Part shown: positions 1 to 64,000 of the stretch, piece after piece
Layout of the letters: every line of letters starts with the position of its first letter
Position numbering within the stretch: the first letter of the stretch is position 1
From: a virus
Strand: one strand, 5' to 3'
IMG/VR virus record: IMGVR_UViG_3300031578_000010
Span: 5,428-69,427 of that record
Length of the DNA: 64,000 nucleotides
The notes under the pieces: generated by a model
The model's input: only the letters and a program-made list of their open reading frames with translations
Told to the model about the DNA's origin: nothing
Databases searched by the model: none
Made by a program: the position numbers and the translations under genes

Positions 1-636
1 ATCATATGCCAACGAATCAGAAGTAGAAGGCCCCGCTCCGCTTGCCAATGGCGTTGCAGCCACAGCAGAAACTAAGGCTGTTCCATCGGAGCCAACGCCC
101 AAACCTGCAACAACTATTTTATAGGCATCGAGCGCAGCATTCACGGCGGCAATTACATCGTTCGCCGTGGAAATGATAGCCGGAACCGCACTTGTGGCAA
201 GGCGGACATCAACGTCGTAGCCCGTCGCCGTTTTCGTTACTGTAACGAGGATTGAAAGCGGCCCGGAGCCTGGATCTGTCAGAGAAATCCGAATATTATT
301 GCTATCCGCTCCTGGATGCTTTGCCGTCCAGAGAATAGCAAAATTCCCTGTTCCTGTAGCAAGGCTTGCAAGGACCTCCGGTTTTAAGACTCTGGAAATC
401 CACAGAGCCCTTCCCTCGTTCACGAAAAAGCCCCGAACATGTTTTGGGCCAACGAAGCCCCCGTAATATCCGCCACATTTCCTTTCGAATTCCTCCCACG
501 AGGTAACGTAGAGAGCCTTGGCGTCGCCTTTCTTTGTCCGGACGATCATTCCGCCCACGGATACAGGCACTCCCTCGATTGTCGGAGGATTCTGAAACTG
601 TTCTTCAAGATTCAGACCGACATGATACTCGGGCAT
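1..636 (-). CDS. Tail sheath protein, 5' part (runs off left edge; absent from ORF track)
   Basis: Manual translation from ATG at 636 (SD-like AAAGGGA) is open to position 1: MPEYHVGLNLEEQFQNPPTIEGVPVSVGGMIVRTKKGDAKALYVTSWEEFERKCGG..., the typical contractile sheath N-terminus; lies downstream of neck genes. Confidence 0.88.
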   Translation of the reverse strand, partial: MPEYHVGLNLEEQFQNPPTIEGVPVSVGGMIVRTKKGDAKALYVTSWEEFERKCGGYYGGFVGPKHVRGFFVNEGRALWISRVLKPEVLASLATGTGNFAILWTAKHPGADSNNIRISLTDPGSGPLSILVTVTKTATGYDVDVRLATSAVPAIISTANDVIAAVNAALDAYKIVVAGLGVGSDGTALVSAVAATPLASGAGPSTSDSLAYD

Positions 637-670
637 TTTATTCCCTTTCAGCTACTTCCTTTAATTCAAG

Positions 671-697
671 AAAAAAGGGCAAGCGTCTTTCGAGCCC
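671..697 (-). terminator. Possible intrinsic terminator/attenuator upstream of sheath gene
   Basis: Minus strand GGGC-TCGAAAGACGCTT-GCCC followed by T6; short stem. Confidence 0.35.
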
Positions 698-728
698 AAC
701 AGAAATAATAAACCTGCTGGCTTTATCG

Positions 729-1007
729 TTAGTCCGACAGGTTTTTCTTTTTCTTTGTTGTTTTTGTTCTTGTTATTTCCAGAGGCACATCTTCGGAGTG
801 CGTCCAGGTTTGCTTTATTTCAAGAACAACCTTTGGCGCATCCCGGAACGGCACAAGCCTTCTTTTCTTCAATGCCTTGGCGAAATGAGCATCGGAAACT
901 TCTCCTTCAGTCAGTTCTCTTGAAATTTCGCCAGAACTGAAATGAAGCGTATGGCCATCCAAAAAGGCCAGTGTTAAATCCCCCGGCGTGTTATTCCGGA
1001 CTTTCAT
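729..1007 (-). CDS. Small virion-module hypothetical protein
   Basis: 92-aa ORF with SD, between putative tail terminator and sheath. Confidence 0.7.
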   Translation of the reverse strand: MKVRNNTPGDLTLAFLDGHTLHFSSGEISRELTEGEVSDAHFAKALKKRRLVPFRDAPKVVLEIKQTWTHSEDVPLEITRTKTTKKKKNLSD

Positions 1008-2278
1008 CTTCTTCCTCCTCTATCTGTTTCAAATTGGATTGTTTCTGCAAGAGGGACCTCCTCATAATTAGGATCGAAATCCCGATAAATGAGTTCAAAC
1101 ACAAACTGTTTAACAGATAGCCCCTCCCTTGATATATTTTTATTCGCAAAATCAATAGTATTAACTATTTTCAGATATTCAGAAGTTGCAAGAGAAAGAA
1201 TTCTATTATTTTTTAATAACCTAATAGCCGCCCTGTTCATCTGCTCGGACAACCTTTCATCCGATGAATAAGATATTATAGTTATAGGCAGCCTATACGT
1301 AGAGGGAAAATTCCTAACTCGTGCTAAAAGTTTCGCTTTATTCTTTTCTATCTTTCTATCATCATTTTTAAAATTACTATCCTCGTTATGATCTCCAAGT
1401 TCAAGAACGAATTGAGGCAAACTTGCTAAGACATAATCAGCTTTTGCCGGCGCGATACGAATATTTATTTTAACTCTTAATCTGGCTATTATTTCACTAT
1501 TAGCCGCTTGAGGGGTGAAATTAATTATTTGAGAATAAACCTCTTCTCCCGTTTCTTTAGTTTCGACCAATGTTTTAACTAATGATAAATATATATTATT
1601 TAAATGGCCAGGATCATCTGTCTCGCTCCAAACTCCTATAACTTCTAATATTTCGGCATCCATATTAGCTATTATACTTCCTGTTATAGAGGCCAAAACC
1701 GCACCTATATCCGTTATAACCTTTAAATTTCCATCAAGATAAGTATAAACAGATCTAACAACATCTTCTTCAGGAATAAAATCAATTTCATAATGAATAG
1801 CGACTCCCCATAGACAAGGAGATGATAACCCATCTATATCAGGAGAAAGCAACGCCTTTATTTTAATCTGTTTATAGCCTCCTGCAATAAATGATAAAGT
1901 CGATATATTATTCTGAATTTCTTCTTCTGTATTCCAATCGTTAACTCCCGCAACTGACCAGGCGGCGCCATTCCAATATAAGAAAGTTGTCCCATTATTA
2001 TTAGATACTTGATATTTTATAGTTCCCAAATTTGCATCATCTTCATCCAAATTATAAAAAGAATGCTCCTCAAAACTCCACAATTCGGTCAAAGAATTAA
2101 TTATTAAATTAGGAAATTCAATAGTAGCCTCAACCTGATATTTCCCTTCTTTACCAAAAGATATTTCATCATTGCCATCTGTAGGAAATAATGACGCAAA
2201 TTTAGAAACGGCTATCTTTACCTCGTCATAAACAAGGGATTCTTTCTCTTCATCGATCATTAAATAACGAGTTGCCAT
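1004..2278 (-). CDS. Putative tail terminator/tail-completion protein with N-terminal beta-rich extension
   Basis: 424 aa; position directly before sheath; C-terminal half has alternating beta/helix pattern like tail terminators; function inferred from synteny. Confidence 0.5.
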   Translation of the reverse strand: MATRYLMIDEEKESLVYDEVKIAVSKFASLFPTDGNDEISFGKEGKYQVEATIEFPNLIINSLTELWSFEEHSFYNLDEDDANLGTIKYQVSNNNGTTFLYWNGAAWSVAGVNDWNTEEEIQNNISTLSFIAGGYKQIKIKALLSPDIDGLSSPCLWGVAIHYEIDFIPEEDVVRSVYTYLDGNLKVITDIGAVLASITGSIIANMDAEILEVIGVWSETDDPGHLNNIYLSLVKTLVETKETGEEVYSQIINFTPQAANSEIIARLRVKINIRIAPAKADYVLASLPQFVLELGDHNEDSNFKNDDRKIEKNKAKLLARVRNFPSTYRLPITIISYSSDERLSEQMNRAAIRLLKNNRILSLATSEYLKIVNTIDFANKNISREGLSVKQFVFELIYRDFDPNYEEVPLAETIQFETDRGGRR

Positions 2279-2880
2279 TAAATTCCCTTTGTCAAAGAAA
2301 GAATCGCCGCCCTAAATCCTGCCTCATAGATAGCAAAAATTACTGCTTCACTCTCTTTTAAAGCCGGACCAATAAAAGGCCGCGGCTGAATTCTGACAAC
2401 CTTGAAAAGTACAAAATCCTCTCCCCTTATCAAGCCCGGATCTTTAGGGCGCACTCCCTTTTTTAATGGAACAAATAATGACTTGGCATTTTTAGGGAGA
2501 ATAATAGTTTCATGTGGTTTGCCTATTTCTCCCCCTTCTAACACTCTGGCAATTAGTGCTAAAGAAGTCCCTGTTTCACTATCCGTCAAACCATTAGGGA
2601 CCCCAACAAAAACATCCAGAGGTGATAGCTGTATTTTAGTAATGGAATTAAAAAGATCCCCATTGTCTATCAAAGGGCTTGAACTCCCTTTTCTCGCAAT
2701 AGTAATAGGATGATTAGGAGGACTACTTATAGATCTTATTTTCTTTTTTATAGCCCTTACAAGTGTTAAACCCGCTCTATTTATAGCAACAGACATATAT
2801 TTATTTGTAGCATTTACAAGTTTAGGAACGCTTAGGGTTCTCTCAAGCTTCTTCCAATCTCCAATTCTAACAAGCATCAA
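2278..2880 (-). CDS. Neck/tail-completion protein (HK97 gp10-like virion morphogenesis family)
   Basis: Motif PPNHPITIARKGSSSPLIDNGDLFNSI is characteristic of this family; position in neck block. Confidence 0.75.
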   Translation of the reverse strand: MMLVRIGDWKKLERTLSVPKLVNATNKYMSVAINRAGLTLVRAIKKKIRSISSPPNHPITIARKGSSSPLIDNGDLFNSITKIQLSPLDVFVGVPNGLTDSETGTSLALIARVLEGGEIGKPHETIILPKNAKSLFVPLKKGVRPKDPGLIRGEDFVLFKVVRIQPRPFIGPALKESEAVIFAIYEAGFRAAILSLTKGI

Positions 2881-3311
2881 GGCATTCCTAACAATTCCTT
2901 TGGCCTATCAAAGAAAATCATTACTAACCTTGCTTTATTTTTAAGAAAACCTGCGTTTCTAACCTCCGTTATGGCATAATTATTAACTACATCTCCCGCT
3001 ATCTTTGTAATTAAATCTCCCTTTTGAGGCTTTATTGACAGATCATCGAAATCACTTCTTCGCATAGTTAAATGGGCAGCGGTTTGAGGAGAATCTCCGA
3101 TATTAGTTTCAACCTCATCTTCCTGCCTTTCAAAATATACTTGTGCCCTTAAATTTAAAATATTCCCAGTGTCAGGACCGTCCCAATTTTCCCGCCCTTT
3201 TGGCCTTTTATATACAGGATCCATTGCCGGCCTATTGCGACCAGTTACACGATCCTTTCTAAGAAGGAGTTTTATTTCAACATCGACTAAATTTAATCTT
3301 TGAGGAATCAT
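2877..3311 (-). CDS. Putative head-closure (stopper) protein
   Basis: 144 aa, beta-rich (PQKGDLITKIAG...YAITEVR); synteny adaptor-closure-neck. Confidence 0.6.
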   Translation of the reverse strand: MIPQRLNLVDVEIKLLLRKDRVTGRNRPAMDPVYKRPKGRENWDGPDTGNILNLRAQVYFERQEDEVETNIGDSPQTAAHLTMRRSDFDDLSIKPQKGDLITKIAGDVVNNYAITEVRNAGFLKNKARLVMIFFDRPKELLGMP

Positions 3312-3313
3312 AA

Positions 3314-4255
3314 TCAGACTAAATCAACATGATGAGGTTCTGCAAATTTAGATAACTGACTATCAACCATAGGATCGCCAGTAATGCCCACGCCCCCACC
3401 ATCTTTATCCCCGAACAAGGTATAAGAATATCTATCCGTTTTCTCGCTTTTCAATTTAGTTGCCCCGACTGCCTCATCATAATCATCAGAATATATTTCT
3501 GGCATTAATTTCTTTACTAATAATATAGTTGCCCTTTCTATTAATCTTGGAACTGCACCAAAAGAAAGGACTCGACTTGCCACAGGAACGTCTGCCCCAT
3601 TAATAGTCTCAATAGCATCAAATTCAACAGTTTTTGTCGCCCTATCAATAGTGTGTATTATAGCCGTTCCTAAGACCTCGCGAGTGCTATCAGCCTTTTC
3701 AAATATAATAACATCCCGCACTTTTAAACCATCAGTTGATACAAGAACAACCTCCTCGTCCGTATCCTCTATTAAAGTTCCTGTTGTGGTAAGAACAGAA
3801 GGAACCGCATAATTTCGAGATGATTTTCCAAACCAATCCATATAACCAGTATAGCAATCAACAACAACATTACCTCTTCCAGCAAATAAATTACTAAATA
3901 ATAATTCAATATACCTCCCTCTGATAACGAATTCGTCCGGATTATATACTGTCCTATCAGCATTTCCTAATAATATATCTATTCGGGAGGGGAGTTCCTC
4001 TCCCGAAACAGAAGCTGTAAATTCCAGCCCGAATTCCAAAACTTCAAGGAACGGAATCCTATTAGAAAAATAGATGATAGAAGAGCCGCCCCCGTCGAGC
4101 CTTTTTTTATCTCGCACAGGGACAAACCATTGACCAAGCAGGTCAGAAAGATATTCCGAAGCCTCTTGAATTTTTAACTTGGCATCCGCATTAGACAAAG
4201 AGGCTATGGGAAACCCTTCCTGCCTTAGCCGATAAATGGTGGTGTATTCTAACAT
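3314..4255 (-). CDS. Putative head-tail adaptor with internal beta-rich insertion
   Basis: Helical N-terminus (IQEASEYLSDLLGQWF), late VPRLIERATILL and KSEKTDRYSYT motifs typical of adaptors; synteny. Confidence 0.65.
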   Translation of the reverse strand: MLEYTTIYRLRQEGFPIASLSNADAKLKIQEASEYLSDLLGQWFVPVRDKKRLDGGGSSIIYFSNRIPFLEVLEFGLEFTASVSGEELPSRIDILLGNADRTVYNPDEFVIRGRYIELLFSNLFAGRGNVVVDCYTGYMDWFGKSSRNYAVPSVLTTTGTLIEDTDEEVVLVSTDGLKVRDVIIFEKADSTREVLGTAIIHTIDRATKTVEFDAIETINGADVPVASRVLSFGAVPRLIERATILLVKKLMPEIYSDDYDEAVGATKLKSEKTDRYSYTLFGDKDGGGVGITGDPMVDSQLSKFAEPHHVDLV

Positions 4256-4267
4256 CTGTTTTCACCT

Positions 4268-4693
4268 TTACAGATCTTCGTCGTTCCAGGCATCTTCCTC
4301 GGGCTCTGATTCCCTTTTCTTCTTTTTCTTTCCCTTTTTCTTTGGTTTATCCGAAGTCATAACCTCGGATTTTTCTCCAACCTCGTTAACCGTTTCTGAG
4401 GCAGGAGGCATCCCACGAAGGTCTGGCGGTTCGGTTTTGGAGTAACTAAGCGGCTTTGCTATTCCACTTCCGGAACTCTTCAGGGCGGTTCCGCCCGCGC
4501 TGCACTCGATTAAATCGGTCTTTGACCGAAATAATTCTAAGTCGCACGGCAACGTAACTTTTGCCGGCACTTTCTTCGAGAAAGCATACCGATGGCCAAG
4601 AGTTCCCAAAAAGGCATAGCTTTCCGCAAATCGCGGAACGAAATAAGCCGCCTCTTCCTCCTTCCCCCTCTGTCCGAGATCCTTGTCCGCCAT
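4268..4693 (-). CDS. Hypothetical virion-module protein with charged C-terminal tail
   Basis: 141 aa, SD AGGAG, same GC-rich codon style as capsid genes. Confidence 0.7.
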   Translation of the reverse strand: MADKDLGQRGKEEEAAYFVPRFAESYAFLGTLGHRYAFSKKVPAKVTLPCDLELFRSKTDLIECSAGGTALKSSGSGIAKPLSYSKTEPPDLRGMPPASETVNEVGEKSEVMTSDKPKKKGKKKKKRESEPEEDAWNDEDL

Positions 4694-4723
4694 TTGAATT
4701 CTCCTTTAAAAGTTGAAAGCGGG

Positions 4724-5785
4724 TTAGACGCCAATTCCCAGGCGCTTGTCCAGGCCGTCAGCAGCCGTTGTTCCGATTGTCACGGCGCCACCTGTTCCAA
4801 GGGCGGTGCCTGCGTGAGCAGAATCCGCCTTTGAATGTACGGAGGAGATTATTCGGTGCGCCTCGTATTGCGCCCGAATATCGACGACCAGAGGAACGAC
4901 ATCCTCATAGCCCGTCGCACCTGCCACAGTAACGCTAGAAACCGAATCGGCATCGAGGTGCGCGCCAGCGTTAGCGAAATGAATGTTCAGCGTTGCCTTG
5001 AGGGCATTGGCGAGCGCAAAGCATGTGGCCTCATCCGACATGTTGGCCGTTCCTTCTGCGGCGCCAGGATTAGGATGTACGCCCAAGTCGGCCGTGTGCA
5101 GGTTATAGAGCGTTTTGATTCCGTTCAGTTCGGTCGTCAGGATCGCGAGTTCCGTTCCTGCATCTGCCGCAGTTACAGTATTCGGATCCCCGGCGCCGGC
5201 ATGGCAGGAACCAACGACGTAGACGTGGTGGAGATTGTATTCCGCCTTGATGTCGTTGGCGAGCGTAATCACGCTGTCCCAATCGGTCGAAGGCGGAGCC
5301 GAAAGGGCGTTCGCCGCATCAGCGCCACCGTGTACGGCGGGCGCACCAGATACGTCGACGCGATGCGCCTCGTACTGGATAGCCAAATCGTTCACCAGAG
5401 CGACCGCTTCGGCTTCATCCGTTGCGGGATACGTTGCTGTCACGGCATTGGTATCCACGGAACCATGGCAGGTGGTGACGTTGAGCCTGTGCGCAAGGTA
5501 TTGAACGTGCAAGTCGTTCACCAGCGCCAGGATATCCACCGTCGGATCGGTTGCGGCAGGGGCAGTGATCGGGTTTGCAGAATCTGCCTCAACGTGAACT
5601 CCCGATGCCGCCCGATGCAGATTGTATTGTGCTATGAACGCATCGAGCGCAGTCTGCACCGCCGCAACCCGAGTATTCAGCGCGCCCAAATCTCCCACGA
5701 TGGACCGCAAGGCTCGCGCCACGCCTGCGTCCAGGTAACTCCCTCCATCGCCAAGATTCTGAGGGATCTCGAATTCAGCGGTCAT
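4724..5785 (-). CDS. Putative capsid decoration/head fibre protein with about 7 His-containing internal repeats
   Basis: Directly after MCP; repeats of L-x-N-x-[LI]-x-x-x-Y-x-x-H...H-x-x-x-D; SD GGAGG. Confidence 0.6.
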   Translation of the reverse strand: MTAEFEIPQNLGDGGSYLDAGVARALRSIVGDLGALNTRVAAVQTALDAFIAQYNLHRAASGVHVEADSANPITAPAATDPTVDILALVNDLHVQYLAHRLNVTTCHGSVDTNAVTATYPATDEAEAVALVNDLAIQYEAHRVDVSGAPAVHGGADAANALSAPPSTDWDSVITLANDIKAEYNLHHVYVVGSCHAGAGDPNTVTAADAGTELAILTTELNGIKTLYNLHTADLGVHPNPGAAEGTANMSDEATCFALANALKATLNIHFANAGAHLDADSVSSVTVAGATGYEDVVPLVVDIRAQYEAHRIISSVHSKADSAHAGTALGTGGAVTIGTTAADGLDKRLGIGV

Positions 5786-5820
5786 CTTATTTCCTCCAGT
5801 TCAAATCGGTTTAACGAAAT

Positions 5821-5847
5821 GGCCTACTAATTACTATTAGTAGGGCC
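5821..5847 (-). terminator. Hairpin overlapping MCP stop codons (possible attenuator)
   Basis: GGCCTACTAA / TTAGTAGGGCC inverted repeat containing TAA TAG TAA stops; weak U tail. Confidence 0.35.
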
Positions 5848-7123
5848 GGCGACGGATATTGATCGCCTTCACGACCTTATCCAGGCTTTCGACCTGGCTA
5901 TCCGTCTCGTTGATTACGACCGTCTCCCAACGGGCATAATCCTTATTCCATTCCGTGTAAACCTCTGTTTTGTCCAGGTTGCCCCAAATGAAATTGAGCG
6001 GATTTGCAAGCCACGCGATGCAGCCGTCGTTCAGCGTTCCTGCGCCTCCCGCGTCGGTCCCGACATAGGCGGCGACTGCAACTCCCAGCGTTGCCCACCC
6101 GTTTCCTGCGCCGATAGTCAGCGTTGCGCCCGAACCCGACGTCGGGTGCTGGAGATAGAGATGGCCGAAACCGTCATCCTGTGCGATGAGAGTTTCGAGT
6201 CCGGTTGCTGCCTTCAGGAGCGCGGCGACCTCATGGGCAGAGAAAACGCCCTGCGGCAGCGTGCAAGTTACGGCGCCTGCTCCGAGGTTAACGACGAGCG
6301 TGTCGTTCGTTCCTGTCACGACGTTCCACGGCCCCTGCGTCGTTCCGAGAATATGCCCTGCCGTCGCCACCGTGACATTGATGGACTTGCGTGAAGGCAT
6401 GAGAGGAATCGAAATGATCGGAACACCGAAAGGCGCCTCGACGTTCCCCTTGTACGCCCTCTCACCGATCGCGTCGATTCTTTCCGAGTTGATTTCGACC
6501 CAATCGATCTGAAGAGACCGCGGCACGAAGAACCGAAGACCCGTATCGTCCTGATACGAATCCGGGAGCCTCCTGATCATGTTCGCGAAGAGAGTTTTTG
6601 AAATGAACTGGGCGACATGGTCGAGGATATGGGCGCCGTCCGTGATCTTGTCCAACCCGTCGTTGATCAGGAGCAGGTTAGCGATTGGCGTACCTGCGCT
6701 GATGGTATCGTCGCCGTTGATGTGCAGGTTTTCCATATCGGTCGCGATCTGAGCCATCATCGCTTCCGAAACCTGCTGCACAAGGCGCTCGCGGGAAACG
6801 TTCCGGCGAATTGCGCGGCGGGTGATGTGGTAACTGGAAACCATTTCCGCCGTTTCGAGGGAAACGTTGTTGATCAGCGGCGTCCCGGTTTCCGAAATGA
6901 GAGAGTTGTCCGTCAGCCCGACGGTGATCGGCTCACCCACGTGGAGCTTCGGAATTTCAACGCGAGGGTTATCCATGATTTCCGTCCGGCAGAGGGGGAT
7001 AAGCTTCGTGAAACGCCGAACGTAACTCAGGAAAACATCGCGCTGCTTCGCGTTCAGGAGCCCGCCGTTCAGGAAGGAACTTCCTGTAACAGCTTTGTGG
7101 ATCATCTGGTCGTTTCCGTCCAT
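5837..7123 (-). CDS. Major capsid protein (HK97 fold) with about 115-aa insertion domain
   Basis: GGLLNAKQRDVFL...RVEIPKL, QIATDMENLHINGD, PFGVPIISIPLMP, WLANPLNFIWG; start moved to ATG 7123 with SD GAAGGAG; follows scaffold. Confidence 0.9.
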   Translation of the reverse strand: MDGNDQMIHKAVTGSSFLNGGLLNAKQRDVFLSYVRRFTKLIPLCRTEIMDNPRVEIPKLHVGEPITVGLTDNSLISETGTPLINNVSLETAEMVSSYHITRRAIRRNVSRERLVQQVSEAMMAQIATDMENLHINGDDTISAGTPIANLLLINDGLDKITDGAHILDHVAQFISKTLFANMIRRLPDSYQDDTGLRFFVPRSLQIDWVEINSERIDAIGERAYKGNVEAPFGVPIISIPLMPSRKSINVTVATAGHILGTTQGPWNVVTGTNDTLVVNLGAGAVTCTLPQGVFSAHEVAALLKAATGLETLIAQDDGFGHLYLQHPTSGSGATLTIGAGNGWATLGVAVAAYVGTDAGGAGTLNDGCIAWLANPLNFIWGNLDKTEVYTEWNKDYARWETVVINETDSQVESLDKVVKAINIRRRPY

Positions 7124-7189
7124 TTTTAATCTCCTTCTATTTGGAAACACTTTTTTTACAGATAAAGAGGTTCCGCTTTTCTTTGCGGA

Positions 7190-8092
7190 TTAGAAATCCT
7201 TGACAGTGTTGAAGATCGAGAAGAAGGGATTCTCCTCGTTCGTCACATCGGCATCCACCTCTTCGTGCCCGTAATTCCTCTCATACGGCTTCTCATCGCC
7301 GCCCTTCTTTTCCTTGTTGCCCGTTTCGGCTCCGCCCAGAGCCTTTTCGATGGTCTCGACCCGCTTGAAAACGCCACCGAACTCCTCTTTGGCTGCTTCC
7401 TGGAAGAGTTTCACGAGCTCCTTGGCCCGATCGTCCAGCGCCTTCGTCAGCTCCTCCTTGATCTCCTTTGCGATCTCCTCCTTTGCGACGTCCAACGTCT
7501 TTTTCAGTTCTTCTTTCTCCACGGCACCTTCCTCCTTTTTTTCCTCCGCGCCGCCTTTGGGCTCGTCTTTCTTCCGCATCTCGGCTACGGCTGCGGAAAT
7601 ATCCTTCAATTCCTTGGCCATTTCCTCGAATTTTTTCATGACTTTTTCCTCGTCCTTCGCCAGCTTATCGTCGCCGGCAGTCGCTTCGCCCTTTTGGGCT
7701 GCGGAAGGATAACTGGAGAGGATGCCTTCGAGGATTTGAATGATCGCCCGATACTCTCCGGCGACCGCTTTCGGGAGGGGCGCCTTGTCCGCCTTTTCGA
7801 CGCCCTCTTCTCCTGCCTGCTCGCCCTTCTTCTGCATTCCTTCCAGGTTAGAAGCGAGGGAAATCAGGCGTTCAATTGCCGACTGCGTCTTCTTCAACAC
7901 AGCCGCAAGAACCGGAGCGGGAATATCCTGTTTTTCGATTCCCGTTCCTTCCTCGTTTGTACCACCCATGGCTTTTCCTCCATCGCGTTTCACGATAGCG
8001 AACCGTTTTTTGTTCGCGGGAATATCCACCAAGGATACCTCGCGAGGATCTATGTCCTTTAGATCCCACTTATATCCCTCGTCCGTCGCCAT
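7190..8092 (-). CDS. Scaffolding protein with N-terminal prohead-protease fragment (EVSLVDIPAN)
   Basis: E/K/A-rich coiled-coil body; N-terminal LKDIDPREVSLVDIPANKKRF matches the HK97-type protease EVSLVxxPAN motif; SD AGGAGG. Confidence 0.8.
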   Translation of the reverse strand: MATDEGYKWDLKDIDPREVSLVDIPANKKRFAIVKRDGGKAMGGTNEEGTGIEKQDIPAPVLAAVLKKTQSAIERLISLASNLEGMQKKGEQAGEEGVEKADKAPLPKAVAGEYRAIIQILEGILSSYPSAAQKGEATAGDDKLAKDEEKVMKKFEEMAKELKDISAAVAEMRKKDEPKGGAEEKKEEGAVEKEELKKTLDVAKEEIAKEIKEELTKALDDRAKELVKLFQEAAKEEFGGVFKRVETIEKALGGAETGNKEKKGGDEKPYERNYGHEEVDADVTNEENPFFSIFNTVKDF

Positions 8093-8106
8093 TTCTTGCC
8101 TCCTTT

Positions 8107-11100
8107 CTAAGTTTTGCGCCGGACTCGCGTTCCAAAACCTCCAATTGAATAGCCCGTTACTTTCCCATCCTTTATTTCTTTCCAGACATCATCCGAAATA
8201 ACACGAGTTCCAAGTATCCAACTTCCTTTTTTAACCGTTTGAGTCCCTAATAAAAACTCTGTCGGTGCAATATAGCATTCCATTATTCTAAATTTCTTTT
8301 TAAAATCCTCATGTTGATATCCGATCTTCTGATGAAACTCCATAAAGCGATGGCAAGCCTTCGCTATTTCTTCTTCACTACAAACATCCCCTTGAGCATC
8401 AACAGTATTGGGTTCTAATACCACCCCATATACAGTTTTTTGGTCTTTATTAACCTTGAATATAGGCGAAAATATTTCAAACTTTTCCAACTCCTTTGTA
8501 ACAACAGGCTCGCCATAAGATGTGCGCTCAACATGATCAACAGTATCAGGTTTATTCACCTTATTTAATGCCGTGATAATAGGAATAAACCAAGCAACAT
8601 GTGTCTTGCCATCCTTATCATCAACAAATATTTCCGAAGCTGTTATAGTAACTATATCCCCTAACTTGCCTTGAAAATTAGTATTGAATGTCTGACCTAT
8701 TACTACATATAATTTTCCACCAAACTCCTTAACTTCAGTATATTTATCCTTATCGGCCATAGGAATAGGACCGATTCCACCTGTAAAATTCCAAGTTTTA
8801 TCGCTTCCTGCAACTTTGTGTTTATCAAGAATAATAGCGTTGATAATTCGTGGTATTTTATATTTTGCCCAAGATGATGTTCTGCCTCCTAAAGTATAAG
8901 TTGAATTCCAGAGTTTAAGAACCGCCCCTTCAGATCCCGGAAGTAACTTTGCCTTTTCTATCGCATCCCGCAACTCTTTTTCATTATTCGTTGTCCAATA
9001 CTGAGTCGGCTCGAGATGCTTGAATCCCTTTATTTCTTTTTCGACTTCCTGTGCAACTTCATAATATGGTTTCCTTAGCCAATCCTCATTATCCCAATAT
9101 AATATCCCAAAAACCCGACAAACTAAATTTGAATCATCCAAAGGTTTATCAGTCGCTGCCCATCTAACGAGCATTTTCCTATTAACGATATCATTCCTCT
9201 TATCATTTGTGTATTCTATTAATTCTGAATCAAGTATAAAATCTCCTTTTATTCCTTTTACTTCTTCTGAAATAGCCGGCATAGCAAAAGCCCTATCTTC
9301 CTGCTTATCTTCAAAGAATATTATTAACTTTGCATCCTTGCCATCCCCTTTCTTTTCAATTATGGTTCTATATCCATTCCATTTAGGATTGACTATAACC
9401 TTCCCTTTGCCATTAAATATGGTTTTTGCCCATTTTTCAACTAACACATCAACATCAAAAAACTCTCCAATATTAAATCCCCCTTTAGGCTTCAAAGGAA
9501 TAAATTTAACAAAGGGCGCAAACTTGGCCTTCATAGAAGGGAATATTTCTTCTTCGCTGACTGCCTTAGCCTGCGGAGATTTTTCCTTTTGATATTTTAA
9601 TTTCCAGAATTTAGAACCAGTCTCCTCCTGCTCCATTGTCCACAAACCTTTTATATGCTTTAAATCAACCTGAAATTTAATGAACCCCTCAGAATCCTCA
9701 AATATTGTCGCTTTGCCTTCATCGATCGTTTTTATCCACGAATACGTATTTTTTGTGCTATTTCCTAAAGTTCCAGGTTTAACTTCTCCATCAAGACCCA
9801 AGTATTTTTTATCCCTTATCTCCCTTACAGCAATTGATTCTATATTCTTTGTTGGGTCCTCCTCCATAACAAAAGAATCAAGTCCGCCTTTATCTTTAAG
9901 TTTAAAATAAAACGTCCACTCTTCCCTTGATGGCCCCACTCGAACAGTTGTTTGTCCCTTCCACATCTGATATTGAAAACTAAAATCCACCTCCTTTTTC
10001 CTAATATCTCTAACAGATAACATTATCTTTTTCTTCTCGACTCTCTTATATTCATTATTTATTATCTCTATGTTCTCTTCAGTAAAATATTTCTCAGAAA
10101 CTAAGGCATCTCGGATTTCCATTGCCTTAGCCCCCTTGCTTTCCCAAAAACGAAACTCCTTTGGCGTTTGTTGCATTAAAGACAATGGCATAGCAGAAAC
10201 GCCATTTGGAGGCATACTTTTAGTTTTAACTGATCTTTTATTAATGACGGATGGCAAAAAAGTCTTAGAAATAAACCCACGCCAAAACGTAGGGTTCTTT
10301 CCTGCTCTTTCATATCCTTCAGTTGATAATAACCTTAAATGTAGAGAACCGTTAAAATATTTCCCATTCGTAAGAAAATATTCATGATAATACGGCTTCT
10401 GAATTCCCCACTCTACACAATATTTTTTAGGATCCTCAATTATAACGAATATTCCAGGCTCATTAGCCGTCGCCCCAACTTCTCCGGGTTTCACAACTCC
10501 CTCGACGGCAATCCAATCAATAGGCTCCGGTTTCTTTGGCGTACACTGTAAACCTTTAGGAGCAAGAATAGGTTTTAAAAATTCGTTTCCGTTTCCCATA
10601 TCATAATTAGCAATTATCTTTCTGCCATCTGCAACAGTATTAATATCTTTAATCTTGCCGGGATATTGAAAGAATAAGGTCCAACCTATTAATTCCTTTG
10701 TGCCAATATCCATCCTTAAATCAGCATGAACAGTATCGCCTCGAAAATGTAGCTGGACTACTGCGCGTCTTTTTCCTGTTTCTTTAGGATAAAACATTAA
10801 TTCCGATTGCTTAATTATTCGATCATATATTTCAATATATAGAGGGTCTTCCTGTAACCCCTCTTCTGTTTCAATATAATCATTATCGTTAAATGATTCT
10901 CCCATTTTCACAACAGATAAATCATTATTAACCTGGAATAATAAATCACCCAAAGGTATATTATTAGTAAAGGGACCGTCGAAATCGTCAGACATTACGC
11001 TAATTCTTTTGCTTAATTCCTTCGGCAGCATCCTTCCAAGTCTAAACTCTACAACTTTCAACATCCCTGCTGGAATATCCCCTTTAACTAAAAAATCAAT

Positions 11101-11532
11101 ATCTCCTTCGGTTTCGCCATTATTAACCAACCCTCCCGTTAAATAAACAAAAGGCTGCCTTATCTTAAAAGATTTCAAGAGGGGCAGGACTTCGGATAGT
11201 TGTATTTTAGCCCCTATTTTATTTCCAGAAGAACTGATAGGCGCTAACTCTATAACCTCCTTTTTTATTTCCTCTTCCTCTGCCTTCTTCTGCGGTAATT
11301 TTCCAGGAAGAGAAGAGGCGTGTTTAAATCCTCGCGCTTTCATTTCGGCAACAACTAATTCATGGGCATTCCAGATATCCTCCAAGGAATAGACTAAATC
11401 CTTAGGCGACTTCCTTTTTAATGTCCAAAGGCTATGAAGGTGGCGATGTAGGTTGAGCAGAGCAGAGTCCTTTTCTTCCTTCAAGGACTTCACATTTATT
11501 TCAGCTATACTAAGTTTAATTAATGGTTCCAT
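8107..11532 (-). CDS. Multidomain polyprotein: nucleotidyltransferase-like + 2x LigD-type 3'-phosphoesterase + ATP-dependent ligase/OB + XkdF-like prohead protease
   Basis: GGLVNNGETEGDID (aa133-146); VVQLHFRGDTVHADLR (aa258-273); KWNGYR, ILDSE, EGAVLK, GRTSSWAKYK (aa717-892); VYGVVLEPNTVDAQGD...QHE...WKEIKDGKVTGYSIGG (aa1034-1132); located between MuF and scaffold. Confidence 0.85.
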   Translation of the reverse strand: MEPLIKLSIAEINVKSLKEEKDSALLNLHRHLHSLWTLKRKSPKDLVYSLEDIWNAHELVVAEMKARGFKHASSLPGKLPQKKAEEEEIKKEVIELAPISSSGNKIGAKIQLSEVLPLLKSFKIRQPFVYLTGGLVNNGETEGDIDFLVKGDIPAGMLKVVEFRLGRMLPKELSKRISVMSDDFDGPFTNNIPLGDLLFQVNNDLSVVKMGESFNDNDYIETEEGLQEDPLYIEIYDRIIKQSELMFYPKETGKRRAVVQLHFRGDTVHADLRMDIGTKELIGWTLFFQYPGKIKDINTVADGRKIIANYDMGNGNEFLKPILAPKGLQCTPKKPEPIDWIAVEGVVKPGEVGATANEPGIFVIIEDPKKYCVEWGIQKPYYHEYFLTNGKYFNGSLHLRLLSTEGYERAGKNPTFWRGFISKTFLPSVINKRSVKTKSMPPNGVSAMPLSLMQQTPKEFRFWESKGAKAMEIRDALVSEKYFTEENIEIINNEYKRVEKKKIMLSVRDIRKKEVDFSFQYQMWKGQTTVRVGPSREEWTFYFKLKDKGGLDSFVMEEDPTKNIESIAVREIRDKKYLGLDGEVKPGTLGNSTKNTYSWIKTIDEGKATIFEDSEGFIKFQVDLKHIKGLWTMEQEETGSKFWKLKYQKEKSPQAKAVSEEEIFPSMKAKFAPFVKFIPLKPKGGFNIGEFFDVDVLVEKWAKTIFNGKGKVIVNPKWNGYRTIIEKKGDGKDAKLIIFFEDKQEDRAFAMPAISEEVKGIKGDFILDSELIEYTNDKRNDIVNRKMLVRWAATDKPLDDSNLVCRVFGILYWDNEDWLRKPYYEVAQEVEKEIKGFKHLEPTQYWTTNNEKELRDAIEKAKLLPGSEGAVLKLWNSTYTLGGRTSSWAKYKIPRIINAIILDKHKVAGSDKTWNFTGGIGPIPMADKDKYTEVKEFGGKLYVVIGQTFNTNFQGKLGDIVTITASEIFVDDKDGKTHVAWFIPIITALNKVNKPDTVDHVERTSYGEPVVTKELEKFEIFSPIFKVNKDQKTVYGVVLEPNTVDAQGDVCSEEEIAKACHRFMEFHQKIGYQHEDFKKKFRIMECYIAPTEFLLGTQTVKKGSWILGTRVISDDVWKEIKDGKVTGYSIGGFGTRVRRKT

Positions 11533-11538
11533 TTTTAA

Positions 11539-11853
11539 TTATTCCTTCGGAGCGGCCTTCTTCGGAACGAGATCCTTGACCCTAAAATTAATTCGATGCT
11601 TATGGCTTTCATCCGAAGAAGTGAAGCCCAAGATATCCCCGCCCACGACAGGAAGATCGACTTTGTGAACATGCCCGTTAACCCGCTCCGTTCTTCCTGT
11701 TATTTTCTCCTTGGAAATGATGAGAGAAATCCTGTGCTGATGGCCAGCCATGATATTGGAAAAGAACTCCGCTCGCGGCGCCTTTTTCTCGATGCCGCAG
11801 AAATCGTCCATTTCCTCTCTTGAAGCGTTCAACCTTTTCGCGATGGGTTCCAT
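11539..11853 (-). CDS. Small HxH-repeat (YmaF-like) head-module protein
   Basis: GHQHRI, GHVHKV, SHKHRI repeats in 104 aa. Confidence 0.7.
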   Translation of the reverse strand: MEPIAKRLNASREEMDDFCGIEKKAPRAEFFSNIMAGHQHRISLIISKEKITGRTERVNGHVHKVDLPVVGGDILGFTSSDESHKHRINFRVKDLVPKKAAPKE

Positions 11854-11896
11854 TTCTTCCTCCTCGGTTTACAGTCCTGCAAACTAATTTTAATAT

Positions 11897-13093
11897 TTAA
11901 ACCCCTTGGGCCTCTTCCCAATCTTGTATTTTGACATCTTCTTCTGAAATAACGACTGAAGACCTGCAATGCGCGTGAAAAGGAGGCAGCGCCGGAGGAT
12001 TTCCTCCTCGCGGGGCCGTCTCAACCACTTCCTGAGATGTTATTTTCTTTGCAGGTTTAAACCCCTTATCCGTTGCCTTAAATGTTGAATTAGGAAGATA
12101 TATTTTTTCGCCTTTAGGCCCTCCATAGAACAAGGCGGGTTTCCCTTGCTCGGCTCTTACAGAATCAAAATTTAACCAAGGACGCAAAGCCTTAAAGGCA
12201 TTTATATCACTATCAGATCTTGAATCCGGAATGCCATTTTCTTGGATATCTTTGACTATTTTCCTAGCCAATTCAACTTCAAAAACCATCCCATCCATTG
12301 CTTCGCATATCTCACTCGTTCTTTCGTCCATCACTGCTATAATTTCATATTTTCTAATTCTTGCCTCTTCAAATGCTGTAACCTGAGCAAAATTTCTTGC
12401 TCTATTGATAACATCGCTTGCTAATATGCTTAAATAAGTATTTCCTCTCTGTGCAAGAACAGAAGGAAGTTCTTCTCGCATCAAAGAAGCTAAAGCGCTT
12501 TTTGGCAAATTCTCTTGAACTATCCGAGACGCCAAAGTATTAACAGAGCCTATTAAAGTTTTATCGTATATTCCACTTATAAAAAAGTTATTATTATTGT
12601 TTAAAATGTTTATTACGGCCTTATCTTGTTGAGTCAATCCCGCCTTTATAGATCGTTTTAATTTCTTAGCAGCAAGGGCTACAACCTTTTTGGTTGCCAC
12701 TATCTGGTTTTTTAAAGCCTGTTTAATAGACTTTGTTGCCTGCAAAGCAACAGATGGGCCAAGTTCCTTTTTCAATGTATTATGTAATTTGTTGAGGGCT
12801 TTCTCATTTATCCTATAATTTCCAGGTTTGCCAGATATTCCATTCTTAATAAAGGAAGCAATAGCCGATCCACTTTTGACTTTAGTTTTTATTTTAAAAG
12901 CAAAAGCGCTTCGCATAGCCTTAAATGCTTTTAATTCATTTACACCCGGATGATCCGGGCCGGTGCCTATTGTTATCCCGAATCCTTGTTTCCTTACTCC
13001 GCCCAGCCTGATAATTATTTCCTGAACTATCTTCTGACTTCTTATCAGGTTTTCAAGCGAAGTATTCTTAAATATTTTATATTTCAAGGTCAT
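11897..13093 (-). CDS. MuF / SPP1 gp7-like minor head (head morphogenesis) protein
   Basis: YEIIAVMDERTSEICEAMDG and PPALPPFHAHCRS motifs; follows portal; start moved to ATG 13093 (SD GGGGAG). Confidence 0.9.
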   Translation of the reverse strand: MTLKYKIFKNTSLENLIRSQKIVQEIIIRLGGVRKQGFGITIGTGPDHPGVNELKAFKAMRSAFAFKIKTKVKSGSAIASFIKNGISGKPGNYRINEKALNKLHNTLKKELGPSVALQATKSIKQALKNQIVATKKVVALAAKKLKRSIKAGLTQQDKAVINILNNNNNFFISGIYDKTLIGSVNTLASRIVQENLPKSALASLMREELPSVLAQRGNTYLSILASDVINRARNFAQVTAFEEARIRKYEIIAVMDERTSEICEAMDGMVFEVELARKIVKDIQENGIPDSRSDSDINAFKALRPWLNFDSVRAEQGKPALFYGGPKGEKIYLPNSTFKATDKGFKPAKKITSQEVVETAPRGGNPPALPPFHAHCRSSVVISEEDVKIQDWEEAQGV

Positions 13094-14633
13094 AGAGACT
13101 CTCCCCAATATCCTGCCTTTCGCCGATAGCCTTTTCAAGAGTATTGTTTAAACTCATGAGGGAATCTATTATAGAAGAATCCTTTGCTCTATCCGCAGGA
13201 ACTTTCATTCCTTGCATAACCAGAGGCAACGGCATATCCGCCCAATTTTCTGTAAATCTTGGCTTGCCTAAATAATCTCGGATATCGTTAGGAGTTATCC
13301 CTCCTGTCCTTTCCATTTTCTTATATATCGTAGCCAATCCTTCGAAGTCTGTTTTCTTCGGTCGAACCAATTTAAGCCATAATATTTTAATTCCCATAGC
13401 CCTCATCAGTGTTTTATTTAATATAAATTCTATTTCAGCAATATCCGGTTCAAAAGTCTGGTCATTCGTTATTGATCTTCCTACGCTTCCTCCTGCCCGC
13501 GTGATATCAGAAGCAAAGAAAACAGGATGTAACCCGAATACCTCCGATATTTCCCCATCATTTCTATCCTGATACTTTAAATAACCTGCATCCTCAGCAA
13601 TGCCAACAGTAAGTTTATGGAACTCTATTTTGACATCTTCTTTTTCTGTCATTGACCCTTCGCGGGTTCCCGCCTGAATAATCATTATTCTGCCGGTATT
13701 TTTTGTTCCCTTTCCTTTTCGTTCCAGGAATTCTTTTATATCTTCTCGGCTTTCCTTCGATAGCCTATATGGACCGCTCACCACTATTGCAATTCTTGGA
13801 GTTGCATCATTCTCAAAGAATGTAGAATTTCTTTCTCCCGCAAATCTGCTGCCCGCAATAGCTGGCGCAGTTGATAGATGTCTCGGAATTCCATAAGATG
13901 ATTCCCTATATCCTGCAACTTTAAAATGTATTAATTCCCGGGCTATTAGTTCTGGCTTAGTTAATCCCGAGGTTTTAATTCCTGTATTTTTATCTACAAC
14001 ATCTTTATCGCCCCAATCCTTAAAATGAGTTACCTTCCTATTTTTATCTATTGCAACAAACCCGCCTTTCTTCTTTATCCTGACCGTTTGTCCGACAATT
14101 CGTTCAAGACCAATAGGAAGATAGTCGCCATCCTTTGTTGTTTTAGTTAAAGACCTATGAACAGCGAGATAGCCATTTCCTATAACTTCTCGATCGCCGA
14201 TTACTTCTTTAAGAATAACTGAAAAAGGCATAGTAGGATGAGGATCATCAAGGAAATCTTCTATTAACTGTGACTCATCCTCGATATTCCGTTTAAGTTC
14301 TTCCAGTTGTTTCTTTTCATCCTCCGTCATTTCTTTTCTTGAACGTTCTATAATCCTTTTATATCTCTTTTTTGGTTCTAATTCATAACCAAGGCCAGCA
14401 GCATTAGTTGCACGTATTTGAACACAAGCAGCCAACCTTGTGGATATTTCAGGAGCAATAGCCCAATCATCTATTGAGAAGGGCGGTTTCTCTAATTCCA
14501 TTCCGCCCAACGAATAGAAGGTAACTGAAACAGAATTCCCGCCATCAAGGCGCTTTCCAAGCGGCGCGCCTTTCTGCAAAGGCTCGTCAATAAAAACATC
14601 CACTTCGATAGGGCTTTGTTTTTTCTTTACCAT
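13077..14633 (-). CDS. Portal protein (PBSX/HK97-type)
   Basis: 518 aa; RELIHFK...YGIPRHL, NSTFFENDATP, ISEVFGLHPVF, ITPNDIRDYLG. Confidence 0.92.
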   Translation of the reverse strand: MVKKKQSPIEVDVFIDEPLQKGAPLGKRLDGGNSVSVTFYSLGGMELEKPPFSIDDWAIAPEISTRLAACVQIRATNAAGLGYELEPKKRYKRIIERSRKEMTEDEKKQLEELKRNIEDESQLIEDFLDDPHPTMPFSVILKEVIGDREVIGNGYLAVHRSLTKTTKDGDYLPIGLERIVGQTVRIKKKGGFVAIDKNRKVTHFKDWGDKDVVDKNTGIKTSGLTKPELIARELIHFKVAGYRESSYGIPRHLSTAPAIAGSRFAGERNSTFFENDATPRIAIVVSGPYRLSKESREDIKEFLERKGKGTKNTGRIMIIQAGTREGSMTEKEDVKIEFHKLTVGIAEDAGYLKYQDRNDGEISEVFGLHPVFFASDITRAGGSVGRSITNDQTFEPDIAEIEFILNKTLMRAMGIKILWLKLVRPKKTDFEGLATIYKKMERTGGITPNDIRDYLGKPRFTENWADMPLPLVMQGMKVPADRAKDSSIIDSLMSLNNTLEKAIGERQDIGESLYDLEI

Positions 14634-14634
14634 G

Positions 14635-15081
14635 TTATCCGCCAGAAAGCTTTTTAGAAAATCGTTCTAACAGATCAGAAGGTTTATTATCCTGTTTTAT
14701 TTTCTTAACAAAAGAAGGTTCCTGAGCAACCTCTTTATCGGCCTTGCCAAGCCTTTCACGATATTTCTGTATTTTATTCTTAAATGTTGGATTAGGCGGG
14801 GCAGGAAGGAATATTTCTTCTCTGGCTTCCTCCTGTTCCTTCTTCATAGGTTTTTCATTCCCCACTTCTTCTATTAGTGCCTCTTTTATATCGTCTTCAG
14901 ATAAATCAGGAATCCAATCATCAAGCCGTCTCACCATTGGATTCTGAACTTCATTTGTTCCAGAACCTGCCCGTCTTTGCATAAAAGCAAGTTCAAAAGG
15001 ATCTGCTTCACTAACAGGTTTATCCACCTGTTTTTCTTGATCCTTTTTAATATTCTTTCCTTTATTCCTTTTCTTTCCCAT
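14635..15081 (-). CDS. Hypothetical charged protein
   Basis: 148 aa ORF abutting portal start. Confidence 0.65.
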   Translation of the reverse strand: MGKKRNKGKNIKKDQEKQVDKPVSEADPFELAFMQRRAGSGTNEVQNPMVRRLDDWIPDLSEDDIKEALIEEVGNEKPMKKEQEEAREEIFLPAPPNPTFKNKIQKYRERLGKADKEVAQEPSFVKKIKQDNKPSDLLERFSKKLSGG

Positions 15082-15082
15082 T

Positions 15083-15316
15083 TCATCCTCCGAATTGTTC
15101 TTTGATTGAAACGGTCGCCGCTTTATGGGGTTTTCCCGTTAATACTTCATAGAAATCCGCAAGCGATATATTATCCGGCACCTCCTCGCACTTCATAACC
15201 ACAGCTATCCAAAATGCAAGGGAGCCATAGGAGATCTCGAAGTTGCCCGATTCTTCTAACTTATCGAGAACTTCCTTGGCATTATTTAAATTATACTCGA
15301 AATTAGGATTATCCAC
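15083..15316 (-). CDS. Hypothetical protein
   Basis: 77 aa, tight operon packing. Confidence 0.6.
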   Translation of the reverse strand: MDNPNFEYNLNNAKEVLDKLEESGNFEISYGSLAFWIAVVMKCEEVPDNISLADFYEVLTGKPHKAATVSIKEQFGG

Positions 15317-15435
15317 TATTTTATCCTCAGCTTTTCTTTACAACTTGGACATTCAATCCATTTTGCCTTATCGGGAATAAAGCCATGAAACTCCGTCCCG
15401 CATTTCTTACATAGAAATTTCTCGACATGTGCCAT
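15316..15435 (-). CDS. Small zinc-ribbon protein
   Basis: 39 aa from ATG 15435 (SD AAAGGA); CKKC...CPSC. Confidence 0.55.
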   Translation of the reverse strand: MAHVEKFLCKKCGTEFHGFIPDKAKWIECPSCKEKLRIK

Positions 15436-15527
15436 AATACAATCCTTTCCAAACATCAAAATAAAGCAACTTAGAAATTCACCAAAGGAATAGCCAGACA
15501 ATGATAGCGCCGGGTTCGTGCCGATAT

Positions 15528-16595
15528 TTAAGCCAACTTCATAATATGAACCCTTGTACTTTCCAAACCAGTGTTTATTGCTTTTGCCCCGCCTGTATTT
15601 TGGTAGCCGTAAATATAAACCACTTCATCTACTGGTAAATAAAGTATTGCAGTGACCATCGGATTAATTATTTCCTGATTAGTCCCAATATCTGCCGCGT
15701 ACCCAATTCCCTGCCCGACATTATATCCATCGACATTAATTGCGATACTATAAAGAACGTCGGGCGCAACATCGCTTATTCTAAAAGCAGCGCTCACCAA
15801 ATAATAACCCGCCTTTGTTACGGTGAAACCGCTGGTGCCTGTATCAAATTCTCCTTGAATATCAAATACTTCCGTATCAAAAGGAATTTTAGTCCAGCTG
15901 GCGTTAGGCATATCCCATGCTGCGTTCCTGTAGGCAGAACACCCGCTTTGCTTCGGGAAATCTACAATTCCCCCATCATATATTTTCATTACCTGAGTTC
16001 CGCCGTCTTGGACATCCACGCTATCAGCGGCGGCAGTTTGATTTACTGTGAGCTTCTTAAAAGCAGGTGAATCCGTCCCGACTAATCCCGTCCCGCTTCG
16101 CTTCAGGATATCGCCGTCCGCGACTGCCCCGACCAGTAGGTCGGTGGGACCCGTAGTCGTCCTCAGTCTTTTTGCAACCGCTTCCAAGAGATCAGTCGAA
16201 GCAAAGGGGTCGGTTCCTCCGCTCTTGTGCGAATCCTTATGCGCCAATGGGGTTCTCGACGATCCTTGATCGTCAAGCGTTGCGTTGGAAACTAAAGCAT
16301 TTAATTCAGCCAGTGTCGCCGACGAATGGTCAGACCCACCAAGAGCATGGGGGGAGAGAGAAAATCCACCGAGCGCTGAATCTATTCCGCCAAGGTGGTC
16401 ATCGACAATCTGATTCCCGCCCCCGCCAAGTATATAATTGATGGGCGAGTGTGTCGTGCGCCCGTACTGCCCCACGTTGAGCCTCGAACCGCCAGTCAAC
16501 GCTTCAATCAGGGTGGCGAGAAGGCTCCCGTCCGCGTCTGCGGCATTACAGTTCATTAGGGAGCCGTCTTTAATTTTGACAAGAGCCTCAGCCAT
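15528..16595 (-). CDS. Virion fibre protein with C-terminal C1q/TNF-like beta-sandwich
   Basis: C-terminal WTKIPFDTEVFDIQGEFDTGTSGFTVTKAGYYLVSA; His-rich fibre motifs; start moved to ATG 16595 (SD AGAGG). Confidence 0.7.
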   Translation of the reverse strand: MAEALVKIKDGSLMNCNAADADGSLLATLIEALTGGSRLNVGQYGRTTHSPINYILGGGGNQIVDDHLGGIDSALGGFSLSPHALGGSDHSSATLAELNALVSNATLDDQGSSRTPLAHKDSHKSGGTDPFASTDLLEAVAKRLRTTTGPTDLLVGAVADGDILKRSGTGLVGTDSPAFKKLTVNQTAAADSVDVQDGGTQVMKIYDGGIVDFPKQSGCSAYRNAAWDMPNASWTKIPFDTEVFDIQGEFDTGTSGFTVTKAGYYLVSAAFRISDVAPDVLYSIAINVDGYNVGQGIGYAADIGTNQEIINPMVTAILYLPVDEVVYIYGYQNTGGAKAINTGLESTRVHIMKLA

Positions 16596-17037
16596 TCTTA
16601 TTCCTCTTTCTGGCTGTGCCCTTTGGTGCCACGAACATGCGCCCACCTTCGATCAGAACTTCCTCGTCCTCGCCAACGCCCAACCGCTGAAGAAGAATCC
16701 TATTCTCGCGGAACAAATCCTGCTCCTCGCGAGTCACCACGATCTCCTTCAAGTCGGCGGTCTCGCGTCTTAGCACGAGGATTTCCTCGTCCTTGCGGGC
16801 TACTACTCGCTTGAGCATGACGATATTTTTCTTTTCGCCGATCAGTTCCTCTTGCAGCAGCGCAAACTTATACTGGAGGGCCTGTATTGAATCCAGAGGC
16901 CGCACCGTCGGCGACGGCTCCCGTTTAGGGACGTTGGCCTCCTCCTTCACGATTGTTGGAGGATAAGAAAGAGAAGCATCAGATAATACCTTTTCCGCTG
17001 GCTTCTTCTCGCCTCTACGTGTTCTCTTTGTTCCCAT
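16588..17037 (-). CDS. Coiled-coil protein (possible fibre chaperone)
   Basis: 149 aa with heptad-rich centre, between two fibre genes. Confidence 0.6.
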   Translation of the reverse strand: MGTKRTRRGEKKPAEKVLSDASLSYPPTIVKEEANVPKREPSPTVRPLDSIQALQYKFALLQEELIGEKKNIVMLKRVVARKDEEILVLRRETADLKEIVVTREEQDLFRENRILLQRLGVGEDEEVLIEGGRMFVAPKGTARKRNKNG

Positions 17038-17066
17038 GGAAAACTCCTTACCAAGGTCAAGTCCCC

Positions 17067-19421
17067 TTACGCTTCGAAAGCGTACTCCTTGTTCGCGAAT
17101 AGAATAACCTTCGCGTTGACCCCGATCCCGTCCGCTGTCCCCTTAAACACCTTCCCGGTAGTAGGGACCGCGGTAGTCCACTTATGCTCATTGGGATCGG
17201 CGTTGCAAAGGAAAACCTCCTCTCCGTAGACGGTAGGTTCCTCGGCGGCAACCCACACAACAGATAGAATTCCCATCGGGGAGAAGTACCCGGTTGCAGT
17301 CGCGGCTCCGGTAGTAGTCGCGATCCCCGCGAACCCATCGCTCGCCGCTGCGCGTCGAACCAGTTGGCCAGACCCGTCAAACTTCACGGCATCCTTAGCG
17401 GTTATCCCTCCTGTGCCGATAGTCTTCGCGAATTGCGGGCCACCGTAGAGACCGTCCATTATGAACACGTCAGCGATCAGCTCGCCGTTGATATGCTGAT
17501 CCCCACTGAAGATGTTGTCTGCGGCCCTGAAACTACTATGGTCGTCAGAGTCGTGCCGGGTTTCGTTGAGGTACTGAGTGTGATCGTCATCGGCGAGGCC
17601 GTTCAGGGCGAGGCCGTGGTCTATCTTCCCACCGACCCCACTGCCGGCCGACTGGTGAGTGTGGTCCTTTACCTTCTGGAGGTCAGCCAGCTCGCCGCTC
17701 AAACTGGCAACACTGATCTCGTCGGCTCCACTATTCTCGTGACGGCCCGAGTGATCGGCATAGGGATCGTCTGTGAGATCAGCGAAAGCAAGAACCTCCT
17801 GAATCCAGCCGGCGGCGAGTTTCCCTGCCCCGTCTGCGATGGGGATCTTGCTCGCAGTGGGCGTGGCCGTGGCGTTCGCGGGGTCCTTAATCACCTTCAA
17901 ACTTGCATTTAATCCAGCATACCCACTGGCCGCCTCGCGTTCGGACTCCTTCTGGTAAACCGTGTGCGGATCGGCTGCCCCAACGTGATCGAAAGCCCAA
18001 TCTGAAGTCGGAGCCTTCGTTGTTTCACCGTCGGTGGGAGTTCCAGTCAGGTGGTCGGTGATTGAAGCGGGTTGCTGCACGACCTTGGAGCTGGCATCAA
18101 GGGATGCGTATCCGCTCGCAGCCGCTTTGTTTCCGGTGTGTTCTATGGTGTTAGCCCCGGCACCATGGACGCCAGTCGTAAGACCTTTATGGGTCGCAAG
18201 CGTAGATGGCTCCCCATCCAGGCCAGCAAGACTCATCTCATCCCCGCCAGCGTTTTCATGCGTAGCTTTATGGAGTTTGGGATCTTGAGACCCGCGGCTC
18301 GAAGCGTCCAGACCCATGTAGCCACTCGCAGAACCCTTCTCAGATTCCTTCTGATACTCGGGATGCTGATCTGCATCATTCTCGTGGTCGTATGCCCAGT
18401 TGGAACTAATCGGCGCAGTCGTCGCAGCATTCACCGGCGTATCGTCAACATCAAGCTGGCCGAGAAGAGTATCATCGGAAATCTTGGCGCTGAATTCCGC
18501 TTTCGTACAAATGCCGTGGACAGACGCATCAAGGTCATGGTCGCGGGCATGGTGATCATCGATGGATATATCATTCAAATCATCGTGGCTCATAGTTCCT
18601 GGACCGAATTTCACAAAGGTCTGTGAATCAGTCCCGATAGTATCCACCTCAGCGGTTAGTACCCACTGCTCGTCCCCGTTGAGCGTCCCCTCATCAATGA
18701 AAAGCATCATTCCAGCGTTCACCTCGGCGGCCTCGTCGGAATCAATCACGCGAGTGAACACGAAAGGATTTCCGACGTCCCCAAGGGCCGTTACCTTGTA
18801 AATTCCGTTCTGAAGCGCAGCAGCTTGGTTCTTCACAAGAATGCGATCATCGACGGCCATGCTGACGCCATCCTGCGCCGGGAGCGCGCCGTTGGCATTG
18901 GCGGTGAGAGTAGCTCCCACTCCGAGCGTACCATTGTCATAGGTGCAAGCTGGGAGGGCAGCAGTAGTCGATACCCGAGCGGACGGCTTGGACTGTAGCC
19001 CAGTTCCGACGCTATCTACATATGCTTTAGTCGCAAGATGAGTTCCTTCCGTCGGAGCTATACCGGCGACCACGCCTGAAAACGCCCGTGTACCATCGGC
19101 CTTGGTGTAAAGGGGATGGTCGTCATCGCCCCTTCCGGTCAACGCTCCGTGGTCGACCGTTCCAGCTTCAGCGCCGGCAGATGCGTGGGTGTGATCGCCG
19201 ATTGCCGAATGCTGCGCCCTGGCCGTCCCTTCATCGTGGGTGTCATAGTCAGTCTTCAACTGCGCCACGTCCACGCTATCCACGGTGCCGGTTACTGAGA
19301 TGTTGCCGGTCACCTCTAAGCCGTTGGAAACCTTCAACTTTGGAATAGTCCCGTAATTAGCCGTGTTCGGAACCCCAAGGTTGCCAGTGGCAAGCACGAC
19401 CGCTAATTTGTAGTCCGCCAT
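17067..19421 (-). CDS. Long virion fibre protein
   Basis: 784 aa; DRILVKNQAAALQNGIY domain, repeated KGxASGYxxLDAS and DDDHxxY motifs typical of phage fibres. Confidence 0.8.
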   Translation of the reverse strand: MADYKLAVVLATGNLGVPNTANYGTIPKLKVSNGLEVTGNISVTGTVDSVDVAQLKTDYDTHDEGTARAQHSAIGDHTHASAGAEAGTVDHGALTGRGDDDHPLYTKADGTRAFSGVVAGIAPTEGTHLATKAYVDSVGTGLQSKPSARVSTTAALPACTYDNGTLGVGATLTANANGALPAQDGVSMAVDDRILVKNQAAALQNGIYKVTALGDVGNPFVFTRVIDSDEAAEVNAGMMLFIDEGTLNGDEQWVLTAEVDTIGTDSQTFVKFGPGTMSHDDLNDISIDDHHARDHDLDASVHGICTKAEFSAKISDDTLLGQLDVDDTPVNAATTAPISSNWAYDHENDADQHPEYQKESEKGSASGYMGLDASSRGSQDPKLHKATHENAGGDEMSLAGLDGEPSTLATHKGLTTGVHGAGANTIEHTGNKAAASGYASLDASSKVVQQPASITDHLTGTPTDGETTKAPTSDWAFDHVGAADPHTVYQKESEREAASGYAGLNASLKVIKDPANATATPTASKIPIADGAGKLAAGWIQEVLAFADLTDDPYADHSGRHENSGADEISVASLSGELADLQKVKDHTHQSAGSGVGGKIDHGLALNGLADDDHTQYLNETRHDSDDHSSFRAADNIFSGDQHINGELIADVFIMDGLYGGPQFAKTIGTGGITAKDAVKFDGSGQLVRRAAASDGFAGIATTTGAATATGYFSPMGILSVVWVAAEEPTVYGEEVFLCNADPNEHKWTTAVPTTGKVFKGTADGIGVNAKVILFANKEYAFEA

Positions 19422-19460
19422 CTCACATTCCTCCGCAATTGTAGAATTGACTCGGTTGTC

Positions 19461-20084
19461 TTATTCTATTTCAACCACGCAGTTGGGTGCAACGATCACC
19501 TCAGTGGTATTTTTCGCTATTCCCAATCTTTGGATAATTTTATATAATGGTGGCATAGGATCAAAAATCGGGTTAACTATATGTTCCCCAGCTATTGTAC
19601 TTAAGAAAAGGCGATCTTGTGCTGCGAGGCCACTAAAACCATCCACCCTTCCAAGCAACCTAACCTTAGCAATCGTAGAAATCGGCTTTACCACAACAAT
19701 TCCAATAGCCTCCAGGACTTTATCTGTCGCAGATGCAAGAATTACAGTATCATTCTCGCCCTGAGCAACCCAATTATTAACGCTAACTTCAGCGGCACAG
19801 TTATACAATACGTCAACCGACGACCCTCCGCCTCCGCCGCTCCCCCCGTAAAACTGGGTCCACTCAAAGCCATCCCAATATTCATAACATTCTTCGTCCG
19901 TGTTCCAACCAACAGGATGAGGTACTCCGACGCTTGGGGTCGGACGAGTCGCATCATCCCATGTTCCGCCAATTCGTTCTGTTAACCCTTCTATTTGATC
20001 GTCAGGATTATTGAACAAATCTTCATGAAGTGGGGTCGTCGAAACAACCTTTAACTTCGGATAAGGATATTTAATCTCACCCAT
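19461..20084 (-). CDS. Virion structural protein, C-terminal capsid-cement-like beta domain
   Basis: 207 aa; AIGIVV...KVRLLGRVDGFSGLAAQDRLFLSTIAG. Confidence 0.6.
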   Translation of the reverse strand: MGEIKYPYPKLKVVSTTPLHEDLFNNPDDQIEGLTERIGGTWDDATRPTPSVGVPHPVGWNTDEECYEYWDGFEWTQFYGGSGGGGGSSVDVLYNCAAEVSVNNWVAQGENDTVILASATDKVLEAIGIVVVKPISTIAKVRLLGRVDGFSGLAAQDRLFLSTIAGEHIVNPIFDPMPPLYKIIQRLGIAKNTTEVIVAPNCVVEIE

Positions 20085-20117
20085 TGCATATCACGTCCTA
20101 CTTCCGCAATCGAACTA

Positions 20118-20525
20118 CTATGACGTAATTTCACTGAGCGTCGTAAATCCTTTCTTTATTCCGATCATTATACAAAGAAACATTTCACCTCCGGTCCCCT
20201 TTGCGAATGCCCAATCCCCATCCTCTGACAAACTGGACAAGTCGGATAATATAGGAGTAGTTCCGGCGAGTAAAATTTGAGCCTTTCCGGTAGAATGGGG
20301 AACGGGCTCTCCGAGATGGGCCCCAACAAGGCCATTTAATGTAGTTTCATCCGGAGCAGATAAGACTCCAGAAAATACAACCTTACAGTCCCCGTTTATC
20401 TCGTCTATTCTTTCAAGCGTGGCGGATGAGATTGAACTCTGATTTATCTCGACGGTAAAAACCGAGGTATCCACCTTATGGTTGGGAAAGTTGTCGTTGA
20501 TTGAATACGTATAAGTTTCGGACAT
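20118..20525 (-). CDS. Virion structural protein
   Basis: 135 aa from ATG 20525 (SD GGAGG; TAATG overlap with upstream stop). Confidence 0.6.
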   Translation of the reverse strand: MSETYTYSINDNFPNHKVDTSVFTVEINQSSISSATLERIDEINGDCKVVFSGVLSAPDETTLNGLVGAHLGEPVPHSTGKAQILLAGTTPILSDLSSLSEDGDWAFAKGTGGEMFLCIMIGIKKGFTTLSEITS

Positions 20526-20986
20526 TATGCCACCCTCCAAATTTCAATTCTTGCATCTGCGATTCCCTGAGCAGTTCCGCCTATGAAATCAGCGAATTGG
20601 ATTTTTAATGTTTTGGCAGCCCCTGTGAAAATTATCTCTGCAAATCCGCCTATACTGGTTCTATCATTGTCCGTTTTGATTTTTCGTATCTCTTCCTGAA
20701 TTACGACAGCGTTGGTGGAATTATAAAGCCTAAATTTTCCTTGATCGTCGGTGTTATCTACAGTTGCCATCCAGCCAACTCGATAAGTTCCAGTTAGTGC
20801 CGGAGTGGTAAGAGTTACCTTATCCTGATAAACGGCCGACGTTGTCGTTTGTCGTGCAAGGGAGACGGCTGTCTGATAATTCTTGCCGAAAACCGCAGCG
20901 GTTGCAGAGCCCAAGCAGCTGCACATCTGAGTACAGCTAACCTTATCGACTTGCATGACCCCATCGATCAAACCTTCTTTTGCCAT
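20525..20986 (-). CDS. Virion structural protein (beta-sandwich C-terminus)
   Basis: 153 aa in fibre block. Confidence 0.6.
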   Translation of the reverse strand: MAKEGLIDGVMQVDKVSCTQMCSCLGSATAAVFGKNYQTAVSLARQTTTSAVYQDKVTLTTPALTGTYRVGWMATVDNTDDQGKFRLYNSTNAVVIQEEIRKIKTDNDRTSIGGFAEIIFTGAAKTLKIQFADFIGGTAQGIADARIEIWRVA

Positions 20987-20996
20987 CTATCTATCC

Positions 20997-21572
20997 TCAA
21001 GCCTGTAGACGAGTAACGGCAATACGAGCTTCCCATTTAATTGTCGTAGCTGCAACGCCAGTAACCCGAACGTCCACCGTCTGGTTTGTGGTATCGGCTT
21101 CCAAATTTACATCATATGCCGAGGTCGATCTACGTATAAATAAAGAAGCAGTATTGCCCTGTTGTGTGACATTCCCCGCTGTATTGCGATAAAATACTCC
21201 CTCCAGATGATAGATAGCACGTTGGGTGCCATCCGACTTCCTGGCTACAACAATAACCTCGGCATCAACCACTTCTTCCTCAGCAACAGTAATAGCTTCC
21301 AAATCAACCGGAGTTGCGTCCAAGGTCGTAATGGTCTTTGTGTATCGTTCCGTCGTCAAACCAGTTTTCAACTTTCCCACGTTGATATCGTCTAAATTGG
21401 AAAAGGCATCATCGCCCCCTATAATATGGGCGCTATGATGTAACTTCGGAGATTGAACCACACGTATCAAGGCATCAAGACCAGGGTAACCATTCGCGAT
21501 GCCTTTCTCAGCCTGGTCCTGGATTACATTGTCGGCAATTTCTTGTTCGACAAGATTTTTCTCGTTTGCCAT
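20997..21572 (-). CDS. Virion fibre-related protein
   Basis: EKGIANGYPGLDA motif shared with the 17067-19421 fibre; beta-rich C-terminus. Confidence 0.65.
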   Translation of the reverse strand: MANEKNLVEQEIADNVIQDQAEKGIANGYPGLDALIRVVQSPKLHHSAHIIGGDDAFSNLDDINVGKLKTGLTTERYTKTITTLDATPVDLEAITVAEEEVVDAEVIVVARKSDGTQRAIYHLEGVFYRNTAGNVTQQGNTASLFIRRSTSAYDVNLEADTTNQTVDVRVTGVAATTIKWEARIAVTRLQA

Positions 21573-21579
21573 CTCTCTA

Positions 21580-22524
21580 TCATCCCCTCTGTCTAACTAG
21601 CTGAAGATACGTCCATGTCGCACCGGCGATGATATTCAGCACCCCTCCGGAGGTCTGATAGCCATGCATCTCGACGTAATCGCCCGCAACAAGATTTAAG
21701 ACCTTTACATCAAGTACGATCGTCGTGAAAATTCCCACCGGATTTACATAACCGGCAGAGATCAATGCCCCGTTAACATGTATTGTCGTGGAGCGAACAC
21801 CATTTGCGTTTCCCGTCCACGTAATTTTCGCGATCGCAAGGTATTTTCCGGCCTCTCCCGCTGGTACTGTAATCCTCGAAGGATTCACGCCGGGATCGTG
21901 CATGACGTCGGTGTCCCACGTCTCCGCGTCGAACGCGATTGGAGTCAACGTAGAGTCGTTAATGGCTTGGCCCGTTGACCGATAAACTGAACATGAAACA
22001 TCGGCGCAAATTCCGCCAAGCGTATCGAGAGCGTCCTTGACCGTGACCCCAGCAACGCCGGAATCATTATCAACCTGAGAAGCGTCATAATCACTGGCCG
22101 CTGCTGCTACCGCTCCTGTTCTACCGAATACCGAAATAACAAAATCCGTATGATCTGCCTTTTCCCAAATGGTCCCATTATGAACAACCCAATCGCTTGG
22201 CGAAAAGGCTATCGGGCCTGAACCAAGATCCTGAGTCCCAGCAATTGAAACCACATAATAATGTCCCTTGATTCCAGTCGCGTCCGATAAAGTAGGACTA
22301 TTTGTACTTGCATTCCACGTTCCTTGATAGTTGATTGCTCCAACAACCCCGGTAAAATCCTGCCATGAAGATCCGTTCCAAATATAGGCCTTCTTCGTAT
22401 CAGAAACCGCACGAACGTCATCTACGGTATTTCCAGCAGATGGAAGCGCCGTTATAGTAGCAACTGGATCTTTCCATCTTGGCGAACCAAATGGAGATTC
22501 AGGGCGTGTCACATTGCCTGACAT
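21580..22524 (-). CDS. Virion fibre protein with C-terminal C1q/TNF-like domain
   Basis: YQGTWNASTNSPTL...GHYYVVS, VISVFGRTGAV, IAFDAETWDTDVMHD...AGKYLAIA. Confidence 0.75.
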   Translation of the reverse strand: MSGNVTRPESPFGSPRWKDPVATITALPSAGNTVDDVRAVSDTKKAYIWNGSSWQDFTGVVGAINYQGTWNASTNSPTLSDATGIKGHYYVVSIAGTQDLGSGPIAFSPSDWVVHNGTIWEKADHTDFVISVFGRTGAVAAAASDYDASQVDNDSGVAGVTVKDALDTLGGICADVSCSVYRSTGQAINDSTLTPIAFDAETWDTDVMHDPGVNPSRITVPAGEAGKYLAIAKITWTGNANGVRSTTIHVNGALISAGYVNPVGIFTTIVLDVKVLNLVAGDYVEMHGYQTSGGVLNIIAGATWTYLQLVRQRG

Positions 22525-22526
22525 TA

Positions 22527-22973
22527 TTACCTCCTGGCACTGGCGACGAGCATTGCAATGAAAGTTCCTAACGCTCCCCCTATCGGTTTAATAGCAAGCC
22601 AGATAAATCCCCGTTTATCGCCGGTTTCCTGCGTCACAAACGGAATAGGAATAAGCGATTTATCATGCGGAGTAATAGCGCCGAGCGCTTCGTACACAAT
22701 ATGTAAAAGAGTTCCAGCCTCTTTATCTCGAACCTCGACATCGAACGATGTAGAATCCCCTCCGATTTGTAGAACAACAACCCGTTCAAGAGTCGCAGCC
22801 TCAAGTCGTCCTTCATTTCCTCTGTCCCATGTGAGCATTTTTTCTGTCCAGGCGCCAGTAGCGATCCCTGAGAATTCTGTGCCTTCCGCCCGGGCAACTA
22901 CGATCCTGCCTTTATTTGCAAGACCATCATATTCAAGATCCTGCAAAGGTTTGTGATAATCGTTAAGATCCAT
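22527..22973 (-). CDS. Hypothetical virion protein
   Basis: 148 aa in structural block. Confidence 0.6.
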   Translation of the reverse strand: MDLNDYHKPLQDLEYDGLANKGRIVVARAEGTEFSGIATGAWTEKMLTWDRGNEGRLEAATLERVVVLQIGGDSTSFDVEVRDKEAGTLLHIVYEALGAITPHDKSLIPIPFVTQETGDKRGFIWLAIKPIGGALGTFIAMLVASARR

Positions 22974-23388
22974 CTTTTACTTCCTCCTCTGCCTTTTCCT
23001 TTTCGGCCAAAGCGGTTTTAATTTTCTCCGCGAACCGAGTAGCAAGCCTAATTAAATTAAATCCTCGCAAAGGATCGTCCTTATACTTATCGACTATCCT
23101 AAGAATTTCATTATAAAATTCTTCGATGTCGTCTGGGACAGGAGTAATAGAAACGGTATCTGTTCCCGGCTCACTTGCAAATCGTAATATCTTATTCATA
23201 GTAGATAATTTAAAAAATGTAATAATAGTGTCGAGAGACAACCTCCTATCATTAAAATAAAAACTCCTTGTTCCAGGAGCCCACCGAATCGAAACCTCTT
23301 CCCCTTTTGAATCCTTAGCAAACCTCGCAGGAAGAATTAGCGCACTCTTTTTACTTTTCCTTTTCCCTACCATTTTAATACCCACCAA
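22963..23388 (-). CDS. Hypothetical protein
   Basis: 141 aa ORF overlapping next gene. Confidence 0.55.
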   Translation of the reverse strand: MVGIKMVGKRKSKKSALILPARFAKDSKGEEVSIRWAPGTRSFYFNDRRLSLDTIITFFKLSTMNKILRFASEPGTDTVSITPVPDDIEEFYNEILRIVDKYKDDPLRGFNLIRLATRFAEKIKTALAEKEKAEEEVKDGS

Positions 23389-23418
23389 AATGGCTTACTA
23401 TTTAGGCTTTTATTCCTG

Positions 23419-24099
23419 TTACTTGTCAGGCGTGTTAGAAAAAGAAGACGACCGCAGGTTTAATATATCGATCGGGTGAGAATGCTCGCCGAACAGATCA
23501 GTCGAACCATAGACCTTGTCGTCCATCATGTTCGATAACTTGACAGCGAATTTGTGCGAATGTGCTCCTAATGTTGCATCGACCGCCCTTGTAAAATCGC
23601 TGGAAACCTTTTTATCCTGCGTCAGTTTCCAGAATGTGGCATTATCCTCTGTCTGACCCTCGAAGTATTTTACGAACTTATCTCCTTCCTTTTTGGAGAT
23701 AATATTGCCGACGGCCTGATGAATGTGGCCCGCGCCATCCCCGACGACGAAACGGATCTGTTTTTTATTGACATGAACCTTTGCCTTTTTCTGATTAAGG
23801 TTGTCTAAAGTTATTTCATCCCCTATCTTGAAATCCATTTCTTTTTGCAGTTGTGCCATGGCGTCTTTGACATCCGTATATATGAACCGTTTGGTCATAT
23901 ACCTGAAGTTTTTCTTGTCACCTTCTCCGAATTCAACATCCAAGTTGACGGAAACGACAAAACCATTTTCAGCGCCTTCAAGATAGATTGTTTTAGACAT
24001 TAGGCGGCCTTTGCCGCCCAGTTTGAATATCTCGATGGCTTCCTGATCCAATTGCGCATCTCCTGCCAGTCGTCCTTCAAACTTTTTCAGGATCTCCAT
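23419..24099 (-). CDS. HxH-repeat (YmaF-like) protein, first gene of structural block
   Basis: GHIHQA, AHSHKF, EHSHPI repeats; SD GAGGAG. Confidence 0.65.
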   Translation of the reverse strand: MEILKKFEGRLAGDAQLDQEAIEIFKLGGKGRLMSKTIYLEGAENGFVVSVNLDVEFGEGDKKNFRYMTKRFIYTDVKDAMAQLQKEMDFKIGDEITLDNLNQKKAKVHVNKKQIRFVVGDGAGHIHQAVGNIISKKEGDKFVKYFEGQTEDNATFWKLTQDKKVSSDFTRAVDATLGAHSHKFAVKLSNMMDDKVYGSTDLFGEHSHPIDILNLRSSSFSNTPDK

Positions 24100-24111
24100 T
24101 TTGCGCTCCTC

Positions 24112-24135
24112 AAAAAAAGGCCAGCGAGGCCGGCC
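24112..24135 (-). terminator. Intrinsic terminator after groES
   Basis: Minus strand GGCCGGC-CTC-GCTGGCC then T7. Confidence 0.65.
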
Positions 24136-24154
24136 AAGGTTATCAATTTCTAAG

Positions 24155-24460
24155 CTACCGAACGATGAAGAAAATATCGCTTAAAGAAATTACGGTATAT
24201 GCGTCGTTCCCTATTTTTACCTCCACGCCTCCGCCAGGAAAGAAGAAAATGTGTTCATTTACTTTAAGAGCCATATCGGGCTCTTTTTCTTTAGGAATCG
24301 ACCCCATCGCCATTATAGTTCCTTCAGATAATCTTTTCTTTGAAGCATCGGGAAGAAATATTCCTCCAGGAGTTTTCTCTTCCGTCTTTAATTTTATGAG
24401 AACCCGTTCCGGCATCATAGTTACGTTCAGTTTTTCCTCACCGAAAGATGTAGTTTCCAT
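24155..24460 (-). CDS. groES: Co-chaperonin GroES (Cpn10)
   Basis: PERVLIK...EEKTPGGIFLPD...SEGTIMAMG...GGVEVKIGNDAYTVISLSDI. Confidence 0.92.
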   Translation of the reverse strand: METTSFGEEKLNVTMMPERVLIKLKTEEKTPGGIFLPDASKKRLSEGTIMAMGSIPKEKEPDMALKVNEHIFFFPGGGVEVKIGNDAYTVISLSDIFFIVR

Positions 24461-24491
24461 CTGCTACCTCCTTCTGCAAACTTGCGGAGAA

Positions 24492-24701
24492 TTACTGAAT
24501 AAAATCCTCAGACCTCTTTAGGCCCTCTATTTCTTTTCCAATTTCGATAGGAATAAGCCCTTCCCGTATTCTCTGATTTATCCAGGATAACCCAAACGAC
24601 AAAACAATAGTTTCACCATCTTCTGTCTGGGCGCCAATAGCTACAGCGTCTTCTCCATATTGAATATCAATTTGAATATCAATAATTCTAACTAATTCCA
24701 T
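24492..24701 (-). CDS. Hypothetical protein
   Basis: 69 aa, operon packing. Confidence 0.55.
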   Translation of the reverse strand: MELVRIIDIQIDIQYGEDAVAIGAQTEDGETIVLSFGLSWINQRIREGLIPIEIGKEIEGLKRSEDFIQ

Positions 24702-24957
24702 CTTTATCTTCCCGATAAGCCAAAGCTATTAAATCCCATCCCATCAATTTAATAAAATCCTTAAACTCGCAATCAGGATGACCACAAATAAAAAGAACCT
24801 TAGTTCTGCCATCATCCCTTAATTCCAAAGAACAGACAGAAGATAACCTTCCACAACCTGGACAAGTAACTAAAGCCCTTGGCGTTCCATCCAGATTTAT
24901 CCCTGCCTCCCAAGAAGGAAAATCATAATCCGTATTGCCTTTGTTAATATTTCTCAT
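24688..24957 (-). CDS. Zinc-finger hypothetical protein
   Basis: CPGC...CGHPDC. Confidence 0.6.
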   Translation of the reverse strand: MRNINKGNTDYDFPSWEAGINLDGTPRALVTCPGCGRLSSVCSLELRDDGRTKVLFICGHPDCEFKDFIKLMGWDLIALAYREDKDGIS

Positions 24958-25184
24958 ATAAAGTCATCCTCTTGCGGCTCCTCGTTCTCTCCATAGTTAT
25001 TATCTTCAAGATATCGCACTATTTTATCATATAGGTCCTTAAATTTGTCCTTGTATAATTTTGCCGTCTCAAGCCAACCGATCAAAGAATCGAGGTGGTC
25101 CAGAGATACCTCGCTGAACTTCTTTCCCTTTAAGGATCCAATGGATATAACGGTTTGGCCTAAATCTGATTCGTTGGCTTCCAT
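24954..25184 (-). CDS. Small hypothetical protein
   Basis: 76 aa; IGSLKGKKFSEVSLDHL resembles GKYKG-type small helical domains. Confidence 0.55.
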   Translation of the reverse strand: MEANESDLGQTVISIGSLKGKKFSEVSLDHLDSLIGWLETAKLYKDKFKDLYDKIVRYLEDNNYGENEEPQEDDFI

Positions 25185-25218
25185 TTTTTTGTTCTCCTAA
25201 TAATTATCTTATTAGATA

Positions 25219-25509
25219 CTAATATACAGAACCACAATTGGGGCAAACAGCAGAAACTTTGTCAACTTTTTCTCCCCTTAGTTTCCTCTCCGCCCTATCA
25301 AAAGTATCTATTATCTTTTCAAAGATTTCTCCCGCTATCTTCTCCGCCTCACCAAAAGTTATCTGTTCTGGTAGATTAACCCAAAGAAAGGCATTTATTT
25401 TTTCCTTTAATTCGTCGACTTGTGTATCTCTAAATTTCTCGAAGTCCTCTATTATTGTAGCATAGCTTTTAATATGAGAACCGCCCGATATTTCTTCTTC
25501 ACAGTACAT
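25219..25509 (-). CDS. Hypothetical protein
   Basis: 96 aa, SD AGGAGG, terminal CPNCG. Confidence 0.6.
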   Translation of the reverse strand: MYCEEEISGGSHIKSYATIIEDFEKFRDTQVDELKEKINAFLWVNLPEQITFGEAEKIAGEIFEKIIDTFDRAERKLRGEKVDKVSAVCPNCGSVY

Positions 25510-25537
25510 TTCTTCCTCCTTCTGGCCTCTGCCGGAG

Positions 25538-26026
25538 TTAACGCCATCCCTTGATATAATCCTTATCTTTTAATTTCCCAACGATCGCCACCTGCCTTGC
25601 CAATATATTAACCGGCCACTCTAATTTAATTCCCGCCTGCTTTAAAGTAGCCGTGACATCTATTCCCATAGCCTCGGGGCAAAAAGAAGCAGCATAATCT
25701 TTCCCCATTTTTAATAATAATCTATTGACCTTTTCCTGAAGTTTCTTTCTCGCCCCGTTCTGCCAATATAGACAACAATTCAACTGTCTCAAAGTCCAAA
25801 GAGGATGTTTTGCTTTTAACTTATTCCTATGCCTTTCTAAATTAAACTCATTTATAGCCGCAAAGAAAGGCTTCCTCATTAAAAATATATCTTCAAAGAA
25901 TGGGGCAGAAGGCGGACAACCCTCTTTAATATTATAATTCGGACACCCATCAGGATGTCCCGGATACGCCCTTTTGCAGAGCCTTCTAACTTTATGTCTA
26001 ATAACAGGATTTATTCTAATTATCAT
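25538..26026 (-). CDS. DUF2284-like predicted metal-binding protein
   Basis: GCPNYNIKEGCPP and CPEAMGIDVTATL motifs. Confidence 0.65.
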   Translation of the reverse strand: MIIRINPVIRHKVRRLCKRAYPGHPDGCPNYNIKEGCPPSAPFFEDIFLMRKPFFAAINEFNLERHRNKLKAKHPLWTLRQLNCCLYWQNGARKKLQEKVNRLLLKMGKDYAASFCPEAMGIDVTATLKQAGIKLEWPVNILARQVAIVGKLKDKDYIKGWR

Positions 26027-26380
26027 TTTTACCTTACCTTTCTAATATCTCTTTATCTCCTTCCTGATATTCCAAAAGGGCACAGAAAGGAGATATCTTT
26101 ATTTGCCCTATTAAAAGGGCTCTGAGGGAGTTCATCCCCGCATAATATAACGGCGACTTCACGCCATGCCTCGCATCGAGGCCCTAACAGTTAAAGAAAC
26201 CCCGATGTATAGAATGGTAAAGGCCAAACATGCCATCCCGCCCTGGCACAAAAGACTCGCCAGAACGGTCCAACATAGAAGACCTCCTGGACCGCCGTTA
26301 ACGTCCAGAAGATCCCCAAAACCATTGGCACAGAAAATAATATTAATAAAATCATTAGTATCCATCCCTTTTACCAAATA

Positions 26381-26866
26381 TCACAAAACCCCTACAGTTG
26401 CCTTGACTTTCCCCGAATGAGCAAACACCCTAACAAATATCCCTACTTCCTTATCCACGGGCAACCTTCTCATAGCAGAAACTAACAACCCTATTTCCCG
26501 CCTTTGTGAAAGATCCGTCATCTCTTGAAAATCAGCCTGCCTAATCTCTTCAATCCTCCCTTTCTTATTTATATATAAAAGCCCCCATTTATCCGGCAAT
26601 TCCTTTTCTTTAATAAGTCCAACAGGGCACAAATAATAACGATATCTCCCCAACCCATTTATCTGATATCTTCTAAAATGCTTCTTATTATCTGCAAGGA
26701 AATCTCCCCTTGAAACCTTACACTCAATTAAATAAGATATACCAGAAGACCTAAAACCCACAGCATCCGGTATTTCTCCTGGCGCTATTATTCCTGTAAG
26801 GACAACCGGGCACCCACTTCTATGAAGCCACTTAGACGCAGATCTAATTAATTTCCTATGTATCAT
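26381..26866 (-). CDS. PD-(D/E)xK nuclease, MmcB-like
   Basis: EIPDAVGF...LIECKVSRGDFLAD...GLGRYRYYLCP...LPDKWGLL. Confidence 0.75.
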   Translation of the reverse strand: MIHRKLIRSASKWLHRSGCPVVLTGIIAPGEIPDAVGFRSSGISYLIECKVSRGDFLADNKKHFRRYQINGLGRYRYYLCPVGLIKEKELPDKWGLLYINKKGRIEEIRQADFQEMTDLSQRREIGLLVSAMRRLPVDKEVGIFVRVFAHSGKVKATVGVL

Positions 26867-26887
26867 CTAATTAATTTCCTATGTATC
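26842..26887. repeat. Perfect 23-bp tandem duplication over the start of the MmcB-like gene
   Basis: ATCTAATTAATTTCCTATGTATC at 26842-26864 and 26865-26887. Confidence 0.9.
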
Positions 26888-27172
26888 ATTAAATCTCTTT
26901 CCCCACAACCCCTTTTCTATGGCCCCCACAACCTCACGATATCCCCCATGCCACGCCCTCGTAGACCCCTTGCCATGAAACTTGCATGAACAAGGGAGTT
27001 ACCTCCTTTTTAGGTAAGCCCCTTTGGAATATTCAGAGGAAGTATATAAAAAACGTATATAATCCGTTAATAAACTCCCTGTATTTCATATATTCCAGAA
27101 GGTTTTAAGTATATCTAATTAATTACCTCTTCTGATCCAAGGGGATTTCCAAGGAGATATTTATCTTAGTTT

Positions 27173-27220
27173 CTTTAATTCTTTAATTCTTTAATTCCTT
27201 AATTCTTTAATTCTCTAATT
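27173..27220. repeat. Six tandem 8-mers (CTTTAATT consensus)
   Basis: ctttaatt x3, ccttaatt, ctttaatt, ctctaatt. Confidence 0.85.
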
Positions 27221-27910
27221 ATCCATGGCCAAGGACTTCACAGGAAGATAATATCTTTTAATTTCTTGGACTTCATAGTGGACCTCACAGTATTTCCTAT
27301 ATCTGTGCAGAATATTAATATTTCTCTGATATATCTTATATATCTTATATCTCTTAATCTCCCTGTTTTCCTGTATATCTCTTAATATCCATTATTAATT
27401 ATTCTATCACGCCATGCTCTAAAAATGGGTTATATATTCGTAAAATCTGTGGCTATTTGTGATTACCTAAATAAGAGATATGTAAAAATATATAACCTTT
27501 TTCCTTAAACTTAATTTTTTTATTCTCCCCCCCCTATTCCTTATATATATACTTTATTTGGGTTGTCTGGCCAGAGGTTTTATATCTCTTTGTTTATCTA
27601 TATATAGGCTCCTGCCTTTAATTATTTATTCTTATATATATGGCCAAGGATATATAGGCCTTCTTTATATAGGCTGTCCAATTCATAAGCCTTGTATATA
27701 TGGCCAAGATTATAAAAGGCTTTGCTTATTTAATATATTATATTCTCCATATATATAGACTGCCCAGAGAGAATGTTGTCTCAATTTAATTATATTCATA
27801 TACACGTCCTATATATAGGCCTTCTTTATATATACAATTATTTGTCGCCAGTGTTACGTCTGTGCAAGTTATATATATAGGTTGAAAGAATAGATAAAAC
27901 ATAACAGTTT

Positions 27911-28624
27911 TATACGTCTTTTATGTATATTAAACCAGTATGTAGCAATCGTTATTTGAATAGGGGAAAGGGAGAGTTAGGTATATCAATGTCAATGGAA
28001 ACTCCAACGCCATAGAATGCAAGTTTAACTTTATTAGGTATATCAAAGGATCCTGCTTATGTATTTACAGGGTTGTCCATTATATATCACAGGGTTGTTC
28101 ATTATTATATATCAAAGGATAACTATAGTATCTATATAATCTACACACTACTATGTAAGCGAATACTATCCTATATATATGTCTAATCTTTAATACTCTA
28201 TATAGCTTTGATTCAACTTTATTCCTTCTTGAATTGTCCCTATATATATTAACTCTATTAGAGGAGAGTTAGGTATATCAAAGGATAATAGATATATAGG
28301 ATAACACCTCCTATTATATACAAGAAGATACAGACATACACGTTCCTTCCCTACATATAACATATATAACTTTTACTTAAAATAAGTTCGGCTCTTTTCT
28401 TTTATCAAGCTTGAGTATATTAAGGGAAAGAGAACTAAGTATATATAAGAAGATAGTTAAGTATAATAAGGGGATAATTTAATAATTTAATAGGATAACG
28501 CCCTTAGGTATTTAATAGATATATATAAGAGGATATATATATACCATATAGTTATGTTGTATATAGTCTTTAGTTATATATCTATTCTTTCTTTCTTATC
28601 TTCTCTTTAAGTATATCAAAGGAT
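27911..28624. repeat. Dispersed iteron-like repeats TATATCAAAGGAT
   Basis: Copies at 28039, 28108, 28274, 28612 plus partial at 27922; 19-mer GGAGAGTTAGGTATATCAA at 27911 and 28263. Confidence 0.8.
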
Positions 28625-28726
28625 GATCCGGTCCGCATATATGAGAAGATCATCCAGTCTTCCTTGCTGCTCAATCGTCATCTGTACTTTCCTCCTCTTT
28701 TGGTAGCAGATTAGATATATATGAGG

Positions 28727-28948
28727 TTAAACTACCTTATGTTCGAGCAAAACATCCAATACATTTTTCCGTCCGCAGAAGAACGAGAACCCTTCCGGCC
28801 AACGACTGAGACAGCAAAGCCCACCCCTTTGCTCAAAAGTGCTCATGATTTCTTCGGCTTTTTCTTTACTGTAACCCAGACACATGATATCGTCAATTAT
28901 ACTCGCCTTGCTCATGGCTGCCCGTCCACCTTCTAACTGTATCATCAT
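28727..28948 (-). CDS. Small hypothetical protein
   Basis: 73 aa, SD GGAGG. Confidence 0.55.
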   Translation of the reverse strand: MMIQLEGGRAAMSKASIIDDIMCLGYSKEKAEEIMSTFEQRGGLCCLSRWPEGFSFFCGRKNVLDVLLEHKVV

Positions 28949-28986
28949 TTTATTTCCTCCTTATTCTTGCCGTATTTCAAAGGCAT

Positions 28987-29298
28987 CTAGATCAATGGTT
29001 CGTTATTCAGAAGACCTTTCGGTTCGGTGTCGTTCCTATGTTCTGTTGGGTCAACGATCTCTTCCGCAAACCTTAATAAAAAGGATCTTGCAGCTGATAT
29101 CATCGCCCTTGCCTGAATCTGAGTTTCAAACGGCAATATATCCAGCTTCCCTTTGTCATTGTATTCGCAGATCTTAAGTATTGTCAGGGGCTTCTTGAAT
29201 AGGTCAGGCGATAGGTCAGCCATGAATATATCCCATTCCTCTTCATCCCATTCGTTCCATCGTTTGCCGAACCTGGATTCCCCTTCCTGGAATGTCAT
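28987..29298 (-). CDS. Hypothetical protein
   Basis: 103 aa, SD AGGAG. Confidence 0.6.
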   Translation of the reverse strand: MTFQEGESRFGKRWNEWDEEEWDIFMADLSPDLFKKPLTILKICEYNDKGKLDILPFETQIQARAMISAARSFLLRFAEEIVDPTEHRNDTEPKGLLNNEPLI

Positions 29299-29310
29299 AA
29301 TATTCTCCTT

Positions 29311-29580
29311 CTATATCCCTTGTTTACCACGATAGTTATTCCATTGCTCTACCGCTAATTTTTTGGAGATTGTATGGGTCGATCCTGCCCCACAAGTAGA
29401 GCAGGATATAATATGATACCCTTTCAGGAATTTATATTCTGGAATCTTATTACATCTGCGACAATATAGTATCACTATTGGATCGTCTGGTATTCCGCAT
29501 ATTCTATCCATCTTTGCCTTCTGCTCTAAAGCATCAAGGGCAAGAAAGAAAAAGTCCTTTTCTTTACCGAAGCGACTCAT
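29311..29580 (-). CDS. Lar-like (restriction alleviation family) zinc-finger protein
   Basis: CRRC...CSTCG...AVEQWNNYR matches Lar-type CxxC...CxxCG...AxxxWN pattern. Confidence 0.55.
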   Translation of the reverse strand: MSRFGKEKDFFFLALDALEQKAKMDRICGIPDDPIVILYCRRCNKIPEYKFLKGYHIISCSTCGAGSTHTISKKLAVEQWNNYRGKQGI

Positions 29581-29645
29581 ATATTCTCCTTATGTTCTGG
29601 CCTCGGTCAACGAGGCAGCCCCATTTCGGTCAAACAGCGGCATGT

Positions 29646-29915
29646 TCAATCCTTTCCTTGCGTTTCCAACTTATAACTGTCTATCATGGACGCGCATTCG
29701 TCAGCTACGTCGCGGAGCCAATTCACGTTTTCGTCCCAGAGGCGAATAAACCCCTCTCGATCTTTGGATCTCACGCGATCTATTCCCATAAACTCGAATC
29801 CCGTGTGGCCATACCACTTGCTCATCAGGTCTTTCTGGGCCCGGCTACACATGTCGGCTCCGATACATTCGCATAGAAGGCATTGGCGGCGAATAACATT
29901 GAATACTCGCCCCAT
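29646..29915 (-). CDS. Hypothetical protein (start uncertain)
   Basis: 89 aa; strongest SD lies upstream at an out-of-frame ATG (29956). Confidence 0.55.
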   Translation of the reverse strand: MGRVFNVIRRQCLLCECIGADMCSRAQKDLMSKWYGHTGFEFMGIDRVRSKDREGFIRLWDENVNWLRDVADECASMIDSYKLETQGKD

Positions 29916-29965
29916 CCCAACCTTGGTATCTCTGCCCCTAAATGATTAACTGGCATATATCCTCC

Positions 29966-30061
29966 TTATTTTCTTCGCTTAAGCCATAGCGATATTAATA
30001 TACATATCACTATGACTATCGCTGATATAACGATCTCGAACGGAGTTCTACTCGAGAACAT
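29966..30061 (-). CDS. 31-aa single-pass membrane peptide (absent from ORF track)
   Basis: SD AGGAGG; MFSSRTPFEIVISAIVIVICILISLWLKRRK. Confidence 0.55.
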   Translation of the reverse strand: MFSSRTPFEIVISAIVIVICILISLWLKRRK

Positions 30062-30071
30062 ATATCCTCCT

Positions 30072-30308
30072 TTATTTAATGGCCCGATCTTTTAGATATC
30101 TCGAATAGATACCCAACAAAATAAAGCCCAGTCTTGCAGTTATTTTAATATCGCCAGAATCGCCGTTCATGGTTCTTAAAGCAATGTCTATTTCATTATC
30201 CATTTTTTCTATATCGATTAGATCTAATGAAGCCCCCATTTTTTCATAATAAACTAACATCCTCTCCGCTTCTTTTAATATATTCTCCTTATTCATCTTC
30301 TTAGGCAT
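30072..30308 (-). CDS. Hypothetical protein
   Basis: 78 aa, SD AGGAG. Confidence 0.6.
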   Translation of the reverse strand: MPKKMNKENILKEAERMLVYYEKMGASLDLIDIEKMDNEIDIALRTMNGDSGDIKITARLGFILLGIYSRYLKDRAIK

Positions 30309-30328
30309 ATTTCTCTCCTTTATTTAAT

Positions 30329-30508
30329 TTAAAAATCAAGTATCCGGCCATTATATGTTATTGCATATCCCGTCTCGCCCTTGACTATATGTTTATATTT
30401 CTTAGCATGTTCGTAAGCTTCTTTTTGTGCAGTAAGATAATTCTCCCATTTCCTATCACAATTTGTGCAATGAAATATCGCGTGAACTATTCCTTTAGTT
30501 GTCTTCAT
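30329..30508 (-). CDS. 59-aa C2H2-like zinc-finger protein (absent from ORF track)
   Basis: SD AAAGGAG; MKTTKGIVHAIFHCTNCDRKWENYLTAQKEAYEHAKKYKHIVKG... Confidence 0.6.
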   Translation of the reverse strand: MKTTKGIVHAIFHCTNCDRKWENYLTAQKEAYEHAKKYKHIVKGETGYAITYNGRILDF

Positions 30509-30517
30509 ATTTCTCCT

Positions 30518-30769
30518 TTATTTATCCGCCAGACAATCGCCGTCAGTATTATATTCGTCAAAAGCAAATCGGCATATATGTTTATCTTTACAATTATTAC
30601 AGGTATAAAAAGCATCCACTCTATTCCATTTTCCTTGTCTTTCCAATTGTTTGAACTGAATATAAAAACCAAAACAAGGAACAGGGAATATATAAAGCCT
30701 ACGTCTTCCTCTGTTCCAATAAGCTCCAATCCAGAGATCAAACCAGGCGAATATCGGCCTTATTCGCAT
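30518..30769 (-). CDS. Hypothetical protein
   Basis: 83 aa; FAWFDLWIGAYW...LYIFPVPCFG; Cys-rich C-terminus. Confidence 0.6.
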   Translation of the reverse strand: MRIRPIFAWFDLWIGAYWNRGRRRLYIFPVPCFGFYIQFKQLERQGKWNRVDAFYTCNNCKDKHICRFAFDEYNTDGDCLADK

Positions 30770-30770
30770 T

Positions 30771-31100
30771 TTATCTCTCCTTTATAGGCCTCAATCCGAT
30801 TATCTTTGTACCATCAGGCAATGTTTCTTTCTTAACTATTTCAAAATAATATATCTCTTTTCCTAAAATATCCATAGCCTCTTTAACTATTGTTATTTCT
30901 CTTCTGTTCTTTTTTTTAATTTCAGGCATATACTCTCCAGGATGATTCTCCCACCACTTCTTATTATCCTGCCTCGCCGGCCATGGACAGTTCTGTTGAT
31001 TGCAGGGCATATTAAACGGGATCTCTTTGGTTTTCTTATGCCTACATATTCTTTCCTTTTCTCCCTCTATATCCACAGCATATTTACAAATTCTTGGCAT
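30771..31100 (-). CDS. Hypothetical protein
   Basis: 109 aa, SD GGAGG, Cys-rich N-terminus. Confidence 0.6.
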   Translation of the reverse strand: MPRICKYAVDIEGEKERICRHKKTKEIPFNMPCNQQNCPWPARQDNKKWWENHPGEYMPEIKKKNRREITIVKEAMDILGKEIYYFEIVKKETLPDGTKIIGLRPIKER

Positions 31101-31329
31101 GTTTCCTCCTATATACTTCTTCTCGGACTTTCTCCTCGTATGCGCGAATTTTTAATATTTCATCAAACTTCCTACTTAATTCTGCTATAATATCTCCCAA
31201 ATCTGTCTGCTCCGTAACATCCATTAAATCTATTAATAATTGTCTAATTTCAGCAGTTTGGTCCGTTTCGTTTAATGGCATTATTCCATCACAAAATATT
31301 CGTCTTCCTGCATCCGATTTCGTTTCCAT
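31084..31329 (-). CDS. Hypothetical protein
   Basis: 81 aa, operon packing. Confidence 0.5.
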   Translation of the reverse strand: METKSDAGRRIFCDGIMPLNETDQTAEIRQLLIDLMDVTEQTDLGDIIAELSRKFDEILKIRAYEEKVREEVYRRKHAKNL

Positions 31330-31544
31330 TATTCATCCATTCCAAATTGAGCAATAAAATTTCTATATTGACCTTTAGAATCAAGATACCACCAATGTAA
31401 AAAATATGTATTTTCCTTTGTTTTAAATACCTCTATTGCGGGCATTCCCTTTATTTGAAAGCCAAAGTTAAAAAATAATTTGGCCTGATGCTGTTCAATA
31501 TAGGCAGTAAGTTCTTTAGGTGTTAGGATTAATATTCCCTTCAT
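31329..31544 (-). CDS. Small protein, paralogue of 31822-32031
   Basis: IEVFKTKENTYFLHW vs IEVYKTQDGKYFLHW; start moved to ATG 31544. Confidence 0.6.
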   Translation of the reverse strand: MKGILILTPKELTAYIEQHQAKLFFNFGFQIKGMPAIEVFKTKENTYFLHWWYLDSKGQYRNFIAQFGMDE

Positions 31545-31555
31545 CTTATTTCTCC

Positions 31556-31798
31556 TTATATCTGTTCCGGCATAGGCTCTCCAGTTCTTAAACACATCCC
31601 TTCATCGTTGCATATTTTATTATCAAAAGAACAAATGCCACAATATATCGGAATTTCCTTTTCTTCCATAACAGTATCTATATGTCTTGAACAAATCCCC
31701 GGTGAGTCAGCAAATCCTTGGCGCCCTTTGTTGCAGCAGGTTAGGCCCAACTCCGAGCATTTGGGACAAATGTAGGTTTTTATCGTCGTTTTAAACAT
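31556..31798 (-). CDS. Cys-rich hypothetical protein
   Basis: 80 aa, SD AGGAGG, multiple CxxC. Confidence 0.55.
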   Translation of the reverse strand: MFKTTIKTYICPKCSELGLTCCNKGRQGFADSPGICSRHIDTVMEEKEIPIYCGICSFDNKICNDEGMCLRTGEPMPEQI

Positions 31799-31821
31799 GG
31801 CTTCCTCCTTATATCTGCCGT

Positions 31822-32031
31822 TTATTCCAACGTAAGAACCATATAAGAAAAGGAACCGTCCTGATCTTTTCTAATCCAATGCAAAAAATACTTCCCATCT
31901 TGGGTTTTATATACTTCTATGACAGGGCAGAGTGATGGGGCCGAAACTGTGAAACCGCTTATAATCCGGGCGCCTTTTTCTTTAATAAAGCTTAAAAACT
32001 GGTCATAGGGATAGAACAATATCTCAGGCAT
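31822..32031 (-). CDS. Small protein, paralogue of 31329-31544
   Basis: Shared IEVxKT...YFLHW motif. Confidence 0.6.
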   Translation of the reverse strand: MPEILFYPYDQFLSFIKEKGARIISGFTVSAPSLCPVIEVYKTQDGKYFLHWIRKDQDGSFSYMVLTLE

Positions 32032-32224
32032 ATTTTCCTCTCCTTATCCTTTTAATAACTCCGCCTTTTCTATGCACCCACTGCCTAAATTCCGATATCT
32101 CTACTCTCTTATTCTCCGCCCATTTCGCTATTGGCGGCGCAACAACTATCTTCTTATTTTTAGTAATTATTCCAAAACAAGCGTATTTTAAATCAATATA
32201 ATAAAGCGCCATTAATCCATCCAC
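32024..32224 (-). CDS. Small hypothetical protein
   Basis: 66 aa; YACFGII...VVAPPIAKW. Confidence 0.55.
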   Translation of the reverse strand: MDGLMALYYIDLKYACFGIITKNKKIVVAPPIAKWAENKRVEISEFRQWVHRKGGVIKRIRRGKYA

Positions 32225-32451
32225 CCTAACAACCTGTTGTATTCCTTTATTATATCTGAAATATCCACAGAACTGAATTCTCCCATTCCTATATCATCCA
32301 TCGCCTGCCACAATATATCTCTAATAGGCCTCATTACATCAAATAGCATTTGTCGCATTCTATTATCATCTTTGTCCAGGTTAATAATATAAGGTTTCAA
32401 AGAGGTAACGGTTTTCTCTATCAAATTTAATAATTCAATATTATTCTTCAT
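32212..32451 (-). CDS. Hypothetical protein
   Basis: 79 aa, overlapping operon packing. Confidence 0.55.
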   Translation of the reverse strand: MKNNIELLNLIEKTVTSLKPYIINLDKDDNRMRQMLFDVMRPIRDILWQAMDDIGMGEFSSVDISDIIKEYNRLLGWMD

Positions 32452-32725
32452 GTCTTTCTCTAAATCTTATTTCGCCTGTTCTATTTAAGCGCCCAATTTC
32501 AACCCCAAATTGAACCAATAATAATCTTATATTAGTAACAAGGCCTAAAAAATCGGAAGCAATATTATTATGATATAGTGTTCTTTCCCTGTTATTTTCA
32601 AGAAGAGGGTTTTGGGAATAAATACCTTTTCGTATTTCTTGAATTTTCTTTAGAGACTCCGCCAAGAAAATAGCGAACCTTTCCCGCAAAAGAGCATCTT
32701 CCTCCCATCTCTCATTTACAGACAT
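32441..32725 (-). CDS. Hypothetical protein
   Basis: 94 aa. Confidence 0.55.
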   Translation of the reverse strand: MSVNERWEEDALLRERFAIFLAESLKKIQEIRKGIYSQNPLLENNRERTLYHNNIASDFLGLVTNIRLLLVQFGVEIGRLNRTGEIRFRERHEE

Positions 32726-32937
32726 GGCGGTCTCCTATATACAATTTTTCCACGGCGGTCTCTTATTTCTACAATTTCGCCATTAAATATCCGCATTATA
32801 TCCTCGGCAAAGGTATTCCTAAAATCCAAATTAGGGCTAAGAAAAGCCCTATCATTAGGCCCATCTTTCACGATCACAGAAAAATCTTTATAATGAACAT
32901 TACCATTGGAATCAATGTATTCCAATTCTTGTGGCAT
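32716..32937 (-). CDS. Hypothetical protein
   Basis: 73 aa, SD GGAG. Confidence 0.55.
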   Translation of the reverse strand: MPQELEYIDSNGNVHYKDFSVIVKDGPNDRAFLSPNLDFRNTFAEDIMRIFNGEIVEIRDRRGKIVYRRPPCL

Positions 32938-33172
32938 CCTGTGCTCCCTTCAATATTTCGTTCGAAATATCTATCTCAACCTTCACAAGAAGATTGAGAA
33001 GGCCATCTATCTCTTTTAATTTACATTTTTTAATATCACCGGCCTTTCTCTCTATTCGTTTCCCTATAGCAGAATGTAGATCAATTATTGCATCTTTAGA
33101 CCATATATCAAAATCTCCCTTAAATACCTTGCTCCCCTCTTGCGCTAGAAGAACCGTTACTGACCTTTTCAT
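32912..33172 (-). CDS. Hypothetical protein
   Basis: 86 aa, SD AGGAG. Confidence 0.55.
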   Translation of the reverse strand: MKRSVTVLLAQEGSKVFKGDFDIWSKDAIIDLHSAIGKRIERKAGDIKKCKLKEIDGLLNLLVKVEIDISNEILKGAQDATRIGIH

Positions 33173-33368
33173 TCGCTTTCTCCTTTGCTACGTATTTCGG
33201 CCTTCCTTTCTCGTCTTTAGTTAATTTCCAACCTAATGCTTCCATTCTTTTATTATATTTATCTATTGCAAAATCCATACAAGTATCACAAAAAGTAGAT
33301 AGCATTTTTTGCCGTTGGTGACCACATATAGAGCAAATGGGCGCACCATTTTTAGACCGAGGTTCCAT
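33120..33368 (-). CDS. Zinc-finger hypothetical protein
   Basis: CSIC...CDTC; start moved to ATG 33368 (SD AAGGAG). Confidence 0.55.
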   Translation of the reverse strand: MEPRSKNGAPICSICGHQRQKMLSTFCDTCMDFAIDKYNKRMEALGWKLTKDEKGRPKYVAKEKANEKVSNGSSSARGEQGI

Positions 33369-33660
33369 CAGGATCTCCTTTAATATTTTATCGGGCGGGG
33401 CGCCTCCGGGCAGCAAACCCCACCCATGGTCTGAATAGAGCGCAAATATTCACGTTTTAACTTGATTTACACGCCTTCCTCCGCCCAAGTATCGGAGTCT
33501 AACGGCGCATATTCCACCTCCTTTTCTTTCCATTTCAAAGGCCAAAAGAAGTGTGTTAAAGGCAGGTTGTTGCTTGGATCCTTTAAAGCAATCTCTCGCG
33601 GTCCAGGCAACGAATGAAACCTGCCTTACACCTAAATGTTATAGTATTCGATAAATTATA

Positions 33661-33969
33661 TTAAATCCAAGGATTGCTACTACCTTCAACTTTCCAAGGA
33701 TATCTGGAGAATTCTGTTTTCGGCCGTGCATTTAGATCATATATCTTTATTTCTATAGCGTCAGGATATGTGTTCATTATATCTTCCATGGCATCCTGGG
33801 CAGTAAATGTATCTCCAAAGAAATTATAAACATCTGTAACGAGATATCCCCAATTAAAAACAACAGTTGCCCGAAGTCGGGCAAAACTCCTATCGTCCAT
33901 TTTAATAACATCTTCGAATTCGAATTTGATCCCGTGATCGTTACAGTACTCCTTTTGAACGGAGCCCAT
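33661..33969 (-). CDS. Hypothetical protein
   Basis: 102 aa, SD AGGAGG. Confidence 0.6.
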   Translation of the reverse strand: MGSVQKEYCNDHGIKFEFEDVIKMDDRSFARLRATVVFNWGYLVTDVYNFFGDTFTAQDAMEDIMNTYPDAIEIKIYDLNARPKTEFSRYPWKVEGSSNPWI

Positions 33970-33978
33970 TTTAACCTC

Positions 33979-34395
33979 CTATAATATTTTACCAACTTGC
34001 GGCCTTTTCTTTTCTCTTTTCAATGGTTCAATTATTGTTCGCCCATCCGCAAGCAAATCAAAAGGGGAAATATAATAATAACCTAATTTATAATCAGCAT
34101 ATCTTACCTTTCTTTTCTGCCAATAAACCTTAACTCCCGCTTCACAAATAGTTCTAAATTCAATATAATAAGCTTTATATGATTCTTTTCTCCATTCGCA
34201 AGTTACAGGCAATCTTAAATGATCTTTTCTAATATTGGTATCTTTAAATTCTATATAAGGACCGCGCTCGCCAACAACAATTCTTGTATATCCTGCGGCA
34301 ACTAATAACCCGTCCCTTGTTCTAAATTCGATATTATGCCAAGTATCATTAGGCACAATAGGAATTTTAAGCCGCTTTTCATAATTCGTTGCCAT
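33979..34395 (-). CDS. Hypothetical protein (aromatic-rich)
   Basis: 138 aa; GYTRIVVGERGPYIEF...ADYKLGYYYISP. Confidence 0.65.
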   Translation of the reverse strand: MATNYEKRLKIPIVPNDTWHNIEFRTRDGLLVAAGYTRIVVGERGPYIEFKDTNIRKDHLRLPVTCEWRKESYKAYYIEFRTICEAGVKVYWQKRKVRYADYKLGYYYISPFDLLADGRTIIEPLKREKKRPQVGKIL

Positions 34396-34479
34396 ATCTT
34401 TTCTCCATTATTTCAACGGGTTTCCAGACCTATTATCCAGAAACCCATTGTTCCAACACGCACGATATCTTATAAATAA

Positions 34480-34745
34480 GCGAGTTTCCGAGGCCCGCGA
34501 GACAGTTCATCGTACATTGATAGCGCCTGCCCCGCTTTCCTAAGGCAGTAGGCGAACGATTTGTAGGCGACCTTCTGCCCTGTCGCCTTTTGTCGTCCCT
34601 CAACAAAACCTCGGCTTCGCATTTCCAATTTTTTTTACATAGGCGGTCACGAGTTTACGGCTTCCGCTATCGCCGCCAAGTTATCTCTTGGTCAGATTTA
34701 GGGCCAGGCCCGAGGGTTACTCGATTTTATTTCCACAGGCGCAGC
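34480..34745 (-). ncRNA. Candidate structured non-coding RNA(s) immediately downstream of tmRNA
   Basis: GC-rich non-coding island with nested stems CCGAGG/CCTCGG, AGGCGAC/GTCGCCT, CTGCC/GGCAG, GGCGG/CCGCC, CCAAG/CTTGG. Confidence 0.45.
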
Positions 34746-34752
34746 AATTTAG

Positions 34753-35136
34753 TGGAGGCGGCGGGAATCGAACCCGCGTCCCGTCCGAGCATTCCCGCTC
34801 CGTCTACAATCATGTTCCTTTGTTCTGTATTCGGCACAAAGGAAAAGGCCTCTCCGGAACTTTCTCCGGATAAGTCAGCACCTATTTCTCGCATAATATC
34901 CGGCGCGAATACTATGCCAGTCTGAATCGCGGCGTTACTTCACAGAACTCAGACAATTCCATGAGCAACGGAATGATCGTCAAGCAACCATTCTGGCGGC
35001 CATCTCGCTCCTGAAATTCAGCGGCGAGGCGACCTTCTTATTCTTGTTGGCACTTAGTTTTTTTGTGCTCCGTATCGTGGTAGCATACGGATTGCAGGAA
35101 ACGCTTCAACCCGCCGGTCGAGCCCTTTACGCCCCC
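34753..35136 (-). ncRNA. ssrA: tmRNA; tag ORF 35051-34980 encodes ANKNKKVASPLNFRSEMAARMVA*
   Basis: 5' GGGGGCG...GGGCTCGAC; 3' GCGGGTTCGATTCCCGCCGCCTCCA; acceptor stem with G3-U70 and A discriminator; pk1 (CCGTAT/ATACGG, TGCT/AGCA); TAAGT-GCC-AAC resume context; CCA not fully encoded. Confidence 0.95.
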
Positions 35137-35146
35137 AAATTATCAA

Positions 35147-35440
35147 CTACCAAATATCAGCATCTTTATGAACTATTCTTGACCCCTTCTTGTTAAATAT
35201 TTCACTTTGTTTTATTTCAAAAGTATCAGAATGTATAACCCCATCATCCAGCAAATAATCCAGGAAAAGTAATTCTACAATCTGTTCTCTTTCCTGTATT
35301 GCCCTTAAATATCTTTCTTCTAAATGATTTCCCGCCGGATCCTTCCTAATCTCTTCTTCTAACTGGTATACCTCCGCAGTTAATTGCCTTACTCTTTTTG
35401 TTCGCCTTTTAATAATTGCTTCTGCTATTTCGTTCTTCAT
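35147..35440 (-). CDS. Hypothetical coiled-coil protein
   Basis: 97 aa from ATG 35440 (SD AGGAGG). Confidence 0.6.
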   Translation of the reverse strand: MKNEIAEAIIKRRTKRVRQLTAEVYQLEEEIRKDPAGNHLEERYLRAIQEREQIVELLFLDYLLDDGVIHSDTFEIKQSEIFNKKGSRIVHKDADIW

Positions 35441-35819
35441 CTTTCCTCCTTTTATACTTCTTGACCCGTATTTTATCCATTTCCTTATATATTCTGCCTT
35501 CATATTCCTTTAACGATTCTCCCTTAAACAATGCCTCTCGTCTATCAGGCGATAACTCCCAAAATCTTTTAGAAGTAATAAAACCTTTATTATTTATTTC
35601 CTGTTTGGGTATATCTTTTATATTCTCCGCTAACTTGCCTCCCGCCTTCTTAAATATCAAAAACCTGCAACGATTACAAGCCCGCCAATGAAAATGTATT
35701 CTATCTCCCACTAACTCCATATACCACACAATATCGTTCTTTTTGCCGTGCCCGCACAAGGAACAGCCCGATTCATTTTTTCCAAGGCGATATTTAATAA
35801 ACCTTACTTTTGGTTTCAT
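35409..35819 (-). CDS. Zinc-finger hypothetical protein
   Basis: CSLC...CNRC. Confidence 0.6.
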   Translation of the reverse strand: MKPKVRFIKYRLGKNESGCSLCGHGKKNDIVWYMELVGDRIHFHWRACNRCRFLIFKKAGGKLAENIKDIPKQEINNKGFITSKRFWELSPDRREALFKGESLKEYEGRIYKEMDKIRVKKYKRRKDEERNSRSNY

Positions 35820-35887
35820 ATCTTTTCCTTTATTTTATTGGCGGGCGCCCCGCCCGCCGTATGAAGAGGAGCAACACCATGTCTCAG

Positions 35888-36115
35888 TTAGGCTTGACGA
35901 CCTTTCCATATATCTTCTACCGATCTCCCTTTATGTTTTTCCACTATTTCTTCAATTTCTTTTATTTCTATTCCATAACAAGTAATAACAACCTTTATAT
36001 CGTGCCAGGCATAAAGGATTTTTAACCCTAAAGCATTTATAAAATCCGCCGCATCCAGTACAGAAGAAAAAATAAAGGCCCTGGAATATTCTCGAAAAGG
36101 CGTATACTTTGTCAT
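35888..36115 (-). CDS. Hypothetical protein
   Basis: 75 aa, SD GGAGG. Confidence 0.55.
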   Translation of the reverse strand: MTKYTPFREYSRAFIFSSVLDAADFINALGLKILYAWHDIKVVITCYGIEIKEIEEIVEKHKGRSVEDIWKGRQA

Positions 36116-36223
36116 TCCTGTCCTCCTCCGATATTTCTTACCATGGGGTTATTTCTTGTGTACCTTTTACCGTAGGTCAAAATTTCGATTTCAAATATAA
36201 ACTGTTAATCAAAGATTCTTGCC

Positions 36224-37108
36224 CTAACCCGGCGCAATAAATACAAGAGCATATTCATGTGTCCTGATAAGATATCTATTGCCTTTTCTCGCTGTACTAA
36301 AGCGAACCGAAACTCCGTTCATTTTTTTAGATAAAACAATTTCCTCTTTTAATTTAAATCCGATCTTTTTATGAAGCCGAGTTATATCGTGATTTAAACA
36401 AATAAGATCATTATCTTCTCTTAGCATTCCCACAACCCAGCACGAAACGGCGCCTGGCTTTAATATCCTGAGGCTTTCTTTTATAACTTTAAATATTCCT
36501 TTTAAAAATTCTTTATATGAAGTTGCCATAGATAAATCTTTTTCCCCTCCGCAATATTTCTCAAGGCCCCAATATGGCGGACAGGTAATAAGAAAATCCG
36601 CCGAATTAGTTTTAATATTCTTACAAATTGTAGCGTCTTGACATAAAATAGAAACTCTATCTTCTACTTCGCTCTTTATGGCCAATTTCCTTATCGCTTT
36701 ACATTCTATTTCTCTTAATTCCAGGCCAACATATTTTAATCCATGTTTTGCGGCCATTATCGCCCGAGTTCCTCCTCCGGCGAAAGGATCGATACAGATA
36801 CCTTTTTTCGGAGCATATATATTAAGTAGCCAATAAGCCACCGCAGGATTAAAAATACTTGGAACTATTCTCCGCGTCTTATCGCCAGTCTTTTCCTTCA
36901 TCCAAGCTGATTTTCCGCCATGTTTTCTTTCATGAGGAAAGGCTGAATGACCGCCAATACGAGCAAAACCTATATCTCCAATTTCTTTTTTTAATTTCAT
37001 TACAAAAGGATCGTTATAATTACAATCCCAAACAGATATAGGCCAAATCGGATACCAAAATTGTCCTGTTTTAAATTTGCCAACTTGTTTACCAAATAAG
37101 TCCTTCAT
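36224..37108 (-). CDS. Amino-(N6A/N4C)-type DNA methyltransferase, paralogue 1
   Basis: DPFAGGGT (motif I) followed by ITCPPYW (motif IV); N-terminal MKDLFG. Confidence 0.85.
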   Translation of the reverse strand: MKDLFGKQVGKFKTGQFWYPIWPISVWDCNYNDPFVMKLKKEIGDIGFARIGGHSAFPHERKHGGKSAWMKEKTGDKTRRIVPSIFNPAVAYWLLNIYAPKKGICIDPFAGGGTRAIMAAKHGLKYVGLELREIECKAIRKLAIKSEVEDRVSILCQDATICKNIKTNSADFLITCPPYWGLEKYCGGEKDLSMATSYKEFLKGIFKVIKESLRILKPGAVSCWVVGMLREDNDLICLNHDITRLHKKIGFKLKEEIVLSKKMNGVSVRFSTARKGNRYLIRTHEYALVFIAPG

Positions 37109-37143
37109 ATTTCTTCCTTTATTATCTTATATCATTAATGAGC

Positions 37144-37641
37144 CTATTTAAAAGCAGAAACGAGGTCGCCATATATTTCCTTTTTAATTCTGGCTATTTC
37201 AACTAATGTTTCTTCTCGTTTTTTAGCAGCAGCCTTTATCTTATCTTCCGTTTTAAATACCTTTTTAGATTCGTCCGTTTTCTTTATTTGTTCCTGCAAT
37301 TTTTTTAGATATCTCTTTAGTCTTGTGAATTCAGAGTTTCTCTTTATTTCGTTTCGGGGTTGTTCTTTTTCTTTCCGTATATTTTCAGCAATTCTTAATA
37401 AATTCTTTTCTATTTCCTTTTTTATTTCTTGAAAATCTTGCTCTATTTCTGCCGCGCACTTATTATTCAAATGTTTCTCACAATAGAAAGTTCCGGCCAA
37501 TGCACGGCAACTACAACTGGGCTTGATACAGTAACGAGAAGAATGCTTTGAGAATGTCTTCCAGAATTCCTTTAAAGTACAAGTAGCAAAAAACGCTCTT
37601 ATTCTTGCTGGCCGCCATGAAGCCTTCGGTATCTCTGACAT
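37144..37641 (-). CDS. Hypothetical protein with Cys/His motif and coiled coil
   Basis: CIKPSC...YCEKH; 165 aa. Confidence 0.6.
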   Translation of the reverse strand: MSEIPKASWRPARIRAFFATCTLKEFWKTFSKHSSRYCIKPSCSCRALAGTFYCEKHLNNKCAAEIEQDFQEIKKEIEKNLLRIAENIRKEKEQPRNEIKRNSEFTRLKRYLKKLQEQIKKTDESKKVFKTEDKIKAAAKKREETLVEIARIKKEIYGDLVSAFK

Positions 37642-37652
37642 TTTATCCTCCT

Positions 37653-37907
37653 TTATGTATTTTCGGGAAATGTGACTCTTACGTTCATTATATTAAGAAA
37701 AGAAACTTCCTGTAAATTAACAACAGAAAACTCTCTATCGATATATTTCTGCATCATTTCAGGATCATCTAATAAACGAATAAGGGCTTTATTGTCAGAA
37801 CAAAGAATAAACTCCTCTAACTTTCCCTGCAATGTCGCGCCTGTTCGAAAATGAATAGTAACACTCGCCCCAATATGATATTCTTTATTTCTCATTTGAT
37901 CACACAA
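37653..37907 (-). CDS. Small Sm-like beta protein (tentative)
   Basis: VTIHFRTGATLQGKL...SVVNLQEVSFL. Confidence 0.5.
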   Translation of the reverse strand: MCDQMRNKEYHIGASVTIHFRTGATLQGKLEEFILCSDNKALIRLLDDPEMMQKYIDREFSVVNLQEVSFLNIMNVRVTFPENT

Positions 37908-38817
37908 GAGTTTTCTTAACTAATAAACCCCTTTGTAATCTTGAACCAAATTTATCTAAGTATTCTTCGAAAGTAATGCTATTTCTAAAAACAGACCCGG
38001 TTGCAGAATAAAACCTAACCAAAGGCGTTATTACACGTCTATCCCAGCCTTTCGGAATATATTCTCCTAACTTCTCAATATTCAAAGGGCGATATCTCAT
38101 AGGAAATGGCAATACGCCAAATTTCCTCAATAATTCAAGTCTATACAAAGTTTCTTCTAATGTATCTTTATAACCAAATAAAACATATACTCGAATATCT
38201 CGTGCCTTCCATCCCGCTCTTATAGCTATTTTTATTGCATTTATTACCTGGTCTTCCTCTTTAATAGAATCAAAAGCGAACCTCAATATACATTTAATTT
38301 CTGCAAATTTGCTGGCTATTGTTTTCGTAAACCTACAGGCATCTAAGCCTTGATTAAAATCAACTAAATTAAATCTCTTGCACGAATCTATAACTTTCCA
38401 AATATGCTTTTTAGATGCTGCAAGTAAATTATTATCACAAATTATTGGCGCGGGCTTAAATTTTATGATTTCTTTTATGTCTCCTTCCAATCTTGGGACC
38501 GCACAAAATCCACAGCTATTCGGGCAACCCCTTGTTGTAAATGTTGCATTTGGATTATATAAATTTAAAGGTGAAACACCCCTTGGCGCATCCTCTTCTA
38601 CATTTGCAAGGCCTTCGAACTTCTGTCGAGCCAAAACAGCTCCAGGACCGCCAACAATTATTTTTTTAGGAGGAAAAAAAGACCCCAACGAAGCTTTTAT
38701 TTTTCTTATCGTCTTTTTTACAAGCCAAGTAAAAGGAACAGAAATATATAAAGAATCTTTTTGCTCCCAACTTATCGGCCCAAGCTTCCATTTATTTTCG
38801 CGTTTTAGATTATTCAT
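37900..38817 (-). CDS. Radical SAM protein
   Basis: TTRGCPNSCGFCAVP (CxxxCxxC), CDNNLLA, DFNQGLD. Confidence 0.9.
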   Translation of the reverse strand: MNNLKRENKWKLGPISWEQKDSLYISVPFTWLVKKTIRKIKASLGSFFPPKKIIVGGPGAVLARQKFEGLANVEEDAPRGVSPLNLYNPNATFTTRGCPNSCGFCAVPRLEGDIKEIIKFKPAPIICDNNLLAASKKHIWKVIDSCKRFNLVDFNQGLDACRFTKTIASKFAEIKCILRFAFDSIKEEDQVINAIKIAIRAGWKARDIRVYVLFGYKDTLEETLYRLELLRKFGVLPFPMRYRPLNIEKLGEYIPKGWDRRVITPLVRFYSATGSVFRNSITFEEYLDKFGSRLQRGLLVKKTLV

Positions 38818-40511
38818 TAAAATACCATTACTTCGGCGTCGTTATCTTCCGCCTGTTGTTTTAATTGAGCATCTGCGGCGGCCCTTGCAATTTCTCTTCC
38901 AAAATGAATAAAGAAATCAAATCGCAATGCCGCGAGCATTAAGGAATCTGGTCCGTGATCTTCTGCCTTAATTGGTTTGCCAAATTCGTCTTTCTTATAA
39001 TTAACTAATTGCCGATATAATATTCTATTAGACCGCACATTTAAAATCCTTAATCTACTCGAATTAATATATCTTTCCAGGTTTTGAATTCCTGTTTCTT
39101 TATATTTATTAAATGCAACGCTTTCGACAGTAAATCCAGACTTTCTTAAATACATTATCCCATAACTTTGTTCACTATCCCCGTATACAAGAAAATCGCC
39201 AAAACGAATTCTTATTGCCTTTAATGTACTAACAATATAATCTAAATCCCTTCCGACTGAAAAATCAGAAAAAGGAACTATTAAAGCGTTGCTCCCTTTT
39301 ATTGCCAAAGTAATAGCGCACTGTTTTGATGTTCCAAAATCAATCCCAACCGATCTTTTCGTATCCTGCAAGTTAGGAATTATAACTCTATCAACTAAAC
39401 TTCTTCTTAATTTCTTTGTATTATAAACTTTTGATTGTGTTTCAGGGCGACAACATTCAAATTCAACCTTCCAGTTTTGCCCTTTTATTTCCGCCTTTTT
39501 CTTTATCTTCAAAGCCTGTTCGAAACTAAGCCAGCCATCGGTTTTTCTGGCTATTCCATCGCATCCAAAATATCTTACTTTAATTATGTTCCCTTCCGAA
39601 TCTTTTTTAATTTTCTTACGAGTGAAAACACATTTCTTACAATCAATATCCCTTTCACATTTGGCGAAACAGGAAAAAATATTCCATTTAACTCGAACAA
39701 AATCTAACGCCTCTGCTTGATCCCACGTATCCGCAAAATGCCCAACCGGCAAATGAAATGTCGACAAATATAGAATAACGAAATCTTCTTGTGTTATTAC
39801 TGAATTTGTCGCCTGCAAAATATTATCATCTTTATATCTTTCTTTCTGGCAAACCTCATCGGCAACGAATCCTTCCGGATGTTTCCCTCTCGTTGCATTT
39901 TGTGAATTAGGAATAACTTTTAAATTTACACCATTTTTTAAATTAGTCCTGTGCATTAAAGGTTCGCCATCAAGCAGCCTTTCTTTTAATGATGGCAAAC
40001 ATTCCCAAAATGCTGTAATATAACTATAAATTTCTAATGCTTGTTCTTGCGATCCTGCAAGGTCTGAAAAAGAAAGTTTTCTCCAAACCATACAAATGAA
40101 AATAAGAACGGCGGCTATAAGCGATTTCCCTCCGCCTCTATTTGCCCAAACAATTATCGCCTGAACAGTATTTCCCTTCTTATCTTTTCTTGCAAAAAAT
40201 AAATCCGCCAAAACCTTTAAATGTTTCTTAATAAGTTTAATTGTTTGTTTCTCACCTCGTTTTATAAACCACAAATTATTTTCAACAAAATCCTTTATCG
40301 CGTTTTCTTGCCTTCTATAAAAAACCTTTCTTGTTTCTTCCGGATTCCTTTTTAAATTAAAATCATAAAATTCAATATTAGGGTCTAAGTTCCGATTCTG
40401 CTTGAGCTGTTCCCACTGTTCCACTATTTGGCCCAAGACCGTATTCGGCGAGTTTTCTGAAAATTCGTTCCTTAATTTTTTCATTATTAATCTCTTGATC
40501 CAAAACCCCAA
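38817..40511 (-). CDS. terL: Terminase large subunit
   Basis: Walker A ANRGGGKS, Walker B FVADE, nuclease VGIDFG and EDHGPDSL; exact start uncertain (40511 or 40484). Confidence 0.9.
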   Translation of the reverse strand: MGFWIKRLIMKKLRNEFSENSPNTVLGQIVEQWEQLKQNRNLDPNIEFYDFNLKRNPEETRKVFYRRQENAIKDFVENNLWFIKRGEKQTIKLIKKHLKVLADLFFARKDKKGNTVQAIIVWANRGGGKSLIAAVLIFICMVWRKLSFSDLAGSQEQALEIYSYITAFWECLPSLKERLLDGEPLMHRTNLKNGVNLKVIPNSQNATRGKHPEGFVADEVCQKERYKDDNILQATNSVITQEDFVILYLSTFHLPVGHFADTWDQAEALDFVRVKWNIFSCFAKCERDIDCKKCVFTRKKIKKDSEGNIIKVRYFGCDGIARKTDGWLSFEQALKIKKKAEIKGQNWKVEFECCRPETQSKVYNTKKLRRSLVDRVIIPNLQDTKRSVGIDFGTSKQCAITLAIKGSNALIVPFSDFSVGRDLDYIVSTLKAIRIRFGDFLVYGDSEQSYGIMYLRKSGFTVESVAFNKYKETGIQNLERYINSSRLRILNVRSNRILYRQLVNYKKDEFGKPIKAEDHGPDSLMLAALRFDFFIHFGREIARAAADAQLKQQAEDNDAEVMVF

Positions 40512-40932
40512 TAATTACAGAAACAGTTTGTTGAAGAACATGAATAGAAATAGTATGTTTAACGCCATGCTCTAATTTATCCAGCCTTTCGATATCCTGC
40601 GAAATAGAATTTAATAATTGGGAAGCATTATTTATTGTTGCAATATTTAATCGTTTTTTCTCTGCCGATCGCCTTGCAAATAACTCATCCAGCAATGCCC
40701 GTTTTAATGCAATATTCACGCGCAAATTGCAAAGGTTTTCATTACCTAAATATTTCGCAACTCTTTTAGCGAGTTTTTTGCGCAAAACCTTAGAATGTAG
40801 CCCCGTTTTTATAGGGCGCCCACCAGGATGTTTTTTGGAGCCGGCGCCATGGACTTGGCAAACGGAGAAACCTTCAACGGCGCGACGTCTGCATTGTTGG
40901 CCTGTCGCCTTACATTTTGCGTGGCATTGCAT
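40378..40932 (-). CDS. terS: Terminase small subunit (Zn-finger HG-x-S type)
   Basis: CHAKCKATGQQC...CQVHGAGS...GRPIKTGLHS, helical C-terminus; directly upstream of terL. Confidence 0.75.
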   Translation of the reverse strand: MQCHAKCKATGQQCRRRAVEGFSVCQVHGAGSKKHPGGRPIKTGLHSKVLRKKLAKRVAKYLGNENLCNLRVNIALKRALLDELFARRSAEKKRLNIATINNASQLLNSISQDIERLDKLEHGVKHTISIHVLQQTVSVIIGVLDQEINNEKIKERIFRKLAEYGLGPNSGTVGTAQAESELRP

Positions 40933-41107
40933 ATCGTTCGCTCCCTTATAGCGCCCTTCCCTACCTCTATATACTATCTTTAAGACTTTAATACTTTAAA
41001 TAACTTATGCCTCCGCAAACATTATAATTATATTTTAACCTAACTCATTAAAGCGTAAGGGGTTATGGAAAGACTGAATATCCCCCCTACATTTTTCGCT
41101 TTGTAAA

Positions 41108-41500
41108 CTAATCTCCATCCGCCATCGCAGTCGCCCTTACTATTAATGATTCCATACGAAAACCGTAATAAAATGAATCCATCCCTTGTTCAATTTTAGC
41201 ATGAAAAATAATACTATCTAAAATATTTCCTTCTGTATCTAATCTGCGAATTTCTGCTATTTTTTCATTTTTAAAATTGTGCAATATTTTATTGATATTT
41301 TGCGGTTTAAACGCTGCCGCCTTCGGACCGAATCCTCGAAAAACCCGAACGGCATTTGCCCCATAAGAACGGATAATGGATACCGGAACGTCCTTCCCTC
41401 CTAAAATTAATTGAAAAATAGAATATTCTGGTCTTCCTGCAAAAGAAGAAAAGAAGATCATTCCCTGTTCAAATCTTTGTCTTATCGTTTTATCTTCCAT
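41108..41500 (-). CDS. Hypothetical protein
   Basis: 130 aa. Confidence 0.55.
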   Translation of the reverse strand: MEDKTIRQRFEQGMIFFSSFAGRPEYSIFQLILGGKDVPVSIIRSYGANAVRVFRGFGPKAAAFKPQNINKILHNFKNEKIAEIRRLDTEGNILDSIIFHAKIEQGMDSFYYGFRMESLIVRATAMADGD

Positions 41501-41503
41501 TTT

Positions 41504-42418
41504 CTAATCCGCCAATATTATAGACAAAACTTTAGCCAAGCCCTGAAAATTCCTGTGCTTCATTTCAAACTTTCTAACCTGTTTCATCATAGCTTCTATA
41601 TCACAGAACCGAACCCCTTTTAATCTTTTATATATTTTCGAGAATTCCTGTTCATATTCTATTCCGAGTTCCCGACCATAGCGGCAAATCTTGACAAGTT
41701 TATAAGCAAGATTCACAACAGGCAAATTATCTTGAACCTTTTTTATAAATGGTTTCGGATCATTATCCTTTTGTAGATCCTTTAAAGTAGGATATTTTTT
41801 AACAATTTCTAAAGCCCGTTTTTCCCCAATCCCCATAACTCCAGGAACGTTATCGCCAGTATCCCCCATCAAAGATTTGACCTTGATAAAGTCTTTTGGC
41901 ATTATTCCATATTGTTTTTTGAATTCTTTAAGATCTATCATTTCCTTTTGCGTTGGTCTAAAAACGCTTATTTTTTCATCTATTAATTGAAGGAGATCTT
42001 TATCGGCACTCGCAATAATTACATTAAGACCGTCTCCAGCATATAAACGAGACATAATGCCCATGATATCATCGCCTTCTACTCCTCGAATTGAAACCTG
42101 CCTAACATTTAAAACCTTAAAGAACTTCTTTGCCATTTTGATCTGTTTAAACAAAGGTTCTAATTTCTCGCGAGATTCTTTTCTATTCGCTTTATATTCT
42201 GGAAAAATTCCCTGCCTTAAAGCCGATCCGCCTTTCCCATCCCAGCAAATAATTAAACGATCATAGCTTAGGTCGGCATACATTTTCTTTAACATTTGAA
42301 GAATGCCAGAAATAACAGATGTAGGAACTCCTTTAGAAGTTTCTAAATTTCTGGTCATGTAGGCCCGGAAAGCGAATAAATTGCCATCAAGTATTAGAAT
42401 CTTCTTATTATTCTTCAT
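41504..42418 (-). CDS. 5'-3' exonuclease / flap endonuclease (PolA N-terminal/T5-like)
   Basis: LILDGN, CWDGKGGSALR...YKANR, EGDDIMG, SADKDLLQL, LMGDTGDNVPGVMGIGEKRA; start moved to ATG 42418. Confidence 0.92.
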   Translation of the reverse strand: MKNNKKILILDGNLFAFRAYMTRNLETSKGVPTSVISGILQMLKKMYADLSYDRLIICWDGKGGSALRQGIFPEYKANRKESREKLEPLFKQIKMAKKFFKVLNVRQVSIRGVEGDDIMGIMSRLYAGDGLNVIIASADKDLLQLIDEKISVFRPTQKEMIDLKEFKKQYGIMPKDFIKVKSLMGDTGDNVPGVMGIGEKRALEIVKKYPTLKDLQKDNDPKPFIKKVQDNLPVVNLAYKLVKICRYGRELGIEYEQEFSKIYKRLKGVRFCDIEAMMKQVRKFEMKHRNFQGLAKVLSIILAD

Positions 42419-43004
42419 CGCCTTCTTCATCCTCTTCATCTTCATCTTCTTCTTCCTTTTTCTTAGATGGGGGCTCTTCCTTCCGAATATAAGCCGGCAT
42501 AACCCGCTCAATTAATTTCCTTATTTCAGCAAGATCGATAAATTTATCAACAGAATTCACCAAATCGATAGCAGCAGATTCGAACTTGGAAGAAACCGCT
42601 ATTATTCTTTTCCCGTGCAACCTCAGATATTCTATTACAGGAACGAAATCTCCATCCCCAGTGACTAACACCGCTATATCGAAATTTCTTTTGGTCAACA
42701 TCATATCCATGGCCATTATAATATCTGTGTCTCCCTTTACTGCAACCTCTCGCCCTGATTTCTGAATTCTTTGCTGCTCCCTCCTTCTTACAGTAAACCC
42801 ATTGTTCAGTAAAAAGATGGCGAAGTTTCTCTTTTTCGTATCTTCCTCCCATGAAGTATAATAAAAGCAATTATATATGGCGCAATCTGCCGCTAACAAT
42901 TCCCTCAATTTTGTGAAATCAACCTGCCATCCAAGATAACTGAGGGTTCCGTAGAGATTGTCGCCATCGATGAACAAAGCAATTCTTTCCTTAGAATTTA
43001 ACAT
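42408..43004 (-). CDS. NYN domain (LabA/DUF88) nuclease
   Basis: LFIDGDNL, KGDTDIIMAMD, LVTGDGDFVPVI...GKRI. Confidence 0.88.
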   Translation of the reverse strand: MLNSKERIALFIDGDNLYGTLSYLGWQVDFTKLRELLAADCAIYNCFYYTSWEEDTKKRNFAIFLLNNGFTVRRREQQRIQKSGREVAVKGDTDIIMAMDMMLTKRNFDIAVLVTGDGDFVPVIEYLRLHGKRIIAVSSKFESAAIDLVNSVDKFIDLAEIRKLIERVMPAYIRKEEPPSKKKEEEDEDEEDEEGDEE

Positions 43005-43498
43005 ATCTCCTCCTCAATTCGTCTTCTATTCCTTCTTCCATATTCTGCCAGGCAGAAAGCATCGACTACATTGTCGCGAACTGCTAATGGCACGCCAGGG
43101 AAAGAGCAACCCGATATCTTTTTTGCGGCAGTAAACATCATCCCCTTCGATGCATGGCCATATCCTGCTATCTGTTTCTTTAAAGTAGTCGGATTAACTA
43201 TTTTGATTTTAATATTTCTTATAAATAATCCTCTGCGAATACACCACCCTAACTCCCCAATATTAAAAACCATTCCGCCCCCTCTGCTTTTCTGATAGGC
43301 GTATCCTTCAACAATTCCCAAAGAAGGCTTGAATTTCTTTAAGATCTCTTTTATTTCTTTCTCTATAAAATAAAGACGTGGATCTCCTCTTAACTTTCCG
43401 GGGCGAATAACGCCATACTCTTTTATTTCGCCCTTCTCTAAAAATGCCCAACCTGTCGCAACATGACTGGGATCAATTCCTAATATTCTTTTATACAT
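42998..43498 (-). CDS. ruvC: RuvC-like Holliday junction resolvase
   Basis: ILGIDPS...TGWA, IVEGY, GHASK, DNVVDAFCLA. Confidence 0.88.
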   Translation of the reverse strand: MYKRILGIDPSHVATGWAFLEKGEIKEYGVIRPGKLRGDPRLYFIEKEIKEILKKFKPSLGIVEGYAYQKSRGGGMVFNIGELGWCIRRGLFIRNIKIKIVNPTTLKKQIAGYGHASKGMMFTAAKKISGCSFPGVPLAVRDNVVDAFCLAEYGRRNRRRIEEEIC

Positions 43499-45524
43499 TT
43501 TGTTTTATTACACTCCTTCTTTCGATTCTTTTAACCACTGCAACATCCGGCAGCTGGCTTCTTAATTCCTTCAAATGGGATATTACAATAACAGAACTAA
43601 AATTATTCCTCAAAGAATATAATAGATTAACCAACCGCTTCCTTGCCTTATCATCTAAGGAAGAGAAAACCTCATCTAAAAATAATAAATCACAATTCAT
43701 ACTCGAACTCTTGGCGGCTAATTCTGATAACCCTAAACCGATAGCAAGAATTATAGACTGTTTCTCGCCTCCAGAATACGATTCGAAATCGGCTATGCCT
43801 TCAGGAGATATTATGAATATATCCAATTTCTCTTTATAATTCCCCGATTTAGTTTTTGCGCCTGTTGTGAATTCTGCACTTATTCCCTCATCAGAGAGTA
43901 TATCAAGATATTTATTTACTTTCTCATTTAAGACAGGCAGCACATTTTCTATTATTATTTGTCTTACACCTCCTGTTTTAGAAAACATTTCTACTACAAA
44001 TTCTTGATTTCTTGTTTTCTTAACTAATTCCTCCCGTTCTTTATCTAATACGTTCGCGGCCTTTATCTCCGCCTGCATTCGTTCTATTTCACGATTAGCT
44101 CCTGCAAGTTTAGTCTGATGCTCTGCAACCGTACCTTTTGTTTTAAGAAGCCCTTTCCTTAATCTCTCTAACCTGTCAGCAGAATAATCCTCCGCTTTTA
44201 TATCTTCTAAAATAATTGTAGCCCTATTCCTTGCCGCTTCTTTTCGTTTGGTTTCGACTTCTATTTCTTCAATTTCGCTATCAACCTTCAGGAGCTTTTG
44301 TGTTTCACGAATCCTGTCCTGTAAATCTTCAGCAGTTGGCAAAGAAATAATCTTCTCTCTTTTCCTTTCCAAAGTATCGAGCCTTTTAGTAATTTCTCCT
44401 ATCTGTTTCTTTAACGCCTGGTATTTATTCCCTGCTATCGTTAAAACTTCCTTTTCATGATCCATTAATTTAGTTTTTACTTCTTCCGTATATTCGCGCT
44501 GGCACTCCGAACATATTTTCTTTTTCTGAATATAATTAATCTTATCCTTTGCATTCTTTGCTTGCAACTTGGAAGAGATTTTTCCTTCCGTCTTTTCTTT
44601 TAATATAGTATTTCTTTCTGCAATTTCTGCCTCTATCTCTTTTAATCCTCCTCTTACAATTTGAACATTATCTAATTGAAGTTCAAGATCTTTTATTTTT
44701 TCAGCGCTATCGCCTGATATCTCTTTCAGTTGGTCTTTTCTTCGATTCAAAGAATTTAATTCTTTGGCAGTATTTTTTAAAGTATTCCTTGCAGAAGTAT
44801 CAGCGGCCTCAAGGCGCTGTAATTTCTTCACTAACTCGTTTAAATTACTATATTTCTCTTCTGCTTCCTGTAAAGTCTCTTTATAGACCTGGACCACTTC
44901 TTGTAAACTTTTTAATTCCTTTTTTAATCTGACCCTATTTCGCAATTCAAGTTCAGTATCAATCATTTTTATCCTATCTTTTGAAATAAATAGTTTCGCC
45001 CGGGATATGTCCGAACATTTATTTAATATTAAAAGGCCAAGAAAATTTGTTAAAAGTTCGTATCTCTCAGATGATCTCAGAGAAACAATCTTTGCAAGAT
45101 CTCCTTGTCCAAATAAAACAGAATTTCTAAATGCTTCAAAATCAAATCCAATTAAATTTACAATTTCCTTATCAGTATCCTTCAGCCCCTTCCCGAACAC
45201 CTCCCCCGTAGTCAAACAAGTAAAGCGAACTGCCCCATGATTGCCAGGATCTCGGCTTCTAATTACTTCATAATTATTTCCATTATGTTCAAATTCAAAT
45301 GCCGCAGAACCAGAATTGGCCCCACGTCTTAATATCTGGGCCTTTGTAACGCCCCATCTTGTTGTCTGCCCGAATAAAGCGAAAGTAATAGCCTCGAAAA
45401 TTGAAGACTTCCCTGCGCCGTTCGGGCCTACTATTAAAGAGAGCTGCTCAGAATAAAAATTGAATATATTAGTTTTCGTTCCATATTTAAACAAATTATT
45501 TATTTCGATTTTTATCGGCTTCAT
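43491..45524 (-). CDS. sbcC: Rad50/SbcC-like (T4 gp46-like) ATPase
   Basis: GPNGAGKSS, zinc hook CSEC, signature YSGGE, Walker B LFLDE, ISH. Confidence 0.92.
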   Translation of the reverse strand: MKPIKIEINNLFKYGTKTNIFNFYSEQLSLIVGPNGAGKSSIFEAITFALFGQTTRWGVTKAQILRRGANSGSAAFEFEHNGNNYEVIRSRDPGNHGAVRFTCLTTGEVFGKGLKDTDKEIVNLIGFDFEAFRNSVLFGQGDLAKIVSLRSSERYELLTNFLGLLILNKCSDISRAKLFISKDRIKMIDTELELRNRVRLKKELKSLQEVVQVYKETLQEAEEKYSNLNELVKKLQRLEAADTSARNTLKNTAKELNSLNRRKDQLKEISGDSAEKIKDLELQLDNVQIVRGGLKEIEAEIAERNTILKEKTEGKISSKLQAKNAKDKINYIQKKKICSECQREYTEEVKTKLMDHEKEVLTIAGNKYQALKKQIGEITKRLDTLERKREKIISLPTAEDLQDRIRETQKLLKVDSEIEEIEVETKRKEAARNRATIILEDIKAEDYSADRLERLRKGLLKTKGTVAEHQTKLAGANREIERMQAEIKAANVLDKEREELVKKTRNQEFVVEMFSKTGGVRQIIIENVLPVLNEKVNKYLDILSDEGISAEFTTGAKTKSGNYKEKLDIFIISPEGIADFESYSGGEKQSIILAIGLGLSELAAKSSSMNCDLLFLDEVFSSLDDKARKRLVNLLYSLRNNFSSVIVISHLKELRSQLPDVAVVKRIERRSVIKQNV

Positions 45525-46530
45525 AAAGGATCTCCTTAGTTATATCCGTGATTTCCTGCCTATTCTTTTCCTTTGCAAACCTGTTAATATATCTCTTCAG
45601 ATTCCCTTTCAATGACCCGTTGTTATTTATAGTTTCATCTTGACGCCGGCCTTTCGATTTAATTTTCCAGGTAACTTTATTCACAACAGATCCTTTCTTC
45701 TTTATTTTTTCTATAACTTCTTTTATAGGGATGTCCTTTATATCTTTCTTCCTACAATTAACCACAATTTTATAAATTGCATTAGGTATCAAATGCCCTT
45801 TTACTCCTTCCTTATTCACAATTATCTGAACTAAAGATTTATTTTCAATGGGAATGCTATGTAATTTCCCATTATTATAATATAAAAATCTTTTCTCATC
45901 TTCCCGCTCCCCGAAATCCAAATAATCGGGGCTGCCACAATAATAGAAATTATCCAAATTTTGTGGTTTATGTAAATGGCCAAGGATAAAATATTTGGCC
46001 TCAAAGTATTTATTAAACCCTTCTCTATTTATTCCACTTAATAACGCAAAGTTAGAAGCGCCAACGGTTGCCCCATTAATTAATAAATGGGCAAAGACAC
46101 ACTCATAACTCCCTTGGAATTCTTTACAGATTTGTTTTATATATTTATTATCCTGTTCCATTTGAAGTTTGAAAGGCAATATAAGGAATCTTTTCCCATC
46201 CCTTGTAAACCTGGACGGTTCCATTACAACCCGCAACCTCTTGTCCCGGAAAGGGACAAGAGGCGCGAGCGTCGTTGTTCTGACCCCTACATCATGATTG
46301 CCGGGAAACAGCACTACTTCGAAATAATTTGTGTATTCCTTTATTAATTGATTAAATTTTGCCCTCAGACTATTGGATATCATCAGATGCTCATATATGT
46401 CTCCAGCGACTATTAAGAATTGGGCTTCTTTCCTTTTCGCATAGTTAAAGATCTGATGTAGAATTTTAAACCGATCCAGCCCGGGAATTTCCTCGCCAAT
46501 ATGTAAGTCGGCCGTGCAAACAAACCGCAT
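45496..46530 (-). CDS. sbcD: Mre11/SbcD-like (T4 gp47-like) nuclease
   Basis: TADLHIG, AGDIYE, PGNHD, GHLH, YCGSP. Confidence 0.92.
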   Translation of the reverse strand: MRFVCTADLHIGEEIPGLDRFKILHQIFNYAKRKEAQFLIVAGDIYEHLMISNSLRAKFNQLIKEYTNYFEVVLFPGNHDVGVRTTTLAPLVPFRDKRLRVVMEPSRFTRDGKRFLILPFKLQMEQDNKYIKQICKEFQGSYECVFAHLLINGATVGASNFALLSGINREGFNKYFEAKYFILGHLHKPQNLDNFYYCGSPDYLDFGEREDEKRFLYYNNGKLHSIPIENKSLVQIIVNKEGVKGHLIPNAIYKIVVNCRKKDIKDIPIKEVIEKIKKKGSVVNKVTWKIKSKGRRQDETINNNGSLKGNLKRYINRFAKEKNRQEITDITKEILYEADKNRNK

Positions 46531-46569
46531 AATTTCATCCTTTCATTATCGACTTCCTTCTTTGTTTGG

Positions 46570-47619
46570 TTATGCGGTTTCTAAAAGCAGGCCGGCAAGG
46601 CTTTCCATTTCAGTCCTTTTTATATTATCCGTTATTTTTCCTGCAACAAATGCAAAGGCGAAAGCAGCGCCGAGAAGCGTCGGCTCCTCGTTCTTATACC
46701 TTTCAAGAACTCCTTCCTCGAATTTCTTCGAGAACTTATATTTTATCCGAATCTTCTCTAACCAAGCCGGGAATTTATCCACAGGAAGTGCTCTCTTTCT
46801 GGCCTTTTCTGCCATGGTTGATACTCCGCCCATTGCGCCCTCCAATTTAACGCAAAGCGCGTCTTCCATTTCAATTTGTAGCCTGGACGCGGGCGCCTCG
46901 TCCTTCCCCAATTTATCAAAGCGCGCCCTAAAATAGCGCTTTAATGAATTTCCCAACATAATCCGCGGCAGAATATAAGATGAAGGACTCTCGCGATATA
47001 TCGCCAAGTCAAGTTTCGGCGAATGAAGGGCAAATTCAGAATTAGAGGCGATTATTCCTGCAAAATTCCCTCCCAAATTTTCGAACCCCTTCGTGAAAAC
47101 TCGATTTGGCAGGATAACCCGGATGATCATTTCGTTATCCTGGAAAGCGGAAGATTCGATAATGATCTCTTCTTTCAAGACTGTTATGAAAACGCCAAGA
47201 AATAACTCGTGTGTGAAACGGATATCCTTGCCGAAAATAAATCCCCGAACGAATTTGCCCAGCATGTCTATTCCCCACTTCTCTTCCTTCGGCAAGGAAG
47301 CGAGGAACCAATTAAAGATATCCGCTCGGATATCAGGCGACAATGCCTTATAGAAATCCTCCGGAATTTTGAATCTTTTAATCAACTGGCTGAAGGCCAG
47401 AGGAGATATCTTACATATCTCGGGGCTCTTTTTCCCAATGATGAAATCAGGATAAACTAAATTATTGGACGGAGATACACGGAGGTTAGAGGCTTTCCCG
47501 CTTACCTCCTTAATTCCTTTGTGCGCAGCCTGAAGAAGATTTCTTATTTCCGCGAACTCTTTCTTGTTGTCCACCTTCTTTGCTTCCTGCTCCTTTGTTA
47601 CCGTTGTTTCTTCCGACAT
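46570..47619 (-). CDS. DUF932-like protein
   Basis: FSQLIKRFKIPEDFY...VRGF...GIIASNSE; start moved to ATG 47619 (SD AGGAG). Confidence 0.5.
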   Translation of the reverse strand: MSEETTVTKEQEAKKVDNKKEFAEIRNLLQAAHKGIKEVSGKASNLRVSPSNNLVYPDFIIGKKSPEICKISPLAFSQLIKRFKIPEDFYKALSPDIRADIFNWFLASLPKEEKWGIDMLGKFVRGFIFGKDIRFTHELFLGVFITVLKEEIIIESSAFQDNEMIIRVILPNRVFTKGFENLGGNFAGIIASNSEFALHSPKLDLAIYRESPSSYILPRIMLGNSLKRYFRARFDKLGKDEAPASRLQIEMEDALCVKLEGAMGGVSTMAEKARKRALPVDKFPAWLEKIRIKYKFSKKFEEGVLERYKNEEPTLLGAAFAFAFVAGKITDNIKRTEMESLAGLLLETA

Positions 47620-47632
47620 GGTGTGCTCCTTC

Positions 47633-48625
47633 CTAAAAGCGTGACTGAATATAGTCACTCGTTATTTTTAAAAACCTTTTTCTTGTATTCTTTTTAGAAA
47701 GCAAAACTTCCAGAAACTTCTTCTGGCTTCTTTCAGTAATATCCTCGAATACAAACTTGCCCTTTTTCTTCCTTAGAATTTTTCCTTCCCTGGCCCAAAG
47801 AAATAATTCCTTCGCTTTATCTATTCCTTTATCAAAAGTAATGTAGAAACGTCCTACTCTAAAAGGCGGACAAATCTTAGATTTAACAACCTTAGCAAAA
47901 ACAAAGTTTGAAGTTTCCTTTTGCCCTTCCTTTTCCGTTTTTACTCGTCTAATTTCAATCCGAACAGAAGCCCAAAACTTTAGCGCCCTTCCTCCCGGCG
48001 TCGTCTTCCCGCCACGAGAAAAGCCCCAGCCTATTTTATCCCTTTCTTGATTTAAGAATATAACGAGAACCTTTTTAATATCTGCCAATGCTGCTATTTT
48101 TCGAAGCGCCTTCCCCATCATTCTTGCCTGAAGCGCTACCGTTTCGTCATCCATTTCCCCTTCGAGTTCTTTCTTTGGAACTAAAGCGGCAACGCTATCA
48201 ATAACAATCGTTTTTAGTTTGCCACCTTTTATTAATTCTCGAACAATTCCAAGAGCTTGTTCCCCGTAACTGGGCTGACTTAAATATAAATCCTCTATAT
48301 TTACTCCTATTTTTTTGGCATAGGCAGGATCTAAAGCGTGCTCGGCATCTACTATTCCAGCAGGACCAAAAGTCTTTTGAGTATTGGCCAAAATTTTAAG
48401 AGCAAGAGAAGTCTTGCCGGCCGACTCCGGTCCATATAATTCTATTATTCTGCCAAAAGGAAGCCCTTTCCCGCCTAATGCCTTGTCAAGAGAAACCGAT
48501 CCAGTTGATACACAAATGCCAGGATCAAGAGGTTTATCTCCAAGGCGCATGATCGAACCTTTTCCATATTTCTTCTCGATCAGCGCCATAGTTTTAACTA
48601 TGGTATTCTTTTTCTTCTTTTTCAT
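47633..48625 (-). CDS. recA: RecA recombinase
   Basis: IEKKYGKGSIMRLG, GPESAGKTS, VDAEHALDP, IDSVAALVPK, LQARMM, GGRALKF; start moved to ATG 48625. Confidence 0.95.
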   Translation of the reverse strand: MKKKKKNTIVKTMALIEKKYGKGSIMRLGDKPLDPGICVSTGSVSLDKALGGKGLPFGRIIELYGPESAGKTSLALKILANTQKTFGPAGIVDAEHALDPAYAKKIGVNIEDLYLSQPSYGEQALGIVRELIKGGKLKTIVIDSVAALVPKKELEGEMDDETVALQARMMGKALRKIAALADIKKVLVIFLNQERDKIGWGFSRGGKTTPGGRALKFWASVRIEIRRVKTEKEGQKETSNFVFAKVVKSKICPPFRVGRFYITFDKGIDKAKELFLWAREGKILRKKKGKFVFEDITERSQKKFLEVLLSKKNTRKRFLKITSDYIQSRF

Positions 48626-48630
48626 GTTAT

Positions 48631-49308
48631 CTACCAATTAAGCTCGTCCTCGTCGTCGTCGTCATCGTCTTCACTTTTCTTGCCCTTTTTCTTTTTTCCG
48701 CCTTTCTTCCCTTTTTTGTTTTTCTTGCTCTTTTTCTTGTTTCTTTTCTTGGATTTCTTTTCCTCCTCCTCTTCCTCGTCGTCTTCATCCTCGTCGTCGT
48801 CGTCATCGTCGTCCTCTTCCTCGTCGTCGTCATCGTCGTCGTCTTCATCTTCTTCTTCCTCGTCGTCATCCCCATCTTCGTCATCGTCGTCATCGTCAGT
48901 TTCTTCCGGCTCCTCGCGATCCTTCTTTCCCTTTTTCAAAGAAAAGACCTCGTCGACTTTACACTTCGGTGTGCCATCGTCGTTCACGCTATCCGTATGA
49001 ACGATTGAAATTCGGACCTTTTTCCCTTGCAGAATAGAAATGTCGAACTTCCCTGTTTTGAATTTCATCCCGCCAAGAAGCCGTTTGAGCCACCTGCCCG
49101 TTTTATTTTTTGGGCGGGCATCGAAAGGAGACCATGCTCGCATTTCTACTCCCTTGTGTTTCCCTTTCAGTATTTTAAAAGACCATTTTAATTGAATACC
49201 GTACTTTCCATCCTCCTTTTCTATCTTGGTTATTTGGGCAAGATAGATATCCTCCGGAATTGAAAACCCGGCGCTTTTCGGTGACATAGGAATTCTGAGG
49301 CGCTTCAT
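48631..49308 (-). CDS. DUF669-like single-stranded DNA-binding protein with long acidic and basic tail
   Basis: IPEDIYLAQITKIE...LKWSFKIL OB-like core; D/E tract then K tract, ending DDDDDEDELNW; adjacent to recA. Confidence 0.65.
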   Translation of the reverse strand: MKRLRIPMSPKSAGFSIPEDIYLAQITKIEKEDGKYGIQLKWSFKILKGKHKGVEMRAWSPFDARPKNKTGRWLKRLLGGMKFKTGKFDISILQGKKVRISIVHTDSVNDDGTPKCKVDEVFSLKKGKKDREEPEETDDDDDDEDGDDDEEEEDEDDDDDDDEEEDDDDDDDEDEDDEEEEEEKKSKKRNKKKSKKNKKGKKGGKKKKGKKSEDDDDDDEDELNW

Positions 49309-49589
49309 TTCTTGCTCCTTTTCTTCTCTTTCCTTGCCTTGATTTCCTTTATATAGTCAGCAATGTCCTCCTGGACTTGCTTCCGACATTCTGCTATTAA
49401 TCTCTTCGATACAAGTCTTATTTTCTTTTTATTCTTTAACTTATCATTCGTCAAAACAATAGTTTGTTCATAGAAAGCATAAAAACGTGTCGTATGAAAA
49501 CCGCTAATAAGCAAATTCTCTTCGAAAGCCCTCCTAACAACAAATATTTTTTTAGTTAATCTTTCTAAAGAATTTAATATATTTGGCAT
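49305..49589 (-). CDS. Hypothetical protein
   Basis: 94 aa. Confidence 0.55.
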   Translation of the reverse strand: MPNILNSLERLTKKIFVVRRAFEENLLISGFHTTRFYAFYEQTIVLTNDKLKNKKKIRLVSKRLIAECRKQVQEDIADYIKEIKARKEKKRSKK

Positions 49590-50449
49590 TACTTCCTCCT
49601 CTGATTTTTCTTTATCTTTATAAATGCAGAAATTAATTGCAACGATTTGACACAGCCCAGTCGCATCCTCATATCACATTCAGCAAGATTTAAAACGGCA
49701 ACCATATTTCTATTTTCTATCGCTTCATCTGTCATTACTTTAAAAAGATATTCGGGCTCCATCTTATAAGCGTAATTTGCAAACTCACCTATATTTAAAG
49801 AGAAAACATCCTCGATTATTTCATCATTTAAATCGGCGCCATTTTTCTTTGCTTCTAATAAATGCAATAAACGTCGGGCATCTCCATTAGATTCCATAAT
49901 TATCAATTTAAATTGGTTTTTCTTTATCTTAATATTCTCCACTTGAATAACTCGTTTTGCTAAGACCTCCATATCCTTTTTATCAATCTTTTTAAAATGA
50001 CAAATAGAGCAACGGGAAATGATCGGCTCTATAACCTTGTTTATATAATTACAAGATAAAATAAAACGGCAATTATCGGAATATATCTCCATCATCCTTC
50101 TAAGAGCATGTTGGGCATCCTTTGTTATTTCGCTGGCTTCATCCAAAAATACTATTTTATATTTTCCAAAACCTTTAGTCCTGGCAAATTCCTTTACCTT
50201 CCCTCTAATAACATCAATTCCGCGTTCTGAACTCGCGTTTAATTCCAGAAGAGAATTCTTCCAATCTGCTCCGAATATTTCTCTTGCAATTATTATCGCC
50301 ACAGATGTTTTGCCCGTTCCAGCATCTCCTGAGAATAAAAGGTTGGGGATAATATGTTCTTTTTCAATAAACTTTTTTATTACTTTTATAATAGAGTCCT
50401 GGCCTATAACTTCATCAAATTTATTTGGTCTATATTTCTCTATAAACAT
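49589..50449 (-). CDS. rfcS: Clamp loader AAA+ subunit (RFC small / T4 gp44-like)
   Basis: [54 protein letters not shown]. Confidence 0.92.
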
Positions 50450-50460
50450 CTCAACCTCGT

Positions 50461-50919
50461 TTAAATTAAGGAACGATCAGGTTTTTTTATCAGTATAACT
50501 CCTTTAGTTTTCTTCCCCCATACAACCTTTTGCCCAGTTAAATTAAAGCCGAATTTCTCAAAAAACCTAATCGATCTTTTGTTCTTTGCCATGGCCTCCG
50601 TCCATATTACTTTATCTCGATAAATAATAAGGAACTTTTTTAAAACCCTCCCAGCGTTTCCATCCCCCGGCATCTTAGTAACAATTTCAGATATATGGCA
50701 ATCCCCACAATGACGCTTAACACCATGAAACCTTGTATTTACTTTATATATTCGATAAATTATTACAACATTATCTTGAAAAATTACTTGATTCCTTTTT
50801 ATCGGATCCTCTAATTTTGCAGCATAATATCTCTTTATATACGGAAATATATTATCATATTTCAGAAATATTTTCTTTATCTTATCTAAATCATTAATAG
50901 TTGCGAATTTCATCGTCAA
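50461..50919 (-). CDS. GNAT-family acetyltransferase
   Basis: [18 protein letters not shown] (motif A), [13 protein letters not shown] (motif B). Confidence 0.8.
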
Positions 50920-51809
50920 CCCCTAATGATATTGGCGTTGCCAACTACCCAAAAACAAACCTTGTCCTTCTTCTTGTCAATCAATTTCTCTCTAATCATA
51001 AAATCATAGGCCTTAGATTCATATATATTATCCAATTCAAATCCAACATTTATATGTAAAGCCTTAGAATAGGAATATTTTCCACTATAATATTTAAACT
51101 TATAACAAAATCTTGGCAAACCAATTCCAGAATATATAACAGGCCTTCTATCATGACCGAAAGGTTGAATGGCTATTATCTTCTTTAATTTAAGCTTATA
51201 TCTTAGAACACCCGACATAATTCCTGAAAATGTTAATCCGCTCCCTACAATAACAACCATCGTATCTATAAACTCAGGGATATTTTTAACTTGGTGCGCT
51301 GTTACATCGATTATTGACTTCCGATCCGAAGATACGTTCATCCCAAAAGCAACCAAAAACATAGGGCGCTCTTTAGCAAGAGTTTTTAACCTGCTATATA
51401 GAACATTATTAAACCCATAATGTTCAGATACAACCTTTATCTCAGAGCCCAACTTCTTAGCAATACGAATAGTCCGATAATTCGATAAAGCCTTTTCAAC
51501 CGTTGTCCCTCCAATTCCAATAATAGACTTAAAACCTAACTCCTTCGCAACCCTCGAAACTATTGTTCCTTGTGGCGAAGATACCGAAGTTGCTGTTGCT
51601 ACCGTTCTATTAAAAGAAGAAATTATCTGTTTCCTATTAGATAGTAGCAAGGTGAGACACTGGCGAACTTTCCCGCCGTTTATTTGGTTATATAATTTGT
51701 GACAAGATCTAAATCGCCCAAACGGCTTAAATAGATCATCTCGCTTAAAATAAATTCCATCATATTCCTCAACAGGAGTTAAATCATATATTCCGTATTT
51801 ATTTTTCAT
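50916..51809 (-). CDS. PLP-dependent fold-type II enzyme (ACC deaminase/D-cysteine desulfhydrase-like)
   Basis: LTPVEEYDGIYFKRDDL, GGKVRQ (Schiff-base Lys), VGSGLTFSGI, LDNIYESKA. Confidence 0.8.
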   Translation of the reverse strand: MKNKYGIYDLTPVEEYDGIYFKRDDLFKPFGRFRSCHKLYNQINGGKVRQCLTLLLSNRKQIISSFNRTVATATSVSSPQGTIVSRVAKELGFKSIIGIGGTTVEKALSNYRTIRIAKKLGSEIKVVSEHYGFNNVLYSRLKTLAKERPMFLVAFGMNVSSDRKSIIDVTAHQVKNIPEFIDTMVVIVGSGLTFSGIMSGVLRYKLKLKKIIAIQPFGHDRRPVIYSGIGLPRFCYKFKYYSGKYSYSKALHINVGFELDNIYESKAYDFMIREKLIDKKKDKVCFWVVGNANIIRG

Positions 51810-52356
51810 TTTGACCCCTTGTAGGAAAACTATAATAAAACCTCATAAAGGGGCTATATTTCGGATTAAAACAAGACAATAAAAAATGTACTATCCTTCT
51901 TTCAGTATAATATAATAACTGATCTATTCTATTTATTAAATTAATATTCTCTAAATCGTTTTCATCCAGGTTACTTATAATCCACTTCAATAAAACCTCC
52001 AACGGAGGTTTCTCTCTTTCTAAGGAATTAAAAACCTGTTTTCTATTCTTATTTGAAAAGATCAAAGAGAGTGTATGGAAAATATTGCTTCCTTCTGTCT
52101 TTCCATAATAAAGAACTTTATTAACCAAATGTTTGACTTTTTGGATTCTATCTTCTTTCGCTGTTCTTAGATCAATATCACAGGAACTTCTTTTTATTAT
52201 AGAATTTAATTTCCTTATATCTAATCTCCCAGCATCCAAATCTATTATTATCTTAGATTTAATTAACTGTTTTGCCAACATCTTATTTAGAGTAATTTTG
52301 TCTAAAGATATTGCATCTTTAAAGATCTCTTTATCGCAAACAAGCAACCTAATCAT
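51799..52356 (-). CDS. Putative second clamp-loader subunit (RFC large C-terminal-like / gp62 analogue)
   Basis: SNIFHTLSLIFSNK...PPLEVLLKWIISNL resembles RFC-L collar region; no ATPase domain. Confidence 0.5.
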   Translation of the reverse strand: MIRLLVCDKEIFKDAISLDKITLNKMLAKQLIKSKIIIDLDAGRLDIRKLNSIIKRSSCDIDLRTAKEDRIQKVKHLVNKVLYYGKTEGSNIFHTLSLIFSNKNRKQVFNSLEREKPPLEVLLKWIISNLDENDLENINLINRIDQLLYYTERRIVHFLLSCFNPKYSPFMRFYYSFPTRGQNEK

Positions 52357-53219
52357 TATATTCTCTGAAATATTTGAGCATATTCGTGGACTCGAACTAA
52401 ATTATGATTTCCTTTTGTGAACATCCCGATTCGCTGTATAGCCGGCGTTCCCCTAAAAATAATAGGAATCTCTTCCAACATTTTAAAACCTGTTCGGTGC
52501 ATTCTTGCAGTGTCATGATTCATTCCCTGTAAATATCCATCCAAATCTCTAACCAAACCAATAACCCAAACTGAAATAGCCCCTTTCTTTAATATTCTAT
52601 AACTCTCGTTTATTGATTTCTGAATTCCTTTATTAAACTCATCGTATGTTCCTAACATTGATAAATCTTTCTTTCCTCCTCGATAGTGTTCCACATTCCA
52701 ATAAGGCGGGCAAGTAATAAGAAAGTCTGCAATTTCATCCTCAACCATTGGAACAGATCTTGAATCGCCACATATTATCTTAACTTTTTTAGATACCTTA
52801 TTTCTTTTCGCCCTCCGCAAAATTGCCTCACATTCGTTCTTTCTAATTTCAATTCCAATATAATCCATTCCATGGCGGGCCGCCATAATTGCCCTTGTCC
52901 CTCCCCCAGCGAAAGGATCGTAACATATCCCCTTCTTGGGAGCGTATCTATTAAAAATCCAATACGCTGTCGCTGGATTAAAAACACTTTGAGAATTCCT
53001 ATAACAAGATTTCTTAGATTGATTTTCTGGCTGAAGGCAAGCCGCTCTTTCGGATCCAAAATAGGCGGAATCCCCAATATGCCTTTTCTGCCTTCTAACC
53101 TCTGGATCAGATAAATATGACTCCCAAACTGTAAATGGCGGAGCCGGCAATCTGCCCACAGATGTTTTAAAATCGCCAACTATCTGGCCAAATAGGTCTT
53201 TAACTTGTTTTCTTGACAT
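52356..53219 (-). CDS. Amino-type DNA methyltransferase, paralogue 2
   Basis: DPFAGGGT, ITCPPYW; N-terminal QVKDLFG. Confidence 0.85.
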   Translation of the reverse strand: MSRKQVKDLFGQIVGDFKTSVGRLPAPPFTVWESYLSDPEVRRQKRHIGDSAYFGSERAACLQPENQSKKSCYRNSQSVFNPATAYWIFNRYAPKKGICYDPFAGGGTRAIMAARHGMDYIGIEIRKNECEAILRRAKRNKVSKKVKIICGDSRSVPMVEDEIADFLITCPPYWNVEHYRGGKKDLSMLGTYDEFNKGIQKSINESYRILKKGAISVWVIGLVRDLDGYLQGMNHDTARMHRTGFKMLEEIPIIFRGTPAIQRIGMFTKGNHNLVRVHEYAQIFQRI

Positions 53220-54133
53220 TATTTCTTCTCCGGTTTTTTAAATATAAGAACATATTCATGAGAACGAATAAGAAACTTCCTGCCTTTATCAAAATTCCCC
53301 ACTCGCCTTAAAGATCCGGTGTTCTTAATATGTAGAATAATTTCTTCTTTAATTAAAAATCCAGCTTTCCGATGCATTGATGTCACATCATGGTTCAAAC
53401 AAATAAGACTTCCATTTTTATGTCTATGTAATCCTACAACCCAGCAAGATATTGATCCAGGTTTCAAAATTCTAAAAGTTTCGCGAACAACTTTAAATAA
53501 ATCTCCTTTGAATTCACTATATGATTCTTTCATAGATAAATCAGTAACTCCGCCCTCATATTTTTCAAGGTTCCAATAAGGAGGGCAAGTTATAAGAAAA
53601 TCTGCTTTAGAATTTGTGACCTTCCGAGGATATCTTGCATCGCCATGAATTATTTTAACCCGATCAGAAAAACCCGCATTATCCACTCTTTTTTCGACCG
53701 CTATACATTCTTCTTTTCTTATTTCATATCCTATATATTTTAATCCATGCCGAGCCGCCATTATAGCCCTTGTACCTCCGCCAGCGAAGGGGTCAAAACA
53801 TATCCCCTTTTTAGGAGCATATAAATTTAATAACCAATAAGCAATTGCTGGATTAAATACACTCGCGCCATATTGATAACCAAATGTTCCATCAACCGTT
53901 TCATGCCGGGCTCGTTTCTCTGCCTCTTTAAAACTAAATTTATATCTACTGGTATTCGTGCCCTGCGATCTCGACTTAGCATCTTTAACTGCCCCGATAT
54001 CCCCCACCATCTTTTTAAATTTGCGGACCTGAGGATCACTCATATCGCAATCCCAAACGGTGATAGGCCAGATACCATATCTCTGGCGCATCGTTTTAAA
54101 TTCGCCAACGGCTTCACCAAATAAATCTTTCAC
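53219..54133 (-). CDS. Amino-type DNA methyltransferase, paralogue 3
   Basis: DPFAGGGT, ITCPPYW; N-terminal MKDLFG. Confidence 0.85.
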   Translation of the reverse strand: MKDLFGEAVGEFKTMRQRYGIWPITVWDCDMSDPQVRKFKKMVGDIGAVKDAKSRSQGTNTSRYKFSFKEAEKRARHETVDGTFGYQYGASVFNPAIAYWLLNLYAPKKGICFDPFAGGGTRAIMAARHGLKYIGYEIRKEECIAVEKRVDNAGFSDRVKIIHGDARYPRKVTNSKADFLITCPPYWNLEKYEGGVTDLSMKESYSEFKGDLFKVVRETFRILKPGSISCWVVGLHRHKNGSLICLNHDVTSMHRKAGFLIKEEIILHIKNTGSLRRVGNFDKGRKFLIRSHEYVLIFKKPEKK

Positions 54134-54876
54134 TTTCCCTCCTCCTCTTTCGTCATGAGCAAATAAAGAGAAGAATATTTATCGCCAAACCTAATCAACA
54201 TAGGAGGGTCTTTCTCCAAGAATATTTTAACCTTTCCTTCCAAGGATTTAAAGATCTCTTTTATACCATGCCCAAAACAAACTGACATCTCTTTCTTTAA
54301 TACAGGTTTTTTTATTTGAAGGTTTGTCGTTATTGAATTTTTTCCTCTTTTTACTTTTGCTTTTACTCCCGCCTTATCAATTAAGATATAATATGTATGC
54401 TCATCGAGAATATCAGCATCCCCTACTAATTCTTTTAATTGTTCCGCCCTCACAATAAAATTATTTGTTTTATATACGACCTTTAAGGCAGGAGTTTTAA
54501 TGGAGTTCTTCTCGAATTTGATGGCATCCACGTTAGCAAAACTCTCTATATTTTTCAAGGGAGTCACTTCGAAACGACCTATTTTCCTCTTCTGTTTTAT
54601 AATCAGCTGCTTTTCATCGGCAGAAATGGAAACAGTATCAGAAAAGCGAGTCAATATTTTCATGAACTGAGCAATATCCCCAATAGTAAATATTCCATGT
54701 TTCTGAATTTGGGCTTCTGTGCTTACTCGAAAGAAAATTGCCCTCGATGTATCCGTTCCTTTCGTTGTTAACTGCCCATTCTTAGCGGATATAACGCAAT
54801 CCAGCACCAACCCATCAAGATGAGCTTGTGAAAGGAAACTGATAAAGCTGCCATTATCTATTTCGAAAAGCGCCAT
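54130..54876 (-). CDS. Sliding clamp, PCNA/gp45-like (two-domain subunit)
   Basis: 248 aa; KGTDTSRAIFFRV, IGDIAQFMKIL, VKIFLEKDPPMLIRF...YLLM follow PCNA pattern; in operon with clamp loader and polymerase. Confidence 0.75.
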   Translation of the reverse strand: MALFEIDNGSFISFLSQAHLDGLVLDCVISAKNGQLTTKGTDTSRAIFFRVSTEAQIQKHGIFTIGDIAQFMKILTRFSDTVSISADEKQLIIKQKRKIGRFEVTPLKNIESFANVDAIKFEKNSIKTPALKVVYKTNNFIVRAEQLKELVGDADILDEHTYYILIDKAGVKAKVKRGKNSITTNLQIKKPVLKKEMSVCFGHGIKEIFKSLEGKVKIFLEKDPPMLIRFGDKYSSLYLLMTKEEEGK

Positions 54877-55367
54877 TACTTTGTCCTCCTATATTCGCTA
54901 TCCAAACTCCGGATAGCGTTCTCCAAAGCGTCCAAAAGCTTGTTCGTCCGGTGCATTACGTTAGTGTAAATTGAAACTTTTTCAATTCCTTTTGCTTCCT
55001 CTGCCCTAAGTTTCTTACTTCGTCTTTCTGCTTCATTAGTACATATACTATCAGTTACCTTATCGACCCCATCAACGCCTTCTGTTTTCGCGTTCATGAA
55101 AAAGGCTGCTGATTTTGTTTTTCTAATTCCGTATATTTTATTTTGCTCCCCCTCTGCCTTCCCAGCATATACCGCAAGAAAAACGTTGAGGGCGGATAGG
55201 TTTATTTGATCTCGTATCAGCTTATCTTTTTTATATCTTGAAACCATTTCCGCGATGCCTATTCCAGCATATTTATCGACTATTTTGAGTATCTTCCTTA
55301 AGAACTCATACTCCTGTGGGTCATTCTGAAAGGTCGAAAAATCTATAATAACATTCCGCTCTTGCAT
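54876..55367 (-). CDS. Helical hypothetical protein (possible UvsY-like recombination mediator)
   Basis: 163 aa; C-terminal amphipathic helices; location in replication/recombination operon. Function is a guess. Confidence 0.45.
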   Translation of the reverse strand: MQERNVIIDFSTFQNDPQEYEFLRKILKIVDKYAGIGIAEMVSRYKKDKLIRDQINLSALNVFLAVYAGKAEGEQNKIYGIRKTKSAAFFMNAKTEGVDGVDKVTDSICTNEAERRSKKLRAEEAKGIEKVSIYTNVMHRTNKLLDALENAIRSLDSEYRRTK

Positions 55368-58300
55368 TCCTCTATCTCCAAAAAGGATTGAATTTTCTCT
55401 GTTATATTAAAGACCTTATCCTTATCCCCATAGCAAAGAACCCTATTCCCGCCCATGAGCCGCCCATCTACAAAAACGATATTAAAAGGTTTCAATACAG
55501 ATTTAAAATGTTGCATCCCTGCTTTATCTAAATATATATAAATATCCCCCCTATGATCTTCCATTTTAACTACAGCGGCAGATTTCCCCGTCATCTTTTC
55601 CTGAATTTCTAAAATAATACCACAAACCCTAACCCTCTCCCACCTATTATATTGACTTAGTTGCAGAGACGAAGAACAATATCTTTTTAATAAGAAATCT
55701 TTAACAGGTTCAAAAAAGAAAGGATGCAATAAAATAAATCCAAAGGCATCCACAGAATCTTCAAGGAACGTTTTATTAGTATCTAATACCTTTTCCTTCC
55801 GGATTGAATTAAAACGGCCTTTAACGGCCTGTCTTTCCATTAAAGAATCAAAACATCCTGCCTGTATTAATTTAATTATCTTTCCTTTGTGGACCTTTCC
55901 ACTTATTTTTTCAATAAAATCATCGAAGGATTTAAATGGCCTCTTTTCTATAATCTCTTCCGCAGATGTTTTAATTTCCTTTATTTTAGATAATCCAAAT
56001 CTTATCCCATCCTTTTCTATCGTAAACCCCATCCCCGATTTATTAATATCCGGGCCGTATACATTAATATTAAATCGCCTTGCTTCATTTATATATTTAT
56101 ATAGTTTGTTTTTCTCCGAACCTTTTTTTCTATCCTTTGTTATTCCTACGTCAGTATTGCTAAGCAAACTGGCAAAGAATTGACGAGGATAATAATTCTT
56201 TAAATACAGCACCTGAAAAAATAAATAAGTGTATGAGATTGCATGGGACGCGTTGAAAGAATAACTTGTAAATTCCTTTATTACATTCCAAAGTTTTATC
56301 GCGTCGTTGTTCCCAATAGTCTTCCTACAATGTTCAAAGAATTCCTTTTTAAATTTCTTTATCTCCTTTGTATTAAATTCTTTCTTCGCAGCCAATTTCC
56401 GAATATTATTTGCTTCTGCTAAAGAAAATCCTGCCACCCTATGTAATAGCTGCATAACCTGTTCTTGATATACTAAAACACCTCGTGTTCCTTTCAATGT
56501 TTTTTTAACCTCTTTATTATCAATTCCTATCCCTTCATAATTAATAAACCTTTCTATTGCCCCGCTCGCTAAAGGTCCGGGCCTATTTATAGCATTTAAA
56601 GCGGCAATCTCGCCAAAGTTTTTAGGTTTAACATCCATCAATAAGCGCGTTGCTGATTCGGTTTCAAATTGGAACGCCCCTATCGTATTCCCTTTATTCG
56701 CTTCTTCGATTAACTTTTTATCTTTAATATCTAATTTCCAAATACTATCACTTAGATCCTTTTTCTCAGTTTCCTTTACCAAATCTATCGCGTCAGAAAT
56801 AATAGAACAAGTATTTAACCCTAATATATCAAATTTAATTAATCCCACGGCAGATAAATCCCTCCCTCGGTTTCCTTCAGAATATGCAGAAACCAATTCC
56901 CCTTTTATTTTTTGCAATGGGCAATATTTATAGACAGGATTTGGAGCAATAACAACCCCGCAAGGATGAACTCCTGAATTCCTAATTAAACTTGACGCCC
57001 TTTTGGCAAGGTTAAAGGCAACTTTATTTTCTTTTACAAAATCTTTCAATATTCCAGACAAATTATTAAATGCTTTCTTTATATTCCCTGCCCTATATAT
57101 TTCTCCCGTTATTTCATTTATTGACCGAATAGGGAGTTTAAATATTCTGCCTACATCCCGTAATGCTCCGACTTCCCCGAAGGTATTAAATGTTATAATT
57201 CTTGCTACTTTATTTTGGCCATGCCTATCGTTCAAATAAGAAAAAACCAAATCCCTTTTATTAGCCTGAAAATCGAGGTCGATATCCGGCGCGTCAGACC
57301 GAGACTTATCAAGAAAGCGTTCAAATAATAAACCGTATTTAAGCGGATCTATCTTCGTGATATTCAGAATAAACGCAACTAAAGATCCTGCAACAGAACC
57401 TCTTGCCGGTCCCACAAATATCCTGTTTTCTCGGCACCAATTAGTTAAATCCCGAACGATCAAAAAATAGTCCTGAAATTTCAATTTTTGAATTACATCC
57501 AATTCCCTCTTCATTCTTTTCTTATATTTTTCTTTATCTTTAAAATCAAATCGCCTGAATTCCCGCATAGTCATTTTTCTAAATTCGGAAACATCCATCC
57601 CCATATCTGGAATATGTATTTTCCCCATCGGGATCTTTATATCGCAGCCCGACGCCAAATCTGCCGTGCAGTCAGTATATCTTTTAAATTCTTTCTTTGT
57701 TATATTATGGCCAAATTTCCTGGCCATAGAAAAGAGTTCTTTCCCATCAACCAAATGCAAAGAACGAGCATTATAAACAACCTTTTTTCTATCGTCTATC
57801 GTTTTATGTTCTCTGACCATCAATACAAAATCTTGTAATTCAACATCCCTTTTCTCTGCATAATGAGAATCAAGAGCGACTATCAAAGGAATATGTAATC
57901 TGTTGGCAATTTTCTTCAATCTTTCATTTGTATATTTTTGTGTTACAACTTCATTTAATTGTAGTTCTATAACGAAATTATCCCCAAATGCATCCCTCCA
58001 CCTTAAAGCCTCCTGTAAAGCCATTTTATCATTTGGCAATTTCGCCAATATCCCGCCCATGCAAGCAGTTGACGCTATAATATCTTTATTATGATTAAAT
58101 ATAATTTCAGATGTCGTTCTTGGTCTATAATAATATCCATTAATATTTGCCTCAGAAACTATATATAAAAGATTCAAATAACCTACATAACTTTTCGCCA
58201 ATAAAATAACGTGCCTATACTCCCCTTTTCTCCCTGGCGAATCATCAACGTACATCTCAACGCCAATTATCGGATTAATTCCAGCCTTTCTACATTCTAA

Positions 58301-58459
58301 ATAAAATTCCAAGCCTCCCGCCATTGTTCCGTGGTCGGTTATTGCAAGAGAAGGCATATTTAAATCGGCAGCCTTTTTCACCAAAGAAGTAATTGTAGCA
58401 ACGCCATCCAAGATGGAAAAATGGCTGTGAGAATGAAGATTTATTAAATTAAACTTCAT
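55343..58459 (-). CDS. dnaE: DNA polymerase III alpha subunit (family C)
   Basis: PHP LHSHSHFSILDG, AITDHG; GPARGSVAGS, PDIDLDF, GVHPCG, KFDILGL, GAFQFE, YSFNASHA; no intein visible. Confidence 0.96.
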   Translation of the reverse strand: MKFNLINLHSHSHFSILDGVATITSLVKKAADLNMPSLAITDHGTMAGGLEFYLECRKAGINPIIGVEMYVDDSPGRKGEYRHVILLAKSYVGYLNLLYIVSEANINGYYYRPRTTSEIIFNHNKDIIASTACMGGILAKLPNDKMALQEALRWRDAFGDNFVIELQLNEVVTQKYTNERLKKIANRLHIPLIVALDSHYAEKRDVELQDFVLMVREHKTIDDRKKVVYNARSLHLVDGKELFSMARKFGHNITKKEFKRYTDCTADLASGCDIKIPMGKIHIPDMGMDVSEFRKMTMREFRRFDFKDKEKYKKRMKRELDVIQKLKFQDYFLIVRDLTNWCRENRIFVGPARGSVAGSLVAFILNITKIDPLKYGLLFERFLDKSRSDAPDIDLDFQANKRDLVFSYLNDRHGQNKVARIITFNTFGEVGALRDVGRIFKLPIRSINEITGEIYRAGNIKKAFNNLSGILKDFVKENKVAFNLAKRASSLIRNSGVHPCGVVIAPNPVYKYCPLQKIKGELVSAYSEGNRGRDLSAVGLIKFDILGLNTCSIISDAIDLVKETEKKDLSDSIWKLDIKDKKLIEEANKGNTIGAFQFETESATRLLMDVKPKNFGEIAALNAINRPGPLASGAIERFINYEGIGIDNKEVKKTLKGTRGVLVYQEQVMQLLHRVAGFSLAEANNIRKLAAKKEFNTKEIKKFKKEFFEHCRKTIGNNDAIKLWNVIKEFTSYSFNASHAISYTYLFFQVLYLKNYYPRQFFASLLSNTDVGITKDRKKGSEKNKLYKYINEARRFNINVYGPDINKSGMGFTIEKDGIRFGLSKIKEIKTSAEEIIEKRPFKSFDDFIEKISGKVHKGKIIKLIQAGCFDSLMERQAVKGRFNSIRKEKVLDTNKTFLEDSVDAFGFILLHPFFFEPVKDFLLKRYCSSSLQLSQYNRWERVRVCGIILEIQEKMTGKSAAVVKMEDHRGDIYIYLDKAGMQHFKSVLKPFNIVFVDGRLMGGNRVLCYGDKDKVFNITEKIQSFLEIEECKSGMLL

Positions 58460-58463
58460 ATTA

Positions 58464-58661
58464 TTAACCTTTAATCTTTTCCAGATTAGAACAAAGAGAA
58501 GAGAAGTCCTTCCAATATTCTTTTCTTAAAATTGCAATGTAGCAATATTCGGAAGAAGAATAATGAGAAATTATATAAACAAAATTATTAAACCTGGATA
58601 TTAGTCTATTAAAAATTTCAGGTGTTATAGTTGTTATTATAAAATTATCAAGATTGGGCAT
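58464..58661 (-). CDS. Small hypothetical protein
   Basis: 65 aa, SD GAGGAG. Confidence 0.5.
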   Translation of the reverse strand: MPNLDNFIITTITPEIFNRLISRFNNFVYIISHYSSSEYCYIAILRKEYWKDFSSLCSNLEKIKG

Positions 58662-58840
58662 GAATATATCTCCTCATGATCTTGGAGGAATTAAAATGCC
58701 GCTGCTTTCCGAAGACCTACGTTCTCCATTCTTAATCGTTCTACTAATAGCTGCCATACCATTATTGATATTCTTATTGCCTTTTATATTGGTAATAACC
58801 CTCTTCTGTTCGGTGCCTTCGGATAGTAAAGGGGAATCCC

Positions 58841-59050
58841 TCATTCCTTCCTGTGTATCTTGCTTGCTATTAATGAAATTGCGTCCTCTTCAGAAGAGGT
58901 TTTTATCTTTTCTTTTATTTCCGGCAGGTCTTCTAAATAAATAAAAAGAGAATGTTTCGGCTCTTCCCCCCTCGCAATAATGTCAATTTCATCCAGAGTA
59001 ACCCGTTTGAAAAGCATACTAAACTGGGCAATTAAATCACGCTTATTCAT
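58841..59050 (-). CDS. Small hypothetical protein
   Basis: 69 aa. Confidence 0.5.
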   Translation of the reverse strand: MNKRDLIAQFSMLFKRVTLDEIDIIARGEEPKHSLFIYLEDLPEIKEKIKTSSEEDAISLIASKIHRKE

Positions 59051-59675
59051 TTTCGCCCTCTTTCTCTATAAGCATTTTTAAAAACGTATAAATTGATTTG
59101 CACCTCCGATACAAGCCCATCATGGAAATATTCATATCTTTTGCCATTCTTTTGAAATTAAAATTGCGATCTCTATATAAACGAATATAAATTGCCCAAG
59201 AATCCTTAGTTAATCTCTCCTTAAATAGCCGCAAAAAATCATCTATTAATATGTCATCTAACATTTCCTTTCCATCTGCTATTTTTAATAATTGGCCTTC
59301 ATTATTTAATTCGAATTCTGTAAATGTAATAATAGGCAAATTATCAGGATATTTCTCCTTATTTAATATTTGCCGAAGCATAGTTCTAAATTTATTGGTT
59401 ACAGAGATTTTAACCAGTGTTCTAAAACCTGCAAGATCGGGGTTATAAGCCGGGATAACCTTTGTCTGAATATGTAAATATGCCTCCTGCATCAAATCAT
59501 TTACATCGTTGCCGGGAAAAGAGCGAACAAATTGATTTGCTACATTCCTAATCACAGGTTGAATTGCCTGGAAAATTCTATTATATGATGTTTTCCTACC
59601 TTCTCGATACTTTATAACTGCCCTATCAAGCGCGGTTGTTTTTCTTCTTTTCTTTTTTGTTTTATCGCCTTCCAT
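59043..59675 (-). CDS. RNA polymerase sigma-70-family-like factor
   Basis: Region 2-like DVNDLMQEAY...FRTLVKISVTNKFRTML; region 4-like HTH FKRMAKDMNISMMGLYRR. Confidence 0.8.
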   Translation of the reverse strand: MEGDKTKKKRRKTTALDRAVIKYREGRKTSYNRIFQAIQPVIRNVANQFVRSFPGNDVNDLMQEAYLHIQTKVIPAYNPDLAGFRTLVKISVTNKFRTMLRQILNKEKYPDNLPIITFTEFELNNEGQLLKIADGKEMLDDILIDDFLRLFKERLTKDSWAIYIRLYRDRNFNFKRMAKDMNISMMGLYRRCKSIYTFLKMLIEKEGENE

Positions 59676-59680
59676 ATACT

Positions 59681-60304
59681 TTAATCCTCCCAGCCGAATA
59701 TATAACTATCCTGATATTTCAAGCCAAAATAGGCATAAAGTTTCGCCAATTTCTTTTTGAACCTTGTTTGATATTTGCGATAATGTCTTCTCATTTTAAC
59801 CTGTTTCCCTTTATTACTGATATCCTTCTCAGAAATTCGAGCACATACTTTGCAATTATTAATATGTTTACCGTAATTATCTGATTTAATTATTTTAAAC
59901 CTTCTCATCGTTTTAGAAGTAGATGCACTTTTAAGCCTTTCGGGATAAGCCAAAAGAATTTTATTTAACTGGAATATTTGACACGCAGGCCTATCAGCGA
60001 ATCTATTCACGCAGAGGTCATATTCTCCAAAATATAAACAGCCCCAGCAACGATAGGGCGTTTTATAATAATTCCTTTCATAAGCATCCCCAAACCTTCC
60101 AATTTGCTCCGGTTTAAGCCTGGCATCTCTAAGGGCAATGGATGAGATTATTCTTAAAGATTCCTGGCTCATTTCCTTTATTATTCTGTCCGCCTTTATT
60201 AGCGCGCCTATGCTCCTTTGTTCCGCCGTTATTCTCAATATATAAGCCAGCCCCCGAAGGCGGCGGCCTTTCTGGAGAATATTTCGATTCATATTCGGCC
60301 TCAA
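59681..60304 (-). CDS. Basic Cys-containing hypothetical protein
   Basis: CWGC...C...C and CKVC; 207 aa. Confidence 0.6.
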   Translation of the reverse strand: MRPNMNRNILQKGRRLRGLAYILRITAEQRSIGALIKADRIIKEMSQESLRIISSIALRDARLKPEQIGRFGDAYERNYYKTPYRCWGCLYFGEYDLCVNRFADRPACQIFQLNKILLAYPERLKSASTSKTMRRFKIIKSDNYGKHINNCKVCARISEKDISNKGKQVKMRRHYRKYQTRFKKKLAKLYAYFGLKYQDSYIFGWED

Positions 60305-60322
60305 ATGTTAGATTTATTTTCA

Positions 60323-60766
60323 TTACTCGAAGTTATCCACTCCATTAATTGAAAGGTGAGCATCGATACAGGCCACAACAAACCTTTGTATTTTCTTCCA
60401 CCGTTTCAATTTCTGTACTAAACAATCCCCATCATAATACACGTTTCCCTTCAAGCAACTTTCTTCATATTTTTTAACGTGGGCCGCCTTAGATGCTATT
60501 ACAATACGTTTATTGTAGACGGCAAAAGCCTGCCGAAAAGATTCGGCCTTTATTACCGCCGCCGTCGTTCCGCGCAGGGATTCGGCCAGGACGAAAAAAT
60601 TAAAGGTTTTAATATTTCCCTTTTTCCTTTTAGTTTTAGCTATAACTTTTGCCACCCGTTCCGCCTGCTTTTTCTTTTTCATTTCGCGCAAGACTTTTCT
60701 GATCGCTTTTGCGCTATCTCGTACATTTTCCCTTTTACGCGGCCTCCCCCGTTTCCTGCCCTTCAT
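60323..60766 (-). CDS. Basic hypothetical protein with AT-hook-like N-terminus
   Basis: MKGRKRGRPRKR; start moved to ATG 60766 (SD GGAGG). Confidence 0.6.
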   Translation of the reverse strand: MKGRKRGRPRKRENVRDSAKAIRKVLREMKKKKQAERVAKVIAKTKRKKGNIKTFNFFVLAESLRGTTAAVIKAESFRQAFAVYNKRIVIASKAAHVKKYEESCLKGNVYYDGDCLVQKLKRWKKIQRFVVACIDAHLSINGVDNFE

Positions 60767-60857
60767 AGTAACGACCTCCAATATGTTAAAAATATGGGTT
60801 AGAATGCCCTCCCGAGAAATGTATCCCGATATTAACCCCGACAAGGGGTTTGTCTTG

Positions 60858-61050
60858 CGCCAGGTCGCATTTCACGGCTAATCCTGTACTTTTACCCTTA
60901 TCTCCCCCTAAAAACGCGACCTGGCGCGACCTGGCGTACCTCTTCAAAGGGGTTAGCTTACGCCAGGTCGCATTTTGAGGGGGGAAACCTGCCCCTTTGC
61001 CCATCTCCTCCCCTAAAAACGCCGCCTGGCGCGACCTGGCGCGTTTGGCG
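60858..61050. repeat. GC-rich direct and inverted repeat array (GCGACCTGGCG)
   Basis: Direct copies at 60916, 60926, 61031 (variants 61021, 61041); inverted copies at 60858, 60961; forms two about 103-bp units. Confidence 0.85.
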
Positions 61051-61052
61051 CC

Positions 61053-61337
61053 CTAATCCCAGCCCCTACACCCACAATAGTATGTATTCGTATTCTTCTC
61101 ATAGAAAGGCGGATTCCCTCCCCCCTTTATTATTAAGAATTTCCGCTCGCAATAGCAGCATTTTGGTTGTGCCTTTATGGCATGTTTCTCGAATTCGTGC
61201 CCATCGCAAATAGGGCAAATCCGATTCCCCTTTTCATCCGTCGCAAGAATATCATGTCCGCAATTAGAGCATACTTCTACCACAATCAGGCAGGAGCGTT
61301 CAATATTCCCATTTTCTTCCTGCGGTATATTTGCCAT
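61053..61337 (-). CDS. Multi-zinc-ribbon protein
   Basis: CSNC, CPIC, CCYC, CGC; start moved to ATG 61337. Confidence 0.6.
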   Translation of the reverse strand: MANIPQEENGNIERSCLIVVEVCSNCGHDILATDEKGNRICPICDGHEFEKHAIKAQPKCCYCERKFLIIKGGGNPPFYEKNTNTYYCGCRGWD

Positions 61338-61367
61338 GGTTTCCCCTTTCAATGTTTTATTCCCATA

Positions 61368-61616
61368 TTACCGCCACAGATATTTGAAGATGCGCCGGAG
61401 AGTACCGCGCTTGTGAGGATCTTTTTCTTCGACTGCGACTTTCTTCGCAGATTCTTCCGCGATGATGAAACCTGGAAACGCCTCATACTTTTCTGTTTCC
61501 GCCCACAGAGGCTCCGCCAGAGGCCGACATTTCTTGCACAGATCTTTCCCCTTGTATTTCGCCCGGCCCAGTTCCTTGCGGCAACCCGCACAGGGAGTTC
61601 CGTAACTCAGGCCCAT
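61368..61616 (-). CDS. Zinc-finger hypothetical protein
   Basis: CAGC...CKKC; start moved to ATG 61616. Confidence 0.6.
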   Translation of the reverse strand: MGLSYGTPCAGCRKELGRAKYKGKDLCKKCRPLAEPLWAETEKYEAFPGFIIAEESAKKVAVEEKDPHKRGTLRRIFKYLWR

Positions 61617-61633
61617 TTTATTCCCTTTCAATA

Positions 61634-61774
61634 TTAAGACTGTTTCCGCAGTTTATCGACGTATTCCTTCGCTCGCTTTAATCCTGTTTTATATATATCA
61701 TTATATAATTTAGTTGCAGCAATCCAATGCCCGATATTTATTAACCGATGTATTTCATCCATTGGTGATTCCAT
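61634..61774 (-). CDS. 46-aa protein resembling ribosomal L7/L12 C-terminal domain motif (absent from ORF track)
   Basis: SD AAAGGAG; WIAATKLYNDIYKTGLKRAKEYVD vs L12 KIxxIKxxRxxTGLGLKEAKxxVE. Confidence 0.5.
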   Translation of the reverse strand: MESPMDEIHRLINIGHWIAATKLYNDIYKTGLKRAKEYVDKLRKQS

Positions 61775-61803
61775 TCTTTCTCCTTTCCTTTTAAAATATG
61801 CTA

Positions 61804-61866
61804 TCGCCCCGCCCTGAATTTCGCAACATTGAGAAAACCAAGGCGGGGCGACAGCAAGTCGCCCCG
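61804..61866 (-). terminator. Terminator-like hairpin with alternative pairing
   Basis: CGGGGCGAC-AGCAA-GTCGCCCCG (61844-61866); arm can instead pair with TCGCCCCGCC (61804-61813). Confidence 0.5.
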
Positions 61867-61888
61867 TTTGTAGTGGTGTCGACGGCGC

Positions 61889-62428
61889 TTAGAAATCGTC
61901 GTCTTCGTCGTCGTCCTCTTCTTCTTCCTCCTCGTCGTCGTCCTCGTATTCGTCCTCGTCATCCTCGTCGTCGTCGTCCTCGTCGACGTCCTCGTCCTCC
62001 TCTTCCTTTTTCGCCTTCTTTTCCTTCTTGCCCTTTTTCTTTTCCTTTTTCGCCTTCTTTTCCTTCTTGCCCTTTCCCTTGGGCTTTTCTTCTTCTTCCT
62101 CCTCTTCCTCCTCCTCGTCTTCTTCCTCTTCCTCCTCCGGCTCTTCCTTTTCCTTTTTCGGCCGGCCGCGCTTGCCATCGGACTTCTTCTTTTTCCTTTT
62201 CCCGCCGCCTTCCTCGCGCATTTCCTTGACCTTGGCGTCGATCAGTTTCTTGAGTTCCTGGAGTTCCTTTCTGAGCTCAACCAGATAGCTTTTCAGCGTC
62301 CGGCCGATCTTTGCCGAGCCCTCCAGGAAATACGGAATCTCCGAGTCGATGAAGGCAGTCGCAATCGCGACACGGTGCGCCATGGAAATGATCGGGCTTT
62401 TCTCTCGCTTTTCTTTCTTTTCCTTCAT
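61889..62428 (-). CDS. Polyampholyte protein (coiled coil + alternating E/D and K tracts)
   Basis: 179 aa; SD AAAGGAG; tracts are codon-varied (not homopolymer DNA). Confidence 0.75.
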   Translation of the reverse strand: MKEKKEKREKSPIISMAHRVAIATAFIDSEIPYFLEGSAKIGRTLKSYLVELRKELQELKKLIDAKVKEMREEGGGKRKKKKSDGKRGRPKKEKEEPEEEEEEDEEEEEEEEEEKPKGKGKKEKKAKKEKKKGKKEKKAKKEEEDEDVDEDDDDEDDEDEYEDDDEEEEEEDDDEDDDF

Positions 62429-62498
62429 GATCGCTCCTTTGTTGAAAGGGGTTACAGGTATTATACTTAGCCTGTAAAATAACAGGCCACTTCTTCAG

Positions 62499-62780
62499 TT
62501 ACTTCTTCAGCTTCTTCTTGCCCTGCTTTCCCTTTTTTTCGGGTTTCGCCTCCTTTCTCGGCGCCTCTTTCTTTCCCTTTCCTTTCAGGAGGATTTCCTC
62601 GATGGCGACGTAATCCTTCGCCGCCCGTTGCAGGCTGGTGAATTCCTTCTTAAACGGCCTCGCGAGGAATTCCCCCAGCGGCGCCAGTCCCTCCAACGCC
62701 GTATGGAGCCGCTTATTTGCGCGGACAACGCGCACCAGGATTTTCCTTTTCAGTTTCCCGCCCTTTTTGCGCTTCGCCAT
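62499..62780 (-). CDS. Small basic protein
   Basis: 93 aa, SD AGGAG, Lys-rich termini. Confidence 0.65.
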   Translation of the reverse strand: MAKRKKGGKLKRKILVRVVRANKRLHTALEGLAPLGEFLARPFKKEFTSLQRAAKDYVAIEEILLKGKGKKEAPRKEAKPEKKGKQGKKKLKK

Positions 62781-62810
62781 AATTACTCCTTTCGAAACGC
62801 GACCGCTTTG

Positions 62811-63335
62811 CTACTCTCCGCCCCGCTTTGCAAAAAACTCGTCGAACCAAGGCAGAACTTCTTTTCGGAATATTTTCGCAAGCCATTTTATTTCCTGTGC
62901 GTCCAGCCGGCCAAGGCGCATAAACGTCCATTCCTCGGTTTCTTCGTCCGATCGAATTTGCCGAGTGATTTGTATTTTCGGCTCCTTGCTGTTGTATGAA
63001 TGTGCCGTGACCTGCAACCGCGTCAATCCCCACGTTTTCCGCTTAAATGATTGCAGTTGCTTATCCCTGTCGCTCGAATAACCAGCCATGGCAGCCTCCT
63101 TATCGACTCTGAAGTATTTATTTAGTTCCGAAACTGGAACCATGATTTCTTCCCGCAGGATATTACTTAGGTATTCTGTTGCCAATTTTTCTTCGAAGCC
63201 GTTCCCTGTTAAATATGCTCGAGCCGATTCAACGCTCCTAAAATTTAAACCATCTATCCTTATCAATTCTTTCACAATAGATAGATATTCATTTATTATT
63301 AAAACGACCCCTTCGAATTCTTGCCAGTTTTCCAT
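62811..63335 (-). CDS. Protein with C-terminal PC4/YdbC-like ssDNA-binding domain; internal in-frame start at 63089
   Basis: RLQVTAHSYNSKEPKIQITRQ...WTFMRLGRL; AAGGAGG before ATG 63089. Confidence 0.55.
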   Translation of the reverse strand: MENWQEFEGVVLIINEYLSIVKELIRIDGLNFRSVESARAYLTGNGFEEKLATEYLSNILREEIMVPVSELNKYFRVDKEAAMAGYSSDRDKQLQSFKRKTWGLTRLQVTAHSYNSKEPKIQITRQIRSDEETEEWTFMRLGRLDAQEIKWLAKIFRKEVLPWFDEFFAKRGGE

Positions 63336-63337
63336 AA

Positions 63338-63532
63338 TTATCCCTTTATATACCTGAGATATTTATCTGTAAATTTTTTCCACGTAAACTTAACACAATC
63401 ACATTTCGTGCATGAGCCTTGCCCCGCGATTATTAAAGGTCCATCCAAAGGCATATGAGCGCTTTTTCTTCCATCTCCAGAGTGGCCGCACTTACATATA
63501 CTTTTCGGGCGTATGAATTCTTTCTTATTCAT
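63338..63532 (-). CDS. Small Cys/His-rich protein
   Basis: CKCGH...H...CTKCDC. Confidence 0.6.
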   Translation of the reverse strand: MNKKEFIRPKSICKCGHSGDGRKSAHMPLDGPLIIAGQGSCTKCDCVKFTWKKFTDKYLRYIKG

Positions 63533-63625
63533 TTATTTTCTCCCTCGTTATTCTTACCATTTATTTTCTCCAAATGCCGAGGAAAAAAGGAATTTCGGTT
63601 GGCGGATATAGGATATTAAATATGG

Positions 63626-63964
63626 TTATTCGTCTTCTTCTTTCTCGTCGAAGTCGATGGCGGGATCATGGTATCCGTCGGCGTTCTGAAGAAAAAAGAG
63701 AACGGCGATAAATTGCTCTGCCCGCTCCATTTCCTTCTTAAATTCCGACTTCTTTTCAGGCCGCCCTAACCTGTATTTCTTTTTGGCGGCCCACGCCTCG
63801 TGCATGAAAGCAGACTCGGCTTTTGCGAGGTCTTTCATACGACGCTCCAGGCCAAGGCGCAATTCCATCAGGCAGTCTGGCACTCGCGCCATGGAAATGG
63901 GTTCGATATCCTTTTTCAGAATCCTCCGTTTCTTGTTTCTTTGTTTTGCTCCTTTTTGCGCCAT
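63626..63964 (-). CDS. Hypothetical protein
   Basis: 112 aa from ATG 63964 (SD AAAGGAG). Confidence 0.65.
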   Translation of the reverse strand: MAQKGAKQRNKKRRILKKDIEPISMARVPDCLMELRLGLERRMKDLAKAESAFMHEAWAAKKKYRLGRPEKKSEFKKEMERAEQFIAVLFFLQNADGYHDPAIDFDEKEEDE

Positions 63965-64000
63965 GATATCTCCTTTCAATATCCCGACAATCCGCCGAAC

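Follow-up and report, generated by a model that had tools for sequence, protein, structure and literature searches.

The window, a stretch of 64,000 nucleotides (positions 5,428 to 69,427 of IMG/VR record IMGVR_UViG_3300031578_000010), belongs to the genome of an uncultured phage (90,431 bp; CheckV, 100% complete). In minus-strand order, its replisome operon holds the genes of a sliding clamp, two SAM-dependent enzymes of methyltransferase fold (MTase-A and MTase-B), a 185-aa protein, a PLP enzyme (homologues of which are called PALP below), a GNAT and a clamp loader (Table 1), all tightly packed or overlapping; this is the order given in the initial annotation, every named gene of which was found at its position. 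A third MTase paralogue (MTase-C) and a radical SAM gene, said in the same place to flank the terminase region, were both confirmed; the latter adjoins a TerL-like gene, and MTase-C also lies near the terminase.

Table 1. Genes of the locus and the two distant genes, with positions in the window and supporting matches.
Feature	Position	Strand	Matches and remarks
PCNA-like sliding clamp, 248 aa	54130-54876	-	phrog_947 1.6e-5, NF002219 4e-4 (weak matches)
MTase-A, 304 aa, SAM-dependent amino-methyltransferase fold	53219-54133	-	Pfam N6_N4_Mtase 5.4e-21, 76 bits; phrog_12517 3.2e-50
MTase-B, 287 aa	52356-53219	-	Pfam 2.6e-14, 54.2 bits; phrog_12517 4.2e-47
185-aa gene	51799-52356	-	NF003229 (RFC large subunit), E 0.001, weak match
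Fold-type II PLP enzyme, 297 aa	50916-51809	-	phrog_3650 4.3e-33, phrog_7093 2.7e-8
GNAT-fold N-acetyltransferase, 152 aa from TTG	50461-50919	-	AF2 model and Foldseek
RFC-small-type clamp loader ATPase, 286 aa	49589-50449	-	phrog_168 1.6e-56; Pfam DNA_pol3_delta2, AAA
MTase-C, 294 aa, third paralogue	36224-37108	-	Pfam 4.1e-19, 69.9 bits; phrog_12517 1.1e-47
Radical SAM protein, 305 aa	37900-38817	-	phrog_9298 1.3e-30; CxxxCxxC motif

The clamp gene forms the upstream and the clamp loader gene the downstream border of the inserted modification genes. In a relative (L140; clamp homologue 53% identical), the homologue of the 185-aa gene, one of nine found, stands directly between the clamp and clamp-loader homologues, and no MTase, PALP or GNAT gene is present there; the gene, listed as RFC-L-like in the initial annotation, was therefore assigned to the replisome and not to the cassette, and probably encodes a clamp-loader accessory subunit. 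Judged from this comparison of gene orders, clamp, 185-aa gene and clamp loader are the ancestral arrangement, and the MTases and the PALP–GNAT pair, which are not adjacent in the phage, occupy two different junctions of it. The radical SAM protein (cluster motif CPNSCGFC, residues 98–105) gave 12 phage matches, only in viruses of anaerobes (Marinitoga, Clostridium, Bacteroides, Methanomassiliicoccales); no M6-like phage was among the 12 when kinship with the isomerase M6 gp53 was checked, and when the proteins of the PALP loci were clustered, the family was absent from the 40 largest clusters. Its homologues lie in phages of anaerobes and not beside PLP enzymes, and no link of this gene to the cassette was found.

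The PLP enzyme is, by its sequence, a homologue of ViI gp226 and M6 gp52, which were purified and proven to decarboxylate amino-acid:base conjugates in DNA (PMC8989533). With these it shares the fold-type II family (phrog_3650, phrog_7093), the template 1j0a, the conserved Schiff-base lysine and a phage-encoded gene in or near those of replication, although identity is 23–34% only. The Schiff-base lysine is K47 (GGKVRQ; codon 51669–51671); the alignment of 39 homologues shows no variation at K47, G189 or G200 and keeps S190 in at least 90%, and the window protein thereby has both the lysine, already named in the initial annotation, and the glycine-rich phosphate loop of fold-type II enzymes. 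A total of 192 homologues was found. The Pfam PALP score (PF00291) is 31.7 bits, below the cut-off of 35; most homologues have a PF00291 match (40.6 bits for gp2 of phage Vincenzo). The best solved relative in the profile search was 1j0a (1e-9), and the profile also matched 1f2d (like 1j0a, of ACC-deaminase type) and D-cysteine desulfhydrase; weak NCBIfam matches were obtained to cysteine synthase, SbnA and ACC deaminase. By tblastn against cultured phages, about 200 of the 208 matches were gp226-type genes of Ackermannviridae (1e-9 to 2e-19); a further match lies within the thymidine-hypermodification cluster of phage Montesquieu.

All three MTases pass the Pfam threshold (PF01555, cut-off 26.7 bits) and have TCPPY in common where motif IV canonically reads (D/N/S)PP(Y/F): MTase-A (53576–53590; motif I DPFAGGGTR; N-terminal KDLFG), MTase-B (52701–52715; 49% identical to its paralogue MTase-A) and MTase-C (36572–36586; N-terminal KDLFG). 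The methyltransferase core of the subfamily is ordinary and fully conserved; DPFAGGGTR (motif I), E124, D152 and TCPPY, with its Cys (C170 in MTase-B), are invariant in 39 aligned homologues, and the best solved relative is the DNA modification methylase 2zie (3.8e-22). The ParB-fused orphan MTases (B054 gp77, phiFL3A gp36; phrog_12517/498) belong to the same subfamily and align over the full length, with DPFAGG in motif I, (T/S)CPPY in motif IV and an N-terminal PPF/W element in common; unlike them, the three window copies have no ParB domain and start with KDLFG, and the tandem pair is part of a replisome operon in which a PLP enzyme is encoded two genes away. TCPPY was considered as a mark specific to PLP-linked MTases and rejected, stand-alone ParB-MTases carrying it too; the marine MTase partners of PALP read TSPPY. 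No mention of a CPPY methyltransferase was found in the literature search.

For the GNAT, no Pfam or NCBIfam match was obtained, and phrog_1249 was matched at E 0.005 only. Its profile gave five best PDB matches that were all GNATs (E 3.6e-4 to 0.034; 1tiq, 3.6e-4), and the best 50 Foldseek PDB matches of the AF2 model (pLDDT 84.6, pTM 0.81) were GNAT acetyltransferases without exception (50/50; TM 0.51–0.73), the polyamine acetyltransferase PaiA (1tiq) among these nearest solved relatives. Translation probably starts at the ATG at 50913 (conserved M3) rather than at TTG. A GNAT homologue stands directly 3' of the PALP gene in eight other loci, and wherever a GNAT accompanies PALP it has this position (at least four contexts). 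By this comparison of loci the GNAT is coupled with the PLP enzyme, and it is a recurrent third member of the module.

Among 80 IMG/VR loci around PALP homologues, 49 have an (S/C)PPY-family MTase, the family so counted including all three window paralogues, and in 43 it is directly adjacent to PALP, against 12.8 expected under random gene order; adjacency extended over more than 15 flanking contexts and both gene orders. For each of the two PALP homologues nearest to the window's (55% identity), the gene just upstream is that of the MTase, and 32 of 43 rows of the window's clade in the PALP tree are MTase-adjacent. On MAG contigs the two genes were neighbours in 6 of 27 loci and one gene apart in two more. 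About 40% of PALP loci have no MTase in the stretch of sequence covered, and in this phage the chance of PALP falling within two genes of an MTase is about 9% (3 MTase genes among ~130). Three fusion architectures, which are independent, were found: MTase followed by PALP in a single open frame (L113); PALP followed by MTase (P0241, 781 aa); and a ParB-MTase that encloses PALP between its motifs II and III/IV (P0242; five contigs in three samples), the MTase here being of the window's own TCPPY subfamily (own-type HMM, 1.3e-42). In the cultured Mycobacterium phage Vincenzo, gp1 (ParB and TCPPY-type MTase; homology with MTase-B full-length, E 3e-22) overlaps gp2 (PALP). Directly beside the MTase/PALP pair a spermidine-synthase-like protein or an oxygenase of Asp/Arg-hydroxylase type is met, like the GNAT, as a variable accessory gene; these accessories are all of kinds that act on amines or amino-acid side chains. 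PALP homologues also adjoin unrelated MTase families, namely HsdM (Bacteroidales MAGs) and a D12 Dam-like gene (L119). From the adjacency in many phages, the three kinds of fusion and the pair in a cultured mycobacteriophage, the MTase and PLP families are with high probability functionally coupled, as far as gene arrangement can tell. Lack of co-occurrence of PALP and GNAT with the MTases elsewhere had been set beforehand as evidence against the cassette; co-occurrence was found and this refutation fails. Of the cassette as one pathway, the MTase/PLP link and the GNAT as third member stand; no link to it was found for the radical SAM gene, and the 185-aa gene belongs to the replisome.

In the classical priming route, as in ViI and M6, the amino acid is attached by way of 5-hmdU. 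The initial annotation saw no thymidylate synthase, and this holds for the whole 90,431-bp genome (no Thymidylat_synt, PF00303, at E ≤ 1). In the complete genome no Tet_JBP (PF12851), Ploopntkinase3 or HMUDK_hel was found at E ≤ 1 (PF18751 and PF18723 absent) and no Asp_Arg_Hydrox; the Montesquieu enzymes had no BLAST or phmmer match in it, and phmmer with kinase, TS and AADT queries gave none in the genome or in 94 assembly and IMG/VR loci, the AADT search, made with the Montesquieu AADT sequence, being the weaker one. Unlike ViI and M6, the phage is thus without a 5-hmdU source, a 5-hmdU DNA kinase and a recognisable amino-acid:DNA transferase, and the only neighbouring enzyme able to install an amino acid is SAM-dependent. 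With a constant partner that is SAM-dependent and of MTase fold, the phage would append another group than ViI and M6 do, and probably to another base.

As the best explanation, put forward tentatively, MTase-A and MTase-B, together with MTase-C, the PLP enzyme and the GNAT, would constitute one post-replicative pathway of DNA-base modification, expressed from the replisome operon. The base would be flipped by the MTase-fold enzyme and its exocyclic amine presented via the (S/C)PPY motif; instead of methyl, or in addition to it, this amine would receive the 3-amino-3-carboxypropyl end of SAM, either by direct transfer, as with TYW2-type MTase-fold enzymes on RNA, or through a PLP-bound vinylglycine intermediate formed from SAM, as with Mur24; the tethered amino acid would be decarboxylated to aminopropyl by the gp226/gp52 homologue, and the freed primary amine acetylated by the GNAT. 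An amine-bearing, non-methyl mark on the DNA of this phage is a prospect a little short of even, judged from the gene content; the exact chain from aminocarboxypropyl through aminopropyl to acetyl, drawn by analogy, is unlikely to hold in every link. DNA as the substrate in this phage, the group transferred, the target base and the order of steps are what we infer here, and the scheme given earlier (SAM-derived group transfer, PLP step, acetylation) is coherent and conjectural throughout; its "PLP elimination/replacement" would be better replaced by decarboxylation or PLP-mediated gamma-replacement.

The proposed chemistry has precedents. In the PaMx11 pathway, related to those of ViI and M6, the resulting amine on the DNA base is acetylated by the GNAT gp48 (PMC8989533). 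In the biosynthesis of muraymycin-type nucleoside antibiotics, the PLP enzyme Mur24 moves the aminocarboxypropyl group from SAM onto an amine, MTA being released, and the group is then decarboxylated to aminopropyl (reviewed in PMC10491745); this is an analogy only, Mur24 being ACC-synthase-like, non-homologous to the window enzyme, active on a small molecule and without an MTase-fold partner. CmoX is a phage MTase-fold enzyme that places on DNA a non-methyl group on which further modification can build, and ParB domains are often encoded beside it (PMC12783734); it differs in being a cytosine C5-carboxymethyltransferase of the C5-MTase family, which uses carboxy-SAM made by CmoA, and in having no PLP enzyme.

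Plain m6A or m4C methylation is a less probable reading, though one to be taken seriously: the three paralogues would be an anti-restriction battery with different specificities, the GNAT a separate accessory, no hypermodified base would be formed, and the PLP enzyme would serve as a helper via the cofactor, for example by destroying inhibitory S-adenosylhomocysteine (SAH) or reshaping SAM. The canonical invariant core and the nearest PDB relative fit it, as does the largely stand-alone occurrence of the subfamily: most members have no PLP partner (Listeria B054 gp77, Enterococcus phiFL3A gp36 and others with (T/S)CPPY), and in three phages of ~100 kb homologues of 45–50% identity lie in clusters of several MTases, and the 10 kb around them contain no PALP. 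No sequence feature was found that distinguishes PLP-coupled from stand-alone MTases, so that all may simply methylate. PALP beside HsdM and Dam-type (D12) genes is what a helper indifferent to MTase family would give, a general SAM/SAH role fitting these neighbours equally well, and channelling of SAH would suit a fused or nested domain. Against it, we know of no fold-type II PLP enzyme that cleaves SAH, and hosts have SAH nucleosidase or hydrolase already; the recurrence of GNAT, spermidine-synthase-like protein and amino-acid-type hydroxylase beside the PLP gene is left unexplained, and amino acids tethered to DNA are the substrates of the only relatives of the enzyme that have been characterised.

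It is improbable that no pathway is shared in this phage, the PALP–GNAT pair and the MTases having entered the replisome operon separately, at a place that tolerates insertions, with PALP and GNAT acting on a small molecule of host amino-acid or polyamine metabolism and not on DNA. The two gene pairs do occupy separate junctions when compared with L140, the phage lacks the cognate MTase of marine SPPY type that is found with the closest PALP homologues, and the GNAT has a polyamine acetyltransferase among its nearest solved relatives. However, in P0242 and Vincenzo it is the window's own TCPPY subfamily that is partnered with PALP; the three types of fusion argue that PALP of the window's clade works with an MTase, and the ParB domains on partner MTases point to DNA as the substrate.

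Less probable again is a reversed order, in which the PLP enzyme would act first and add an alanyl group from serine or O-acetylserine to the base by beta-replacement, as in cysteine synthase, and the MTase-fold enzymes and the GNAT would then N-methylate or N-acetylate the appended amine. The weak NCBIfam matches, which besides ACC deaminase include cysteine synthase and SbnA, agree with this, and NPPY-type enzymes of the same fold (PrmC/HemK), which methylate non-nucleobase nitrogens, offer a precedent; but the MTase is the constant, fused partner, a position that suits a priming enzyme better than a tailoring one, the same amine would be contested by MTase and GNAT, and the closest characterised PLP relatives are decarboxylases. 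Classical thymidine hypermodification via 5-hydroxymethyluracil, with priming enzymes too divergent to be recognised, is very improbable: the PLP family and GNAT are both used in such pathways and, two genes downstream of its PALP, Vincenzo encodes a protein with a strong Ploopntkinase3 match (7.5e-74), but the searches of the genome and loci given above were negative and the genome encodes a UDG.

The single post-replicative pathway, in its boldest form, would be the first aminocarboxypropyl or aminopropyl modification of DNA, no such base having been reported in the literature searched; that all of its parts hold, with acetylation by the GNAT, MTases tethered to the clamp through KDLFG and distribution among marine T4-like phages, is rather unlikely. 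If true, the amino-acid end of SAM would be loaded onto an exocyclic amine (A, C or G) by an MTase-fold enzyme, acting by itself or jointly with the PLP enzyme on one SAM molecule; decarboxylation on the polymer by the PLP enzyme and acetylation by the GNAT would follow, the end product being an N-(3-acetamidopropyl) base; the three MTase paralogues would be held on the PCNA-like clamp by their shared N-terminal KDLFG and the mark added at the fork, and many of the abundant T4-like phages of the sea would carry the module.

The source record, rated complete by CheckV (90,431 bp; the window covers bases 5428-69427), carries every gene of appreciable size on the minus strand and represents a myovirus-type phage with portal, XkdF-type protease and baseplate genes; its own replisome genes comprise DnaE-type Pol III alpha, DnaB, primase, UDG, RecA, SbcCD, RuvC and 5'-3' exonuclease. 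The phage-encoded uracil-DNA glycosylase adjoins primase and DnaB (G000:C1:73020-73763, outside the window) and argues against uracil-containing DNA. Two islands of 53–56% G+C (window 4001-8000 and 16001-20000; rest of the genome 33–42% G+C) both lie in the structural-gene region; as is typical of high G+C, they contain long antisense ORFs. Profile matches and ORF positions reproduced the gene order of the initial annotation; the junctions in the cassette region are overlaps of 1–11 bases, or a gap of 11. In a scan of 47000-61500, promoter-like sites were below the shuffle mean and terminator-like sites (16 vs 9.3, sd 3.4, in shuffles) showed no clear excess; neither gave an operon boundary. 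The cassette gave no match to cultured phages (blastn).

Table. Genes of the cassette region and related features (window coordinates).
Feature	Position	Strand	Remarks
Pol III alpha	55343-58459	-	
163-aa protein	54876-55367	-	no assigned family
PCNA-like clamp	54130-54876	-	248 aa
MTase-A	53219-54133	-	
MTase-B	52356-53219	-	
185-aa gene	51799-52356	-	
PLP enzyme	50916-51809	-	
GNAT	50461-50919	-	
Clamp loader	49589-50449	-	
RecA	47633-48637	-	two small genes past clamp loader
Radical SAM protein	37900-38817	-	305 aa; CxxxCxxC, phrog_9298 match; adjoins TerL-like gene
MTase-C	36224-37108	-	

The 185-aa gene had been listed as RFC-L-like in the initial gene order; it is present at that place, and to judge from gene order it belongs to the replisome, not to the cassette. 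Its product gave one weak match, confined to the lid region of RFC large subunits; an exhaustive search found nine relatives. The closest of them lies on a short metagenome contig (L140:1-1208), back to back with homologues of the clamp and the clamp loader (identities: clamp 53%, 185-aa protein 45%, clamp loader 60%) and without MTases, PALP (the fold-II PLP enzyme family) or GNAT; this order indicates that these three genes formed the ancestral operon and that the modification genes are insertions into it. MTase-A/B and PALP-GNAT occupy the two separate junctions of that operon, and their joint arrival in this phage is not required. AraC-type leads for the 185-aa protein (ESM Atlas; sub-threshold, poor model) were rejected, as was its origin as a detached N-terminal domain of the marine-type MTases, the domain HMM matching no ORF in the genome. 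The radical SAM gene, also noted initially, exists near the terminase; its phage relatives were found only in Marinitoga, Clostridium, Bacteroides and Methanomassiliicoccales viruses, no tie to the cassette was found, and it was rejected as a pathway member.

MTase-A, -B and -C all score above the Pfam N6_N4_Mtase threshold and have motif I before motif IV, and MTase-C is a true paralogue of the other two, as had been proposed. DPFAGGGTR, E124 and TCPPY are invariant in 39 MTase homologues, D152 nearly so; among solved structures the best match is a Thermus DNA modification methylase. All three proteins open with KDLFG and then xxVGxFKT (54119-54133, 53195-53210 and 37094-37108), and LFG near the N-terminus is kept in the consensus of the 39 homologues. 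As the MTase genes come after the PCNA-like clamp gene, KDLFG may be a clamp-binding peptide. The MTases beside most PALP genes form a more distant branch (TSPPY, odd motif I DTSMGWGDR, extra N-terminal domain) that is absent from this genome, as found with an HMM of the N-terminal domain against all ORFs. Elsewhere, a gene for AdoMet_dc (S-adenosylmethionine decarboxylase; L106:16772-17149) lies ~6 kb downstream of two close tandem homologues of the window MTases, on a ~67-kb contig of a phage found on contigs up to 108 kb.

The PLP enzyme fell just below the Pfam PALP cut-off (31.7 bits, cut-off 35). Its PALP assignment is nevertheless safe at the level of sequence comparison, in view of the match to phrog_3650 (4e-33), 192 homologues, the invariant K47 in GGKVRQ together with the glycine-rich loop in an alignment of 39 of them, and matches of the family profile to ACC-deaminase-like and D-cysteine-desulfhydrase structures (best 1j0a). 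Relatives were present in 208 of 50,697 cultured phage records, nearly all Ackermannviridae and one Glutamicibacter phage, Montesquieu; they are gp226-type genes. Purified ViI gp226 and M6 gp52 both decarboxylate serine or glycine already on thymine in DNA, and 1j0a was the template for these enzymes too (Lee et al., PMC8989533). The initial statement that PLP enzymes act in phage hypermodification is thus matched here by real homology to the gp226-type decarboxylases.

In Montesquieu, the PALP gene is flanked by a clade-2 aGPT-Pplase on one side and two P-loop kinases on the other, with a thymidylate-synthase-like hydroxymethylase nearby; these enzymes as queries (BLAST, phmmer) gave no match in the genome studied here. 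Profiles for Thymidylat_synt, Ploopntkinase3 (the 5-hmdU DNA kinase domain), HMUDK_hel, Tet_JBP and Asp_Arg_Hydrox gave no match either in all six frames of the complete genome, E up to 1, so that the lack of thymidylate synthase first noted for the window holds for the whole genome. Tet_JBP marks a post-replicative route to 5-hmU (PMC13229309). With the classical pathway absent, the substrate of the PLP enzyme must come from another source.

PALP-bearing loci were collected from public assemblies, IMG/VR (80 loci) and MAG contigs (27 loci); the IMG/VR loci came from an alignment query, a single PALP protein having retrieved none. ORF clustering took in the first 94 loci and the genome of the window; the second-largest cluster after PALP itself drew members from 54 loci and included MTase-A, -B and -C. 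An MTase of this cluster was present in 49 of the 80 IMG/VR loci and immediately adjoined PALP in 43 (12.8 expected with random gene order), which bears out the co-occurrence check proposed at the outset; the pairs had >15 different outer flanks and both orders. Recurring arrangements were (MT, an MTase of the wider family): PolB, MT, PALP, MazG or GNAT, RecA; clamp loader, MT, PALP; SbcC, x, PALP, MT; MT, PALP, c6, spermidine-synthase-like, HD; oxygenase, PALP, GNAT, MT. The two closest homologues of the window PALP (55% identity) each have an MTase immediately upstream, one of them ParB-fused. In a quick PALP tree, the long outgroup branches of which are unreliable, the clade that holds the window protein has 43 rows, and 32 are MTase-adjacent. 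In the MAG contigs the MTase was directly adjacent in 6 loci and one gene away in 2. IMG/VR yielded 260 matches to the module, many of them from marine T4-like phages, and it was also found on prophage-like MAG contigs.

Three separate PALP/MTase fusion architectures were found. In L113, a basic linker of 30 residues joins a marine-type MTase (GWGGR, SPPY) to the PALP domain that follows it in the same open frame. The 781-aa P0241 has PALP first and then the full marine-type MTase. In the 769-aa P0242 (own-type HMM 1.3e-42, TCPPY), a ParB-like head precedes an MTase of the subfamily found in the window, and the whole PALP domain is inserted past motif II and ahead of motifs III/IV. The last was recovered on five contigs from three samples with the terminase genes after it and is therefore not an assembly slip. 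In the cultured Mycobacterium phage Vincenzo the two genes are unfused: gp1 (ParB + MTase; full-length alignment with MTase-B, E 3e-22; motif FSCPPY) overlaps gp2, a PALP homologue. Mycobacterium phage AlanGrant, likewise cultured, also has the gp1/gp2 pair. Functional coupling of the MTase and PALP families is well supported by these gene arrangements. A complex prediction for PALP with MTase-B, run on alignments of the two, returned a score of 0.00, which says nothing about binding either way.

Two further observations concern these loci. Vincenzo gene 4 (L100:2559-3152), annotated as terminase small subunit and lying two genes past the ParB-MTase/PALP pair, matched Ploopntkinase3 (7.5e-74, 242.7 bits), the kinase family to which 5-hmdU DNA kinases belong; profile search of Vincenzo returned no thymidylate-synthase or Tet/JBP homologue. 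An 844-aa protein (L123:1194-3728) carries a central PALP domain, preceded by a marine-type MTase and flanked by two mutually similar domains of ~290 and ~350 aa with no family assigned.

The GNAT is barely visible to sequence libraries (phrog_1249, E 0.005), and no homologue was present in the cultured phages searched. The fold named initially was borne out by an AF2 model (pLDDT 84.6; top 50 Foldseek matches all GNATs) and by a profile of the homologues against PDB (GNATs, best PaiA). Homologues occur in eight PALP loci, always directly past PALP, in at least three contexts besides the window. The probable translation start is the ATG at position 50913, which coincides with the conserved M3. 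The variable PALP neighbours act on amines or amino-acid side chains: GNAT, spermidine-synthase-like proteins and an Asp/Arg-hydroxylase-type oxygenase. A second conserved neighbour, with or without MTase, is the c6 family (325–371 aa; L022:1961-3076 and relatives), which had no Pfam, PHROG or PDB-profile match; its gene occurs once in three tandem copies and is often followed by spermidine-synthase-like and HD-domain proteins. In Bacteroidales MAGs, PALP lies between a divergent 380–412-aa ORF and a 517–548-aa ORF (L116:4579-8532, L115); L120 (517–548-aa ORF) and L122 (divergent ~390-aa ORF) look alike, and the L116 pair, the only one scanned, consists of a tyrosine integrase and a type I HsdM methylase.

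The analysis establishes the protein folds and places the PLP enzyme in the family of DNA-conjugate decarboxylases; its constant partner is a SAM-dependent enzyme of amino-MTase type, sometimes in the same polypeptide. The sole amino acid that a SAM-dependent enzyme could deliver would be the aminocarboxypropyl (acp) end of SAM itself. The MTase fold of TYW2 transfers acp to tRNA directly, and the phage MTases might act on DNA in the same way. Alternatively, acp would be carried over by way of a PLP-vinylglycine intermediate and MTA released, in the manner of Mur24, which places the acp of SAM on an amine nucleophile (PMC10491745). Decarboxylation would then leave an aminopropyl group, the amine of which the GNAT could acetylate, as PaMx11 gp48 acetylates 5-aminomethyluracil (PMC8989533). 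An amine-bearing mark on DNA appears a little short of evenly balanced; the exact chain from acp through aminopropyl to acetyl is unlikely.

In the chief competing reading, which we consider somewhat improbable, the MTases simply methylate and the PLP enzyme helps on the cofactor side. The ordinary MTase core, the HsdM and Dam neighbours of some PALP genes and the many MTase relatives without a PLP partner speak for it: stand-alone ParB-MTases of the same subfamily with (T/S)CPPY occur without PALP (Listeria B054, Enterococcus phiFL3A, Microcystis Mae-JY30 and others), and in three ~100-kb phages, copies of 45–50% identity sit in multi-MTase clusters that have no PALP nearer than 10 kb. Such sequences cut against special MTase chemistry; the amine-directed accessory genes beside PALP, however, count against a helper. 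TCPPY, being shared by these stand-alone members, was rejected as a marker of the PLP-coupled form and is a trait of the subfamily.

We class the cassette as a candidate cluster for post-replicative hypermodification of phage DNA, with a putative new priming enzyme. To our knowledge, every known phage hypermodification starts either with an odd nucleotide made beforehand (5-hmdU, 5-hmdC, deazaguanine) or with the oxidation of 5mC, and our literature search found no published description of an MTase+PLP DNA-modification module. That phage MTase-fold enzymes can put non-methyl groups on DNA is known from CmoX (PMC12783734). The window contributes the unfused MTase/PALP form inside a replisome operon, three ParB-less MTase paralogues with N-terminal KDLFG, the recurrent GNAT, and an MTase/PALP pairing common in marine T4-like phages. 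The cultured carrier Vincenzo makes the question directly testable. If true, priming by an amino-MTase-type enzyme together with a PLP enzyme would give DNA hypermodification a new starting point, perhaps along with a novel use of SAM on DNA; a helper role would still be a new accessory function for DNA methyltransferases. Since the module is widespread, it would bear on restriction/CRISPR evasion, on environmental phage DNA sequencing and on amine-labelling tools, site-specific amine labelling of DNA being a possible use.
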